A DNA stretch of 64,000 bases from Rhizodiscina lignyota (lineage: Eukaryota), in NCBI GenBank assembly GCA_010015805.1, contig ML978126.1:1860001-1924000 (forward strand). The letters run 5' to 3'. The position numbers were made by a program, and so were the translations under genes. Below the pieces are notes generated by a model. That model had not been told where the DNA came from and did not search any database. It saw only the letters and a list, made by a program, of their open reading frames with translations. Positions 1 through 64,000 of the stretch are shown here, piece after piece; the first letter of the stretch is position 1; each line of letters begins with the position of its first letter.

Positions 1-618
1 CGCTGAGCTACCCCCTGCTCCTGTACTGGTATTTCTAGTGCAGCGAGAATCAAAGTACACAATGTGGCATCTAGAACGTAGGTCTTAAAAATCACTATTC
101 CCGTATGAAGATTGGCTAACCCTCCCACAGTATTACAGGTTGAATTGAAGAAGAATCTCCGACATTCGAAGAAATATCGCACAATTCTCGAAAGGCCCAC
201 AGGGAAGATCTTTCCTTTGCGACGACTGGCGGTGAATGAATCACAACTGGATTTCTGGAACATCCGCTCCATTGCAGTCCCACCGCGCTCTAAAGACAAA
301 GGCAAGCCGGCTGTCGAGAACCTTGATGGTACGAGCGTTGTGCTCGACTTTGCAACCGAGCAGGAACAGACGACCTTCGAGGCCTACTTCAAGCACACTG
401 CTCTCCAGCGTATGAAACAGATCAAACAATTCAACCTCGGTCGAAATGTAGCCCTCTCTCAATCTGACATGCCGTCGCGGCGGGCCAGCTACGTTCCTGC
501 CACCATATATGGCGAGTCAGCCTCAGCCTCAACGATCACGCCAATACCTGAAAGGAAAGAGACTGGCGTTCCGATTTTGAATCCTATTCCAACTTTTCCG
601 TCTTTGCACAACATTTAG
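1..618 (+). CDS. 3' end of a hypothetical protein entering from the window edge, possible PH-like C-terminal domain
   Basis: Open frame from base 2 (AELPPAPVLVFLVQ...) splices across GTAGGT..CTAAC..CAG intron 78-130 into ORF 112..618; 'VVLDFATEQEQTTFEAYF' resembles the last strand and helix of PH-like folds. Confidence 0.6.
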
Positions 619-1805
619 TGCTGACCACATATGGAGCAGAGGTGCGGAAACCTTATTTCACTTGGGTATGCCGCAACCTCCTCCAGGAGAGTGGCATGAT
701 TGTATATAATTATGAAGATACCCAAATGATTATCAACTAAACATTACCGTAGTACCTCAATTGATGAAACATAGTTTGTGACTCAGATTGTTTTTACGGA
801 GCTTGAACAGACTTGGGGTGCGAAGAAGCCAGTTTCTCGTGAGCGTACGAGACATATAATAGGGCCTTATCATTGCTCTGTGTCTTCTATTAAGAAATTA
901 AGCTTTAGCATATTTTCCGGATCCTTTTGTGTAGCTTTGCCTGCCCTTTCTGTTTTCTCGTCTAACTTCACCCCAAGAACCTCTCCTGATGTAAAGAGTA
1001 CGTCGACATATTCCTAATCGCCGCCAGTGGCACCTTGGACACCTACCACTCCTCCGAATCCACTATCATAAGAGGTGCCATACCGGATCAACAATCCATC
1101 CTCGTGGGCTATCATTAAACTCCCTTGCGAGATCGCGCCCAACGTAGAGGAAAATTATGGAAATCGTCAAGAATCTCGGCAACTTATCGTCGTGAATGTT
1201 CTCATGGTAAGTCAAGCGGATGAGGTATATTTGAGGGGCCCATGCCTAGATCGAGGGCTTGATAATTCGAAGCAGATACATATCGAGAGCAAACGGACAT
1301 GTGATGATTAATTGAAGCTGGCCGGAGTTCTGTTACTGATGAAGTCAAAGTAAGCCCATGACCCCCGTAATGCCAAGAACATCAGGCCATGTACCTCTCG
1401 GCCGATACCTCCCGCCAACATGCATCCTTCGTCTAACTCTCTTATCATCGAAGCTATATTTCAAATACATTTACAACCATTGGACCACGAGACAAAGCTC
1501 TCCAAAAGCGTAGTGATTCGCTAAAGCTTTCCACAGAGTAGAAGTCTCGAGCAGCGTTGTGAATATCAACCGTCAGCGGCACTTGGAGTGGCATGAATGC
1601 CAACAAGATCGGTTATATCGTCTGCGGCGGATGGTCCCATTACAAATCTAGGATCCCAATCCTTGGATGGCAAGCTGTACGAGTAAAGTTAACTGCAGAG
1701 CTTCGACGGCCCTCGCCAGGTCTGCCAAATCTACAAGGCCGCCGCTATCACTGTCGACCTTTGATCAAGCAACTACAAACCGCTGGACTGGCAAGGAAAG
1801 CAAAT

Positions 1806-2756
1806 ATGAGCGGCCGAGTTCCTATTGAGCCACAGCGTGTCGACGCACCCCTAACTCAGGCGGCGACATTCCTCGTTCTATCACTCACTGACGCGCCCGA
1901 TGCAGTGAAAACAGTACGCTCAACAATCGCGAGTGTCGACGACCTTGCAAAGAATGTCTCCATTCGCGACCTAGGCGCTTCATTCGCTTGTACTGTTGGT
2001 ATCGGAAGCGATGTATGGGATCGTGTCACTGGTCTCCCTCGACCGGCGGAGCTTCATCCCTTTCCTGAAGTTAAGGGCGCGAAGCATACGGCTGTCTCGA
2101 CGCCTGGTGACTTTCTGTTCCACATCCGCTCAGAGCGTCGTGATTTATGCTTCGAGTTCGAGCGACAGCTATTAGATCTCCTAGGAGATTCGGTCAAGGT
2201 CGTTGATGAGACTGTCGGTTTCCGCTACTTTGACGTTCGCGACCTGCTTGGATTCGTTGATGGCACGGCGAACCCAGTTGGACCTTCTGTGCCTGAATCT
2301 ATTCTAGTTGCCGAAGAGGATACGGCTGCCGCCGGCGGCAGCTATATCGTTATACAAAAATATGTGCACGACCTCAAAGCGTGGCGTGGCCTGTCGACGG
2401 AGCAGCAAGAAGCCATTCTGGGCCGGACGAAGCTGGACAACATTGAGCTTGACGACGTCCCCGAAGGGAAGCAAGCGGCGCATAAACAACTCGCTACGAT
2501 CGAGGATGAGAATGGCGTTGAGCACGACATTCTCCGCGACAACATGCCTTTTGGTTCTCCTGGCTCTGGCGAGTTCGGAACGTACTTTATTGGGTACTCG
2601 CGGCGCCTCTGGGTCATCGAACAGATGCTGCAGCGCATGTTTATCGGAGTGCCTCCTGGGCTACATGATCGCCTGCTCGATTTTTCGACTCCGCTCACCG
2701 GCACGACGTTCTTCGCGCCATCCGCAAGTCTCCTCGCCGGCCTGGATTCTGACTAG
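1806..2756 (+). CDS. Dye-decolorizing (DyP-type) heme peroxidase, bacterial DypB-like, intronless, no signal peptide
   Basis: GFVDGTANP (GxxDG), GGSY..QKYVHDL, IxGRTK, proximal His (AHKQL), distal Arg (ILRDNMPFG), GTYFIGY, DRLLDFS; likely start MSGRVP at 1806. Confidence 0.93.
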   Translation: MSGRVPIEPQRVDAPLTQAATFLVLSLTDAPDAVKTVRSTIASVDDLAKNVSIRDLGASFACTVGIGSDVWDRVTGLPRPAELHPFPEVKGAKHTAVSTPGDFLFHIRSERRDLCFEFERQLLDLLGDSVKVVDETVGFRYFDVRDLLGFVDGTANPVGPSVPESILVAEEDTAAAGGSYIVIQKYVHDLKAWRGLSTEQQEAILGRTKLDNIELDDVPEGKQAAHKQLATIEDENGVEHDILRDNMPFGSPGSGEFGTYFIGYSRRLWVIEQMLQRMFIGVPPGLHDRLLDFSTPLTGTTFFAPSASLLAGLDSD

Positions 2757-3207
2757 TGGGCTCGAGAGTGACAATATACCTGACCCCGATGGATATCGCG
2801 AGGGTGCTGCAAGCACGAGCCTGTCTCGTCAACTGAGGCGAGAGCATCGCTGAAAGCTCAATATTACATCCTTTGGCAAGCGTTTCTTAAGAGTATGCAG
2901 CTTTGATAAATTCAGTCAATCCTATTATTGTTGTGACTGCGCTTCAACAGCTCCATGTATTGTAGCTATGGGTCAAGTTCCTGGCCACTCTCGAAATTGG
3001 TTCATTCATGGTGTCATTAAATGTGCAGATGGGGTTATAGGGAAGTTTGTTGATATACACATCAAGCCGTTAAATCCCAAGTCTGAAGCACGATGAGCCT
3101 TCTCAGTAGAGTCCCTCTATGGGATAAACTCAATTGAGCTATTATTCTATGTCCATTGAAATCAAAGCGGACACTCGTCCCGCCGAAACTCATTGTCTTC
3201 CCCTCGT

Positions 3208-4302
3208 TCAATCATGCTGCATACGACAACTGCCGTCTGTCATCTTTTCCCCGGCTCGGAAGCAATCTAGGCAAAGGCCTCGGCATAAAGCATTAGCCTC
3301 TTTGGCGGCGTCTCGAATAAGCTGTAGGCTTGTGCGATCGTTGGCACACTCAGAATATGCGCACGGGGCCAGATCATTGGCAACAACTGTCACATCCTTT
3401 GCAACTGTTGCGAAAAGGACACAAGTAGCGACTGCGGAGGGAAGCATTTCCGGTGGCCAGAGCTTTTGCTCTTCGAGACATTCCAGCATATGGCGAAGAT
3501 TCCAGTTGCAGAGTTTGCAATCATCATCGTGCCCCCTCATGCTTCCGCCAATGCACCAAGTGAGGGTCTTATTGATCGCTTCAACGATCATCTGTCTTGC
3601 TGTCTGCGCCCGCTGGATCATCATGGCTGTGACACGTGAGAGCACAAAAGCAAGCAAATGGTGAGAATGAACAAACATACTGAGTAGGGTCTTGGGAAGG
3701 AGCGTTTCATGCAATAGCAATTCATCACCGTCTCCGACGGGAGTCATGACCATCAACAGATTGCTGAACTCCAGGAAGTGCCGATGGTCATTTAAGATAT
3801 AAGCGGTGTCCAACAGTATCACTCGGCCTGCTCCCGGTGGCCACTGCAGTCTCGCGTCCTTGAACCACAGTTCAAGGCTCTGGAAGACGCTCCAATAAGC
3901 GTCGTACTTGTCTACTAGAATAGCATAGCTCCGAAGGAGGGCTGGCGATAGGGAGTATTCCGAGACTCGTTTTCCTTGTAGATGTGTGACAGCGCAGAAC
4001 AACTCCAACGCTAGAGGGTCGTCTTCCGGGAGGGGAATCTCTTTCGGATCGTCCCCGCTGAGTCCTTGACCTTCGCTGTACTTGGTTGAGAACATGTTTC
4101 GGAAAACCGGGGACGCAATCGAGAGAATATGAGAGGACACGCGCAGACGTCTGGCTCTCTCCGCTGTTCCGGCGATGAAGATGACATCGCCTTCAGGAGC
4201 AATCTCGAGGATGTTTGTACTCGACATGTTGTGGTCGACTTGGTTTAAGTGAATGCTGGCCATGTCACTGGCGAGCGCAATGATGTTGGCTCTTTCTGAC
4301 AT
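3208..4302 (-). CDS. BTB/POZ-domain protein
   Basis: EIAPEGDVIF..LRVSSHILSIASPVFRNMF..YSEG..IPLPEDDP..LVDKYD; C-terminal GLCLDC..C..H; probable in-frame 54-nt intron 3627-3680; start may be 4227 (MSSTN). Confidence 0.88.
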   Translation of the reverse strand: MSERANIIALASDMASIHLNQVDHNMSSTNILEIAPEGDVIFIAGTAERARRLRVSSHILSIASPVFRNMFSTKYSEGQGLSGDDPKEIPLPEDDPLALELFCAVTHLQGKRVSEYSLSPALLRSYAILVDKYDAYWSVFQSLELWFKDARLQWPPGAGRVILLDTAYILNDHRHFLEFSNLLMVMTPVGDGDELLLHETLLPKTLLSMFVHSHHLLAFVLSRVTAMMIQRAQTARQMIVEAINKTLTWCIGGSMRGHDDDCKLCNWNLRHMLECLEEQKLWPPEMLPSAVATCVLFATVAKDVTVVANDLAPCAYSECANDRTSLQLIRDAAKEANALCRGLCLDCFRAGEKMTDGSCRMQHD

Positions 4303-5039
4303 TTCCCGTCGTTCGCTCGATTGCGTGGCGTTTTGGAGCCTTTATCGAAAGGCTGCTGACTGACAGAAAGGAGATGAAAGAAAGTTCGCGAGTTCTGAAG
4401 AGGGGCGAGAATTTATACGTGTGTGGTTCTGCTCTCGCGCCTGCTAGGCTGCCAGCGTGTTACTCTATTGTGAATACCAGCGCTCAGACCAATGTGAATG
4501 AACCCTAAATCATACCTGGGGCCTGGCTATTGTGCCTTCAACCAACCTGCAGGTTTCCACTCTTGACTTTATGCGTCGCCATACTCTCAGGCCGGCACCG
4601 TGCGGAATCAACGGGTTCGTAGTTGTTGGAAGTCACAAATCTCGCTGTTAGGGTCGTATGGTATATATACGCCTTCTAACGTCTGAACATTAGATGTTCA
4701 GACATTGTTACCTTTTTGGTGGTCTATGCTGCTAGCGCATGAGATTAACACTCGCTGTATCTTGTACCGCTTTGGCGGGTTGCTAAGAGTCTGCACCCAT
4801 ACTGCTCCTGGTGAAGAGAGCTACAAGGTTCACCGTAAATGATTCCTAACTGGCATCTTGGTCACGTATGTGACACCTCTTGGGTCTTAGCTTCATACGC
4901 TATTCTTCTAGTTTTCACGCAAGCAAGAATAGTCCCATATACATTACCCTCGCAACATCAGCTACCATGTGTAGCCTCCACCAAACCTTACTGAGAATGA
5001 AATTTGCTTACGTATTACTGAAAAAGGTATCGCGAAGAT

Positions 5040-5549
5040 ATTTTCAAGGTATTCCAGCACCGAGATTGACCTTTAGTACAAATTCAGTGCTTAGTGCTCT
5101 GAACTGGGCGGCGTCGTTAACCATGTAGGCTGCATCTAGCGCGCAAGAATCATGTCCTCTGAGAGTCGACACTTCGCCTCGCCAGCTTTAAACCAAAATT
5201 CAGTAACAACACGGACGGTGTCGGTACACTGGTATATGTCGACCATAATTGCGAACATGTGGAGCTCCCGAGCGCTCAGCTCCAGCGGCACTTGGTCGGT
5301 TTTTCAGATGTACAATTAGACAGAGAAGTCTTACTGCGGCCTGCTCATCTTCTGGAAGAGGGATGTATTTCGGACTAGCAGAGCTGAGCCCCTGGCCCTC
5401 GCTGAATCCATCTTTCGAGAACATGCTTTGAAATACTGGTGACGTTGTTGAAAGGATATGGGAGGAAACGCGCAAATGGAGGGCTTTTTCGCCAGAGTCG
5501 GAACGAGGAGGTTGACATCGCCATCAGATGCAATTTCGAGAGTCCCCAT
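5040..5549 (-). pseudogene. BTB/POZ pseudogene, paralog of 3208..4302
   Basis: MGTLEIASDGDVNLLV / DSGEKALHLRVSSHILSTTSPVFQSMF..FSEGQGLS..IPLPEDE / ..FAIMVDIYQC..EFWFK / LDAAYMVND can only be joined by changing frame about three times; 3' limit approximate. Confidence 0.8.
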
Positions 5550-6106
5550 GATGACGAGGATGCGGAGCTTTCTCACGACGATGGTTGACAGGAGACCTGA
5601 TGTTTGACGTTGCAAAAGCTCGAGGGTCATGGAAAAGCGGTGACGCCCAAGAACAATAGCTCTTACACCTCACGGTAATCCCGACTATCCCTGAAAAGGC
5701 AGTTATACGTTGTTCGGAGTGTACTTAGCAATAACAAACTGCTTAGAAACTTGTACACCCTGTGATTCGCAGAGGCTACACACTACTGCTGTTCCGTATT
5801 TTGAAAGTTGCCGCCAACTTCGGGTTTCTAGCAATAGTGGAGGCGTGCATGTGACATCGCGTTCATGTCGCGTTTGTCCGTGCACGCGTCTCCTCCTTCG
5901 CGGGGGGTTTCAGGTACGTCAGACGCTGCTCCTTTACCATACCTCTCGCTTTCTTTCGAAGTCTTCTTGTCACCCAATGAAGTATTAGAATTGTCCCATA
6001 TATATAGGTGTCATCCCAAACCGTCCTCCTTTCTGGTATGTCGCATCCACTTGTCGCACAGACTGCTCAATTGCGTGTACTGATTGCGGCAGTCAAACCG
6101 AAAGAT

Positions 6107-7332
6107 ATGGAAGGCGATCCTCCGAATTCGTCGATCAAAGAAATATTTCGCAATGGCAACGTCATCCTCACTCTCGACACTGCGTCTGACGAAAACCGAG
6201 CTCCGATCCGACTACGCGTCTCCCCGCAAGTCTTGAGCACCGGCTCTCTATACTTTCAAAATCTATTCAAAGCGGAATGGAGAGGGAAGCAACTCGAGTC
6301 TGCGACTGCAGATGCTCCACTCGAGATCACGGAACAATTTGAGGATGTCAAAACCGCGTGGATGATGTCGCTTATATGCTCTATCCTCCATCACCGCGCG
6401 GAAGCGGCACCATCTACAAAGAGTCCGGAATCTATCTTGAAGTTTGCTCATGTTGCACAGTATTACCAGTGCACATCTGCAGTTCGTTGGGTTGCGAGTC
6501 CCTGGATCAAGGCCGCCTTGGAGAAATCCGAAGGCCAGCCGGACTCAATGGCAAGATTTGACACATTGTTGGAAGCCAGCTATGTCCTTGACAGCCCAAT
6601 GGATTTCCTCAACGTTTCAAAGGCATGGGCGCTTCACTGGAAGCAGGGCAGCTCTGCGATTCTCTATGCGAAGGGAAATGATGCAGTTGTACCTCTTTTT
6701 GCCTATGGTACGTACAACTGCGCTGAAATATATTGAAGTAGCTGCTTACTTTGACAGTCGATATCGAACAGCAGAGCAAACTTGTCTACAACACCATCTA
6801 TCAGTGTGTCGAAGAGGAAATACGTAATGTTAGACGATTATTAACTCCGTACAACAAAGATGTCATGCACGAAGCACTTGCCTGTATCCTGTCCTACTTT
6901 GAGAAGTACTCCATTTGGCCTTCAGACCGTATGCCAGATAATGTTCAAGATCTCCTGCGCAAGGTTCAGCATACACAGCGGATGTCCTGCCCCGACACGA
7001 GTCTCAATTCGGAGCTGAAGATACTCAACCATTTGACTGACCAGCAGTGGCATGGCTTTAGAAGGTTTGGAATAACGGAGGAGTTGGCACAAAGGGCTAT
7101 AGTCGGCATTTGCATCGACTGCTCTAAGGCTGGGAAACGCATCAATAATAATGACGGTGCCTGCAGGATTTTCCACGATGATAAGGGGTACACTGTCCCC
7201 GAATGGGAACGTCCAGTTCGGAAACGTCCGCGACCGGATCCAGTCGACAATCCCGTCGATGATGCCCTTGAGGATAGCGACAATACTGAAGACGAAATCG
7301 ATGGTGATACGTCTCATATGCTGATTAGTTAG
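6107..7332 (+). CDS. BTB/POZ-domain protein with acidic C-terminal tail
   Basis: GNVIL..LRVSPQVLSTGSLYFQNLF..ICSILHH..VAQYYQC..LEASYVLD; intron 6708-6757 joins ORFs 6008..6736 and 6751..7332 in frame; GICIDC..C..H motif as in the first BTB gene. Confidence 0.85.
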
Positions 7333-7737
7333 ACGTAAACTGAAGAGATCACGAAGGACTTTTAGTTTCGCTGTGGCTGTGGCATAAGCTTCGAATTGGT
7401 TTTAACTAGGGCATTGCGGAATTTCCAGCGGAATTTCCAACCTCCATGTAGACTTTAGTCTCTGATCCAGTATATATCTTTTCATAGCATATGAAACAAC
7501 TCGGTGAGATTTTCAGCAATCCTGCTGGTAGATGCAATTGTATCTTACAATGAAGTAATGGCGGTGAAAAAGATTCGATCTGTTCTGTAAGCCCGGAGCA
7601 GCTCATTATGTTAAGCAGGGGAAGATCAAGCTACCATCTAAGCATAGCAAAATGGCTCGACCCGCGTGTCTTGGTGTCGTAAACGACCATGGCCACATAC
7701 AGGAAGACAACTATTCAGCCTCTGAGGAGGCGAATTC

Positions 7738-8967
7738 TCACAAAGGCACAACCTCTTCCTGCCAATCCCTCACAACCTTCAGCTTCCCCGGCCCCTCCCA
7801 TTCCGCCCTCAGCACCTCCACAAACTGCTCAATGTCGTCAATCAACACCTCATCCGTCGATCCACAGATACACAGGTGCTCTACAATCCCGCTCAATCCC
7901 TTCCACCACCCTCGCGGCGCCGTCAGAGGAGCGTTGTACGGATCGCGTGGCGCGCCGGCCAAGAACTGCGTGGCCCATCGCTTCACCGATGGAGGGCCGA
8001 TGATGTCTTTCCAGGCGTTCCGCCTATATGCATCGGCGTGCGAGGAGAGCTCGACCCATGGCGAGATGAGCAGAGCAGCTTTGAGCCTTTGTCCATTGGG
8101 GAGCTTGACTTCCTGTACGCTCCTGTCAGGATGCGGGTGGAGGATGTGTGCGAGGACGTCAATGGCCACATGACCACCGGCAGAGTCACCTCCAAGCAAG
8201 ATATGCGACGGGGCCAAGCCGAGTGTGGTGAGCACGTAGTTGAGAGACATGGCTGCTTGAGCGAGTTGCCGAGGGTATCTAGCGTATGGGGCCAGGTCGT
8301 AGGAGAGGATTAGAGCGGAGTAGGACCGTGGTTTGGAAGACGATGGGCTGGAATGGCCGTTGAGATAATCCAAGTGCTGGCTGAGAAAATCGAGGTTGGC
8401 GTGAATAAGAGGTCCTTGCCTGAGAGTTAGCGGCAGGGTTTTGACCAGTATCGTGGAAGGGATAGCTCACCGTTATAGCCACCGCCGTGAAAGTACAAGA
8501 GAACTGAAGAGGCTTCCTTATCCCCGATCCAGTGTAGCTTCGTTCCATCATCGAGAGTCTCACTCTTCGGCTTTATCTTGTTGTCATTGCAGAATTTGAG
8601 GTATACTTGGTCGGTGTTCGGCGATAGGAATCTTGATTGTTCAGATCACTGTACACACGTTCAGGGGGAAACTAGCTCACTGCTCCTGAGCACTTGTCAT
8701 GCTCCCTGAAAAGGTACGGAAAGTGCTGTACACGATCCATTTGTAGTATGTTGAAGGCTTGTTCTTCCTGCTCACAAACAATGGGGAAATAATAGAGAAT
8801 AATGCCTTTCCCACTAGAAATTGTCAGTCCAGTCGAATTCGTATTCACTAGATACTCCACAGTACAGCAGAGGACAATAGGAGTTACATACAGACTGCAA
8901 TAAAGAGAGGAAGAAGCCCGAGGCGGCCGAAAACGCCAAGGGACGGCTTGTCTGGCTTTTGACCCAT
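7738..8967 (-). CDS. Alpha/beta hydrolase, HSL-like esterase (Say1/Mug180-like)
   Basis: Multi-exon: MGQKPDKPSLG.. (ATG 8967), LLYFHGGGY oxyanion motif, LLGGDSAGG nucleophile, LLISPWV; C-terminus looks short and the catalytic His is not obvious. Confidence 0.82.
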
Positions 8968-10272
8968 ACTGATACTTGAAGGGATACTTCAGAACGCAGA
9001 GGAAATAAAAATTCGCACAAATTAAAGAATCAACTTCGAAACAGAAGATTCCATATAAAATGCAACAGCTTGCGGAGTCCGATCGTATATAGAGCTCTAT
9101 AGCTAATCAACCTTTCGTGCATTTTCTAGTTTTCTACTAGCCTTTCATTTCGGACGAGAAGCTAGATCATCAGGGATGAAGCACCTGCGGTCTATCCGCA
9201 GATACCACATTAGTGTCGTGATATTGGCATTACTAATGGACTGTAACTAATACAATTCAAGTCTCACAGTCTGGCAACGCCACAGACTGATGATCACGCT
9301 GAACGAAGCAGCAGATAGGTTGACTCTGACATGACTACCTACTTAGTTCAGAGACTTGGCTTCTCCGATGAGGCCCGAAACGTCTTGTCCCGTACCATTG
9401 CAAGGCGTCCCGTAATCGAATCATTCGAATGGTACAAGGTTTCTGGGGCAGTAGAAACTGGCGCCACCTTAAACGAGGTGAAGTAGCGCAATCTGCATGC
9501 CTACAGTCGTTTCGAGCTTGGCTTCCAACTTTTTCCGATTTTCAATTTCCAATCGCTGCCTCTGCGCCGGTCTTTGAACAGGACAGGACGATTGCTGAGA
9601 TACGCCAAGCTGTGTAAAAGCTACCCCAGGCCCAGGAACGTGTCTAGTCAAATAAGTCTCCAGTTTTCGACTTGAAATTGGAGTAGGCGCTGAGGTTCCG
9701 AGAATCAAAAAAATCGAAAACAGTTGGAAGCCACAGCTCGAAACGCCTGGAGAACGGACGGATAATAATCGCGTCGCAAGATGCTGGGGAAGGAGGCGTG
9801 AATAACCCTCGACCTCGGCCAACTGCTGTTAATCAGGTAACTTTGCTCCTCTCCAACGATGTGCCGCGGGACTAAAGAACAGACCTTTATTTGCAATTGT
9901 TGAAGACATAGCGAGCTTCATCATAATCAGTTTCGCGCAAAATTCCCTCTTTTGAACGCCTTTGCATCACTCTTTCTGATTTGCGTCCCCCTTTCGGATA
10001 TACAATTTACATAATTAGTCACGAGACTCCTTGTTCAGCTTATTATTGTGGGTACTTCGCATGAGACTTTGGGGCTGTTTCCTAACCGAGGCAAGCATTA
10101 AAGTGATTTTTAACAAAGCAGAAGCTTATAGAAGCACTCGAAGGGCACTTGGCCATTGCTTTCGTGCACCTTTGCCTTAGTTCCTCCTAGGGCTCCCTCT
10201 TTAGTATTTTTCGGTTCAGGACCTAAGGTTATTTTTAAGCTTCTCTGATATCCCTGCGACGTTAAATCCAGC

Positions 10273-11631
10273 ATGTCCCCTCAGAACCCACCGCCATCAG
10301 CATCTCTCAATCGCCCCTACGACGAACCCGACCCGAACGCTCATGCCGCCTACCAGCGGGACATCTACAGCGCCCTTCGTCCTCCACGCCTCTCCACAAA
10401 ACCCTCAGAATGGGAAGCTCAAGCTCGTCGAGTCGTCCCAAAGCCAAACTTCTACTATGTGTTCGGCTCAGCGTCATCATGCGACACGCATACCGCAAAC
10501 GTCGAGGCCTTCAAGCGATACAGGCTGCGACCACACATGCTTGTGAATGCCACAAGGCGCGACCTCAGTGCGAAGCTATTTGAGGGGACACAGTATGAGA
10601 TGAAGTTACGACATCCGATACTGGCTGGTCCGGTGGGCGTTCAGGAGATCATGCACAAAGATGCTGAAGAAGCTGTGGCAAGGGCGTGCGAGGAAGTAGG
10701 AGTGCCAATGGTGCTTTCAAGCGCTGCGACACGGACAATTGAGCAAGTTGCGGAGGCAAATGGCAATGGAGAGAGATGGTACCAGCTGTATTGGCCCCGA
10801 CCGCAGGCTGAAGACCTCACTGCCAGCGTGCTGCGGAGGGCAAAGGCCGCTGGATACAAGGTGCTCGTTGTGACACTCGACACGTTCATGCTCGCTTGGC
10901 GGCCGCACGATCTGGATGGGGCGTATCTTCCATTCATCTGGGGCCAGGGCTGTCAGATTGGTTTGTCGGATCCAGCATTCAATCGCATGTATGAGGAGAT
11001 GCAAAAGAACGACACTCGGACCAGGATGGAGAAGCTGAGAGAAGCCTGGGATATGGCGAATAGACCAGGGACGCCGTTCGGGGCTTTGAAGGTACTTCGG
11101 TACGCTCCTCTGATCCGTAAGGCTAGAGCGGTTATGGAAGCCATGAACTCTGGAACTTTTAGAGAGTGGGAACACATAGAAGTCCTGAAAGAGCTCTGGG
11201 ATGGCCCCATTGTTCTGAAAGGTATTCAGACCGTCGAAGACGCACACCGTGCGATTGATGCAGGTGTGCAAGGCATTCTTGTTTCCAACCATGGAGGCCG
11301 TCAAGTCGACGGCGCAATTGCGTCATTGGATGCGTTGGCAGAGATCGGCGCCGATGCAAGAGTGAAGAGTAGTGGACTGACTTTGCTGTTCGATGGCGGC
11401 ATCAGGACAGGAAGCGATGTGATGAAGGCGATCGCACTTGGCGCAAAAGCAGTCTTCGTCGCTCGGCCATACATGTATGGGCTGGCGATAGCGGGACAGG
11501 AAGGCGTGCGACATGTCTTCAAATGTCTACTGGCAGATACTGACAATATGATGGCTAACGCAGGGAAGAGGGCTCTAACAGAGCTGAGTCGAGAAGATTT
11601 GCGCGTCCTCCAGGTACCTGCGAAGCTATGA
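10273..11631 (+). CDS. FMN-dependent alpha-hydroxy acid oxidase/dehydrogenase (lactate 2-monooxygenase-like), C-terminal PTS1
   Basis: WYQLY, LVVTLD, PIVLKGIQ, VSNHGGRQVDG, FDGGIRTGSDVMKAIALGA; ends in -AKL; intronless. Confidence 0.93.
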   Translation: MSPQNPPPSASLNRPYDEPDPNAHAAYQRDIYSALRPPRLSTKPSEWEAQARRVVPKPNFYYVFGSASSCDTHTANVEAFKRYRLRPHMLVNATRRDLSAKLFEGTQYEMKLRHPILAGPVGVQEIMHKDAEEAVARACEEVGVPMVLSSAATRTIEQVAEANGNGERWYQLYWPRPQAEDLTASVLRRAKAAGYKVLVVTLDTFMLAWRPHDLDGAYLPFIWGQGCQIGLSDPAFNRMYEEMQKNDTRTRMEKLREAWDMANRPGTPFGALKVLRYAPLIRKARAVMEAMNSGTFREWEHIEVLKELWDGPIVLKGIQTVEDAHRAIDAGVQGILVSNHGGRQVDGAIASLDALAEIGADARVKSSGLTLLFDGGIRTGSDVMKAIALGAKAVFVARPYMYGLAIAGQEGVRHVFKCLLADTDNMMANAGKRALTELSREDLRVLQVPAKL

Positions 11632-12096
11632 GCAGTACTGGCGATTCAATGGAGTTTTATCTGGAGACTATCACTGATAGCCCATACCGAATCAAACTTT
11701 CGACAGAGTTATTGTCGTGTGTTGGCAGCCACAATCCGAAGACAACCAAACACAGTAGTTGCTGCTCGTTCAACCTTAGTTGAATACTTTCTTGGTTCTG
11801 CAATCCGAGAGATTGAACAGGAGGTCGAGAAAGGATTGCACGCTTGAAGGGGTGTGTTTCAGATATGGCTCCAGAATCAGGCTCCAGAATCAGTGTCATT
11901 AGATTTGTCTGGTGACAGCTGAAGCTGCCGAATTGGCTCATTACAGATTCACCTCCGAATGTGCTAACATCCATTCCATGACTTGTCCTCTCTTAGACCT
12001 TCGAACTTCATAATTCCTCAGCACAAATAATCACGAGTCAGATCGCCTCTAAGTGATGTCCTAAGATTATCGTTGTGGATTGTGTCTCTGGCCCCC

Positions 12097-14866
12097 CTAT
12101 CTACTCGAATCCGACATATCGGATGCAGGGGGCGGAATCTCAATTACTGGGGGCAGTTCGACAGGCACACCAGACCCTGGTAGCTCAAAATAGGGTATCT
12201 GGTACGGTTGTTGAGACATCATGTCCAGATTTTTCTCCTCAGCCTCAGAAACCGTTCTCTGTTTTCTTGTTGATCTGAAAACTTTCCTCTGAGATGCTGA
12301 AGGGAATATGCCATGCTTGAAGAACTTTGGCATTCGGCCTTTGAGTCGAGTCCAATGATATTTGAAGGCTTTTCTTGGCCGTATGACGAACAGTCGGTTC
12401 GTGGAACTGAAGGTATTTTAGCAGCCAAACAGCCAGAGTGAGAGATGGAATTACCTGGCCTCGCTTTCCGCAATAGATTTTTGTTCAAGATGAAACAATT
12501 CAGGGTTCCCAGATGGTACACGACTGAAGTCATTTGAAGCAGTTGTCTCCATTGACATTCTCGCTGGTATTACCACGTCATCGGAGGTTATGCCTGTATT
12601 AGAAGGTATTCCAGCCAGCTCATTACTCAGATTTACGTCATCATTAGATGCTCGTCTTTCATTGATGGCTTGGGATTCAAGACGTGGCCAGTTTTCGGGA
12701 AGATCATCTTCATCGGACAATACTTCGGTAACAGAAGGTGCCTTGCCATGTGACTTGACGTCGTTTCGCAGAGCTGCTTGCTCGCTGTGTGCTGCTCTAT
12801 TTTCCAATGACACTCCATCTGAAGATACTGTCTGATCTGTAGTAGCTCCAGCGAGGGGTATATCGTCGAATCGCTTTGGCAGCGGTACAGACTCCGAGCT
12901 ATTGGATATAGGTAGATGGAATTTCAACGGCCAGCCTCGAATCTGAGTCTTCTTTGGGGAAGTATGCGTTGGGCCACCTGGGGTATCCGGAGCTACAGAA
13001 TAGGCTTCTGCTAAATCAAATTTGTACACGTCCTCGAGCCTCCCATTTGCAGATTTACGACGACAAAGTTCCGGTGTTCGGTCGAGCCAGGCCCTTACGT
13101 CTTCTTCTCGGGCAATGTTGACAGTGTCGGCTCCAAGTTGGTTTTGGATTGAGCGTAGGGTAGCTGCAATTGGTACCATGAGGTGCTCTGCGAAAGGGCC
13201 CACAGCAACAAAATGGCCATGCGTGTTGCCCGATGAGTCAATGACCCACGACCCAGAATCACCGACTTGAAGAGGCACATCTGATAGGCGTATTAGCACT
13301 CTGGACCGAACATAGATAATTTACCATGACAAACCTACCCAGGTCATGCACGGAGTGTACTTCGATCAAATGATAACCACCTGGAGGCATGAAGAAGGAA
13401 GTCTCGTGCGAGAGGACCCCATGGTGTATGCCGCTGCGCCCAGCGAGTACCACAACCGAAGTGAAAGGTGCTGAGGTGGATAAGTCTTGGATACTATTGG
13501 CTTCCACGTCTCTTAATTGTGTCAGAGCGTGGCCAAGCTCCTGAACAATAGCGAGGTTCTCCATTTGGGGTGCAAGTTCCACCAGTGCCCAGTCATGATT
13601 GGGTTCAACGGTATCTGCATCATATGAGCTTGCTACAACTTTCCCGCGAACTGAAAGAGGTAGATGGATTTCGCCAGGCTTGATGAAATCGGATTCTTGA
13701 CCGGTTTGTTCAAAGGAATCAGGTATCAAGTCGTCCCTCCAGTCGACATCAGGCATATCTTCAGTATCCTCAGTACCCTGCATATTCTCCTTCCGGCGAA
13801 GCGCGCGCTCACGTCGACGCCGACGATTTTCCGCATCGCTCGTTACGTGTTCTGAAGTATCAACAGTATTGGGTTTGTTGCTCGATGGGGAATTTCCATC
13901 AGGCGTGGGCGTTTGTTCGAGTTCGTTCATCTCGAAGGTCTCGTCGACTTGGTCTGGGTGACTAGAATCCACGGCGACAAGCCCCGGTTTGTCCACGTGT
14001 CTCAACTCGGACCTCTGGAGAAAATGACCGCAAGTCAAAGCGAACATTTGCACAGCCGAGCCTGTCTTGACGGTGATGATGCCACCAATTGTGGCGAACA
14101 CTTCTCTCTGTCCGGGCACTTGAAGTATGCTACCGCGATACGTCCTCTTGGAAGAGCTTGAGGACAAAAGCACTGCCAGGTCGGCACTGCACACCTTAAG
14201 TCTCCCTTCACGGTCGTCGATAACCGTCTCAAGAGTCGGGCGTCTTCCTTCGGGATCTTTACAATGCTCTTTATACCAGTTCTCCCTGACAATATGTCGC
14301 ACCCTTGATGTAACTGATTTGTCACAGAATATGACAACGTAAGGTTTGGCCGTGGACTCATCTTCGCCGAGGCTTATGAGTTTGAAAAGGACCGGGCCGG
14401 GCGCGGAGGGGCCTTGGTAGAGAGTCTCTACTATCCTGCTGTTAAGCAATTGAACCAGATCTGAAAACTGCCTTGACACTTCAGGTGCTATCTCTTTGTT
14501 AGGAAAGCGAGCCAGCTTTTTCTGTGCGAGAACATCCCCTTTCCGCGGGGGGGCCAATTTTCCGCCGCTTAGCTTTATGGGTCCACTGCCTTCTGGCGTT
14601 TCTTCTTCGCTTTGTGACGGTGGCTCTAACCTTGAAGTTGCTTCGTCAGTTGGCCTTGCGCTAATTGGAGATCTGTCGTGCACGTAGTTTTTGCGGCTCT
14701 CATTTGCAAATCTTCGCCTCCTAGACAGAAGCGATTTGAACTTCAGCCTCGGCCTACCAACTCTTGTCAACACTGCCCAGAAACCCCTTCTTATCGCAGG
14801 TGAGAATTCAGAGGCATAGTATTCTTCATCAACATCAGTCTGGAGCTTCTCATCTAGGTGATCCAT
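12097..14866 (-). CDS. Cytosolic trypsin-fold (PA clan) serine protease-domain protein with long disordered regions
   Basis: ATIGGII, ALTCGH (His), DWALVEL (Asp), GDSGSWV (Ser), HGHFVA; introns 13281-13338 and 12407-12454 join ORFs 13259..14878, 12451..13299 and 12097..12333 in frame; no signal peptide. Confidence 0.8.
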
Positions 14867-15281
14867 CGGAAACCTCAAATGTCAGACAAAGAGTCAATCT
14901 TGAAATAGTCGGAAAGGGAAATGGACGAAGGGGAGAAATGGGGCACAAGCCCGATCCCAAAAAGAAAGCCCGAGCGGCACGGCTCGAATTTCTTGACCCA
15001 CTATGGGTAAGGCTGGGCTGTGCATTGAGCGTGCTGGATTGGTTGTCCTAGGTGTAAGGCAACGGGGCCCTCTGCCCAGCCTCGTCTCAGCCTGATGCAA
15101 AATGGCGACTTGAAATCGAATGAGAAGAAGCCAGGCCCAATAGCTATCTATCAGCATTCGTCCGCGGACTTCTCTTTCAGCGCTTCGCTGGTGAGAACAT
15201 AAAAATACGCTCTTGGAAAGCCGGAAAACAACACATGCTCCCCGTCTGTGGTAATTTTTGGGCGGATGGCAAGTATTGCAG

Positions 15282-16445
15282 ATGGCGTCAATCACTGAGA
15301 ATGACCTCAAGGAAATATGCCAGATCCTCTGGTCGTGGGATTTTTGCATTGGATGCTTGCAGAAAACAGTGTGCCAGGTCAAGGCGTGTCCGAACGAACG
15401 AATGCGACGACTCTCGCGATATTTCGATTACGGCAGAATTATATTCGACGTGTACGCAGCCGAAACGCCTCCAGCAAAATTGAGGAAGCTTCGCAACTTG
15501 GTACTCAAAGCAATAGGCTTCATTCGATCCAGTCCGTCGAGTATTCGTGCTGAATTTTTGCAAAGGTTGGCGAATTCTAGAGAAGGCGCAGACGAAGACG
15601 TGGAAGAGCTGGATAGAGCACTGATGATGGCTATTAAGCTCATGTTCATGACGAATTGCGGTCATGACAATCAAAAAATGGAGGTCCTGGAGTCCGGATT
15701 GTTCATGAGGTCGTGGAGAGGGGAATTCGGTCTTGATAATTATATCGTTGATTCCTTCCCCAAAACCGACCATCCAAGTCTTAATGAGAAGAATTCCAAT
15801 AAGGCCGATATTATCAAGGCGGCCCTCCAAGCCAAGAAGTTAAAGAAGCATGCTAATCTAAGCTTCTCCCCAACGGACGATATTCGGAACCACTTGAGGC
15901 TGGACCATCAAACAGGAGTTGTACAGATCTTCCATTATACAAGCTTTCTGAAAGAACAGCTTCGGATCACACAGCATATGCGGTCCGAAACGGAAGCACA
16001 TATTGTCGAATACATGAAGGCTGGCGCTCTGCCACGACAGCTTGTCCTGGAGGTCCTTGATTCTATTCAGAAGGTTCTCTTTCCTATTAACGATGACCAA
16101 TCGTACGCGCTGCTTGTATCCATGACAAGCTCGAAGGGAGGTTCTTTCGATCCAGATTGTATTCGGTTCGAGTCCGAAGAGTTCCGCAGCGCAGAAGAGA
16201 GCGATGTCGCATATTACTATTTCGGGGCGCGCCTTATGGAGCTATATCAGGAGTCAGAGAATCCGAGGCCGCGTGGATTAGTTGCGGAGTGGCTGGAGCG
16301 TAGGAGTGGAGCGCGATATGCCATGCTAGCGACTCTTATCGGGGTTTTCATTGCCATCCTTCTGGGGCTTGCGGGACTGGTGGTCTCCTCGTATCAGACA
16401 TATATTGCGTACCAGCAGTGGAAGCATGCAATATCCAAGTCATAA
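15282..16445 (+). CDS. Uncharacterised fungal protein with a C-terminal transmembrane anchor (PTDDIRNHL..VQIFH motif)
   Basis: Intronless ~387-aa ORF; hydrophobic C-terminal helix YAMLATLIGVFIAILLGLAGLVVSSYQTYIAY; divergent from the protease gene. Confidence 0.85.
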   Translation: MASITENDLKEICQILWSWDFCIGCLQKTVCQVKACPNERMRRLSRYFDYGRIIFDVYAAETPPAKLRKLRNLVLKAIGFIRSSPSSIRAEFLQRLANSREGADEDVEELDRALMMAIKLMFMTNCGHDNQKMEVLESGLFMRSWRGEFGLDNYIVDSFPKTDHPSLNEKNSNKADIIKAALQAKKLKKHANLSFSPTDDIRNHLRLDHQTGVVQIFHYTSFLKEQLRITQHMRSETEAHIVEYMKAGALPRQLVLEVLDSIQKVLFPINDDQSYALLVSMTSSKGGSFDPDCIRFESEEFRSAEESDVAYYYFGARLMELYQESENPRPRGLVAEWLERRSGARYAMLATLIGVFIAILLGLAGLVVSSYQTYIAYQQWKHAISKS

Positions 16446-16838
16446 GTTTACGATGGCTCTCTGAGCGTTGTACCATCGCTGGTACTTTGCTGTTGAACGT
16501 ATGAGATGGAACGGAGAAGACGGTTCCGTGGAAGCTTTTGACATTTGGGAAATCACTCTTGGCGTTGGTATGGATTTCCTGTTGTTTTACCCTTGTGCTA
16601 TCTTAGACAATTAGTTGCATTGCCAGACTAATGAATGGGTTTGAAGGACTTGTTTCTGGGAATCCTCGTGATATGTATCTCGCTCGACTTGGCTGCGGTA
16701 AGTTTCGTTGCGTGTGCCGATAGCGGAGCAACCTTCAGTATTCTGAACCACTTCGGAAGACTGTACGAAGGATATCTTTCACAGTCATTTCAAACAGTCT
16801 ATTGATTTTCTATTCATAATCGTTGTTCAGCCTTCGCA

Positions 16839-17807
16839 ATGGCCACTGCAACATTTCCACCAATATCACAGCCCGAAAGCATCGTGGCAGAGAAGTTCAC
16901 AGAAGTTCCTCATGAACACCGCCGCAACAAAATATCTCTCTTTTCACACTCGCATAATAAAGGAAAGATTATGGACTCCTTTCTCGAAGGTCCAATCATG
17001 GTCAATGGCAAGCTGTTCGTCACAGATATTGCCCACGGCCGGATCTTCGCAATTGATCTCGCTACGAAAGAATGGACCTGTTTCATCGAATACGACGGGC
17101 AGCCAAACGGAATGGCCTATCATCCGAAGCGCAAGCTGATCCTGATCGCCGATCGCAAGAAGGGTGTATTGAGTCTTGACCCGGAGACCAAATTCCTCGA
17201 TACCATCCTCGACAGTTTCAACGGCCAGCCATTCTTGGGACCCAATGATCTTGTTGTCGGCGGTGATGGAGCTATCTACTTCACTGATCAGGGTATGACG
17301 GGTTTGCACGAGCCCGTCGGTCGTGTCTTCCGTCACGACCCTGAGACCGGAAAAACAGACGTGTTGCTAAGGAACGGCCCTTCTCCGAACGGGCTGATGT
17401 TCGATAAGGAAGAAGGGGTCCTGTTCGTCGGTATGACGCGAGACAACTCAGTGTGGCATGTACCTATCTTCCCAGACGGAACCACTCAGCGCGCCGGACG
17501 GTTCTCAAGCTACTATGGCCTCGGTGGACCCGATGGTATGACGCTAGATTGTGACGGTAATCTGTTCATCTGTGTAGTGCGAATCGGGACGATATTTGTC
17601 CACAAGCCGGACGGTACCCCGTTGGCAAGGATAGTGATGCCGGAAGGTGTGGGCGTTATGGGTACGAACTTGACTTGGAGCCCGAACACAGACGGTGGAG
17701 AGGGCGAGGGGGATACGCTCTATATTACAGAGAGTGCGTCTGGCACGGTGCTGTCTGTCAAGTGGCATACCAAAGGATGGCTTGGGAAGATCTATTACGA
17801 GAAGTAA
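16839..17807 (+). CDS. SMP-30/gluconolactonase/LRE-family beta-propeller
   Basis: FLEGP, QPNGMA, GPNDL..GAIYFTD, SPNGL, GPDGMTLDCDGNL, TNLTW metal-ligand motifs. Confidence 0.92.
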   Translation: MATATFPPISQPESIVAEKFTEVPHEHRRNKISLFSHSHNKGKIMDSFLEGPIMVNGKLFVTDIAHGRIFAIDLATKEWTCFIEYDGQPNGMAYHPKRKLILIADRKKGVLSLDPETKFLDTILDSFNGQPFLGPNDLVVGGDGAIYFTDQGMTGLHEPVGRVFRHDPETGKTDVLLRNGPSPNGLMFDKEEGVLFVGMTRDNSVWHVPIFPDGTTQRAGRFSSYYGLGGPDGMTLDCDGNLFICVVRIGTIFVHKPDGTPLARIVMPEGVGVMGTNLTWSPNTDGGEGEGDTLYITESASGTVLSVKWHTKGWLGKIYYEK

Positions 17808-19009
17808 TGATAGTGACAAATTTACCTGAAGAATACCCGTGCGTCTGTCATCTCATAATTGAGCATAAGGACGTGGTAGCTTCCGGACGTCATTGCTTCT
17901 ATCGACTTCTACATGAAATTAAGTGGTCATCCCATGAAATGATGTTGCTCTCGAGAAGGAAGGAGCTTTGTAAGTGTAATGACGAATTACCTTGGGATTA
18001 CGATATCTGCTTGTGGGCCAGCTCTCGGAGATTTAACAAGCGCGATCTCATAACAGCCTTGGAAGCCAGGATCACATCCAAGTTATCTTTTAATGAGATT
18101 GGAAAGAATGCTTCGGTCCGGATGAACATCTCCAGAAAAACACCGGGAAAGAGGAATTGAGATTGACAATCTTTTCGGTTCGAGAGAATGGCTGGACGAC
18201 TGAGATACTTATTCCTTGACAGCATCCTCCCTCTCCGTCCCCAAGCAAGTCCAAGTGTCCGAAACTAAGATTCGGAATTCCCGCAGACGAGGCTATTGCC
18301 AGGATGATTCGTCATCTCAATCTGGTACCTTGCATCTGACAAGGAAGGTAGGTTGGGCTGATGTTCAAGGAGCATTGTACCGATGCAGCTTCTCCCGTCC
18401 TGCGGCGTCCACGAGAGACTCGAACTGCGACGTCGACACTTCCACCGGCCGCCTCCGCAGGCTGCGCCTCACAGAACATCTATACAGAGAACGGGAGAGC
18501 GTTCGAGACAGCAGGTTTCCCGTTGCATGAACCCCAGTGGCTGGTGAGATATTGCCAAGCCGATCTCGCCCTATCAGAGGGCGTGCACTGATCAAGCTTT
18601 GAGCAATCCTTGAAAGCTCCGACGGCCCAACAGCCTCAAGCGGCCATCAGCCACCAATGCTTTGGTTGGCAACCAGGATTTGAGCCGCATCACGCGAGCA
18701 GGCGATGGCAACGTGGCAAACCTGCCAGAAGATTCGTCACTCTCGTCGGTTAAACAAGAAAAGGTTGGTGGATTATTTCCAATTGTTCATGGATGGTGAG
18801 CTAGGGAGAAAACTGGGAATATTGGTGGGCCTGTCAGCATGGCCGCATGAGTTGCCCTTGGTGACTGCGCGCAGATATAAGGTAAGGTGGAGAGAAGTCA
18901 AGTGGAATATTGCCATAGAAACCAAACCGCGCTGTCTTCGTCTTCTTTAAATTTGCCACTCGCTTCTTGCTTCTAGCAATCCACATTCGCTTTCTACACA
19001 ACAGTCATA

Positions 19010-19369
19010 ATGCGCTTCACAATCGTTCCTCTCGTCGCTGCTCTCGCCTGTGGTGCTTCCGCCCAGCTGTACGTTAAATGGAATCATACCTGCGACGGAA
19101 ATCAAGATTCTAATTTGTCTACAGGTACCCAGCAGGCAACTCGACTACGGTGTTTGTCACTGCTACCGGCACCGCAGTTGGCACAACACTCTCCTCCACT
19201 GCCGCCGCAACAGCGACGAGCAGCACCGCACCGCTCTTCACTGGGGCTGCTGACTCGCTCGCTGGATCTTCATTGGGTTTTGTGGCTGCTGCTGCAGGGG
19301 TTCTCTATGTATGTCCACTATGCCCTTGAGATTGGAACATGAAGAACTGACCGTTAGCAGATGCTGTAA
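19010..19369 (+). CDS. Small secreted Ser/Thr/Ala-rich, probably GPI-anchored cell-wall protein (~84 aa)
   Basis: Signal peptide MRFTIVPLVAALACGASA; introns 19069-19124 and 19309-19360; spliced product continues YPAGNSTTVFVTATGT..PLFTGAADSLAGSSLGFVAAAAGVLYML*. Confidence 0.82.
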
Positions 19370-19572
19370 AACGATCGACGCATTTTGCGGACTTGGAAAT
19401 GGCCTGTCGGCGTAATGACACGTAATGAGGATGACTTCTTCGATGAGATGATAAAAAAGCAGTTATACAGAAACATTATTCTTTAATTAATAGTAGCCAT
19501 TTAGCATTCATACACATACTACATCGACTACGATGCTCAATCAGCAATTGTCATTACTATCATCAATCCTCA

Positions 19573-21655
19573 TCACAGCTGCGTGAGTTTCAGGATGTCA
19601 TGCCGCGCGAAGAAACTCCTGTTCCGCTTTCCGAAAACATCTTGAGATTCGTCAGTCATATATCATCTTTACAGTAGAGACAGTGGGGTGAGTGACAGGG
19701 AGACTTACACATCAAAATCGTAAGTGCACAAACGGCGACTTGCACGCTTCCCAGCACAATGAAAATGTGCTTGATGCCGTGCTCGACCAGCCAATTGTAT
19801 CCGCTCCAGGTGAGTCCGAAGCTGAAGATGTTCTTGAAGACGAGTAGACAAGTGAACGCTTCGATCGCAATATTTCCTGCCACCACCACTCGGTCAGCGA
19901 ACAGACACTAGATGGCCGTATCACAGCACTCATTAACTAAAAAAAAGGGGAAGAAAATACTTACGATGTGCATCAACAATATATAACGCGCTCGACACCG
20001 CCCCAACAACCATCCCGGCCACCTCAAACGCAAAGAAGAAATCCGGCCAGAACCATCCATACCTGAACGTATTGTCGCTGGTAATACCGAACCCATACAA
20101 ACCACAGCACCCCAATACGAGCTGTGGGATGACAAGGATCAATCTAAACTCCGGCTCATAAACTCCTCTATTGCGCCTCGTCATGAACGCCGGCACCGAG
20201 TCCGCCAACAGCCCTGCTAACAGGAACCCGACTACCGCGCCGATAAACGCGCCGGTGTACATGTACCCCGTCTGGACTTCGTTGAAGAAGAGCGGGGGCC
20301 CGAGCATGATGGCTGCGAGGACGATGCCGATGAAGACGGTCCAGCCAATGAGCGTGCCTTGGATGAGGCACGCCCAGAGGATACCTGGATGCAGGAAGAG
20401 CGCGAAGGGGCGAAGGAGCAGTTTGAAGTAATTGTCGTTTGTTTTGCGGCCGTTGAAGGGGGCGAGGCGTTGCAGAAGGGTTTGCTTGGTGGGACTACCA
20501 GAGGGGGCTGTGGTGTGGAGATGCTGAACATCGCTGGATGGGAGTGGTTTATCTGGATTGTCGTTGTCTGCGGTCGATGGTCTCTGCGTGTCTCCTGAGA
20601 CGTCCATTTCTTTCGATGTGGCTGTGTTCACCGGGTCAGACTCTTCGTTAGTCGCCTTCAGTGTGTCCATTTGCCGCTTGTAGGTCGAGTCATTGAGCAG
20701 CGTATCCGTCTCCAGACTGTTGTCTCTTGGATACGCCGTCTCTGGGACAAATAGCAGAACGACAGGTAGCAACGCGCCAGTGAAGATCGCCACGAAATAG
20801 AACGTCCAAGGCCATCCCAGAGCATGCGTGATCCTACCAACAACAACAGGCGTAAAGAAAGCTCCCCCAAAGACAGCAAAGTTCGTTAAAGCCATGCGCT
20901 TGCCTCGCTCATGCACGTAGTAAAGCTATCGCTCCCAATCAGCACTTCATCCTCAAAACAACGAATACCAAAACTCACGTCCCCAACCGTAGCATTAACA
21001 AGCGCCTCAAACGGCGCCAGCCCAATCCCCTGAAAAATCCTAGCCCACAGCAGACTCGTATAGTTGCTCCCGCTCGCGCCTCCCCACGCGCTGCTGAAGA
21101 TGATGAAGATTGTACCGATGATGAAGGTATGTCTCTTTCCCCATACTCTTGCTGATGGCACGAACAGGAAGCCCGCAACGCCCACGCCGAGGAGATGGTA
21201 CCCCGTCAGCAGCGCCATGTCTGTAAACGTCCTGCCGAAATGCAGCGCGAGAGTGAGCGTGTTGGCTGCGAGGAGCGGGGAGAGGGACGCGGCGATGACG
21301 GAGAGGAGGGAGAGGGTGAAGAGGATGAGGTCGCGCTTCCAGAGGGGCCAGTTCTATCTCTCATTAGCCCTCAATTGTCATCGACAGGCCTGATCTATCC
21401 AATCTGGAGACAGACAAGAGGATCATTGGGATCGTCCGAAGGCTGCGGGACAAGAATGATCGGATGCGCGCCGCTTCTGTCATATTTCAGGTTCGGATCG
21501 ATGATCGAGTTCTCTTCATGTTGGCGCGCTTCGTCATCTAGAACGTACGCGGTTCCTGCGATATTATGAATTAGTCGCAGTCTCCGGCATGAATTGATAG
21601 AAAGCATACCAGGGACGTGCTCAAGCTTTCTATCCTCGAGAACGCCGAGACCCAT
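19573..21655 (-). CDS. MFS transporter (HOL1-like)
   Basis: LVPQPSDDPNDPL(NW), WGKRHTF, ARIFQGIG, HERGKRM, PETAY, YEPEFRL, VFGKRNR; several GT-AG introns. Confidence 0.92.
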
Positions 21656-22265
21656 TATGAGTTATGCAAGGACAGCAGTGCCCTTCTGACGATGCTATGT
21701 CACATTTCAAAAATTGAGAATGGCGCTGTGTGCGATCAATGGTGTAATAATGGAAGGGAAGAAGGAGCAATGCGCGTTTAGCAAGAGGTTCGGCACGGCT
21801 TGCGTCGACCTCCAGCCAGATGCGACGCTAGATTGGAGCAAGGGTGAATCGCGACTGCCATTGGATAGTGCTTCAACATATGCATTCATACACATGTAGC
21901 TGAACATTCAGCTCAATTATTCAAGAAATCCAAGAAGAGTCTTGTGGCCGCAAATACTTCAAATCACAATGATCAAGTTCACAGTCCAAGATGCGTTCAA
22001 GAATCTTCGATTCTTATTCGTAGTAACAGTCGGAGTGCGCAGCTCGTGGTATCTACAGCCCTATACAATCGCAGCAATGAAAGCAATGTAGACTCCATTC
22101 GCAAAATCCAATGCAGAGTCCAGGCCATATGCAGTCGGCCATGTGAGTTCCCGTCCGTCGTATCGTAGATACCATGAAAGTATTCGCCTCAGCCCCGCTC
22201 ATCAATCTGACGCCTAAACCCGAGTCATGAAGCGTATGGAGCGAGGTGAGGCCGTTCGTTAACCA

Positions 22266-22295
22266 GAAACAAAGAAAAGAAAAGAAAGAAAGAAA
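22266..22295 (+). repeat. Short A-rich (AAAG/AAAAG)n microsatellite in the ATG1 3' region
   Basis: gaaacaaagaaaagaaaagaaagaaagaaa. Confidence 0.6.
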
Positions 22296-22603
22296 CATGA
22301 TCCAAAGACGCCCAAATGTTCCGCACGCTAGTTGAACATGGTCTATTCGAATTTGCAATTTACTGCGCCAGAGCCGTGAATGCGTTTCGTTCGTCCAACG
22401 CGGTCGGGTACTCCGGTATGATGTGATCAAAAGAGAAAACGCTTGCTGCTGTATATGCCATTGCCATCCAAACGCCTTGAAAACAACCCTAAAAAATTTG
22501 ACAGAAAGTCTTTGTAAGACGAGTCTTGATTTGATTGATCGAGACGAGCTTCTGAGCCGAAGCGAAGTGAAGAGACAAACTCGTATTCGGAAGAAGCGCA
22601 CAC

Positions 22604-25600
22604 TCATTTGGGCGGAGTGCTTGTGATAGTTGGAGGAGTAAGAGCCGGTGGACTTCTGCCAGCTAGTTGGCCAGTCGTCGCGGGAGCCGATGCGCGCTTT
22701 GAGGCCTTCTGGATCTCGGTCTTCTTCTTGAGGGACTTGAGCCGAGCCTTTGTGCCATCCAGAACTGTAATATTTAGTATGTCACTTCAGGGGGGAGATA
22801 AGGGATACATACTGCTTTGAATAGATGCGCGATCTTCTCCTTCCAGTCCATTGATCACGTCGTCGTCTGCGCGGTTGCTGCGGCCAGGGCCACTTGACTT
22901 GCGCGGGTTCACGTCCTCGTCGGTGTCGAGTACTGCCTCGAGCATGAGAATAGCCGTCCTATACGCGATCTCGCAGCCCTCGAGATCAATGTTGACGAGC
23001 TCGTTAACGGCTGCAGCGCGGCTCATCTCACAAGCTCTCTCGTACATGAGCTTCTCGGCAGTGACCCCGGTCGTCAATTTGATATCATCCGCAGAGGTGC
23101 CAATGCTCGTACCAGAATGTGACACCGAGTGGTTGCTCGGATGACTCGGGTGATCAATCGGAAGCTGCTTCTGCGCATCAACAAGCTTGCGGCCGACGAA
23201 TTCGGACTTGTCATAGCACTCATTAAAGCGATTCCTACTCCATTGGACGACATTGTTCATGCGCGCGCCGATAGTCGCTAGATTCTTGCTATTCGACCTC
23301 GGAGACTCGCTGATGACTTCGCCGCGGTTCTTGTGGCCCCACCAGCTGCCCGCAATGTCCATGACCTTGGCAAGAGTCGCCAGAGCTTTGACATATAGAA
23401 CGAGAGCTTCCTCGGAGATTACGATTATAGCGTCGACGGTCAGGTCGTCGTCGTCCTCAGCTTCTGCTTCACTAGCGCGTTTGGCTCCTATACCCATGAG
23501 GCCGCCGTCATTTGAAGGTGTCGCAGGAAGAAGCTGCTTGTATTTGACTTCCGCAAACCCATAGATAACATCGCTGCGGGTTGCAAGTTCCTCAGCAAGC
23601 ATAACTACCTTGCTGTCCTCATCTTTTGGATCCGCTGGCTTAGTCGTGTCGCCAATCATGAGCATGCTGCTTTGCGCCGTAGGATAAGTCGGAAACGCGC
23701 TGTAGCCCTGTGGAGGCGAGAACCCCTTGCCGCCGCTTGGGGGTGAGAATCCCATTCCAAACAAACGGAAATTGGCCATATTTAGCGCCTTGGAAATCGC
23801 AGAAGTCGCAGAGCCAGGATTCGGGCCGTACCTTCGCTCATAAGATGCGTTGCGCGAATGTGTTTGCTCTGGGCGGTGCTTGCCTGTAGCAATCTGAATT
23901 GCACGGGAAGGCGTTACGGTTGCGCCTGTCGTCGAGTTAGGAGCTCCTTGAGTAGTCGCCCTGCGGACCATTGCTCCCTGATTCTGCGGTGAGAGCGGAC
24001 GGTCTCGAAGATGGCCACCACGTAATTGAGGGCTATGAGCAAGCTCATCTGCGAGCGCATTTACCTCGACTGACTTCTTCTCCACTATAATATAATCTCT
24101 TTCAAAAGCGACGTCCTGTGCAGCTCGTTCTCTGGCTTCGCGCAAAGCTCTTTCGTCAACTCTCTGCGGAACTCGCTCGCGCTCAAAGTGCTCTTTAAGA
24201 TACGACGAACTCGGAGATGGAGTGTTGCGGCTATTGCGTCTCTCGATTGCCATTGCAGCCGCAACTGGCGCCTTATCGTGAACAGGTCTTGGCGGGGCCG
24301 TGGCGTGGCCCACAAGGGAAGGTCTGCGGCCTTGCTGAACAGGTCCAGGTATCGGGTAGTCAGGCGGAGGTGTTGCAATTTGTGCTCGCTCTGGACGTGG
24401 AGACCTTTGTGAAGGAGTCCTGGATGGTGGTGTACCTTGCGGCTTAATTGGTCTCTTTTCCATTGCTTCGGCGACGGATACTGGCCGCTCGCGTAGCGCG
24501 GGGGTGGCATTCCTCTCATCTCTCACGTCTTCCTGAACGTTCATCGCGGGCATTTTCTGCATTCTCTTGCTTGCGCCAGAACCATGCATATCAGCTTCGA
24601 ATGGCCGATCCTCGTCTACAAGACCCGGAATTTCTTCTCGAACGACAGGATCCGAGAAAAAGGGCTCAAAGCCGATTCTTTCCGTAGGTGACTTCTTCAA
24701 TAGAGCTCGGATCAAGGCCTTCATACCACTGCTGATGATTGTACCTTCCGGGAACTTGATCTTGTCTTCCTGCTTCTCGATCCTGCGCAATAACTCGACA
24801 TGATTGTTCGCCCGGAAAGGAGGTTTGCCGACCATCATCTCATGCAGCACAGTTCCCACTGACCACAGGTCCGCCTTGGCATCATATTTCTCGTACCGAA
24901 GAATTTCCGGAGCCATATAGAGCGGTGAGCCACATAGAGTCTCGGCCAATGACGTCTGCGGAAGGACGCGAGCAAATCCAAAATCCGCGACCTTCAGCAT
25001 AGGAAGAGACTCAACCCCAGCGGCCGGTATCAGGGAATTTTCGGCAACTTGAAGCGGCATGAGTTCAGGCTTATGCTTTACGTACCAGTGCGGCGATGGG
25101 ACGAGAAGAAGATTCTGAGGCTTGATGTCGCGGTGCACATAGCTCTTTGACCGGAGAAATTCCAGCGCACTTGCAATCTGTTTCAGGAAATGCCTTGCGA
25201 CGACTTCGTTCAGGCCGCCGACGGGAGGATTCGGGTACTTCCTCATCATATCTCTTGTCACCTCGTGATTCGCCAGCGTGCTCCGACCCTTGATGAACTG
25301 TGACAAGTCTCCCATCTCGCAAAACTCCATGACGATATGCATATGCTGGTCCGTCTCTTGGCAATCGATAAGCGCGACGATGTGGGGATGCTGCAGGCTC
25401 TTCAGGATGTTGATCTCGGCATATAAATTCTCGCGCAGCTTCTTGTTGAGCTTGTACAGCTGTACGGACTTGATTGCGACGAGGGAGCGCTTTTTCTACA
25501 CAATACCACGAGGGTCAGTACCTGCCAAGGCTGATGTAGAGACGAATACAGGGAACAAGGCTGCACGCCCCATCATCAAAGTTTCCATCGCGGAACATCG

Positions 25601-25764
25601 TGTTTCAGGGAGCTACTAACAATGTGTATTCCTTTGTAGACCAGCGCGAAGCTTCCTTTGCCAATCTCTCCAAGACGTTGCCACCGATTCGCGATGGTTA
25701 CGGAGCTACTTGAGGTCGAGGTCGAGCTTCGGGAAGCTCCCGCCGGCGGTGGTCTCGCTGCCAT
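22604..25764 (-). CDS. ATG1: Serine/threonine-protein kinase ATG1 (autophagy initiation)
   Basis: [70 protein letters not shown]-terminal tandem-MIT region ([33 protein letters not shown]); two introns. Confidence 0.96.
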
Positions 25765-27642
25765 GATGGATGCTTTGGCAGATGCAGTTGTCTGATGGCG
25801 TCGATGTTCGATGTCGACGTTCGGAGCTCTCCGGTCCCGTGGAAAGCGTGAGGACGGGGACGTAGTAAGCTCGACGGTCGAGTTGCGGTCGCGGAGCGAA
25901 GCTGGGTCGCTTTGTTGAGATGGATCCGCGAAGGTGTTGGTGGGAGCTGCTAAAGAGCGTGTGGAGGCTCGCGGCTCGAAATGGAGGTTGTTGCAGCAGC
26001 ACAGCTGGTTGGTGAATGTAACGAATGGCAGCGAATCATAGCTGTTGGGACATTGGCGGCGTGAAGGGCAAAGGTAGCGAGGGCGCGAAGGGGAGTAGAG
26101 CAAAAGGGCAGGTGTGGTCTGAAAACCAGAAGAATGCCAGGTAATAGGCAGAGAAAAGGCAACTGTCGAAGGGTAACGGGGCTGATGAGGGAGGTTGAAG
26201 GTGACTGGAGAGGGCGTGGTGGTGAAGCAGAGCAGAGGTCGATCACCACGACAAGGTCACCGCTGCCGCTAAGCCGTTCAGGGCGTGCGCAGGGGACGTG
26301 ACAGCGCGCACGGCCGGGGCAGTATAGACGCGGCTGCGGCCCGCACGCAGCATCACTCGAGCGTGCGGCGCGCCGTCTATTCTGCCAGCGCTCCCCGGCC
26401 TCCCTCAGGCAAAGACTCGGCTCATCGATAAGGAAACGCCGTGCCTGCCTGTACAGCGCGGCGCGCGCGTGGAGGCAAGCTAATGGTGGATGGCAGCAGC
26501 GATGGCGAGAATGGCGACAGAACACCGCTCGAACGACGCTTTCGTCTGTCCGTGGCCACCTCCGCTTCATCTGCCTGCTCGCTTCATGGGGTCGCTGCGT
26601 CTCGTTGCACACGCGCCCGTCGTCCAGTTCCTGCGGCACCTGATCGAGCACCCATGATTCAAGCGGCACTTCGTATGAATGACGGCATCGCTGCTACAAT
26701 TACACACTCTGCCATCCACATTCCCATCATTTTGCCGCCTCCTCTCCGCGAGCGCCATGTCCCCCAGATCTTTGCACAATCCCTTTGTTCACGTCCGTTT
26801 CTTGCTGCTGCTGTCCGCGAGCGTATGCGGCAAGACCTGCTGTCTTCGGAGGCTGGAGGCGCGTCCAATGGCACCTCTCCACACACCCCCTCTGTGCTTA
26901 TAGGCTCAGGGCTCAGCTTGTTAGCCTTGTTCTGCCCACCATCCAACGTTGCAGCAGTGCGTGGGCACGCGATAAACAGCTGCTCGCGACTGATAACCAT
27001 AGCCACAAATCATCGCTACGCCCTCGTTTACAAACGTGATCGTCCCCATGTACATCTTGCTTGTTTTCTCGCGCCTCTCAGAGCGGCATGATCTTCGATC
27101 TGAGCGGCAGACGCGGGAACCGCTCCGACCTCTGCCCATTGGGACGGAGCTTTCTTTTTCAGGACAGTGTACATGTCACTCCACCCATTTTAGTAGGAGG
27201 GAGAGGCAGATAAGAAGTATAGATGTACTCTCTTCTATTCCGTTGGGACGCCCAGCTTTATCCCCTTAAACGCTTACTCACCTCTGGTCAGCTGTTTCCA
27301 GGAAACAGACGCCTGATTCATGAAAGACTCCGACTGCTCCGGTGATACTCGGTATCTCTGATGACTTTCTAGCTCTCATCTAATCAACATCCTCGAGGCA
27401 GGGCCATTGCGGCGTGCTCTATTCCTCTTTCGTCAGGTAATGTACCAAAGTATATAGACGGCTCTCTCCTATACACTTGAATTGCCACATCCAGCAAACA
27501 ATTAGGAGCTATATCAAAATCTAGATCTTCTCATAAATGATCATCAAAAATAGTCTTGGCGGAACTGCGAAAGGATATCTTGAACTCGAAATGAAGCAGA
27601 GGACGCCGAAAACGTCAACGGAAAAGTCTTTCTAGGAAGAAA

Positions 27643-28780
27643 CTATACAGCAGTTGAAGCCTTTCGTCGTTCTCGAACCCAGACCTCCTTTTCGCGCTTC
27701 AACTCGGCCTTGACCCAAAACGTGGTAATCAGCGCCCACACGGCTGCCCAAGCAAACGGCAATGTCCATCCAATCTGGAGACCATATCAGTGACATGTCC
27801 GCAACTCTAGGGGGCAGAAAACTCACAACGTAAGCGACATCGCGACTCGTCGTGAAGATAATCACTGTAGTCGCAACGGCTATCGCGCATGCGCCAAATC
27901 CCCAGAAAAGGGTGATGCGATGCAGCATCTGGCGGAAATAGTGGCTTGCCTGGTAGCGAAGGTTCAGCCTCTGCCGGAACTCTGTTCCGCCCGAGCCATC
28001 GACAGCGATTACGTCCTCGATGATGGAGTATATACCCGGTCTCAGCGGTGAGCCCCGAGGTAAAGACGATATCCGCACTGGCGCTCTGTAGCCACAAATG
28101 CGTAGGACATCCACAAGGAGAAGCTCAATGCCAAATGCGTAGCACATGCTGGCCACTGGCATCGCGAGAAGTCGGATTGGAGGTTCTGCTGGCACGGTAC
28201 CACTTGGGTAAGTTAGTTGTGCTCTTGCGATGTATCAAGACTCGATGGCATACACGATAAGTTCCACCATGACTGCTATCCATCCCAAAGAGAGATTCCA
28301 TTGGAACCAATCAAGGTACCATCGTCTCGCACCAATAACTCTGCATGTAGAGCCTCTCTTCCATAGTCTATGAAAGCGGAGGAAGTATTCTACGATCGAG
28401 ACTGATCCGAGCGCTCCAGTGGAGATACTAAAGACTGCGTACTTATGAGCCTCTCGTCAATCGTTGCCATCGAAAGCCAACTCACCGGCATTATGCGATA
28501 AACTCGTCCCATACCACAGCCCAAAGTATAACGCAATAGGCAGGAACACAATATCTATCAATACGAGCGACCAGAAGAAGGCAATCCATTTATACCGCGT
28601 CTTGAGGGTGTAGTTTAGCTCCGGCGGCTGCTCGAAGGATGGATCGATGTAGCGTATTTGCGTATTCGCGAATCGCGACGACGGATTCGCAGCTTCTTCT
28701 GCCCGCTTCCTCGCTCTTTCTTGCTCTTGCTCTTGCGCCCTCTTCTTCCGTTGCTCGAAGTATCCCGAGAACATTCCCAT
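27643..28780 (-). CDS. Conserved fungal multi-pass membrane protein of unknown function
   Basis: PPELNYTL..LPIALYFGLWY; PPIRLLAMP; RPGIYSIIEDVIAVDGSGG..RYQAS..FRQML; last exon IGWTLPFAWAAVWAL; three introns. Confidence 0.8.
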
Positions 28781-29281
28781 GTTGCGGGTGCGGGTGCGGC
28801 GGACCTGTCTACTCCGTCCTCTGCGTAAGTAATTGGGACGGTCAAAACAAAGGATGGGAAAATGCATACCAGTTAAGGATGGGTCAGGTATAGGTGAATT
28901 GGAGGCATGAAGAGAGTGTGAAGGAGCGTGGGCATGTTCCAGGTCGAGTAAACAGGGGAAATTCCCGGATTAACCAGAGCATTTGAGGTGTATATGGTGA
29001 CAGCAACAGTTTCGGCCGCATGGACCCTGCTGGCACTGACGTATTCGTCGCTTCGAGCCTAAATTCGAGGTGTCTGCGGATCCTGCTCGGCGCCGCGACG
29101 AATCAGACCATCTCTCCTGACCTCAAGACCTGAACTCGGCTCCAAATCGTCCCTTTGCCCTGCACTTCACATCATTCACGTCAGCACGTCACAGCTACAA
29201 CCCACTTACCAATACGCCCAATCCGAATTTCGCCTCCAACTCCACACTTCACATTATCATGTAGAAGATCCCAAGGCAAAC

Positions 29282-30475
29282 ATGCGCTTTGGCGGCATTC
29301 TCTACCTCATTGCTGCCCTCCTTCAAGTCGCGCATGCGACAGCAACCTCGTCTCCACATGTAGGAACAGATCAGCAGCGCCTTCAAGATGCGCATCCCAA
29401 CCAGAACCACACGATATCTCCCGCCCTCTTCGCCGAGCTAGAGGAGCTCTCGCGCATCGTCGACATCTCGTACTGCGTCGGCCTGACTGGCACAGGGATC
29501 CAGAAGCCGTTCAAATGCGTCAGTCGGTGCGGTGATTTCGAGAACTTCGAGCTCGTAGCAGCATGGAACACTGGTCCTTTACTCTCTGACTCCTGCGGCT
29601 ACATCGCGCTCTCACACGCGCCATCGCCGAAACGCATTCTTCTAGCCTTCCGTGGGACTTACTCGATCACGAATACACTGTCGGACCTGACAACCATACC
29701 GCAGGAATACGTGCCATACCCAGGCGACGATGACGAGGATGGAGGCAGGAGGGGAGCGAAGTGCGAGAATTGTACTGTTCATATGGGTTTCTTCTCGTCG
29801 TGGTTGAATACCCGCCACTCGATCCTCCCCGTTCTGGAAGAAGTGAGGGCAAACCACACCGACTACCAGCTCACACTGGTTGGGCACTCTCTGGGCGGCG
29901 CCGTCGCAGCGCTGGCTTCGCTCGACTTTATCGCTCGGGGCTGGAACCCGACTGTGACCACCTTTGGCGAACCGCGCATTGGTAACGCAGCGTTAGCGCG
30001 GTACGTCGACCGGCAGTTCAATCTAAGCGATGACTACCTTAAAGACGACAGGATGCTTAAGTTCCGGAGGGTCACGCACACGGACGATCCGGTGCCACTA
30101 CTGCCGCTTGAGGAGTGGGGGTATGCGATGCACGGTGGGGAGATATACATCTTCAAGCCCTCCATTCCCCCGGAAAATAGCGACATCATCCACTGCGTCG
30201 GCCCGACTGATCGACGATGTATCGCGGACGGCACGCTGCCGGATACTTCAGACGCAATGTTTGTTGATGCGCCGCCTGCACTGCCGGATGAGAAGGCCGA
30301 GCAGGTAATTAAAGAGCTAAGGAAGAGATCCGGACGGTGGGATGTGGATGATTGGATCCCGGCGCGGTATAGGCTCTGGCAGTTGTTCTTTGCGCATCGG
30401 GATTACTTCTGGCGATTGGGCCTTTGTGTGCCCGAGGGAGGGTGGTTGGATCGTCCGTCTGAACGGCGGCGTTGA
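29282..30475 (+). CDS. Secreted class 3 lipase
   Basis: Signal peptide; AFRGT, VHMGF, GHSLGGAVA, TFGEPRIGN, RVTHTDDPVPLLP, AHRDYF. Confidence 0.93.
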   Translation: MRFGGILYLIAALLQVAHATATSSPHVGTDQQRLQDAHPNQNHTISPALFAELEELSRIVDISYCVGLTGTGIQKPFKCVSRCGDFENFELVAAWNTGPLLSDSCGYIALSHAPSPKRILLAFRGTYSITNTLSDLTTIPQEYVPYPGDDDEDGGRRGAKCENCTVHMGFFSSWLNTRHSILPVLEEVRANHTDYQLTLVGHSLGGAVAALASLDFIARGWNPTVTTFGEPRIGNAALARYVDRQFNLSDDYLKDDRMLKFRRVTHTDDPVPLLPLEEWGYAMHGGEIYIFKPSIPPENSDIIHCVGPTDRRCIADGTLPDTSDAMFVDAPPALPDEKAEQVIKELRKRSGRWDVDDWIPARYRLWQLFFAHRDYFWRLGLCVPEGGWLDRPSERRR

Positions 30476-30754
30476 GTGTGTACGCCTAGTAATATCCTTA
30501 TGCGCTGGACACACATCATGATTGGATGGGAGTATGATTCACGACAGCGTGGGATGAGAGGGCATATACATATGATCAACAACCTTAGTAGTAATACTTA
30601 ATCTCGAATTCCTATTGATAATAGACATCGGACTGCGTCGTCGCTATGACAATCGTGCTCCATGAACTCCTGTGGTACTCCAAAGATTGTTCTACAGTTC
30701 AGTATCTTGTGCAAATTATACAAGTGCTTCAGCGCACTATCCCTCCAAGCTCTA

Positions 30755-31753
30755 CTACTGTTGCTTCTTCTGCGCCGCCGGCCCCATTTCCTTGCTGAAC
30801 GCAAAATACGAGACTTGCAGACTTGCCACGGCCGAGATTCCAGTGTAGAGGATCAGGAATAGAGGAATCGCAACGAGTATACCCGTGAAGATTGCTGGCT
30901 ACTGTTAGTATGACAATAGTTCATAAGTAGAGGACTTATGGAGCCCTACCTGGATTAAAATACTCATATCTCTCAAACAACGGCAACGTCGAGTTAACCG
31001 TGCTATTCGACTGATGCGCATTAACATCACGCTTGAGATCCGTATGCAACGCCGATGGGAACGGGTCGTCCATCTCATACAGATGCAGTTCATGCTCTGG
31101 CATCGAATCTGAATGCGCCGAAGCGGGGGTGGAGGTGTATATGACGATGTAGCTCTGCTCCTGCATGCCGGAGAGCACCGCGTTGAGGAACAAATCATGC
31201 TCCATGATCTTTTCCGCTCGTTCAGAAGCTAAAGATGGAAGGGCGTCGAACACAATCTTCCTCACACGTTTCGACTCGTTGCCGATGGGTGCGTAGCCAG
31301 CCGATGTCTCGACGTCTTCAACCGTAGCCTTGCATCCCAGCTCCAGTTGCTGCGCTATAGCGTCAATGTCAATCTCGCCGATAACTTCGGGCACTGCAGT
31401 CGCTGTCTTAACGGTGTCGTCTCGTTTCTCGAGCCATCGCCTTATGTGTGGATAGGCGCCCCAGTTAGAGAAGTCGGCGGGGGATTGTGACGGTTGGGAG
31501 ACGAGGATGTAGTTGTCCCAATCGCAGGTCTTTAGAAGCTCGGAGAGAGAGTCGCGGATCGTGCTCGACCGGGCGATGTTTGAGGATAGGGCGATGGGGG
31601 TGGAGATACTGCGAGAGTTAGATGTGCAATGCGGAAGGTTAGCTGAGACACTTACGGAGCGCTTGAGAAGAGGAGAAAGGGCGAGGTGTCTTTAAATGCA
31701 GCTGCAGAGCTTATAGAGAGGGCAATCACCCATAGACTCCTTAGGAGCAGCAT
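30755..31753 (-). CDS. BIG1 / V-ATPase Ac45(Voa1)-like type I ER membrane protein
   Basis: Signal peptide then FKDTSPFLLFSS; VIYTSTP; LPLFERYEYFNP; final exon TM helix then LQVSYFAFSKEMGPAAQKKQQ*; two introns. Confidence 0.85.
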
Positions 31754-32287
31754 AGTTGTGATCTCGAAGCTGCTCTATTGCTTCTGCCTTCACGATCGTG
31801 ATAACCTCATGCCAGGAGCTCGTGTCGGCTAAAATTCGGCGAAAGCCTGGCTTCCGGCAAAACTAAATCCCCGAATTGAAACATTTGAAGACGAGCAGCG
31901 CCACAATGTAAATCGCTTGACTCATCGAGCCTGCAGCCAGGCGAATTTGTGAGCAAGAGTGCGCAGCTGCGCCTTAGCGCTGAAATCTCATTCTGAGTCA
32001 CTTTTTCTAATTGTTGGCCCGAAAGAGCTTCTCATTTGCGAGACATAAATCGCGGCCTGAGGCCCTGTCACTTGCCACCATCAAACACTTTTGCTCACGG
32101 AAGCGTAAGGAAAACACTAGTTCATTCATTGCAACCGCTCGTCAACGTACTGGCAACTTCTGAGGGTTTTCAGTCCCTTGAACGTTCTTTCATATCTTAC
32201 ACTCTGCAACCTTAGGCTCCCGCATTGCCCGCATTGGAAAATCTATCTGATCCGCCCAATCTGCGTGGCCTTGAATATCACGCAATC

Positions 32288-35200
32288 ATGGAAGCGGCAG
32301 CGACGACGGCGAACCAAAATTCACCCCAGGCACAAGGTTCTCCTCGAGCGTCACATAGACATCGTAGGAGACCTCAAAGGGCTGGTCATGCCCAACAGAC
32401 TTCAGACGGAGTACCATTAGAGATTCCTCCAGAGTCTCAGCACTCCAGAGGAAATCAAAGACCTAGACATGGCGGCCGAGCACCACGAGGAGATGCACGT
32501 GCTAATGTAGCTCGAATATCCGCTCAAGCTGGATCTACAGGACCTTCAAGCGCAGAGACTTCCGGAAATGAGTCTCGTCCACGAGGTAGAGGTTCACAAT
32601 CTGGAAGGCCTCCACGGAGAGGCGGCCGAGGTGGTCGAGCCACTCAGGTTGCACCATTGCGAATGGTGAATGGCAGGCAGTTTGGCGGCCAACTCACTCA
32701 ACCCGATGATGATGCCATCTCGACTTCAGCTGCGAGCGTGACCTCGCCACTGCAAGCTGATGCTCCTGAATTTCGTCCAGGTCAGACTCATACTGCCCGC
32801 CCACCAAGAGTCCAACAACCACGACCACAGAGGCGGAGAGGTTCAAGAAGCACTGCAAAAGACCTACCCACCCGTATCCATGAGGATATCGACAACAAGC
32901 AATACGAGTGTGCAATATGCACCAACGAGATCCAGCGGAACTCTCGGGTCTGGTCATGCAAAACGTGCTGGACCGTTTTCCACCTGTCATGCGTCAAGAA
33001 GTGGGCAACTGCCAAGCGAGAAGAGCAACGGCCTCAGAACGGTCAGGATGACTCAAGTCAACATTGGAGATGTCCTGGATGTAATCTACCCAAGGAGGTA
33101 ATCCCAAAATCATTCACCTGTTGGTGCGAGAAAGAAACGGATCCGCGCTCACTCCCGGGCCTCCCTCCATTTTCTTGTGGTCAGACATGTTCTCGAGAGC
33201 ATGAGATCCCAAAGAAGTGTCCCCATCCTTGTCAAGAGCTTTGTCACGCAGGTCCTTGTCCACCATGTCCAAACATGGGACCAAGCCAGATGTGCTTTTG
33301 TGGTAGGGAGACCGTCACGAAGAGATGCATAGACACAGATTATGAGAATGGCTGGACTTGTGGAGCAGTGTGTGGAGAGCTCATGCCCTGTGGAGAACAC
33401 TACTGCACGCGATCATGCCACGAGGGCCTTTGTGGTGCGTGTGAAGAGATGGTTGACGTCAAATGCTATTGTGGCAAGGTTGAGAGACAAATGTGGTGCT
33501 GTGACAGACAGGAAGAGAAGACGAGTAGGCTGGAGCTAGCACATGGACAGGATGCAGACGGCGAGGAATCCTGGATCGGATCGTTTGATTGCGGTCAAAT
33601 TTGCGGGCGACCTTACGATTGCGGCTCCCACATCTGCGAAAAGACTTGCCATCCCCTCGATGCAGCCACACCACACTGTCCGAAATCTCCTGACATTGTC
33701 ACTCATTGCCCTTGTGGCAAGACTCTGCTCAGCGACATCTCGAACAGCGCTCGGACCAGCTGCGAAGACCGCGTTCCGAACTGCGACAAGCCGTGCCTGA
33801 AGCTGCTCGCATGTGGACATGAATGCCAGCAAATATGCCACGCAGGTGACTGCTTGCCTTGCATGCAGGTGGTCACGATTCACTGTCGCTGCGGACGAAC
33901 AGCATCTCCTTCAATCTGCCACCAAGGCGTGGAGGAGCCACCTCAGTGCGCTAGGGTATGTCGAGCTACACTTAATTGCGGTCGCCATCAGTGCGATGAA
34001 CGCTGCTGCAGCGGAGAGAAGAAGGCATCGGAGAGGCTCTCAAAGAAAAAGCCACGAGCCTTGAATGCGGCTCAACGACCGTCGAACGAGGACTTTGAAG
34101 CAGAACATATCTGTACACGAGTCTGTGGCCGATCGCTCAAGTGCGGCAACCATGAGTGCCAGGAGCTGTGCCACAAAGGTCCCTGCGGAAGCTGCCGTGA
34201 AGCGATCTTCGACGACATTTCCTGCAATTGTGGCCGCACAGTCCTTCAGTCACCGCTCCCTTGTGGAACGAAGCCTCCTCCGTGCCGCTATGAATGTGAG
34301 CGACCAAAGGCCTGCGGACATCCTCAAGTAGCGCACAACTGCCACTTAGGCGACGAGTCTTGTCCCAAATGCCCCTTCCTAACCACCAAGTCATGCCTCT
34401 GCGGAAAGCATCAGATGAAGAACCAGCCCTGCTGGCTCACCGAAGTTCGATGCGGCGAAGTGTGTGGAGAGCGCCTGAAGTCCTGTCGCACACACAACTG
34501 TCGAAAGCCCTGCCATCGCCCAGGAGACTGCGAAGACGCAACCAGCCACTGCCAACAGGAATGCGGCAAAGAAAAGTCCTGTGGGCATCCTGATTCCGCG
34601 CCCTGCCACGCACCACGCCCTTGCAAAGAAGACAAGCCCTGTGCACACAAGATCTTCATCACCTGTAAATGCCAGCGCATCAAGAAAGAAGCGCCCTGCA
34701 ACACAACGCGCCACACGCGGGGCAATCTGGACAGGAGTCTCGACTGCGACGACGAGTGCGCCCGTCTCGAGCGTAACAGGCGCCTTGCGCTGGCCCTGAA
34801 CATCGATCCAGAGACTCACAAAGACGACCATATCCCCTACTCCGCCGAGACCCTCAACATGTTCCTGAACAACGTCCAATGGGCGCAAGCCCAAGAGAAG
34901 GAAATGCGTCTCCTGGCCGCCGACCCAGGAACTAAACGACTGCGCTTCAAGCCCATGGCGTCACACCAGCGTGCCTTTATTCACTCACTCGCCGAAGACT
35001 TCGGCTTCGACTCGGAGAGTATGGACCCCGAGCCGCACCGGCACGTCGCCATCTTCAAAACCCCGCGGTTTGTCATGGCGCCGATGAAGACTTTGGCTGA
35101 ATGCGCAAGGATAAGGCATAGTCAGCGACTCGCGAGCGCGGCTGCGGCCGCGGAGAATGCGGCAGTGAAGGTGAAGAAGAGTAATGTCGAGGCGGAGCCG

Positions 35201-35872
35201 TATAATGCGTTCTTGCTCACGGGTGTGCGGTTTGGGCTGACGGTTGAGGAGTTGCGATCTGCTATTCAGCCAGTGTTAACTGGGACGCCGGTGCAGCTGG
35301 ATATCTCGTTTCTGCCGAGCGAGGATGTCGTCCTCAAGGTCGCGAGCTCGAGTACCTCGGGACGGAGTGAATTGGACGTCGCGAACATGCTGTCGGATCT
35401 CAAACCTGCACTAGCACGACAGGTCAGCACACACAACTTCGGTTCGTTACAGCTCGCGCGGCTTGACGCCTCGCTGAACGTACTGAGGCGCGAGACGGAC
35501 AGCGCTGCGAACGGCGGCTGGAGCCAGGTCGCTGCCAAAGCTGCAGCACCCAGGGGAGTTCCCACGCAGGCACCTGTAGGCGGGAAGAGCGCTTTCACGG
35601 TGCTGAGCGCGAAGAAGAAGAAAGCTGCGCCAACGCTAGAAGAAGATGTTGTTGATGATTGGGAGACAGCGCAGACGATGGAGGAAGAGAGGGAGAGGTT
35701 TGCAAGTGCGGCTGTAAGTGCAGCTGCGAGTGTGAGTGGAAGTGGGCTGAGTGGTGATGAGAGCGGTGTGGAACTGAGGCAGGGCCAGGCACAGATTGAG
35801 GCTGGCGCTGAAACTGTACTTAGTGGTGCTGAAGAGCAGCAAGCGCAGTTGCCAGCTGGGGATGCTGAATGA
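32288..35872 (+). CDS. FAP1: NF-X1/FAP1 (shuttle craft-like) RING, NF-X1 zinc-finger repeat and R3H protein
   Basis: RING (ECAIC..WSCKTCWTVFHLSC..WRCPGC), many CG.H.C...CH.G.C repeats, R3H (QRAFIHSLAEDFG); first ATG at 32288. Confidence 0.92.
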   Translation: MEAAATTANQNSPQAQGSPRASHRHRRRPQRAGHAQQTSDGVPLEIPPESQHSRGNQRPRHGGRAPRGDARANVARISAQAGSTGPSSAETSGNESRPRGRGSQSGRPPRRGGRGGRATQVAPLRMVNGRQFGGQLTQPDDDAISTSAASVTSPLQADAPEFRPGQTHTARPPRVQQPRPQRRRGSRSTAKDLPTRIHEDIDNKQYECAICTNEIQRNSRVWSCKTCWTVFHLSCVKKWATAKREEQRPQNGQDDSSQHWRCPGCNLPKEVIPKSFTCWCEKETDPRSLPGLPPFSCGQTCSREHEIPKKCPHPCQELCHAGPCPPCPNMGPSQMCFCGRETVTKRCIDTDYENGWTCGAVCGELMPCGEHYCTRSCHEGLCGACEEMVDVKCYCGKVERQMWCCDRQEEKTSRLELAHGQDADGEESWIGSFDCGQICGRPYDCGSHICEKTCHPLDAATPHCPKSPDIVTHCPCGKTLLSDISNSARTSCEDRVPNCDKPCLKLLACGHECQQICHAGDCLPCMQVVTIHCRCGRTASPSICHQGVEEPPQCARVCRATLNCGRHQCDERCCSGEKKASERLSKKKPRALNAAQRPSNEDFEAEHICTRVCGRSLKCGNHECQELCHKGPCGSCREAIFDDISCNCGRTVLQSPLPCGTKPPPCRYECERPKACGHPQVAHNCHLGDESCPKCPFLTTKSCLCGKHQMKNQPCWLTEVRCGEVCGERLKSCRTHNCRKPCHRPGDCEDATSHCQQECGKEKSCGHPDSAPCHAPRPCKEDKPCAHKIFITCKCQRIKKEAPCNTTRHTRGNLDRSLDCDDECARLERNRRLALALNIDPETHKDDHIPYSAETLNMFLNNVQWAQAQEKEMRLLAADPGTKRLRFKPMASHQRAFIHSLAEDFGFDSESMDPEPHRHVAIFKTPRFVMAPMKTLAECARIRHSQRLASAAAAAENAAVKVKKSNVEAEPYNAFLLTGVRFGLTVEELRSAIQPVLTGTPVQLDISFLPSEDVVLKVASSSTSGRSELDVANMLSDLKPALARQVSTHNFGSLQLARLDASLNVLRRETDSAANGGWSQVAAKAAAPRGVPTQAPVGGKSAFTVLSAKKKKAAPTLEEDVVDDWETAQTMEEERERFASAAVSAAASVSGSGLSGDESGVELRQGQAQIEAGAETVLSGAEEQQAQLPAGDAE

Positions 35873-36237
35873 GGCAGAGAGCATCAATTCGAAGTTCACT
35901 CGTGGAAAGAGGGATTGCGAAATGTTTTCAGCGCTTAACGCTGCTGAACAAGGCACACAACGTTGATGCGATGAAAATGATACTCACGGAAAAGGAAGCT
36001 ATTACGAGAAAATGCCTTTTTTGCATTATAATGCAGAAAAGTATGTACACTAGAAAATTAGGAAGTAGCTGTACAACGAGTGGGTATCAAAGGCGTTCTC
36101 TCGTGTCGCTGTAATGTAAGTGTGTGATATGTGTGATAATGCTCCCAGGTCCGTTCAATTCCAGAATCCTAGTGCCAGTTTGTATAAGAAAGCCCCAATC
36201 CCTTTTGAACGCCGAACAGCCCCGAAATGTAGCAAAA

Positions 36238-37335
36238 TCAAGGTAATTCCACTCTGCCCGTCGGACTCTCGGGCTTCTCCTCTTCCTGTGCTGCTGCTCC
36301 CGCCGGGCCGGCCCCTGACTTCTCTGCCGCGCTGAGCTCCACGATCTGATTATCAATTCCCGGCGCCTCGTACGCATACTCCGGCCCTCCACTCTGCCTG
36401 TTGAAGCCTACAAACTGCGCGCCGTTGTCCGGCCGCGGCGAGGGCGTGGTAGCCGTCGGCGGGGCACCTGGCGAGCCTGGCGGCAAGCCGGGACTCATCA
36501 GTCTCTCACCGTCGGTCCCTTGCGCCTTCTCCGCATGCACCGCTTGCTGGCCTTCGACCCAGGCGCCTACACCGCCGGCTTCGCTGCCGCCGGGAGCTTC
36601 GGAGCCGCCCTTTTGCGAGGCGGAGAAGATCTTGCCGTAGGTACGCGAGCGGGCGTAGAAGAAGATTGCGGCACCGAGGATAGCGACGCCGGCGATGCAG
36701 CCGATTACTATGCCGGCGATTGCGCCGCCCGAGAGACCGCTGGATTTGTGGCTTCCGCCGTTGTTGTTGGATGAGCCGGATGAGGGGTTGGAGTTCGAGG
36801 AACCGCCTGATGATGGTGCGGTAGGTGCTGATTCGGAGGGGAAGTTGTCGCCGGGCGAGAGCTGGTATTGCGCTTCTACGGCCGCGGACATTTGCTTGTC
36901 GATGGATGTGGATGCATTGGGGTTTATGACACCGACCATGCCATTGGGATGACATGATCCAGGGGCATTGCAGGAAAAGAAGACGGGGGCGGTGTCGTTG
37001 ATCGTGAGGTTCCATGTGGGCGGGGTCTCGAGGTTGCCCTCCATGAGGCCGGAGAAGAAGAAGTTCTTTTCATCGGGGAAGTAGAGGTTTGCCGGCACGC
37101 ATGGGTTGCAGTATCCGCCAGGGCAATCGGGAGAGTCGGTATAGACGGCGCGGTACACGGAGTGGTTGGTCGGGAAGAACTCGAAGGTGATGATGTCGCC
37201 AACTTTGGCGTGCGTGACGTTGGGGAAGTATCTGAAGCCGCCATTGCCGACTGTGACTTTGTGCACTGCGCTGCGCACTTGGGTGAGTGCGAGCGAGGCG
37301 AGGAATAGGTATCTCAAGGCGTGGTGTTGCGACAT
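36238..37335 (-). CDS. Cupredoxin-domain serine-rich type I membrane protein
   Basis: Signal peptide; VTVG..F.P..A.VGD.I.F.F.P.NHSV, C..PC, FSCNAPGSCHPNGMVGVINP; S/G linker; TM GLSGGAIAGIVIGCIAGVAILGAAIFF; cytosolic tail. Confidence 0.9.
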   Translation of the reverse strand: MSQHHALRYLFLASLALTQVRSAVHKVTVGNGGFRYFPNVTHAKVGDIITFEFFPTNHSVYRAVYTDSPDCPGGYCNPCVPANLYFPDEKNFFFSGLMEGNLETPPTWNLTINDTAPVFFSCNAPGSCHPNGMVGVINPNASTSIDKQMSAAVEAQYQLSPGDNFPSESAPTAPSSGGSSNSNPSSGSSNNNGGSHKSSGLSGGAIAGIVIGCIAGVAILGAAIFFYARSRTYGKIFSASQKGGSEAPGGSEAGGVGAWVEGQQAVHAEKAQGTDGERLMSPGLPPGSPGAPPTATTPSPRPDNGAQFVGFNRQSGGPEYAYEAPGIDNQIVELSAAEKSGAGPAGAAAQEEEKPESPTGRVELP

Positions 37336-40300
37336 CTTGAGGGTAGTAGTTCGTTAGGCTGAGGAGGTGGTGATCATGACCGCGGGGAGGGCGTCAGAGG
37401 TCGCAGAGGAGGTTACACGATGGTGAAAGGGAGTACAACGGCGAACGAGTTGACAAAAGGCCTTCACCAGTCCTGGACTGGACCGGGATACTGCTAAATA
37501 TGAGTAGAGAAGCAGCCCCCGGCCGTGCACTCCCGCCAGCCGATCCTTGCGCTGGGAAACGAAACGTGATGATGGGCGAATCCTATTTTGAATTAGTAAA
37601 GAAATGACAGCCGGCCGGCTGTTTGCTAGGTCGATTTGCAGATCGGGGAGAGAGGCGGTGCGTCACAGGACGCAGTCAGCTTTCCAAATGCTACGGCACC
37701 TCAGGCCAACACCCATGAGCAGAGAGTGCCGGCTGATTGGGCTGGCAGAGCATGCATCGTCCATGCGACGAATCCGCGCGGCCTTCTGATATCAGCTACT
37801 CGGGCTAGACGCAATTGAGATTGAAAGCACGCCTGCAGCGTGACAAAGACAAAGCGGAGGGAGCGAGGAGGACCAGGACAGCGTGGGCACCACGGGCGTG
37901 CCGCAAACGCAATTCGCTGTGTCCGCAGCTCTTCCTGGATCAATTGGACGAGTTCGGTGAACACTGTCCGTATCCTTTCAGCCGCTCTCCTGTGGCTGGA
38001 CTCGCTGGAGGGCCAGACGAGACTGTACGGCTCGCTTCGCGGTACAGCCTTGTCTGGTGCAGGTGAGGGCGGGCGACAAGTTCAGCCTTAGCGAACTGCC
38101 AAGCACGTCGAAGTCGATTGGCAATTGCTTCGGTGCGATGAGAGAAGCAGAGAAGCCGACAGCCGATGGACTTGGGTGCCAAGCTGGGGAAGTGCAAGAG
38201 TCGGGCGGATCAGGGGTCAGCGCCGTTCTGAGTGCCAGTGCTTGCGAGTCCCGCTGGATGAAGCTTATTTTTAGCCCGAGCCTTGAGCCAGACGTCCTGC
38301 CATCGCGGTCTATTGACATTCTGACTGGAGACCTTTAAATGCTATATTTTCCAACATGGCCACTTTGGATAATGCTCAAGTCTGCATGCCTGTCCATCTT
38401 CTGCATTTCCCCAGGGTGCTCGTCATCGACCTTCTGATCTTGTTCATCTACTCTATTTGTTTCAGAGCTGGCCCACCTATAGGAGCTAAAAATTAATTAA
38501 ATAGCAGAGACCCGCTATTCCAAATAAGATCGAGTACGACCTGTCCGAATCTTTTCATGTTATTCAGATGTTATTCAGCGAACACGATGACTTGCCCGAA
38601 ACAGTCTTTCATAGCTTTCCGGAACAATAAGCTGCGGTAATTGCTCTTCATCGGTCCAAGCCCTTCCGTATCTGTTAGTTCGTCGTGATTTCCAGCTTCG
38701 TCAAATACGTCTGCCTTCTCCTGACCCGGCCCAGTGGCAACTGAAGACCCGCCATGATTCCGATCGGAATTTGGCGCTGCGACCATAGAGGTGCGGGAGC
38801 GCGCCTAAGGCATCCTGGCGACTATCGGTGCTATGGTCGTGTGAGACTTTCGGCCTCGCCTTTGACATTTCGACAACCCCGAGCATAGTCTTTCACTACT
38901 GAATATCTCCCACACCTTGCAGGAGGCATCTGAATCGATTCGCGAATGTATAAAAAAAAAATGTGCCTTGGATAAGAGACGACGTCGCTGCTGGTCTTTG
39001 ATTCTCGGCGAGTCCGACCAATTTCCGGAGACGATGTTCGCATTGGACAACCATTTACCACAAAGGAGTTAGTCTTCACGAGCGACAGCGGCGGTGCTGC
39101 GACTACTGAGGCGCAGGAATGCGCCCATGATAGATTAGTCAATGTCGTCGATGCTCGTGTAAGAGTTTCGGTTCTCTCGTTCCACATGACGATCAACTTT
39201 CCTTTAACACTCTCATCATCTCAAACAAACATCCTTTTGCAATTAAACGTCTCGGGTGCCTTGCAGAGGTGCCTTGCAGAAATGCTTTGCACTGTGCAGA
39301 CAATCCACCTCAAGGATTTAGCGCCCGTGCGAAAGGTGTTACTAAAACAAGAAAAGGAGTATCGCTGATACATCTAACTCTAGCACTACAACCGATTCCT
39401 ACCGCCGATATTTCACTAGGTTCTAAGTGAATAAAGGGGAGCCACGATCCTGAATGAAGAGCTGTCTCGGACCATCGGCCGATATCATTTCCGACAAGTT
39501 ACTCGTCCACAATACATTGTAACACCAGCGGTCGCTGCTCGTACATTGTCGAGCGATATACGGAGCTCTGAGTGATCGCGGCTCCAAAGACGACGAGCAG
39601 AGAAGACGAATACAAAAGACTGCTCAGAAAGTCATAGCGCGTATATCCTCCATACTCATTACCATTATATCGCTCCGGAGTTGGCGTACGCCGCAATGTC
39701 CTGTGAGAAGTACAAGTTTGACAAGATGTGTTGACAAATGCTGTTACGGAACTACGAAAGCAAGACTGCTAACAGACAAGAATTCGCTTTCGCATAAGGC
39801 GAAGTTGCAAGAAGCCACCATGCTGGTGGGATCTCAATGGCACCTCTGGTACTGATAGAAGCCCCCAGTCTAACAACGGGGGTTCGGAAATCTTCTATGG
39901 AAGAATCTCCCTCTTCTCCTCTAACCCTTCGTCCGTCATATAGCGCACATAGTTGTCCTCGATGACTCTCGTCCGAAGTCCAGGAAGTCCAGGAACTCTG
40001 CTCGCAGACAGCTTACGTATGTTCTTCCCGACGCCCTCCGAATAATCAGCTGAAGCTGGCCGCCGAACATGAGATGGTCGGACCAACCCAAGTCCGCCAT
40101 GGAGAATATCATTTGTGCAGGCAGGTCACTATGATCCAGTCCAGTAACAACAAGAGACCGTAGTTGAAGAGAGAGGGGGAGCCACATAATGCGAGGACGT
40201 GGTGGCAGATGCAACATTGCTTGAAAAGACTTTGGGGGTTGATTGAACTTGTTAGTGCTGGCTCGGCTGTCAGTGGCTTGCTTTAATAAAAAAGATTCAG

Positions 40301-41535
40301 AGAGCATAACAGCAAAGAAAGAAGTTCAGCCAAGTTTCCGGAGTCCGAACGAAAGGAGCGTATTATTTTAGTGCGCTTTACAGGCTCGATCGTGCCGATA
40401 CCCATATCCCGTGATGATCGTGGTCGATTCCCTTGGAACACGAGCAACATGCACGAGATCATCGACGAGCTCCAGCAGAGCTTTGCTGCTGTGATCATTG
40501 CGATGGGAGTCGCCGTCGCGCTCTTTCTAGTCGAGGCCGGGGACATTAGAGTAAGCCAGAAGACTCGCTTGCGAATTCGACAAGTTCGGGGGCAGACAGG
40601 TGATTCTCCCAGGGTAATATAATAGGCGCAGACGTGCAAAAGCATAAGTACTAGGAGATGGAGATGAGCTGGAGGGCACTTTGGGTGGTCTACTCGGACG
40701 GTTTCGCTTTAGCACTCTAAGTCCGGGCAGTTCTTCTTCTTCTTCTTCATCTGAATCTGAAATCTGGATACTGCAAGCGGCATGATCCCCAGAGTTGCAC
40801 TTCCCCTCCTTGGAATTGATGTTGACAATTATGAAACACATCGCAACACTATTTCAGTTTCTTTTAGGCATTATTCGGGCTGCCCAGCATCTTTATCTTG
40901 GCATAAGCGGCGAGCGCCGACGTATCTGTACGTCAGCAGGGACCAAGTTGAAAATGAAGTGACCAGTCGGGTGAATCTGCAATGCACCTTGCGCATATCG
41001 CCTTCATACACGTAATACCGACTGATATTTTGCAGATTCGCTTCTCTTGGCTCTTACTTCATGATGCTCGTAAGACTCTCGCACGAAATTACTTCTATTA
41101 GAAGGATCCTGTGGGCATGGTTGCTTCTTGGCATGTCTCTCGCACACAGTACAGTGGAACACCGTAAAAATTGATTCTGGGAAAAGAAGCTAGCAACAAT
41201 TTTCTTTTTTGAGGTACCTCGGAGTCTCAATCAGCTTGTGGCATCATGCGGCGCGGGAGTTCGGGGTCATAACAAGGAAAGCCAAGGGGATAGCGAGAGA
41301 ATGAAAACATCACAAATGTTGCAGCGTAAAATTGAGAAAGGAATGACTTGATAGTTAAAAGAAAAGCATATCTCATTTCCAAATTCCAATATATGAGATC
41401 GTGAAGGAAATCCAAACTCCCGCGCTGATGCCAATTAAAAAGGAATATAAAAGTGCTAATGCTATGCACAAGCGCTACAAAGAGACCCGCGATGCAGCCA
41501 GTGCCCGAACAGCTTGTGCCGATTGAATGACCCGC

Positions 41536-42192
41536 TTAAAGACCGGGGCCGTTTGGGGGAGGGGCGATGGTGCCGCCCTGGACACGAGGAGGAGAGATGG
41601 AGACCTCGGTCTTGTTGGCAGCAGCCTTGTACGCGTCGAGAGTGTTGGGGGAGTTGAAGTTCTGGTTGATGACCATGGCCATGCCCATTTGGCAGTGAGA
41701 GCCCACGGTCTGCGGGCAGTAGTACCACTGCGGCTCCTTGCTGTCGATCTCGATGGTGAAGACGTTGGGTGCCTCGCCCTCCTTTGTCGGCATGAAGCCG
41801 GAGAACTTGGCGTCATCGTTGATCGGCACGCACGGCTTCTGGAAGCTGGACTGTGCGAAGGAGTGGTTCTTCGGGAGGTAGTGGACTTCGACGAGGTCAC
41901 CGATCTCGGCAACGATGTTCTCGGGCTCGTAGCGCAGCATGCCGTTGAAGCCGGCGATGACGCGGTGGGTGGCGCGGAAGGGGTTGAAGGTCTTGGACGG
42001 GGGAGCGTGCCACGAGCCGGAAGCAGAATCGGCAACGGCGGAAGCTTCTGCAACCGCGTTGCCGAAGACGCTGTCGGCTTCAGCCTGGGCAACGGCAGTG
42101 GCAGACTCGGGCTGGCCGTAAGAAGGATAGGCAGGCGCGGCGCTGGCCAGAGTGGCCGCGGCGACGAGAGCGAAGGAAGTGATAGCGACCAT
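41536..42192 (-). CDS. Secreted cupredoxin-like protein
   Basis: Signal peptide; LRYEPENIVAEIGDLV..KNHSF.QSSF.KPC; WYYCPQTVGSHCQMGMAMVIN; strong C/G third-position bias. Confidence 0.92.
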   Translation of the reverse strand: MVAITSFALVAAATLASAAPAYPSYGQPESATAVAQAEADSVFGNAVAEASAVADSASGSWHAPPSKTFNPFRATHRVIAGFNGMLRYEPENIVAEIGDLVEVHYLPKNHSFAQSSFQKPCVPINDDAKFSGFMPTKEGEAPNVFTIEIDSKEPQWYYCPQTVGSHCQMGMAMVINQNFNSPNTLDAYKAAANKTEVSISPPRVQGGTIAPPPNGPGL

Positions 42193-44093
42193 TTTTCTTG
42201 TTTGGTTAGAAGAAGAAACGAAAGAAGTTAGGAAAGAAGGAAAAATTATGAAAGTGGAAGTGAAAGAGTGCTTTGTAGATTAGATCTGTTGGTTTGTTGA
42301 TGAGAAGAGAAATTGATCGGCGAGGAAGAGAGGGTGTACTTATATGCATCTGGTTCTGTATGATCCTAACATCAGCGGCATGGCCACATGAGAGACCATG
42401 GGAGGCCACTCAGCGCCACGCTTGGTTGTCTTGTCCAGAGACAGCCCAGCAATAGCAATGCAATGCAGGTACGGTGTGAGTTGGGTGCTCCGTCAGCAGC
42501 GCAGTCTTTTTTCGCTGCGGATCTGGAACTCTCCGGGAAAGCTGCTGTCAAGGTGGCACCCCGCGCCCCATCTTGGCGTTGAATGAGCGGTGGTCTCCCC
42601 AAAATCTCACCGCCGAGAAAAGAGCGTACTGAAATTAGGGTGGCAGCAGAGTCGGAGGGGAGAGTGTCGAGGCTGGAGCGGCGGAATGGCTGTGCAGGTC
42701 GGAGCACGTGGCGGGAGGTGCCGGCGAACCCCTCAGCATGGGCTATTTTTGGCTATTTTTGGAGTCGCCCGAGGTGAAAGTGCCGTGGGAGTGACAAATG
42801 ACGGCATCTCGCCCGACTTCGAAAATACTTTTCCTGATCCATTGTTGCCTGAGGAGATTATGTACCTTCCAGGCCAGGGCGTTGAGTCTCCTCCTTTTGA
42901 TGCGGTGTATACGAGGTGATTTTAATTGCGTAGCGAATGTTATGCAAAGCGCCCCTGGTCCGCGCCAGCCAAACCTTATGTTTAAGCTTGTAGGGGGGCC
43001 CGCTCCCCAGTCGGACATACGAAGTAAGTATCATCGGCTGAAGTCGTTATTGATGCCTTTGGCAGGTAAAGGTGCCCTGGTGCTTGATGGACTGCTGCTG
43101 AGGTTGCAATATCGCTGTTGAAAGCTTACAGGCAAAAAGGCTCCTCGTTAGTCATTTCTCCAGGAAGTCTTCTGAGACCTTGATCTCACCGATCAGATTC
43201 TAGCTAGACAAGTGGCCGCGTGAGATGGTGCGGCTTCCAAGTTTCCTCAGCTGCAAGAATTCATGGTTGATGAAGCCGAAAGAGAAGACACCTCAGAAAT
43301 TCGAGAAACCCATTTTGCAGGTAAGCGGCTAATCTTTATACCATATTCAATCTCGTCGTTTCCATGAGGCATTTGGAGCATCTTTCTCTCGCTCTCAAAA
43401 TCGACTCAAACAATCTCATCGGGCAGATGTCCGCCAAGAGCTGCAGGAAATTCAGCATTCGTGAACGAGTCTTGGTACCCTAAGAGATCGCTGACACTGG
43501 TGAGATTCATCTTGGCACGTGAGTTTGGAAGGATGGATCTCTTTAATAATATGTATGCAGCAGTACCCAGAATCGGAAGAATGCGTTCTTCGTCAACGCG
43601 TATTACATGTCTGGGGTTATTTGATATTTTCATTGCTTCTGAATCCTTCTGTCCAAAATGCTTTCGATGTCTCGAGGTTGCAGCCATGGTCTGCTCCGTC
43701 AGACCTGCCTTCTTCAGTATATCACCAAGTTTGCAGGGAGCATCATGGAAAAGATTGGACTATTTATGTCTCTGTTCAAAAATGGAATATATATGACAAT
43801 GCAGATGTCAGAAATTTCCCGTTAGTGTCCCGATGGAGTCAACGTTGAGGCCTTTATCGAGGCCTTTGAACCTTCAAAGAAATTATTTCGCCGTGTCTCA
43901 GCATTCGACCCGATCGTCATCATGTACCCCGGTCCACCCTTGGCACGAATATGGAACGGTATGATAGCTAGGTAAGATGCAGGGGAATCGGAGTCAGATA
44001 TGATTTCCGCCCAGGAGTTGGAGATCCATTCGGAGACTCCACAGTTCATAGATCTTTCTATTCTTGGCTTTCGACAATCTTCTTTCGATATGC

Positions 44094-44681
44094 TCAGTTC
44101 TCCTTCTTGCCTCCCATTCCCTTCAGAGCCTTTGCTACTCTCCTCGTTTCAAGATACCACGCCGCCGCGCAGAGCATGAGTGCTGGAATGTCGAAGAGAA
44201 GCTGCGGCATCGGCACCGGTGCGTGGTCCCGAAATTCGTGATCCACGGCGAGACTGTTCGGATAGAAGATTGCGGACCACTGCGTGATGTAGTAACAGGC
44301 GCCTACTATGCAGGCGACAACTAAGTCCTCTTTTTGTTTTTGGAGAGACAGCTGCGGCGCAAGAGACTGAGGAGTATTCCACGGCAGAGTCGGGGAACGA
44401 AAGGCTAGCCATAGGCTTAGCAGACCTAGGTAAGGCCCAAGGGTCATAGTTTGGCCAGCGTGGAAGACGGCGTGTCCTGTCTGGTGTATCAGTTAATCTC
44501 ATTATCACTCGGATGCGCCGTGGTGGAAATAAGAATTAAGCAGAAGAGGCGAAGAGAGTAGTGACGCACCTGGCCATCGAGGATTATACACGTGTGTATG
44601 ATTGAAGTCCACTATGAAAGGAAACAGCACCGTCACAGCTGCGACGATGCTCAGGAGAATGCGAGGAGTATAATAACCCAT
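44094..44681 (-). CDS. Small integral membrane protein (DUF6640-like)
   Basis: Exon 1 MGYYTPRILLSIVAAVTVLFPFIVDFNHTHVYNPRWP, intron ~44477-44569, exon 2 GHAVFHAGQTMTLG..; matches the D.N.TH.YNP.WP.HA.FH.GQTM motif. Confidence 0.78.
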
Positions 44682-45903
44682 GCTTCCGCCTGGACTGCTG
44701 CTCGAGTCTGATTTTTGGATCTGGTTACCTCTACAGATTTGGGCTCTTGTTATGAGTCCCTCGATCCTTTCCTCAGAACAAGATGCCCTGGAGAGACAAG
44801 ATCAGGCGGAAGATGGATACGAATAAGGATGACGTCTACGGAGTAAAAGGCTTGCTATCTTATAGAAATATCTGACGGAAAGGACACGGCTCGTCAATGC
44901 ACATCTCGCGGAGACAATATTCATCCCAATTCGCGCATAGTCTACAGCGCCATAAGACGGGGCAATCAACATCTCGCGACGCCAATGTTCAGCGATGAAT
45001 ATAGCGTTTTTCCCGATTCGGGATCGGTTCGCGCCTTCCTTATCACGGCCTAGTCTAATTTCAACAAAGTCTCGTTTCAGTTCCTTCAGAACCCAGACCG
45101 CAAATCTCACACGTGGGTTCGCGTTGAGTATACTTCTTCTGTTCAATCGATTGCGATTGCCCCGAGAGACGGATTCTAAAACCCAGAAGGATGCTGCATT
45201 TGCGCCTACTCTACCGGTGCTCTAATCTGTCTCTGCCTTTTCCATCGCCAGCTCCACTTGAAGTACCTCCAACTTGACTTCTACGAGACTCCGCAACGGA
45301 CATGGAAGGCATCGTCAGCACTTTGAAACATCTCCAGTCCTTCGTTCTTGGTCCCGAGAAGCCATACGGCTCTACAGCTACGCTCATTTTGTTGAGCAAG
45401 TCGTGGTCCCTTTAACTAGCTGTGTTATGGCATCCGACCTGAAGGAAATCATGGAACAAGCTCTTCGCAGTGAGATTCTCCTTTCAAGCGGAACGGAGTA
45501 GGAATTATCTTTAGGATTTCAAGGATTCAAGATATACACATGCAATGTTATTTACTCTTTCACGCTCCAGAGTGAGCGCTACTCACACTACCGGCGATAT
45601 CTCGATATCGGGCATCATAGTGATGCTTATACAATAAACTCCAGACCCAGTCGGAGGCTCTTTACGTTCCCTTCCACTCCGTTCCATAGCCCCCCATTTG
45701 CACGCAGCCACAATCAGCAGCCGACTTCCATGTCATCCCAGTGTATCGATAGTTCGCAGATGCGGAAATAATAAAACGAATGGAAACGCCGTGCCGTCGC
45801 TATGCAGAAGCAAGAAATGCAAAGCCCATCGCACCTTTCGACCTCGTGAGGCCAAAGAGCACCGAACCATCAAACTCCCATGTATGCATTGGAGAACCGA
45901 AAT

Positions 45904-48900
45904 TTAAGAGTCCTGCCGCTCGCTAGCGCAGTACTCAACGATCAAGCGCTCCAGATCCATCAGCTTATACGGCTTCGTCATGAACCCCTTCATGCCGACC
46001 TTCGCCGCTCTTTCCAGCGCGCCGTCGGTCACGTCCGCTGTAACGGCCAGGATAGTCGGACGCTTCCAGCTCGTGCCGTTGACGTGGCCGTTCACACCGT
46101 TCGTCTGGCCATCCTGAGGCGGGGAAGGCGTTGGCGACGGCGTCATGGAAAGGATCTTCTCGGTCGCCTCGTACCCGTCCATGAGCGGCATCCACAGGTC
46201 CATCAGCACGACGTCGACCATGCCGGCCTTTTTCAGGTTCATGCCGTTGGTCTTGATATTCATCGTCTCTTTCACTCCGCCGGTTCTCGCAAGTTCCTCC
46301 ATCACGCGCACCGCATGCGCGCCATCGTACGCCTCGTGCACGCTCGTGTAGCCCAGCTTCTTCAGCATGCTGACCAGCAGCTTGCGGTTGATCTTGTTGT
46401 CCTCGGCGACGAGGAAGGTGAGCGGGTGCTTCTTCGCGAGGTCGCGGTCGAACCCGATGCCATTGCCATTTGTTGCGTTAAAGTTCTTCTGACGGGTGGA
46501 TTGGCGGCGGCCCATGCCGGGGTGGAGGGGAATGTGGGTGGATGAGGACGCGGAGGAGCTGCCGCGTGTGCGGTTGACGGGTAGGTCTGGAGATGTTGGG
46601 GTGATGAGGGTATGAGGGGGTAGATGAGCGGGTGATGGATGCGGTGAATGCACGCCTTTGGGCATGCTTGTGGGGACTGGAGAATTAGACTGTCTGAGGG
46701 AGATTCGATGGGTGCGCCCAGCCACTAGACTCTCTAAATCGACGGACCGTGAAATGGACCGCGGTCTTGAACGGTTCGTCGGTGCGGGTGAACCGAATGG
46801 CGACTCGGGCCGCGAGATGGCATCGGCGGGAGTAATAGGGACACGCATTTCAAACTCGCAGCCATGGTTTGGACCAGTGGTATCTGCTCGAATGCAGAAT
46901 AGATCTCCTCGGAGCTTCCTTGCCAAGCCCTTTGCGACCAGCAGTCCAAGGCCAAGACCTTCAGATTGACGCGTAAGCGAATCGTCCTCCCTTGCGAAGG
47001 GCTTGAACAGATTCGGTAGGAACGCTGTGGGGATTCCAGGGCCAGTATCAGTGACATTGATGACAACGTATCGGCATCGCGTAGTCTGGGATAGTCTTGC
47101 TCTCATGGTGATCTTCCCCTCTTCTGTGAACTTGACGGCATTCAGGAAGACGCAGCTGATCATCTTCGCAAAGTCCTTTTCGTCAATCAACATCGTCTCC
47201 GGTACACCCTGGTCGACTGCCCATTCGATGAATTTGGTGTGGTCTTCTCCTGCGGAATCCTTGACCTGCACCTCAATGATCTCTCCATCTTCCGTCTCTT
47301 GCGCTACGGCAGAATCGGGTCGACCACCCACGCGTAGAGCGTCGTTGACAACATATTGCAAGACATCGCGTATACTGGCATGTCGTAGACCAGGTACGAT
47401 ACCTTGTTCCGAAATACAGGGAGGTGATTCAAGCACAGGTTCCGGGTTCCCAGCTCGAGCAAAATATTCGAAATCCGTTTCGCGGACACCAGCTGGATGA
47501 GTATGAGGACTAATGTGCTTGATGATATCCGCAAACTGTAAAGAGTGTTGTTTTCTTTCCTTGTCGTCGTCGTCACTCGACCGCCTCCGCTTTGGCACGG
47601 CAGCGCCGTTTGTGTGCGTTATGCTATCTCGTCTTCGCTTCCGTCCCTGGTTGAAACTGGTGATGGGCATGTGATTGCCTGTAATTACAATCTCTGGTCG
47701 CCGCTCCTTGTCTCTAGGTTTGCGCTCATGTTCGTCCAACGCAAGGTCCTCTACTTCGTCGATTGGCGATGTTAGCTCCGAGACTTCTGGGACGCCCATA
47801 TTCATATCGTAAGCGTGAACGACGTTGTCAGCAGCTTCAACAGCACGGCGGGAGGAATCTATAGCGTGTATAAGCAAGATGAGCGTGGTTGAGGATGAGA
47901 GATCATCGTACCTTGAACCGTCTCAATGTTCTCCCGGAGAGTGGAAAAAACCTCTCTCATTCTCGGATCTCTCAAGCCCTCCATCGCCTCTTGAACTGTA
48001 GCGTGCATAACATCCAGCATGCCCACAACACCCTGCATTGGCGTCCTCAACTCGTGCGAAAGACTCCTAGCATATGGCTTCAGATTTTGCGACACGGTAA
48101 TAGCATCGTGCGGAACGACTGGGTGTGTCTTCTGCACGCCGTTAGTCGACGCATTTTTAATCTTATCGCCAAAGCCGCTGCCTTCCAGAACTCGTTGTAG
48201 CACAATGTCCTCAAGTGAGTGCAGTAGCATCTCCAGGAAGCCCCAGCTCAACTTCCGCCTCTTCTCACCGTCCGGACTCCAGCTGACGCCAAAGTGGGCG
48301 AAACATTTGCCTTCGGAGAAGAGTGGTGCTGCAATGTAGCTGGAAATCGGAGTTGGTAGGTTCTTGGCATTTGGATTTTCGGTGGCTGGTGTGAAGGACT
48401 CTGCTGTTCCCGGTATAATGAAAACCTTGTCGTGCTTCATATACGCACACGGTGCCGCGTATGACTCATACTCAATGTCCCGTATAGTCCCTTTCTTGCC
48501 CTCTTCATGCTCTTTCTTGGAGTCGTCGTCGTAGTAATACGCCATGCCCATGAGACAGCTCCCCTTCTCGCCAATCGGCGGCATCTCCACGGCGATGTCC
48601 TGATTATCCCTGAGTATCCTCTTGCTGATGAAGGCATATTGAGCTCCACATATCTGCGCAATGCCTTCCGTGGCCGTCTGCCAGAACTCTTCTGAAGTAC
48701 ATGAGATGAGGCGCGACTTCAGGACGACCAGTTGCTCGGCGGCATTGCTTTCTGCGGCAGGATAGAACTTTGCGAGCTCAGCCGGGAAATCGGGATGGTT
48801 GCCTTGGAGAACGACGCCGGGCGAGGCGGTGGAAAAGCATAGGGAGAGGCGGTCGAGAGGGCGGGCTGGTGCTCCGCCAGGCTCCACGTCCTCGCTGCTC

Positions 48901-49401
48901 ATCGTAGACGCCCCGCCGCCGCCGTTGTCGTACTCATTCGTTGACTTTCGACGGACTCGCTCTCGTGCTTGGCGGTATACTCTTGGTGCGGATGAAAGCT
49001 GCAACGATGCGGCCCGTGTAAACGGGAGGGCGGCGCGAGTCTCCAGCTTTTCGGCGGCTTTGTTCCAGACTGTGCAGTGAAGGTATAGTACTTCGGATGA
49101 GGGTTATTGCAAAGTGGAGGATTGAATAGGATGTTTGCTGGACAGCCAAGTGATGCGGGGTTTGGGACAAGCTGAAACGTGTGCGACTTTCCGAGATGGA
49201 TCGTGGCCGTGGTTGTGTGGAGAGAGGAATGCGGCGGGAGCAGAGCATCACATTCCAGGAAGCGTCATGTATCACGGTATCCCACTTCGCAGTGGCTTGC
49301 TCACGATGTGTAGGCAGTTGAGGAGTTAGGAGGTGAGGCTGGTCGGCGTAGAGTCGGATGGGGAGATGGGTGCGCTGGACGGCGGAGGTGGTTGTGGACA
49401 T
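45904..49401 (-). CDS. Hybrid two-component histidine kinase (GAF-like sensor, HisKA, HATPase_c, receiver)
   Basis: SHELRTPMQGVVG H-box; NAVKFT, DTGPGI, LFKPF, GLGLGL; AEDNKIN, VLMDLWMPLMDGY, AVTA, MTKP; intron ~47861-47910; probable first exon 49305-49401 (alternative start 48902). Confidence 0.93.
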
Positions 49402-52400
49402 GGATGGGCGTTTTGGCTTGGTTGGCACTTGGGGTGGGAGTATCACGGACAGGGGTCTTGTGCTTGTGCGACGGCCGCTGGGCAGTGGCAGGCAGGGCCG
49501 AGCAAGCCACCCACCAGCACGCGGGCCGGGATGCGTCAGTCGCAAGGCAGATCGGCCGTTCGAGACCGCTCCCAGCGCGCGCCTTGCACCACCGACTCAA
49601 CGCGAAACACGCCCGCTGCCCTCGCCGCTCACTGCTGACGGTCGCGCAGTCAGGCGTCTGATGGAATATATGTTAATCTGCTGCTGCTCGCCGCGGTGCT
49701 GCTGGAGAGCTCGCAGGCGCCGGCGCAGCTTGTTCGAGCCTCTGCGCGCATGGCTGGCCGGGCTAGCCGCAGCGGGCTAGCGTGCCAGGGTCTGGCGGCG
49801 TGCGAGCTGCGATCGACGTCGGTGGCGTTTCCTGGCGCTTTCGGGGTCTCAGTCATCAACGAGCAAGCAGCGCGCGCCATGTAACCTCCCATCCATTCAC
49901 GTCCGGCAGGTCAGCATGCGATTTGTATGTATTATGCAGCCGGGAAAGAGACACCTGATGCTCACATTCATGACTGGCATATGACGACGCGGTGACGGGC
50001 GAGCACTGCTGTGGCCGAGACGGTGCCGGGCACAGAGACAGCGTTCGTATTGCAACATTATTGAGTGCCATCGTGTCTCTGGCACATCTTCAATCCACTG
50101 TCGCCCGCGCCCAGCGCCATACGCCTCGCGTCGGTGGAGGCAGGCGTCGCGCGAGTGGAAATCAATCAGTTCCATCTTATCAGCAGCCCCAGCACCTATT
50201 TCCGGCACGCGCGGCGGCGCTTGGAGGATTAAGCTTCTTCACCAAAACCGGTCCGCATGGGGGAAGGGTCGGTGGGCGTCGAGGGAAGCCACATCGTGAA
50301 CTCGAGGCTTGGCGCAGCGTCGATCGCAATCGAAAATCTTCTCCTTTTCCTCAGTGGCCGCGCCGGCACAGGACTCTCTTCCGTCCCGCCAGCACGCACC
50401 GCCGCTCGATTTTGGCGGGCACACTGCTTTCGTGCGCGCCGCACATCACTTCTATATCCTCCCACCGTCCCTTCCAGACCCTTTTCTGTTCCCATCGTCG
50501 ACGTTGACGCGGAGGCCGGCATGGCAAATGAAATTGCCATGAATGTCACTTGCGCCCACGCTGCACGCCGCGCTAATCGTCATACTGCGTCTTTTGCTTC
50601 TCGCGCCTAAACTCGCACATTCCCAGGGCATCCCCGGCTCCGCGCCCAGCGGCCAGCGCGACAGAGCACACAAGGCGGGAAATTTCGCCCCGGTCGCGCC
50701 GTTCAGCTGCGGCTGTGGCTTTCTGCCTGTCTGGCTTTCTCCCTAGCTCGCGGCCAGAACGTGCAGTCCAACGCCGCCATCCGTGCCGCCCTTTTTGCGG
50801 CGCTAAGTGGCTGCATTGCCTGGACGACAGCTTCAGCAAGCCGGTTTATCCGTGTGCTTTGTGGAACGCCAGGCCTGCTAGAAGGATGTATGCTTCCATC
50901 GCCTTTCTGCGCTCGAACGCTGGCGCTCTGGTGGAAGGGGCACGCGGGAAAGGGGGACAGCAAGCTCCTGTGCGATGAGGTATTGCGGCATAAAAGTGAG
51001 TGGTCTAGACTCAGAATTACAGTGGAGCGAGGTCGAGAAAAGCTTTGGTACCACGTTGGATAATTGTGGAGAAACGGACGAAGTTGAATGGACGGAAAAG
51101 ACGGACGTCGCATGCCACGGCCGATCACAGCTTGACGGCGCCGATGTTAATCTGGGGAATTCAGATCGATCGCAGATGGAGCGTCAACGGTGATCGCCAC
51201 CACCACGACAACGTGCGCGCGATGATTTGAACGGATATAAGGATTGTTTTAAAATAGAACTCGTTGCTTAGAGATGCAAAGTCATATCTCTATCGATGTT
51301 TGCCGCGATCGCCATTTGCACATCTTTGGTGGTTGGGATCCGGAGGCTTTCACACTGTCGCCAAGCCTGCGACGCAATGTGCTGGCAACCTCCTTCCACC
51401 AACTCGCCGCAACACTTCACCAGAGCACGGCCACCTGACTGCCTGCTCTTCGAGAATTTCCATCGCGGCCAATGAGTGGTAACCGGAGCCCTACACATTA
51501 TTGCTCTCCATTCTGTGACCCTGCCAAGTCTCTATCGGCGTCATGGACTTCCCTCCGATCTCGCCCATGTGATCGCCACTGACGGACAAACACCAATTCG
51601 ATTGGTTCCGGCTTCTCTCCCAGAAACTCGCGCCAGAAGGAGTTAAGTTATTCTAGAATGCACTACCTGCTCTTCTATAGCCCACGTGGATTTAGACCTA
51701 TTGCACTTGTTGGAGCTTGCGGGTAATGAATAAACACCAAGTTGATTGGCTCCCGCCGCTCTGGAAGAAATTGGCATCGAGAACACGTAGATCATTTCGG
51801 GACGCACCGACTGCTGGTCTAGAGCTCCGAGCTTGAACGTCGACATCCAATTGAATTTGAACCTGTTCTTTTCCTTCAACTGGCGGTTAACTACCAAACA
51901 TGATTTCGATTGGCTCCGCATGCTCTTGGAGAAGTGCACCGGCAGGAGGTGTCCTATTCCAGAACGTATTGATAGCTCTTCAAAAGTTGCCACCTGAAAC
52001 GATGAAGTCAACATTCCTTCGGGCTCGTCGCTCGGAACTGCACCCGGCACGGGAACTGGTTCCAGCCAGGTCTGTGAAGAGGCGGCCTAAACGGCATCTT
52101 GAATCCCTGGAACTCGAGGAACGGAATGGTGTTCCAAATCAAGCCTGCCCACTCTTGCTCAAAAAAACGCTACGGTGGAGGTCCTCGTGGGCCTGTGTAT
52201 TCGATTGGTCCCCCATGTTCTTGAAGAAGCACACCTCGGAACAAGATGAGTGACTCCGGAACGCATTGACTGTTCTTCTAAATCTCGCCACTGGGGGGAC
52301 GACGTCGACTTGAATTTCGACCTCTTGGCTCTGCTTTGATGTCACCACTTGTGGCAAATGTAACCTCGTCGACGTAGGAGAAGTGCTCTTCCAAGCCTCG

Positions 52401-53832
52401 GTACCTAATCTACAAACGCTCATTCGATTTACGAAGACTGTTCCACAACAGGTCGCCACCCGAGTAACGAAGTCCATTGCGATATTGCACTGTTGCTCTT
52501 CCATCGGCACGCGATTCGCCGATGAGTGTCGCTTCGGCTTGGGGGGAATGCTCTTCACAAGCCGGTGCTTGATCCACGAACATTGATTCGATCTGCAACA
52601 GCCGCTCTTCCCAATGCGTTGCCTTGAACGGACTTGTCTCCGGAACTATTCAATGCCTCTTCTGTAGGTTCCATCGCACCACCGAAGGTTTCCAAGTACC
52701 TCTCCATGACGCTGCGCTGTCGAGGCGGCCTGCCCCTTCACCCGCGGCAGAAGAGCGAAATAGATGTTCGGACGCAGACAGTACTATTGGACTCACAGTA
52801 TTCCTCGACTTTAAAATACTGCTCTTTCTAGGCTGGAATGGCATCGACGCGGTGAAGAGCGTGGCAAAAGAAGAATTGCAACTAATCGCCAAATGAAATA
52901 TAACAAGGGATAAGCGGTATAGTAGGTCAGCCAAACTGGACTTCGTACAGTAGTGGCGTCTCGTTAAGCCCGATGCGCACTGCTACTCAAATATGATCCG
53001 TTTTGAAGGCCTGATCTCGATGGAGACCTGTACGGTTCCCTCCAGTAAGGACGCGTTCGACAGACTATCAACATCGCGTGCGGTTAATTCGGAGCATCCT
53101 CTCAAGCTTTCTTTAGCCCCGTGTCAATACTAAGGTCTTTGATACCAAGTCTCTGCACCATTTTGCAGACAGCGCTGAGTAGAGAAACGCCAACTCGACT
53201 TAGCTTATGATTTCTATATAGCGTTCGCCCTGGTCACCGCATCTATCATTGCTGTAATCATCATTCTTCTGGTCAAATAGCATGAGAGACGTAGCATTAG
53301 AAGACAGGCAATTGTCGAAGCCGAAGCCGTCGTTATAGAAAATACGATCGGAACCCGAAGGTCGCACAAGATCTTTACGACGCACATAGTAAATAGAAAA
53401 GGGGGGGAAATTATAAACGTCGCAGAACCGGCGACCTGTAACATAGTTGGCCCTACAGGTACTCGGGCTGGCTCAGCTTTACAGTCGAAAAGTGGATATG
53501 TACAGCGTTGGTTTGTTGGGTAGTTTGTACCGGCGAATCTCAGACAGGTCATATCTTTCAAGTTTGCTCTCACGATGTGGCACATTTAAGTTTGGGTAAA
53601 GTGTTTTGTATTATTCCCTCGACTATATTACATTTGACTTTTGCAGATGCTCGAGACTCCTCCGCTATGCATTACCCTTGCTGTGTGAAAGGAGTGAAGA
53701 TGGAAGAAACCAGAACTCAGTTGTCATTTTTCCCGGAAACGAGATGTGATTTAGAATGAAACGACGATCGGTGTTGTCGGTGATGAAAGTAGTGACAATC
53801 TGGATGTGACGTTCTGATGTTTTCGAGTCGAT

Positions 53833-54531
53833 TTACTGACCAATCTCGATCTTCCTTGCAGCGGGCTTGGTCGCCTTCGGGACGGTGATCTCGAGGATGC
53901 CGTTGTTCAGGCGAGCTTTGACGTTGTCCTGGTCGACGCGAGCCGGGAAGCTGAAGCTGCGGTGGAACTCGCCAACAGAGCGCTCGGAGACCCAGTACTT
54001 CGGCCGGTCCTCCTGGTTTGCGACTTCCTGCGATCCTGTTTTGGCGACTTCGGTGGATTCAGATGTCTCTCCGTTGGCGGCCTTAGTGGAGGTCCCAGCT
54101 TCCTCTTCGACGGAGGGTTTCTCGTAGTGATGCTCTTCGGCCTCACCGGTCACCTTGCCCTGCTCAGGGCCTGACTCCCGGCGATGTTCTGTGCGGCCGG
54201 AGATAGTGAGGGTGTTGCTGTCCGACCATTCGATGTTGATGTTCTTCTGCTCGATGCCGGGTAGCTCACCGTGGAGTTGGTATGCATCCTTCGTCTCCGA
54301 GACGTCGAACTTGGGTTGGAAGGAGCGGAGGCTCTTCCAGGTGTTCCCGTTGGGGCTCTGGAGGTCCCGCGTGATGTTGGCATAGTCATCCATCATGCGG
54401 AAGATAGGAGAGAGCTCCTGGTGGAAGTGTCGTGGGAAGAGAGACATGTTTGCTGCAGATGTGTGGTAGGATGCTGGAGCGATGTTCTTTAGAACGCGCG
54501 GTGCGTGTCTTCGAAGTGATGATCTGAGCAT
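53833..54531 (-). CDS. hsp30: Small heat-shock protein (Hsp20/HSP30 family)
   Basis: FQPKFDV.ETKDAYQLHGELPGI, YWVSERSVGEFHRSFSFP, A.L.NGILEITVPK, C-terminal IEI; canonical start MSLFPR at 54447, upstream in-frame ATG at 54531. Confidence 0.94.
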   Translation of the reverse strand: MLRSSLRRHAPRVLKNIAPASYHTSAANMSLFPRHFHQELSPIFRMMDDYANITRDLQSPNGNTWKSLRSFQPKFDVSETKDAYQLHGELPGIEQKNINIEWSDSNTLTISGRTEHRRESGPEQGKVTGEAEEHHYEKPSVEEEAGTSTKAANGETSESTEVAKTGSQEVANQEDRPKYWVSERSVGEFHRSFSFPARVDQDNVKARLNNGILEITVPKATKPAARKIEIGQ

Positions 54532-54588
54532 AGAATAGCTGATTGTTTTGTTTGCTGATGGGATGGAAGAAGGTAGGCGTTGAGGTAG

Positions 54589-54908
54589 TATATATACACG
54601 TCCAGACATCTTGAATGGAGTAATGAGAGTCTTTCTTGCGAGATGGTGAAGTTACTCGAAAGATGGTTGTCGCGTGGTCTCGGTGCTACTGGTGAATTCG
54701 AGTATTTTCCATGGTCACGTGATGGCGCCACCTAGCAGTCACGATACCACTTTGAGATTTCTCATTGGGTAATATCGATGCCTGCCCAATGACTGGAGAA
54801 TTCTCGAATAGCCTGTCGATTCTACGGTTACGCAAAATCCTGCTTGGAGACTGGCTATGAGCCAATAGCCTTTGACGAGCTGCTGTCGCAGAGGCCATCG
54901 AAGTTTCG
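54589..54908 (-). promoter_or_regulatory. sHSP promoter: TATA box and HSE-like dyads
   Basis: TATATATA at 54589-54596; TTCtcGAA at 54801-54808 and GAAgtTTC at 54900-54907 (two-unit HSE-like only). Confidence 0.5.
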
Positions 54909-54984
54909 ACAAAGCTCTTGTGAGAGGGGAAGAGTGGAGTAATGCAGACCCCTCTCGTATACGCCGTGGAAGCAATTGCATCAA

Positions 54985-55321
54985 TCATGAGATGTTTGTG
55001 ATTCCAGCCGACTCGTAGATCTCCAGCTGGCGATGGCCCTTGCGGAGAAGAAATTCTATCGCGCCAAAATCCTTCTTGTCGATGTCCGCATGCTTCCGGA
55101 ATTCGTTTCTGCACAATCTTTGTCAGTCCAGAAGTTTCTCCCATTTCATGGAAAAGGTAATACCTCGCAAACATGACGAAATTATCTCGTGTCTCCTACA
55201 AGCTGTCAGAGATGGACAACCTCGTCGTGAATGAACATACTGGTGGCTTCGCATGAGCAGCCCGGAGACACTGGCGGTACAGAGACAAGACATCTCTTTG
55301 AAGTCCAGACAACTTCGGCAT
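54985..55321 (-). CDS. SDH6: Succinate dehydrogenase assembly factor 1 (LYR-motif protein)
   Basis: Three exons (introns 55196-55240 and 55109-55163): MPKLSGLQRDVLSLYRQCLRAAHAKPP-ETRDNFVMFAR-NEFRKHADIDKKDFGAIEFLLRKGHRQLEIYESAGITNIS*. Confidence 0.92.
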
Positions 55322-55600
55322 CCAGAATTGAGCCTTTCTGAGGGTTTCAGAAGATTCCGATATTTTCCCCCTGTTGATGTAGCTTTCACAATTGCACATG
55401 CAGGTCGAGAAGCATTGACGTATCGCGGCACGTCCCGAGTCGGCGGCCTTTCTCCCGCCGCTCGTTGATGTCCCGCAGAGCTCATTCGAACTTCAATTGA
55501 AGCTTTTCCGATCTGGGTTTCTTTCTTCTTTGTAAATATATTTCCCAAGAGCATAGTCCTTCACTAAGCATTGTAGGCTTTGGCACTCTGCATCTCAATT

Positions 55601-56588
55601 ATGGCGACGTTTTCAGTGCGTAGATGGGCCTCACATACCCCAACTTCAGACGGCTGACAGGTCGCAGCGACTTGTACGTTTCCTTGCAAAGGACGGCCGG
55701 ACATATTATGGCGACGCGATCCTTCCTCCAGGTGTAACCGACATTGGCAAAATCACGCAGGCGAGAGTCCTCCGTGGCTCACCGTGGTCGAAGTTCGAAG
55801 TGACAGATCGGATCGCTGTACGTTCCACTCCTGCCTCCTCCTACAGTATCGACATCCTCGGTTCAGAAACTAAACATTATTAGGACGTCCGACTACTGCT
55901 CACACCCCTCGACCGTTCAGATATCGGCACTGTCCGATGTCTCGGACTCAATTATGCTGAGCATGCCAAAGAGTCTGGAAATCCGCTGCCGAAGTATCCA
56001 GTCCTCTTCTACAAACCCATCACAGCTGTTACCGGGCCTTTCGACCCAATCCCTCTATCATCTCCGACACTGGAAGTCGAAGGTGTAGACTACGAGTGCG
56101 AGCTCGTCGCCATCATTGGCAAGGAGTGCCGAGGAGTGTCTGAATCAGAGGCATTGGATTACGTCGCGGGATACACAGTCGGCAATGATGTCAGTCATAG
56201 AGAATGGCAGAAATATCGTGGCGGCTCACAATGGAGCTTGGGGAAGGGATACGATGGATGGGCGCCTATGGGACCAGGTATCGTGAGCAGCAAGATCATC
56301 AAGGATCCACAGAAGCTGAGGATCATGACAAAGCTGAACGGAAGAGTCGTTCAAGACAGCAATACGGCTGACATGATCTTTGGGGTCGCAGAAACCATCA
56401 GCTTCCTGAGTCAGGGTCACACACTGTTGCCGGGCGATTTGATATTTACTGGAACCCCTCAGGGTGTCGGCATGGCGATGAACCCACCTCTTTATATGAA
56501 AGACGGTGACGTTGTTGAAGTCTATCTAGAAGGAGTTGGAAGCTGTGTGAATACAGTGGAGAACGAAAAGCCCAGGCCGAGATTGTAG
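55601..56588 (+). CDS. Fumarylacetoacetate hydrolase (FAH)-family protein
   Basis: MATFS|RLVRFLAKDGRTYYGDAI..|..RCLGLNYAEHAKE..PVLFYKP..DYECEL..GYTVGNDVSHR..GKGYD..PGDLIFTGTPQGVG; two introns. Confidence 0.92.
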
Positions 56589-57129
56589 AGACAATATCTC
56601 GTCGATCGACCATAGTTGGTTATGCATCGAGTGTCCAATTTCTGTGCCCGCGTGAAATGTGATTCAATGTGAACTCTTCTAAGTATAGAGGAGTGATAAA
56701 TGAAAGCAGGGAGAGAAATTAAAAGGACTATAATATTCCTCGAGATGCTGCGTAGCTGAGCAACAGTCCAAGGGCATTAGCAGGGGCTTGTAGCTTCACG
56801 CCTCTAGGACTCCACCCTTTCCATCCTCCCTCACGAAGCAAAACTTCTGGGCGCTCCTGTTACCTTTCTCGCGGGCCGCATTTCGATTGTTTCATTCTTC
56901 TTGAGTCATCATGTACCCTTTCCAACCATTAGGGATACTTTTCTTTTCGTTGCGCGGCGGATGTTGCTACATGCTATCCCAAGTTGCAGGTCACGACTCA
57001 TCAACCGTATCCGGTTTGTATGGCTCATAGACGCCTCTCGGCTTCTGCTAGGTATCTTGTCGGAGATGCAAATTGCCTAGTATTCAAAGCGATACAGCTC
57101 TCCCAACCTGCTATGTTGCGGTTGATAAA

Positions 57130-58020
57130 ACCGTTCAGCCGCAAACGTGGATGCATCGGACCTTGTTGCCGCCTTGAACAACCAGGGACTCAACGTCCAG
57201 TTCATTCATTGCGACGCATCCGATTGGGAATCTCAGGTGAATGCCTTCATATCCGCTCTCAACTTTGCACCTACAAAGACCTTGGACGTGGTTGCCGTCT
57301 TTGCGGGCATCGATGACTCGGGCCATCTAGTTGATTATATTCATGCGACAAAAGCTTCCCTGAGTGGACCACCTCCTGCAGCACCGAGCGTCAAACCTCT
57401 GGAAGTCAATTCCAAAGGGGCATTCTATACAGCGGCGCTCGCACTGCACTACTTTCGATTGCAACCTCAAGGTTCCAGTGCTACTTCCGCGGATACTCGA
57501 CAGTCCAAAGCCCTGATCATCGTCTCATCGCTGGCAGGATACATAGACGACACTCACGACTCAGTTTATACTGCCTCAAAGTTTGGAAGCCGGGGAGTTT
57601 TCCGTGCCATACGCGCCCGGGCGCAGCAGGAGCTGAATGTACGTGTCAACCTGATTGCACCGTGGGCCATGAAGGCACCAATGACTGCTCCGATTCTTGC
57701 CAAACTATCCGAATATGGTATTGAAGAAGGGAAGGGAATCTCGTTTGTCGAGCACGATGTCTTGACGCAAGCTGTGGCGAAGATTGCGGTCGACGAGAGT
57801 ATCTCTGGTATGCCTCGCCCTATCCTCGTGCTTACTACCATGTCTTGGGCAAGATCACATTGAAGTTAAAGAAACGCTGACAGGTTCAGGTCGTGCATTT
57901 GCCGTCGTACCGGAGGGAGCAATAGATATCGATGACGATCTTGCTGGTGGCTACGGTGGTCCCAAGTTACAGGAGTTGATGGCTTTGCGAAAGAAAGCAG
58001 GAGATTTCCTGACCGGCTAG
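57130..58020 (+). pseudogene. Short-chain dehydrogenase/reductase, apparently 5'-truncated
   Basis: CDASDWESQ, LDVVAVFAGI, VNSKG, SSLAG, YTASK, VNLIAPW; intron ~57808-57889; no TGxxxGxG motif or usable ATG exon found upstream. Confidence 0.6.
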
Positions 58021-59087
58021 GAATTGTTTGGATGGTGCTAAGCAGGCATGCCATCATCGGTAATCAGACTCGAATTGATTGAAGTCATATGCGGAGATCT
58101 CAGCTCGGCACTGGCGCGGAAGATACTATCGCTTAAGTGACATCTCTGAATATTATCTCAGTTTATGAACTAAGCTTCTGTATTTCAACTGAGCCGATAA
58201 ACGCGCCATAAAACCTAACGCTGCGTCAGAGGGTGTCGCCCTGGTTTTATGCAGTTGCCGTGCTATCTCCAGCCGTCAGCGACGCCATCGGCGTCATAGC
58301 CTCGGTGTACATTAGCATTCCTTCCTCCCTTTAGATTGTTCTCTCCTTCAATCAACCCGTTCAGAATACCACTAAGCTTTCGTTGCTTCGTGCTCAGCCG
58401 GCGGTGCAAAGCCCGAGCTGGCTCCCTCATGGGGATGGTCCAAATCCGCGTCATGCAAAGTTTAATCGTCAGAGTCGGGTTCCTGTCCGTAGGCTTCTTC
58501 GAAAGTGAATTGCTCATCTTCCTGGACGATGAGAACCTGAGAGGAATGCCTGCCAGAGCCTCAGATGTCAAATGTTACTTCAAAGCAAAGACATGCCTTG
58601 GCAAGCCCCGAACTTTCTCGGCCTCTTCTCGCGTCATAGCTACTACCCAATACCGAATCCCTTCGGACTCAAGGACGCTGGTTCTGTGTATATTGGCCCT
58701 TTTTTCGATACAGACCGAATATTAGTCTCCAGCGCTGCCTGATTAGCTTTGCTCAAACCCTCCTCTGGCCAGATTAGGAAATCTTGCTTCTCATTTTGCA
58801 GCTTGAGCTTGTCCGAATTGCTCATTGTGAACCGTAGATGGAGGAGATGTCGAACTTGAATTCGAGAAGGTCAGTACTGTATTGAGCGGAAGAGTCAAAG
58901 CGCTAGCGTAGTGAGACTGAGAATAGATTTGAGATGCGCGTGCGGCACAGTGACACGAGATACATCGCCTGTTTGAATACATGTCTGTCCCAAACTTTTC
59001 GCACCGTTAATCACTCCAGACAATGATATCGAGTGCAACAAAGAGGCTTTTAAAGGGACGTGAATCTGTTACATGTCAGCAGCTTAT

Positions 59088-59424
59088 TGTTAAGGCCTCA
59101 TGGATCGCACTCCGTCATGAATCCTTCTCGCGAGACTGCGTATGCCGCGACAGTCATAGTTAAGGCTAGTATACGATAGTGGCCCTAGCAATCATAGGCT
59201 TAAAAGTGTCCATCAGGTAATGGGAGACCTCCTCAGCTCATGAAGGACTCTGTGTACCCTTCCTTGGACCTTATATACGTGTGTTGACGCGTACCATTGC
59301 TTGCGCCCCTTACGCGTCGCGTTCCTCCCGTAGAGTACACCGTCTGCGGGGCGTCTTTATAGCGTCTTACGAGCGCGTCCTCCGCGTATTCTGTATACGC
59401 TTAATACATGCTGAAGACTCTTTA
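59088..59424. mobile_element. Candidate degenerate solo LTR (~337 bp)
   Basis: Begins TGTTAAGG; CTTAT on both sides (59083-59087 and 59425-59429); TpA-rich; TATATAA on the minus strand near 59271-59277; right terminus reads TA not CA. Confidence 0.35.
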
Positions 59425-59598
59425 CTTATACCTTAGGCGACATCACTACTGCTCGATCACGTATTCTGGAACTCTCTTGGATATTCTGGATATCTAGATT
59501 ATGTATGTAATTGAATTGGGTCTCCAAAGCCTCAAAGAATCGACCTCCTCCAGTCCATTTCCGTCACTGTCCAGGAACCATTCGAATAGACATCGGCA

Positions 59599-60693
59599 AT
59601 GCCAGGCAAAGGACTTAGTCTGGAGAGCATCTATCATGCTTTTGAGGCTACTACGCTCCAACCGATAATTACCATCCCGGCACTAGTCTACGCTCTTCGC
59701 CAGCCGGACCGCTTGAACTCGTTGCTCGTCCATGCCTTCGGCACAGCACCTCTTTTCAGCGTGCAGGCAGTCAAGAAATCTTTACAGGTGTTGACGGTGC
59801 TAGGCATCATCATCCGACTAAACAGGTATCTCAGCAGGAAAGCTGCCAACAACTGGACCGTTGACAAGACCTTTGACCCCAAGAAGGAGATCGTAGTCGT
59901 CACCGGTGGTTCCCAAGGACTTGGATTATGTATCGCGCAGAGCTTCGCGGCACGCGGAGTCAAAGTTGCTGCGCTAGATAAGAATGAGCCAAAGTCCGCG
60001 CTGCCAGAGAATGTCACCTTCTATCAGGCGGATCTAGTCGACTGGCAAGACGTCAACAATGCGGCAGAACGGATTAGAACCGACATTGGTGACCCAACCG
60101 TTGTCGTCAATAACGCAGGCATCTCAGAGCAGACTCCGCTGCTTCTACCCCAGGATGCGCAGGAATCACCCAGTGGCGCCGCAGCACGCATTGAGGGGTT
60201 TCAGCAGGTTTTAGATGTGAACCTCACGGCGCATTTACGCACCTCTCTAGCATTCGTGCCAGCCATGATAGCGAGCAATCACGGACACCTCGTTTCCATT
60301 TCGAGCATGTTGGCGTATGCTGGCACGTCGCCCAGCTGCGAATACTGTATGTCGAAGGTTGCTGTCCAAGCGTTCCATGAAGTCCTTGCAATGGAGCTCA
60401 AGCATACTCATAAAGCACCGAAGATCAGGACGACCAGCTATTTTCCAGTATGGCTTCGGACGCCGATGGCCGAAGCAAGACTGAAGAGAAGTGAGCTTCC
60501 GAGTTGGATGCTCCTAGAACCAGAGGATTATGCTGAAGAGATCGTAATGCAAGTGTTCAAGGGCGAGAGTGGCGGACAAGTTGTCAGCCCGGCGAGGTTG
60601 AATGTCTTCACTGGCATTCGAGGGTTTCCGCTATGGCTGCAAATCTTCATAAAGGAACTGTTCTTCCTTGATGGGGTACCGAAACATGCCTGA
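59599..60693 (+). CDS. Short-chain dehydrogenase/reductase (RDH10/17beta-HSD11-like, membrane-associated)
   Basis: VVTGGSQGLG, VVNNAG, DVNL, ISS, YCMSK; N-terminal hydrophobic region; intronless. Confidence 0.93.
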   Translation: MPGKGLSLESIYHAFEATTLQPIITIPALVYALRQPDRLNSLLVHAFGTAPLFSVQAVKKSLQVLTVLGIIIRLNRYLSRKAANNWTVDKTFDPKKEIVVVTGGSQGLGLCIAQSFAARGVKVAALDKNEPKSALPENVTFYQADLVDWQDVNNAAERIRTDIGDPTVVVNNAGISEQTPLLLPQDAQESPSGAAARIEGFQQVLDVNLTAHLRTSLAFVPAMIASNHGHLVSISSMLAYAGTSPSCEYCMSKVAVQAFHEVLAMELKHTHKAPKIRTTSYFPVWLRTPMAEARLKRSELPSWMLLEPEDYAEEIVMQVFKGESGGQVVSPARLNVFTGIRGFPLWLQIFIKELFFLDGVPKHA

Positions 60694-61307
60694 GTCAGGA
60701 AGCGGAAACCACATTGCTCTGGCCTCATTCCGAATTCGAGAGGAGGAGCGCCGATGTCAGCGTTCCAAAATAAATAAATTAAATTGTGGGATTGGATGTG
60801 TTACATAGAGGGCCCTCCATTTGTTTTTGGGTTTTGACTCGCTTTTGATACCTCGATGTCCGGCAACGGTTTCAATGTAAATGAATTTCACTACGGATTA
60901 CTCATTTCTTTATCGTGCAACACAATATTGGTAAAGCTGGTACGGAGTACGTGAACTAACAATTGAGATCGACCAATCACATGCATATGCCAAACGTGGT
61001 ATACAGTACGTCCTGCCTCGGCAGCCCCATTTCAGACGTAAGGCTCGTCCATCTCGCTCACACATGGCGGTGGAATGCTGGAGCGAGAAGGCAACGAGGT
61101 CAAGCAACCTATCCACTATCATGCACCACCGGCAATTTCCCAGGGTTCTCCTGCAGTGGCTGAGTGGCGCACGTATCAGCGTCGGGAATATGGCAGTGGA
61201 GGTACTGCGATATCTGGTACATGTATTGTATACACCGCAGCGGGTGCTCGTGGGTAGCATGCTCGTGTATGTTGCTTTGCTGAAGAAACGCCAAATGCAG
61301 ACATCCT

Positions 61308-63005
61308 TTATAGCTGAACTGGTGTCAGGCGAACCTTCAAATTTCCCCTTTCCCAAACCATGAACGCCTTCAAGCTTCCATACCAATCCTCTTCCGGGTC
61401 GGCGAGCTCGAAATCGAAATGCCACAGCATCTTCGCTAGCAACAAGCGCATTTCCGCATACGCCAAACTATCTCACGTTAGCTTGCATTGGCAATTTAAC
61501 ATTCGAGAGCCCGGTCAGACTTGGCGGTATACGTACCTCTTCCCCAAACAACCCCTTAGGCCTACCATGAATGGCTGCACGACTTCACGCTTGTCATTCC
61601 TGAACTCGGCCGGCGCATCCGGGAGCCACCGCTCGGGAATAAATTCATCTGGCCTAGCGAAATTCTCCTCGTAGCGATATGCAGCGTGGTGGTAAATGCT
61701 ACACCGGGTCTAATGCGCAACAAGCTGATTAGCACATATGATTGGCATTTGACATGATACGGCGAACCTTTTCTGGGACCCAGGAGCCTGCAATGGACTG
61801 TCCGCCCTTACTCGAAATCAGACGCGGAATTCCAAAGCCCGTGGGTGGATATATGCGCATAGCTTCAGATAGAACGGCGAGCATGTAAGTCAACTCGTTG
61901 ACAGACTTTTGCGTGATCTCGCCGTCTTCCTTGAACATGGTCCTAACCTCGTGCTGTACTCGTTGCAGTTTCTCCGGATTCTTGCACAAGAAATAGGTCG
62001 TGCCAGTAAGCAATGTAGCCGTCGTCTCGCTGCCTGCCACTACGAGAGTGATGCCGTTTTCGTACAGCTCGGGTGGAGTGAGCTGATCTTCTTTGTTTTT
62101 GTTTAGCAACAAATAATTGAACACATCGTTCCTGTCGGGAACGTAGCCCTGCTCGACGCGCTTGTCAACGAGTTCCTTGGTGTACTGATCCATGTCCAAT
62201 TTCGGTTTCATGAACGACTTTGGTATCACAGGCTTGAGGAGCGACAAGATCCCGTACCATTCAAGCTGCTGCATCTGCAGACCAAGAGAGACACCGTCGA
62301 AGACGGTCTTGACGAAAAAGTGATACTCGCCACCGCGGTCAAGGCAGTGAAATGCTTCTCCAAAGGCAAAGTCGCCTGTGAGATCGAACGTCGTGAAGTT
62401 GAACCATGCCGACATATCTTGCACAGGGTTCTTCTGCACTACCGCCTTAAGCTGCGTGACCAGGAGATCTGCGTACTTCATGAGCATGGCTGCTTGCTCT
62501 TCCACAGCTTTGGGCGTGAATGCTGGGCCATAGATCCTTCGCAGTCGAGCATGTTTAGCATCGTCGGCATGAATAATTCCGCTTTCAAAGCCCGGCTGTC
62601 GCGGTGTATAGGCGTACGGGTCCTTCTGGTTCTGCACTCGACCGCTCTGCATCCCGTAAATGTCGTTCCAAGCGTGCGGGTCGGTAAATGCCAGCTCGTC
62701 TGGGGCTATTCGCACGACTGGCCCATACTTGCGGTGGAATTCCAAGACCTTAAATGGGAGACGACCTCTGATATTGTTCAGCGCGAATGGAACGCGATAT
62801 GCAGCCCATAGCTTGGGGCCAGGATAGCGACTCAGTGGGTGGAAGTAGGCGTGATAGATTCCCCACGAAAGTATCCAAATGAAGGCCTTAAGAGTAAATC
62901 AGCTTGATTAACAAGACAGTTTATATGCATACGGCGTACGGCGAATGCCAAGAGCGCAATGGCGTTTAATGAATTAAGGCTATGCGAGAATCCCGTTATA
63001 GCCAT
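61308..63005 (-). CDS. Cytochrome P450 monooxygenase (CYP65/TRI11-like clan)
   Basis: YFHPLSRYPGP, HRKYGPVVRIAPDEL, AGSETTAT (I-helix), EAMR (ExxR), FIPERWL, PFMVGLRGCLG heme motif; three introns; ends ..VRLTPVQL*. Confidence 0.94.
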
Positions 63006-64000
63006 GTTGAAGTTTGCGTCTGCGGATTGTAGCTCGTTGTGGAGGTTTTAAAATAAGAGCAATGCGAAGAGGTGAAAAGTCCTCAACCCAATACTAGCAT
63101 CAGGATCAGCCAAGTTTTGTATAAAATAAGGCCTTGAGCGCTGTGTACACCCACTTTTAGTCATGCAGGTCAGCTCGGAGAGTTTCACTGACGAATTCAA
63201 GAGCATCTCCGATGCACAGTTGTGGGGTGCGTTTTTTACCTTACCTCAGGAGGTCCAGGATTGAAACGCCTGGGGGATTTGGGCACTAAGCCTATCTAAT
63301 ATCAATATACGATTAATAAGGAGCCTGATACGTAGAGTTAAACATTTCCACATGCAAGAGGCTTACTTACGTAAGCCCTTGAGCGACGACATGGACGGTG
63401 GGATTGATCCGTATAGGGCAAGCGAACTGATGAGCAATGTTCAAGTTGGGAAATCCGTTCGCTGGCCAAAACCATTTTACATATCTACTGAACGACGGAG
63501 AAAGAATGACAGGTACAGTACTTACTGGTACGAACTTGATATATACATTCTATGATAATTTGCCAGAAGTTAGCATTAGACAAAATAAAAGTGTCAGCTA
63601 CCTTCGGTGAACAGGGGAAATTTGAGAGGTGGAGATGACCCACCTTTTCGATGTTGCAGAGGCTTAACAGAGGATGCAAGGGCGGATGTATAGGCGGATT
63701 CTCAAGCCTGATACCCCACACGATATCTTTTCGCCATCATGTGCGCTGAGCTTAATTGGAGTTCATCAGAGAGGCCAGCGACAGATATGGAAAATGGTCA
63801 GTCGCTGAGCTCCTCAGGACGAGCGTGCGTGGTCTATTATGTATGGAAGTCGATGCAGGTTGCAGCACGCATCTACGGCCGTATTTATTGTTTCCCACCC
63901 CGCTCCTTTTCATCTTCTTCCGGAAGACAGACGAGCTTCGTCGGTTGGGTTTTCTCCACTTACGCAGCTTGCGTTTCCGCTTTTTTGCCTAGACTGATGA

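Follow-up and report, generated by a model that had tools for sequence, protein, structure and literature searches.

Two genes of Rhizodiscina lignyota, one for a putative cytosolic serine protease and one for a putative tail-anchored membrane protein, lie head to head on contig ML978126.1, within the 64,000-nucleotide stretch of DNA analysed here (the window). Do they form a functional unit and, if so, of what kind? No paper on the pair or on either protein was found in Creative-Commons PMC papers and bioRxiv.

Gene structures at the locus

As originally predicted, two divergent genes flank a shared intergenic region of 415 bp (14867..15281, ATG to ATG), the presumed promoter. The protease gene, located at 12097-14866 on the minus strand, contained two introns, and its spliced product was identical, letter for letter, to the 887-aa database protein P0099. 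Among sequencing runs, only X1 contained the stretch, as one identical contig that probably represents its DNA source, and no RNA run among those listed contained it. Most related loci showed a break in the open reading frame (ORF) at the same profile position as intron 1 (about 417-425). The features of the gene and of its product were as follows.

13339..14866, minus strand: exon 1, residues 1-509 plus one base (from ORFs, sequence and identity with P0099)
P0099 residues 1 to ~110, minus strand: exon 1 product, N-terminus, disordered (model confidence, secondary structure)
P0099 residues ~124-230, minus strand: exon 1 product, NAL1-ABD-like N-domain
First beta-barrel, minus strand: exon 1 product, with the codons of His281 (14026-14024) and Asp425 (13594-13592)
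P0099 residues 290-400, minus strand: exon 1 product, insert of ~110 residues between His281 and Asp425, low model confidence
13281..13338, minus strand: intron 1, 58 nt, GTAGGT...CAG (GT..AG), phase 1, shortly before the GDSGS codons
12455..13280, minus strand: exon 2, second barrel with Ser518 and His532, then a disordered tail
13257-13255, minus strand: codon of the exon 2 nucleophile, Ser518, assigned by triad conservation
12407..12454, minus strand: intron 2, 48 nt, GTAATT...CAG, phase 2; the junction of ...AESEA with SSTNRLF is found in P0099
12097..12406, minus strand: exon 3, C-terminal tail, disordered, basic and then proline-rich; stop codon at 12097-12099

The intact triad and the lack of a signal peptide claimed for the protease were both recovered. 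The motifs TCGH, DWAL and GDSGS were placed at residues 278-281, 425-428 and 516-520, respectively, and P0099 had no hydrophobic segment, its highest 19-residue Kyte-Doolittle mean of 1.49 indicating neither a signal peptide nor a transmembrane (TM) helix. The tail beyond the core, of about 300 residues, was disordered in the model. No Pfam family matched P0099 at E<=1, in a Pfam copy that may lack the NAL1_N and Nal1_C families.

The second gene encodes a protein of 387 aa, P0001, with the following features.

15282..16445, plus strand: single exon, 387 aa, P0001
15345-15389, plus strand: N-terminal four-Cys motif, C22, C25, C31 and C36 (from sequence)
Cytosolic domain of P0001, plus strand: helical, confidently modelled (structure model)
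NPRPRG...ERRSGARY, plus strand: juxtamembrane stretch, conserved in the family
16317-16400, plus strand: TM helix, about residues 346-373, with invariant T351, G354, V355, A358, L361 and G362
C-terminal tail of P0001, plus strand: short, aromatic

Linkage and co-inheritance of the two genes

Using alignment A1 of the membrane-protein family, 127 metagenome stretches were confirmed and 80 were kept. These loci were searched by tblastn with 150 protease-family and 98 membrane-protein-family proteins and clustered at >=90% DNA identity, giving 55 non-redundant clusters: 29 linked, 4 without a protease despite >=1500 bp upstream, and 22 uninformative. A protease homologue was therefore located directly upstream of the membrane-protein gene, on the opposite strand, in 29 out of the 33 informative loci, and in 26 out of the 30 clusters with >=1500 bp upstream. 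Linkage at chance level, named beforehand as the result that would speak against the original prediction, was not seen. Outside the divergent position, additional protease copies occurred in these loci only as tandem ones (L013-L015). The pair is conserved, on sequence comparison, across many classes of Pezizomycotina with its order and orientation kept, and spans at least 8 named classes if the class assignments are taken as correct. The retention of this head-to-head arrangement across so many classes of filamentous fungi means that the protease and the membrane protein very likely work together.

In the four exceptions, an HMM search found no protease. The membrane-protein gene was broken by a frameshift and/or in-frame stops in two of them (L032 and L053) and was apparently intact in the other two (L043 and L064), which indicates that a partner in cis can be dispensable. 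Among 27 pairs, pairwise distances of the two proteins were correlated (Mantel r 0.87, reached by 0 out of 2000 permutations), as is likewise expected for any two genes that both track the species tree. No fusion joining the two families was found among the 150 protease and 98 membrane-protein sequences, nor was there a third conserved neighbour, the flanks varying between loci.

The intergenic region was short throughout, ATG-to-ATG gaps in the linked loci ranging from 177 to 738 bp, with a median of 388. The best 7-mers occurred in 16 and 15 intergenic sequences, versus a maximum of 10 in 200 shuffles. The element CWCAGCC was present in 23 out of 27 intergenic regions, at a density of 3.80 per kb versus 0.35 per kb elsewhere in the same loci, and in 17.8% of random 400-bp windows. 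Two copies were located in R. lignyota.

14867..15281, no strand assigned: intergenic region, presumed bidirectional promoter, 415 bp from ATG to ATG
15016-15022: CWCAGCC copy 1 (GGCTGTG on the plus strand)
15086-15092: CWCAGCC copy 2 (CTCAGCC)

Such a short region with a common enriched motif could mean that the two genes are simply members of a co-regulated pathway, such as a stress or developmental regulon, whose products make no mutual contact and each act on other partners. Shared cis-regulation would then explain the conserved adjacency, and nothing positive points to contact. We consider this improbable, since a single arrangement has been retained across classes while all flanks change, and since the membrane-protein gene has decayed in two of the four loci lacking the protease; both observations suggest dependence rather than mere co-expression.

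The tail-anchored membrane protein

The original description of a protein of about 387 aa with one C-terminal TM helix held: P0001 contained a single hydrophobic segment (Kyte-Doolittle >=1.6), at residues 342-375 of 387, which was modelled as a helix at 345-381 (pLDDT of the model, 89.3). With no signal peptide and a single TM segment near its C-terminus, it is predicted to be tail-anchored. Homologues numbered 98, and a lone C-terminal hydrophobic segment was likewise observed in 57 out of 73 full-length family members. A paralogue, P0023, occurs in the same species as the window.

The TM helix, with an invariant G-x3-A-x3-G pattern (G354, A358 and G362), and the short luminal tail were the most conserved parts of the protein, which suggests a role for the helix beyond anchoring. 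A membrane-acting role would account for this conservation at least as well as the release of a soluble fragment.

P0001 had no Pfam match at E<=10. Specifically, no gasdermin pore-forming domain was found in it, nor among the 25 families that were listed in the scan of 42 relatives, and Pfam revealed neither HeLo nor any other known pore-former signature, and no recognisable DNA-binding or signalling domain. Foldseek searches with the P0001 model returned nothing at E<=0.001; gasdermin was absent from the fold-search matches listed, an absence that by itself would point neither way.

Several resemblances were examined and set aside. The best VIA Z, 8.1, concerned a 70-residue winged-helix-like piece (61-152, Z 6.9-8.1), within the noise stated by the tool for helical models. 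A TFIIB/Brf2/cyclin-like fold, recurring in low-ranking Foldseek results, was rejected because VIA re-alignment gave Z<=3.7. A resemblance to DUF247/DUF6601 (Atlas TM-score 0.37) found no support in Pfam scans of 42 relatives and is a lead only, and kinship with DUF6594, a domain that one protease homologue carries as a fusion, had an hhalign probability of 0.1.

Fold, triad and relatives of the protease

The predicted structure of P0099 consisted of an N-terminal domain and a PA-clan double barrel, that is, the two-beta-barrel chymotrypsin fold (AF2 core pLDDT of about 90). A Z of at least 8 was obtained with 104 PDB representatives; nearly all of the best 50 of these 104 were PA-clan proteases, and the matches included alpha-lytic, HtrA/Deg, V8 and viral proteases. 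The top VIA match was rice NAL1 (7y77_A; Z 15.5, rmsd 5.7, 271 aligned residues, model 124-580), followed by a second NAL1 entry, 8pn2_A (Z 15.4), the two entries aligning 271 and 286 residues, respectively. Ordinary PA proteases reached Z<=13.6 and covered only residues 236-568 of the model, whereas the two NAL1 entries alone spanned 124-580, including the N-terminal accessory domain, ATP-binding in NAL1 and packed on the protease domain, that characterizes the NAL1 family. The rmsd of 5.7-6.2 Å in the NAL1 alignments indicates that domain placement differs in the P0099 model. When profile A2, built from 71 family members, was compared with the PDB, no NAL1 chain was found at E<=1. In the Atlas, the NAL1 families PF25608/PF25819 were assigned to 13-19% of the members of distant neighbour clusters, which is a lead only.

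In the profile of 71 relatives, the His, Asp and Ser/Cys residues followed the order and conservation of the PA clan: His281 and Asp425 were each present in 71 out of 71, and position 518 was occupied by Ser (46 relatives), Cys (16), a gap (8) or Leu (1). The triad was intact in 25 out of 27 linked proteases, the other two showing gaps from crude ORF stitching. On the strength of this conserved triad, the protease is predicted to be an active enzyme. Peptidase_S64 (PF08192) did not match P0099, its three exon translations or 55 relatives, and was absent from the first 25, the ones listed, of the 57 Pfam families matched by the 71 relatives.

The family is large, with 481 cluster representatives matching the protease at E<=0.001. 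Domains were scanned in 55 of the 150 representatives, longer ones being preferred, and C-terminal C2H2, Myb, bZIP-like, GATA_AreA and Fungal_trans_2 domains were observed. In three linked loci (L034, L037 and L039), C2H2 and/or Myb domains shared an ORF with the Ser half of the protease. One of the 55 scanned members, P0151, carried its protease domain N-terminal to NACHT (NPHP3_N) and WD40 repeats. A linear motif, [DE]SG[YFW], was present in 119 out of 150 members, versus 7 out of 150 shuffled sequences, and was placed in the tails flanking the protease core, on one side or both.

These tails bear on a different view of the pair, which we regard as rather doubtful: the membrane protein would be an anchor or regulator, not a substrate, and would hold the NAL1-like protease, which in some lineages has a DNA-binding tail, at the membrane. 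Whether acting in cis or on third-party substrates, the protease would then free or activate something else, such as its own C-terminal tail. The linkage evidence fits this view equally well, as would the DNA-binding domains found C-terminal to the protease in many members, the C2H2 and/or Myb domains in the ORF of the Ser half in the three linked loci, the enriched tail motif and the disordered residues beyond the P0099 core. However, no DNA-binding domain was detected by Pfam in P0099 or in most linked proteases, and nothing points to autoprocessing. Moreover, strong conservation extends over the entire cytosolic part of the membrane protein (mean pairwise identity of 42%, versus 27% for the protease), beyond what simple docking would need.

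Genomic context and polymorphism

The pair had been described as lying among a BTB expansion and pseudogenes, but only two BTB matches, both sub-threshold, were found in the window (3211-4341, minus strand, E 0.0022, 18.6 bits versus a cut-off of 20.5; and 6008-6733, plus strand, E 0.23). The rest of the window contained ordinary genes, among them those for an FMN dehydrogenase, SMP-30/gluconolactonase, an MFS transporter, ATG1 kinase, a lipase, NF-X1, a histidine kinase, HSP20 and a P450. In other loci, the neighbours of the pair differed and were often housekeeping genes (Nuo51, COX15, a tRNA synthetase or SAC3).

In five comparisons of close contigs, the pair was no more polymorphic than its flanks. 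Divergence of the pair was 0.0-0.2% versus 0.12% and 4.0% in the flanks for L010/L011, and 8.5-9.4% versus 16.2% in the flank for L037/L041; for L014/L015, it was 0.79% in the membrane-protein gene and 3.61% in the protease gene versus 3.03% and 1.76% in the flanks. Apart from L016/L017, which were identical throughout, the membrane-protein gene was the least divergent part. Neither excess polymorphism nor trans-species alleles, as would mark a het locus, were found in this small sample, which represents metagenome contigs rather than a population.

These results weigh on the idea that the pair is a regulated cell-death, immune or allorecognition module, in which the protease would activate the membrane protein as executioner; for example, removal of the cytosolic domain would allow the TM helices to oligomerise and damage the membrane, in the manner of HET-Q2/HET-Q1, the protease/gasdermin pair of Podospora het-Q. 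Glycine-zipper patterns favour helix oligomers, and G354, A358 and G362 are invariant small residues of the TM helix. Tight two-gene clustering has been reported for protease/gasdermin and NLR/effector pairs in the available text of PMC9815663. P0151 joins the protease to NACHT and WD40, although such an NLR fusion was rare, and single loci had an NLR-like gene (L035) or a HET-domain gene (L061) nearby. Named membrane-protein hits, obtained in a search of limited sensitivity, covered only some Pezizomycotina genera, which would fit this idea. Against it, the pair spans many classes in the same order and orientation. Given also the absence of excess polymorphism in the five comparisons, the frequent housekeeping neighbours (ATG1 among them) and the lack of gasdermin, HeLo or other pore-former signatures in Pfam, we find this idea unlikely. 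What stands of the original prediction is a protease with a non-gasdermin membrane partner as a two-gene unit; the tests made here lend no support to an immune or allorecognition label, and nothing shows the pair to be an immune or self-recognition system.

Proposed mechanism

Our preferred reading, which is tentative, is that the two genes are a conserved module of Pezizomycotina, regulated jointly, whose products cooperate in regulated proteolysis on the cytosolic side of an organelle membrane. The protease would be a PA-clan Ser(/Cys) endoprotease of the cytosol with the architecture of plant NAL1, its chymotrypsin-fold protease domain being preceded by an accessory domain and accompanied by long disordered tails, and its partner a tail-anchored protein presenting a putatively zinc-binding helical domain of about 340 residues to the cytosol. 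In the version we favour, the protease would contact the tail-anchored protein and cleave it, plausibly within the strongly conserved linker next to the membrane, and a soluble fragment would thereby be set free to relay a signal from there. A complex prediction (protease 108-588 with membrane protein 1-346), run without controls or alignments, scored 0.00 and is evidence neither way.

A bolder possibility, to which we assign a low probability, is that the pair is an unrecognised proteolytic switch found throughout Pezizomycotina, in which a NAL1-like cage protease controls a non-gasdermin membrane executioner or channel. The protease would cleave the zinc-binding tail-anchored protein, whose G-x3-A-x3-G helix would then oligomerise in the membrane, and could also act at the N-terminus of a NACHT-WD40 receptor as its effector.

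Significance

Dedicated protease/partner gene pairs recur as the wiring of irreversible switches, such as those that activate gasdermins, free latent transcription factors or act by anti-sigma cleavage. The present pair, from two families without a Pfam model, is one of the most tightly conserved divergent pairs that can be documented in this material, complete with a candidate cis-element, CWCAGCC. In structure, the plant yield gene NAL1 is tied to a large family of fungal proteases with recurrent fusions to DNA-binding domains. The pair also offers a specific hypothesis that would be cheap to test, namely that the tail-anchored neighbour is processed in a Ser518-dependent manner; if the pair is a signalling or death switch, it would represent a new branch of fungal regulated proteolysis.

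Comparison with known systems

In the bacterial DegS/RseA system, a trypsin-fold protease acts on a single-pass membrane protein and a regulator is released. DegS was among the structural matches of P0099 (2qf0_A, Z 12.2; 3gcn_A, Z 11.8), but it is periplasmic, carries a PDZ domain that P0099 lacks and is unrelated to it in sequence, as are the partner families to each other. Podospora HET-Q2/HET-Q1, like the present pair, combines a protease with a partner directed to the membrane, the two genes being clustered; such clustering of protease/gasdermin pairs is described in PMC9815663. P0099, however, belongs to the PA clan rather than to the subtilisins (S8) or CHAT, P0001 has no Pfam match to gasdermin, and the pair lacks excess polymorphism in the five comparisons and is widely conserved, unlike an idiomorphic locus.

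NAL1 was the best structural match, extending to the domain N-terminal to the barrels (124-580), and P0099 is likewise non-secreted with a His-Asp-Ser triad. According to the available text of PMC12012508, NAL1 is a cage-forming protease that binds ATP and requires its hexameric cage for activity; the known substrates given there are transcription regulators. Fusions with DNA-binding domains are, for their part, frequent in the fungal family. The two proteins differ in sequence (15% identity in the structural alignment) and in the ~110-residue His-Asp insert and ~300-residue disordered tails of the fungal protease, and that text does not mention a tail-anchored partner of NAL1.

Finally, Ssy5 (S64), acting on Stp1/Stp2, and Aspergillus SltB, acting on SltA, are fungal serine proteases of the cytosol with a chymotrypsin fold, and their substrates are latent transcription factors. 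The Slt pathway occurs only in Pezizomycotina, and adjacency of sltA and sltB is not described in the available text of PMC4557415. P0099 has neither a Peptidase_S64 match nor a pseudokinase domain, and its partner belongs to an unnamed family of tail-anchored proteins, not to the zinc-finger factors. By analogy, the logic of the proposed module would nonetheless match that of Ssy5/Stp1, SltB/SltA, DegS/RseA and NAL1 acting on transcription regulators.

The divergent gene pair

Two genes diverge in the window, with an ATG-to-ATG spacing of 415 bp. The protease exons were delimited from ORFs and spliced translation.

14866..13339, minus strand: protease gene, exon 1
13280..12455, minus strand: protease gene, exon 2
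12406..12100, minus strand: protease gene, exon 3, with the stop at 12097-12099
15282..16445, plus strand: membrane-protein gene, 387 aa (P0001)

The protease gene, with its three exons over 12097-14866 on the minus strand and introns of 58 and 48 nt, encoded 887 aa, and its spliced translation was identical in every letter to the database protein P0099, annotated as a hypothetical protein of Rhizodiscina lignyota, a Dothideomycete according to a class look-up. The original prediction had described a protease with an intact triad and no signal peptide, next to a protein with one C-terminal TM helix, and all of these features were recovered: TCGH (278-281), DWAL (425-428) and GDSGS (516-520) were present in P0099, which showed no hydrophobic segment, and the sole hydrophobic segment of P0001 covered residues 342-375 of 387, which indicates a tail-anchor topology. 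A Pfam scan of P0099 and P0001, down to E ≤ 1, matched no family.

Linkage of the two genes across fungi

Linkage was surveyed on metagenome contigs. A search with the membrane-protein family alignment yielded 127 confirmed stretches, and 80 of these were retained. They were searched with proteins of the protease family (150) and of the membrane-protein family (98), and loci whose membrane-protein genes shared ≥90% DNA identity were merged, which gave 55 clusters. The original prediction had depended on linkage in other genomes, and this was observed: a protease homologue was located directly upstream on the opposite strand, as in the window, in 29 of the 55 clusters, and was missing in 4 clusters despite at least 1500 bp of upstream sequence; the upstream sequence of the other 22 was too short. 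Among clusters with at least 1500 bp upstream, 26 out of 30 were linked. ATG-to-ATG distances in linked loci, taken from the first ATG per ORF, ranged from 177 to 738 bp (median 388).

Protease copies away from the divergent position were solely tandem extras in loci L013-L015, which indicates a low background density. These three loci, which form one cluster, carried 2-3 tandem protease-family genes upstream of one membrane-protein gene (about 470-9450); in L013, the copy closest to the membrane-protein gene was broken into several ORF pieces and may be decaying.

In the four unlinked loci (L032, L053, L043 and L064), an HMM search found no protease. The membrane-protein gene had a frameshift and an in-frame stop in L032 (9857-11207), and that of L053 (4212-4871) lacked its N-terminus and contained two in-frame stops; both are probably pseudogenes. 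Those of L043 and L064 appeared intact.

Distances between membrane proteins correlated with those between their linked proteases (Mantel r = 0.87, reached by 0 of 2000 permutations), after omission of three clusters in which the contig ended within the protease gene (L027, L040 and L076). Such a correlation would also arise from common species history by itself, and it is a sign of co-inheritance rather than of contact. Overall, the survey establishes that the pair is conserved and co-inherited. The nearest homologues of the two proteins, P0004 (membrane protein) and P0100 (protease), were each on an ENA contig of 35916 bp, which we record as a hint.

The shared intergenic region

The motif CWCAGCC was over-represented in the 27 intergenic regions of linked pairs, with CTCAGCC present in 16 regions and CACAGCC in 15, compared with at most 10 for the best 7-mer of 200 shuffled sets. 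At least one copy was found in 23 of the 27 regions, frequently two or three and in both orientations, and the density was 3.80 per kb, versus 0.35 per kb across the remainder of the same loci; 17.8% of random 400-bp windows contained the motif. Moreover, a CCAAT-box-like 8-mer, ATGATTGG, occurred in 8 of the 27 regions. The copies in the window were as follows.

15016-15022: CWCAGCC
15086-15092: CWCAGCC

The pair is probably co-regulated. Co-regulation of the two genes with no contact between their proteins was judged improbable.

Sequence and fold of the protease family

With HMMER, 1.84 billion cluster representatives were searched in full, and 481 protease relatives were retrieved at E ≤ 0.001, 163 of them at E ≤ 1e-10. 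Two blocks were conserved (query residues ~110-290 and ~400-580), and His281 and Asp425 were invariant across an alignment of 71 relatives. Of these, 46 carried Ser at position 518 and 16 carried Cys; one had Leu, and the remaining 8 had a gap. Of 27 linked proteases, 25 had an intact triad (20 with Ser and 5, from L003, L009, L013, L016 and L050, with Cys), and the other two showed gaps from ORF stitching. The Cys residues in both sets indicate that the family switches between serine and cysteine chemistry; exchange of Ser and Cys at the nucleophile is expected of active PA-clan enzymes. As a prediction from these residues, catalytic competence of the protease of the pair is established.

His532, 14 residues past the nucleophile, was kept in 58 of the 64 sequences covering the column. 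The S1 pocket of 3C-like and Glu-specific PA proteases is lined by a His at the same spacing, and His532 gives only a hint of Gln/Glu specificity. In most linked protease genes from distant fungi, the intron directly before the GDSGS codons (13281-13338 in the window) fell at one shared profile position, about 417-425, which points to an old gene structure.

The AlphaFold2 model of P0099 was confident at 110-290 and 405-580, and disordered at 1-110, in an insert at 290-400 and at 590-887. In an exhaustive structural comparison, the top match was rice NAL1 (7y77_A, Z 15.5 over 271 residues; 8pn2_A, Z 15.4 over 286). Among the matches listed, only these two entries covered the N-terminal domain (model 124-580); ordinary PA proteases ranked after them, with Z ≤ 13.6 and alignments starting at ~236. 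The profile of the 71 relatives matched no protease in the PDB, and Trypsin_2 was weakly matched in 5 of the 71, among the Pfam matches listed. Judged by sequence, the fungal family appears separate from NAL1.

A motif, [DE]SG[YFW] (consensus DSGYASxxSSP), which we take to be akin to a DSGxxS-type phosphodegron, was present in 119 of 150 family members versus 7 of 150 shuffled sequences, typically ~200 residues ahead of the catalytic His, with an additional copy after the core in 44 members. P0099 had only a degenerate acidic version, DEEYYASEFSP, at residues 13-23 (window ~14830-14798, minus strand).

The membrane-protein family

The 98 homologues of P0001 were, wherever named, from Pezizomycotina, with genera including Fusarium, Xylaria, Hypoxylon, Podospora, Exophiala, Cladophialophora, Periconia, Tothia, Xylogone, Icmadophila, Psora, Trichoglossum and Cirrosporium; the class was checked for three named taxa (Dothideomycetes, Geoglossomycetes and Xylobotryomycetes). 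A paralogue of 395 aa with 41% identity, P0023, is encoded elsewhere in the Rhizodiscina lignyota genome.

The family was well conserved (mean column identity 38%): four Cys near the N-terminus followed the pattern C-x2-C-x5-C-x4-C-P, the polar residues H204, E225, R252, E257 and D290 were invariant, and a juxtamembrane stretch, NPRPRG...ERRSGARY, was conserved. The TM helix was unusually conserved (T351, G354, V355, A358, L361 and G362 invariant) and followed by an aromatic tail. The P0001 model was confident (pLDDT 89.3, pTM 0.84), and structural searches with it found no convincing neighbour.

The reading that we favour, possible but tentative, is regulated proteolysis, in which the protease would act at the cytosolic face of the membrane and its tail-anchored neighbour would be the substrate. 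The chief observation left poorly explained by this reading is that the TM helix and luminal tail are conserved. That the membrane protein is instead an anchor or regulator of the protease and its tails appears rather unlikely.

Domain fusions in the protease family

A Pfam scan covered 55 of the 150 listed relatives and favoured long ones, so that domain frequencies are biased.

Domains located C-terminal of the protease core
C2H2 fingers: P0126
Myb: P0129, P0148, P0169
Fungal_trans_2: P0108
GATA_AreA: P0199
bZIP (weak): P0160
DUF7896: P0124, P0143, P0146, P0166
DUF6594: P0125
Transglutaminase/Rad4: P0198
NACHT plus WD40: P0151

In locus L034, a C2H2 finger and a Myb domain shared one 498-aa ORF with the Ser half of the protease, and ORFs of L037 and L039 with the Ser half also contained Myb. 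The DNA-binding fusions are not merely annotation artefacts and, with these ORFs, indicate that the family was repeatedly coupled to DNA-binding modules. The available portions of fungal NLR surveys (including PMC9815663) list S8 and CHAT proteases and no trypsin-like N-terminal domain, which makes the NACHT fusion notable but rare.

Genomic surroundings of the pair

The flanks changed between loci and included housekeeping genes (Nuo51, Stn1, COX15, class II tRNA synthetase and SAC3/GANP). In the window, the neighbours were an FMN dehydrogenase, an SMP-30/gluconolactonase, an MFS transporter and an ATG1 kinase. The positions of three ordinary conserved genes of the window are given below.

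22790-25495, minus strand: ATG1-type autophagy kinase with MIT domains
32216-35869, plus strand: NF-X1/R3H zinc-finger protein
45907-49103, minus strand: hybrid histidine kinase (HisKA, HATPase_c, response regulator)

In five close-contig comparisons, divergence of the pair did not exceed that of its flanks and was lowest in the membrane-protein gene, except in L016/L017, where all were identical. The original prediction had placed the pair in a fast-evolving region with a BTB expansion and proposed an allorecognition role. The BTB expansion came down to two sub-threshold BTB/POZ matches (3211-4341, minus strand, E 0.0022; 6008-6733, plus strand, E 0.23), which, with the divergence results, did not bear out a fast-evolving region; the allorecognition label was likewise not upheld, given the variable, often housekeeping flanks and the lack of excess divergence. 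The same observations, together with the single, rare NACHT fusion, argue against the pair being a cell-death or immune executioner module, which we consider quite doubtful.

A NACHT-WD40 (NLR-like) gene was convergent to the membrane-protein gene in L035 (1815-5679, minus strand), and a HET-domain gene lay ~2.4 kb downstream of it in L061 (6926-8326); as single cases of gene types common in fungi, these could be chance neighbours.

Comparison with known systems

No description of the two families, their pairing, the fungal NAL1-like architecture or the promoter element was found in open-licence PMC papers or bioRxiv. Pairing a protease with a dedicated neighbour is in itself a known logic. 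As described in PMC12012508, NAL1 combines an ATP-binding domain with a serine-protease domain, assembles into a hexameric cage and has transcription regulators as the targets that it degrades; these substrates are paralleled by the coupling of the fungal family to DNA-binding modules. The DNA-binding fusions also have a parallel in Ssy5 and SltB, fungal proteases that process transcription factors, as described in PMC4557415.
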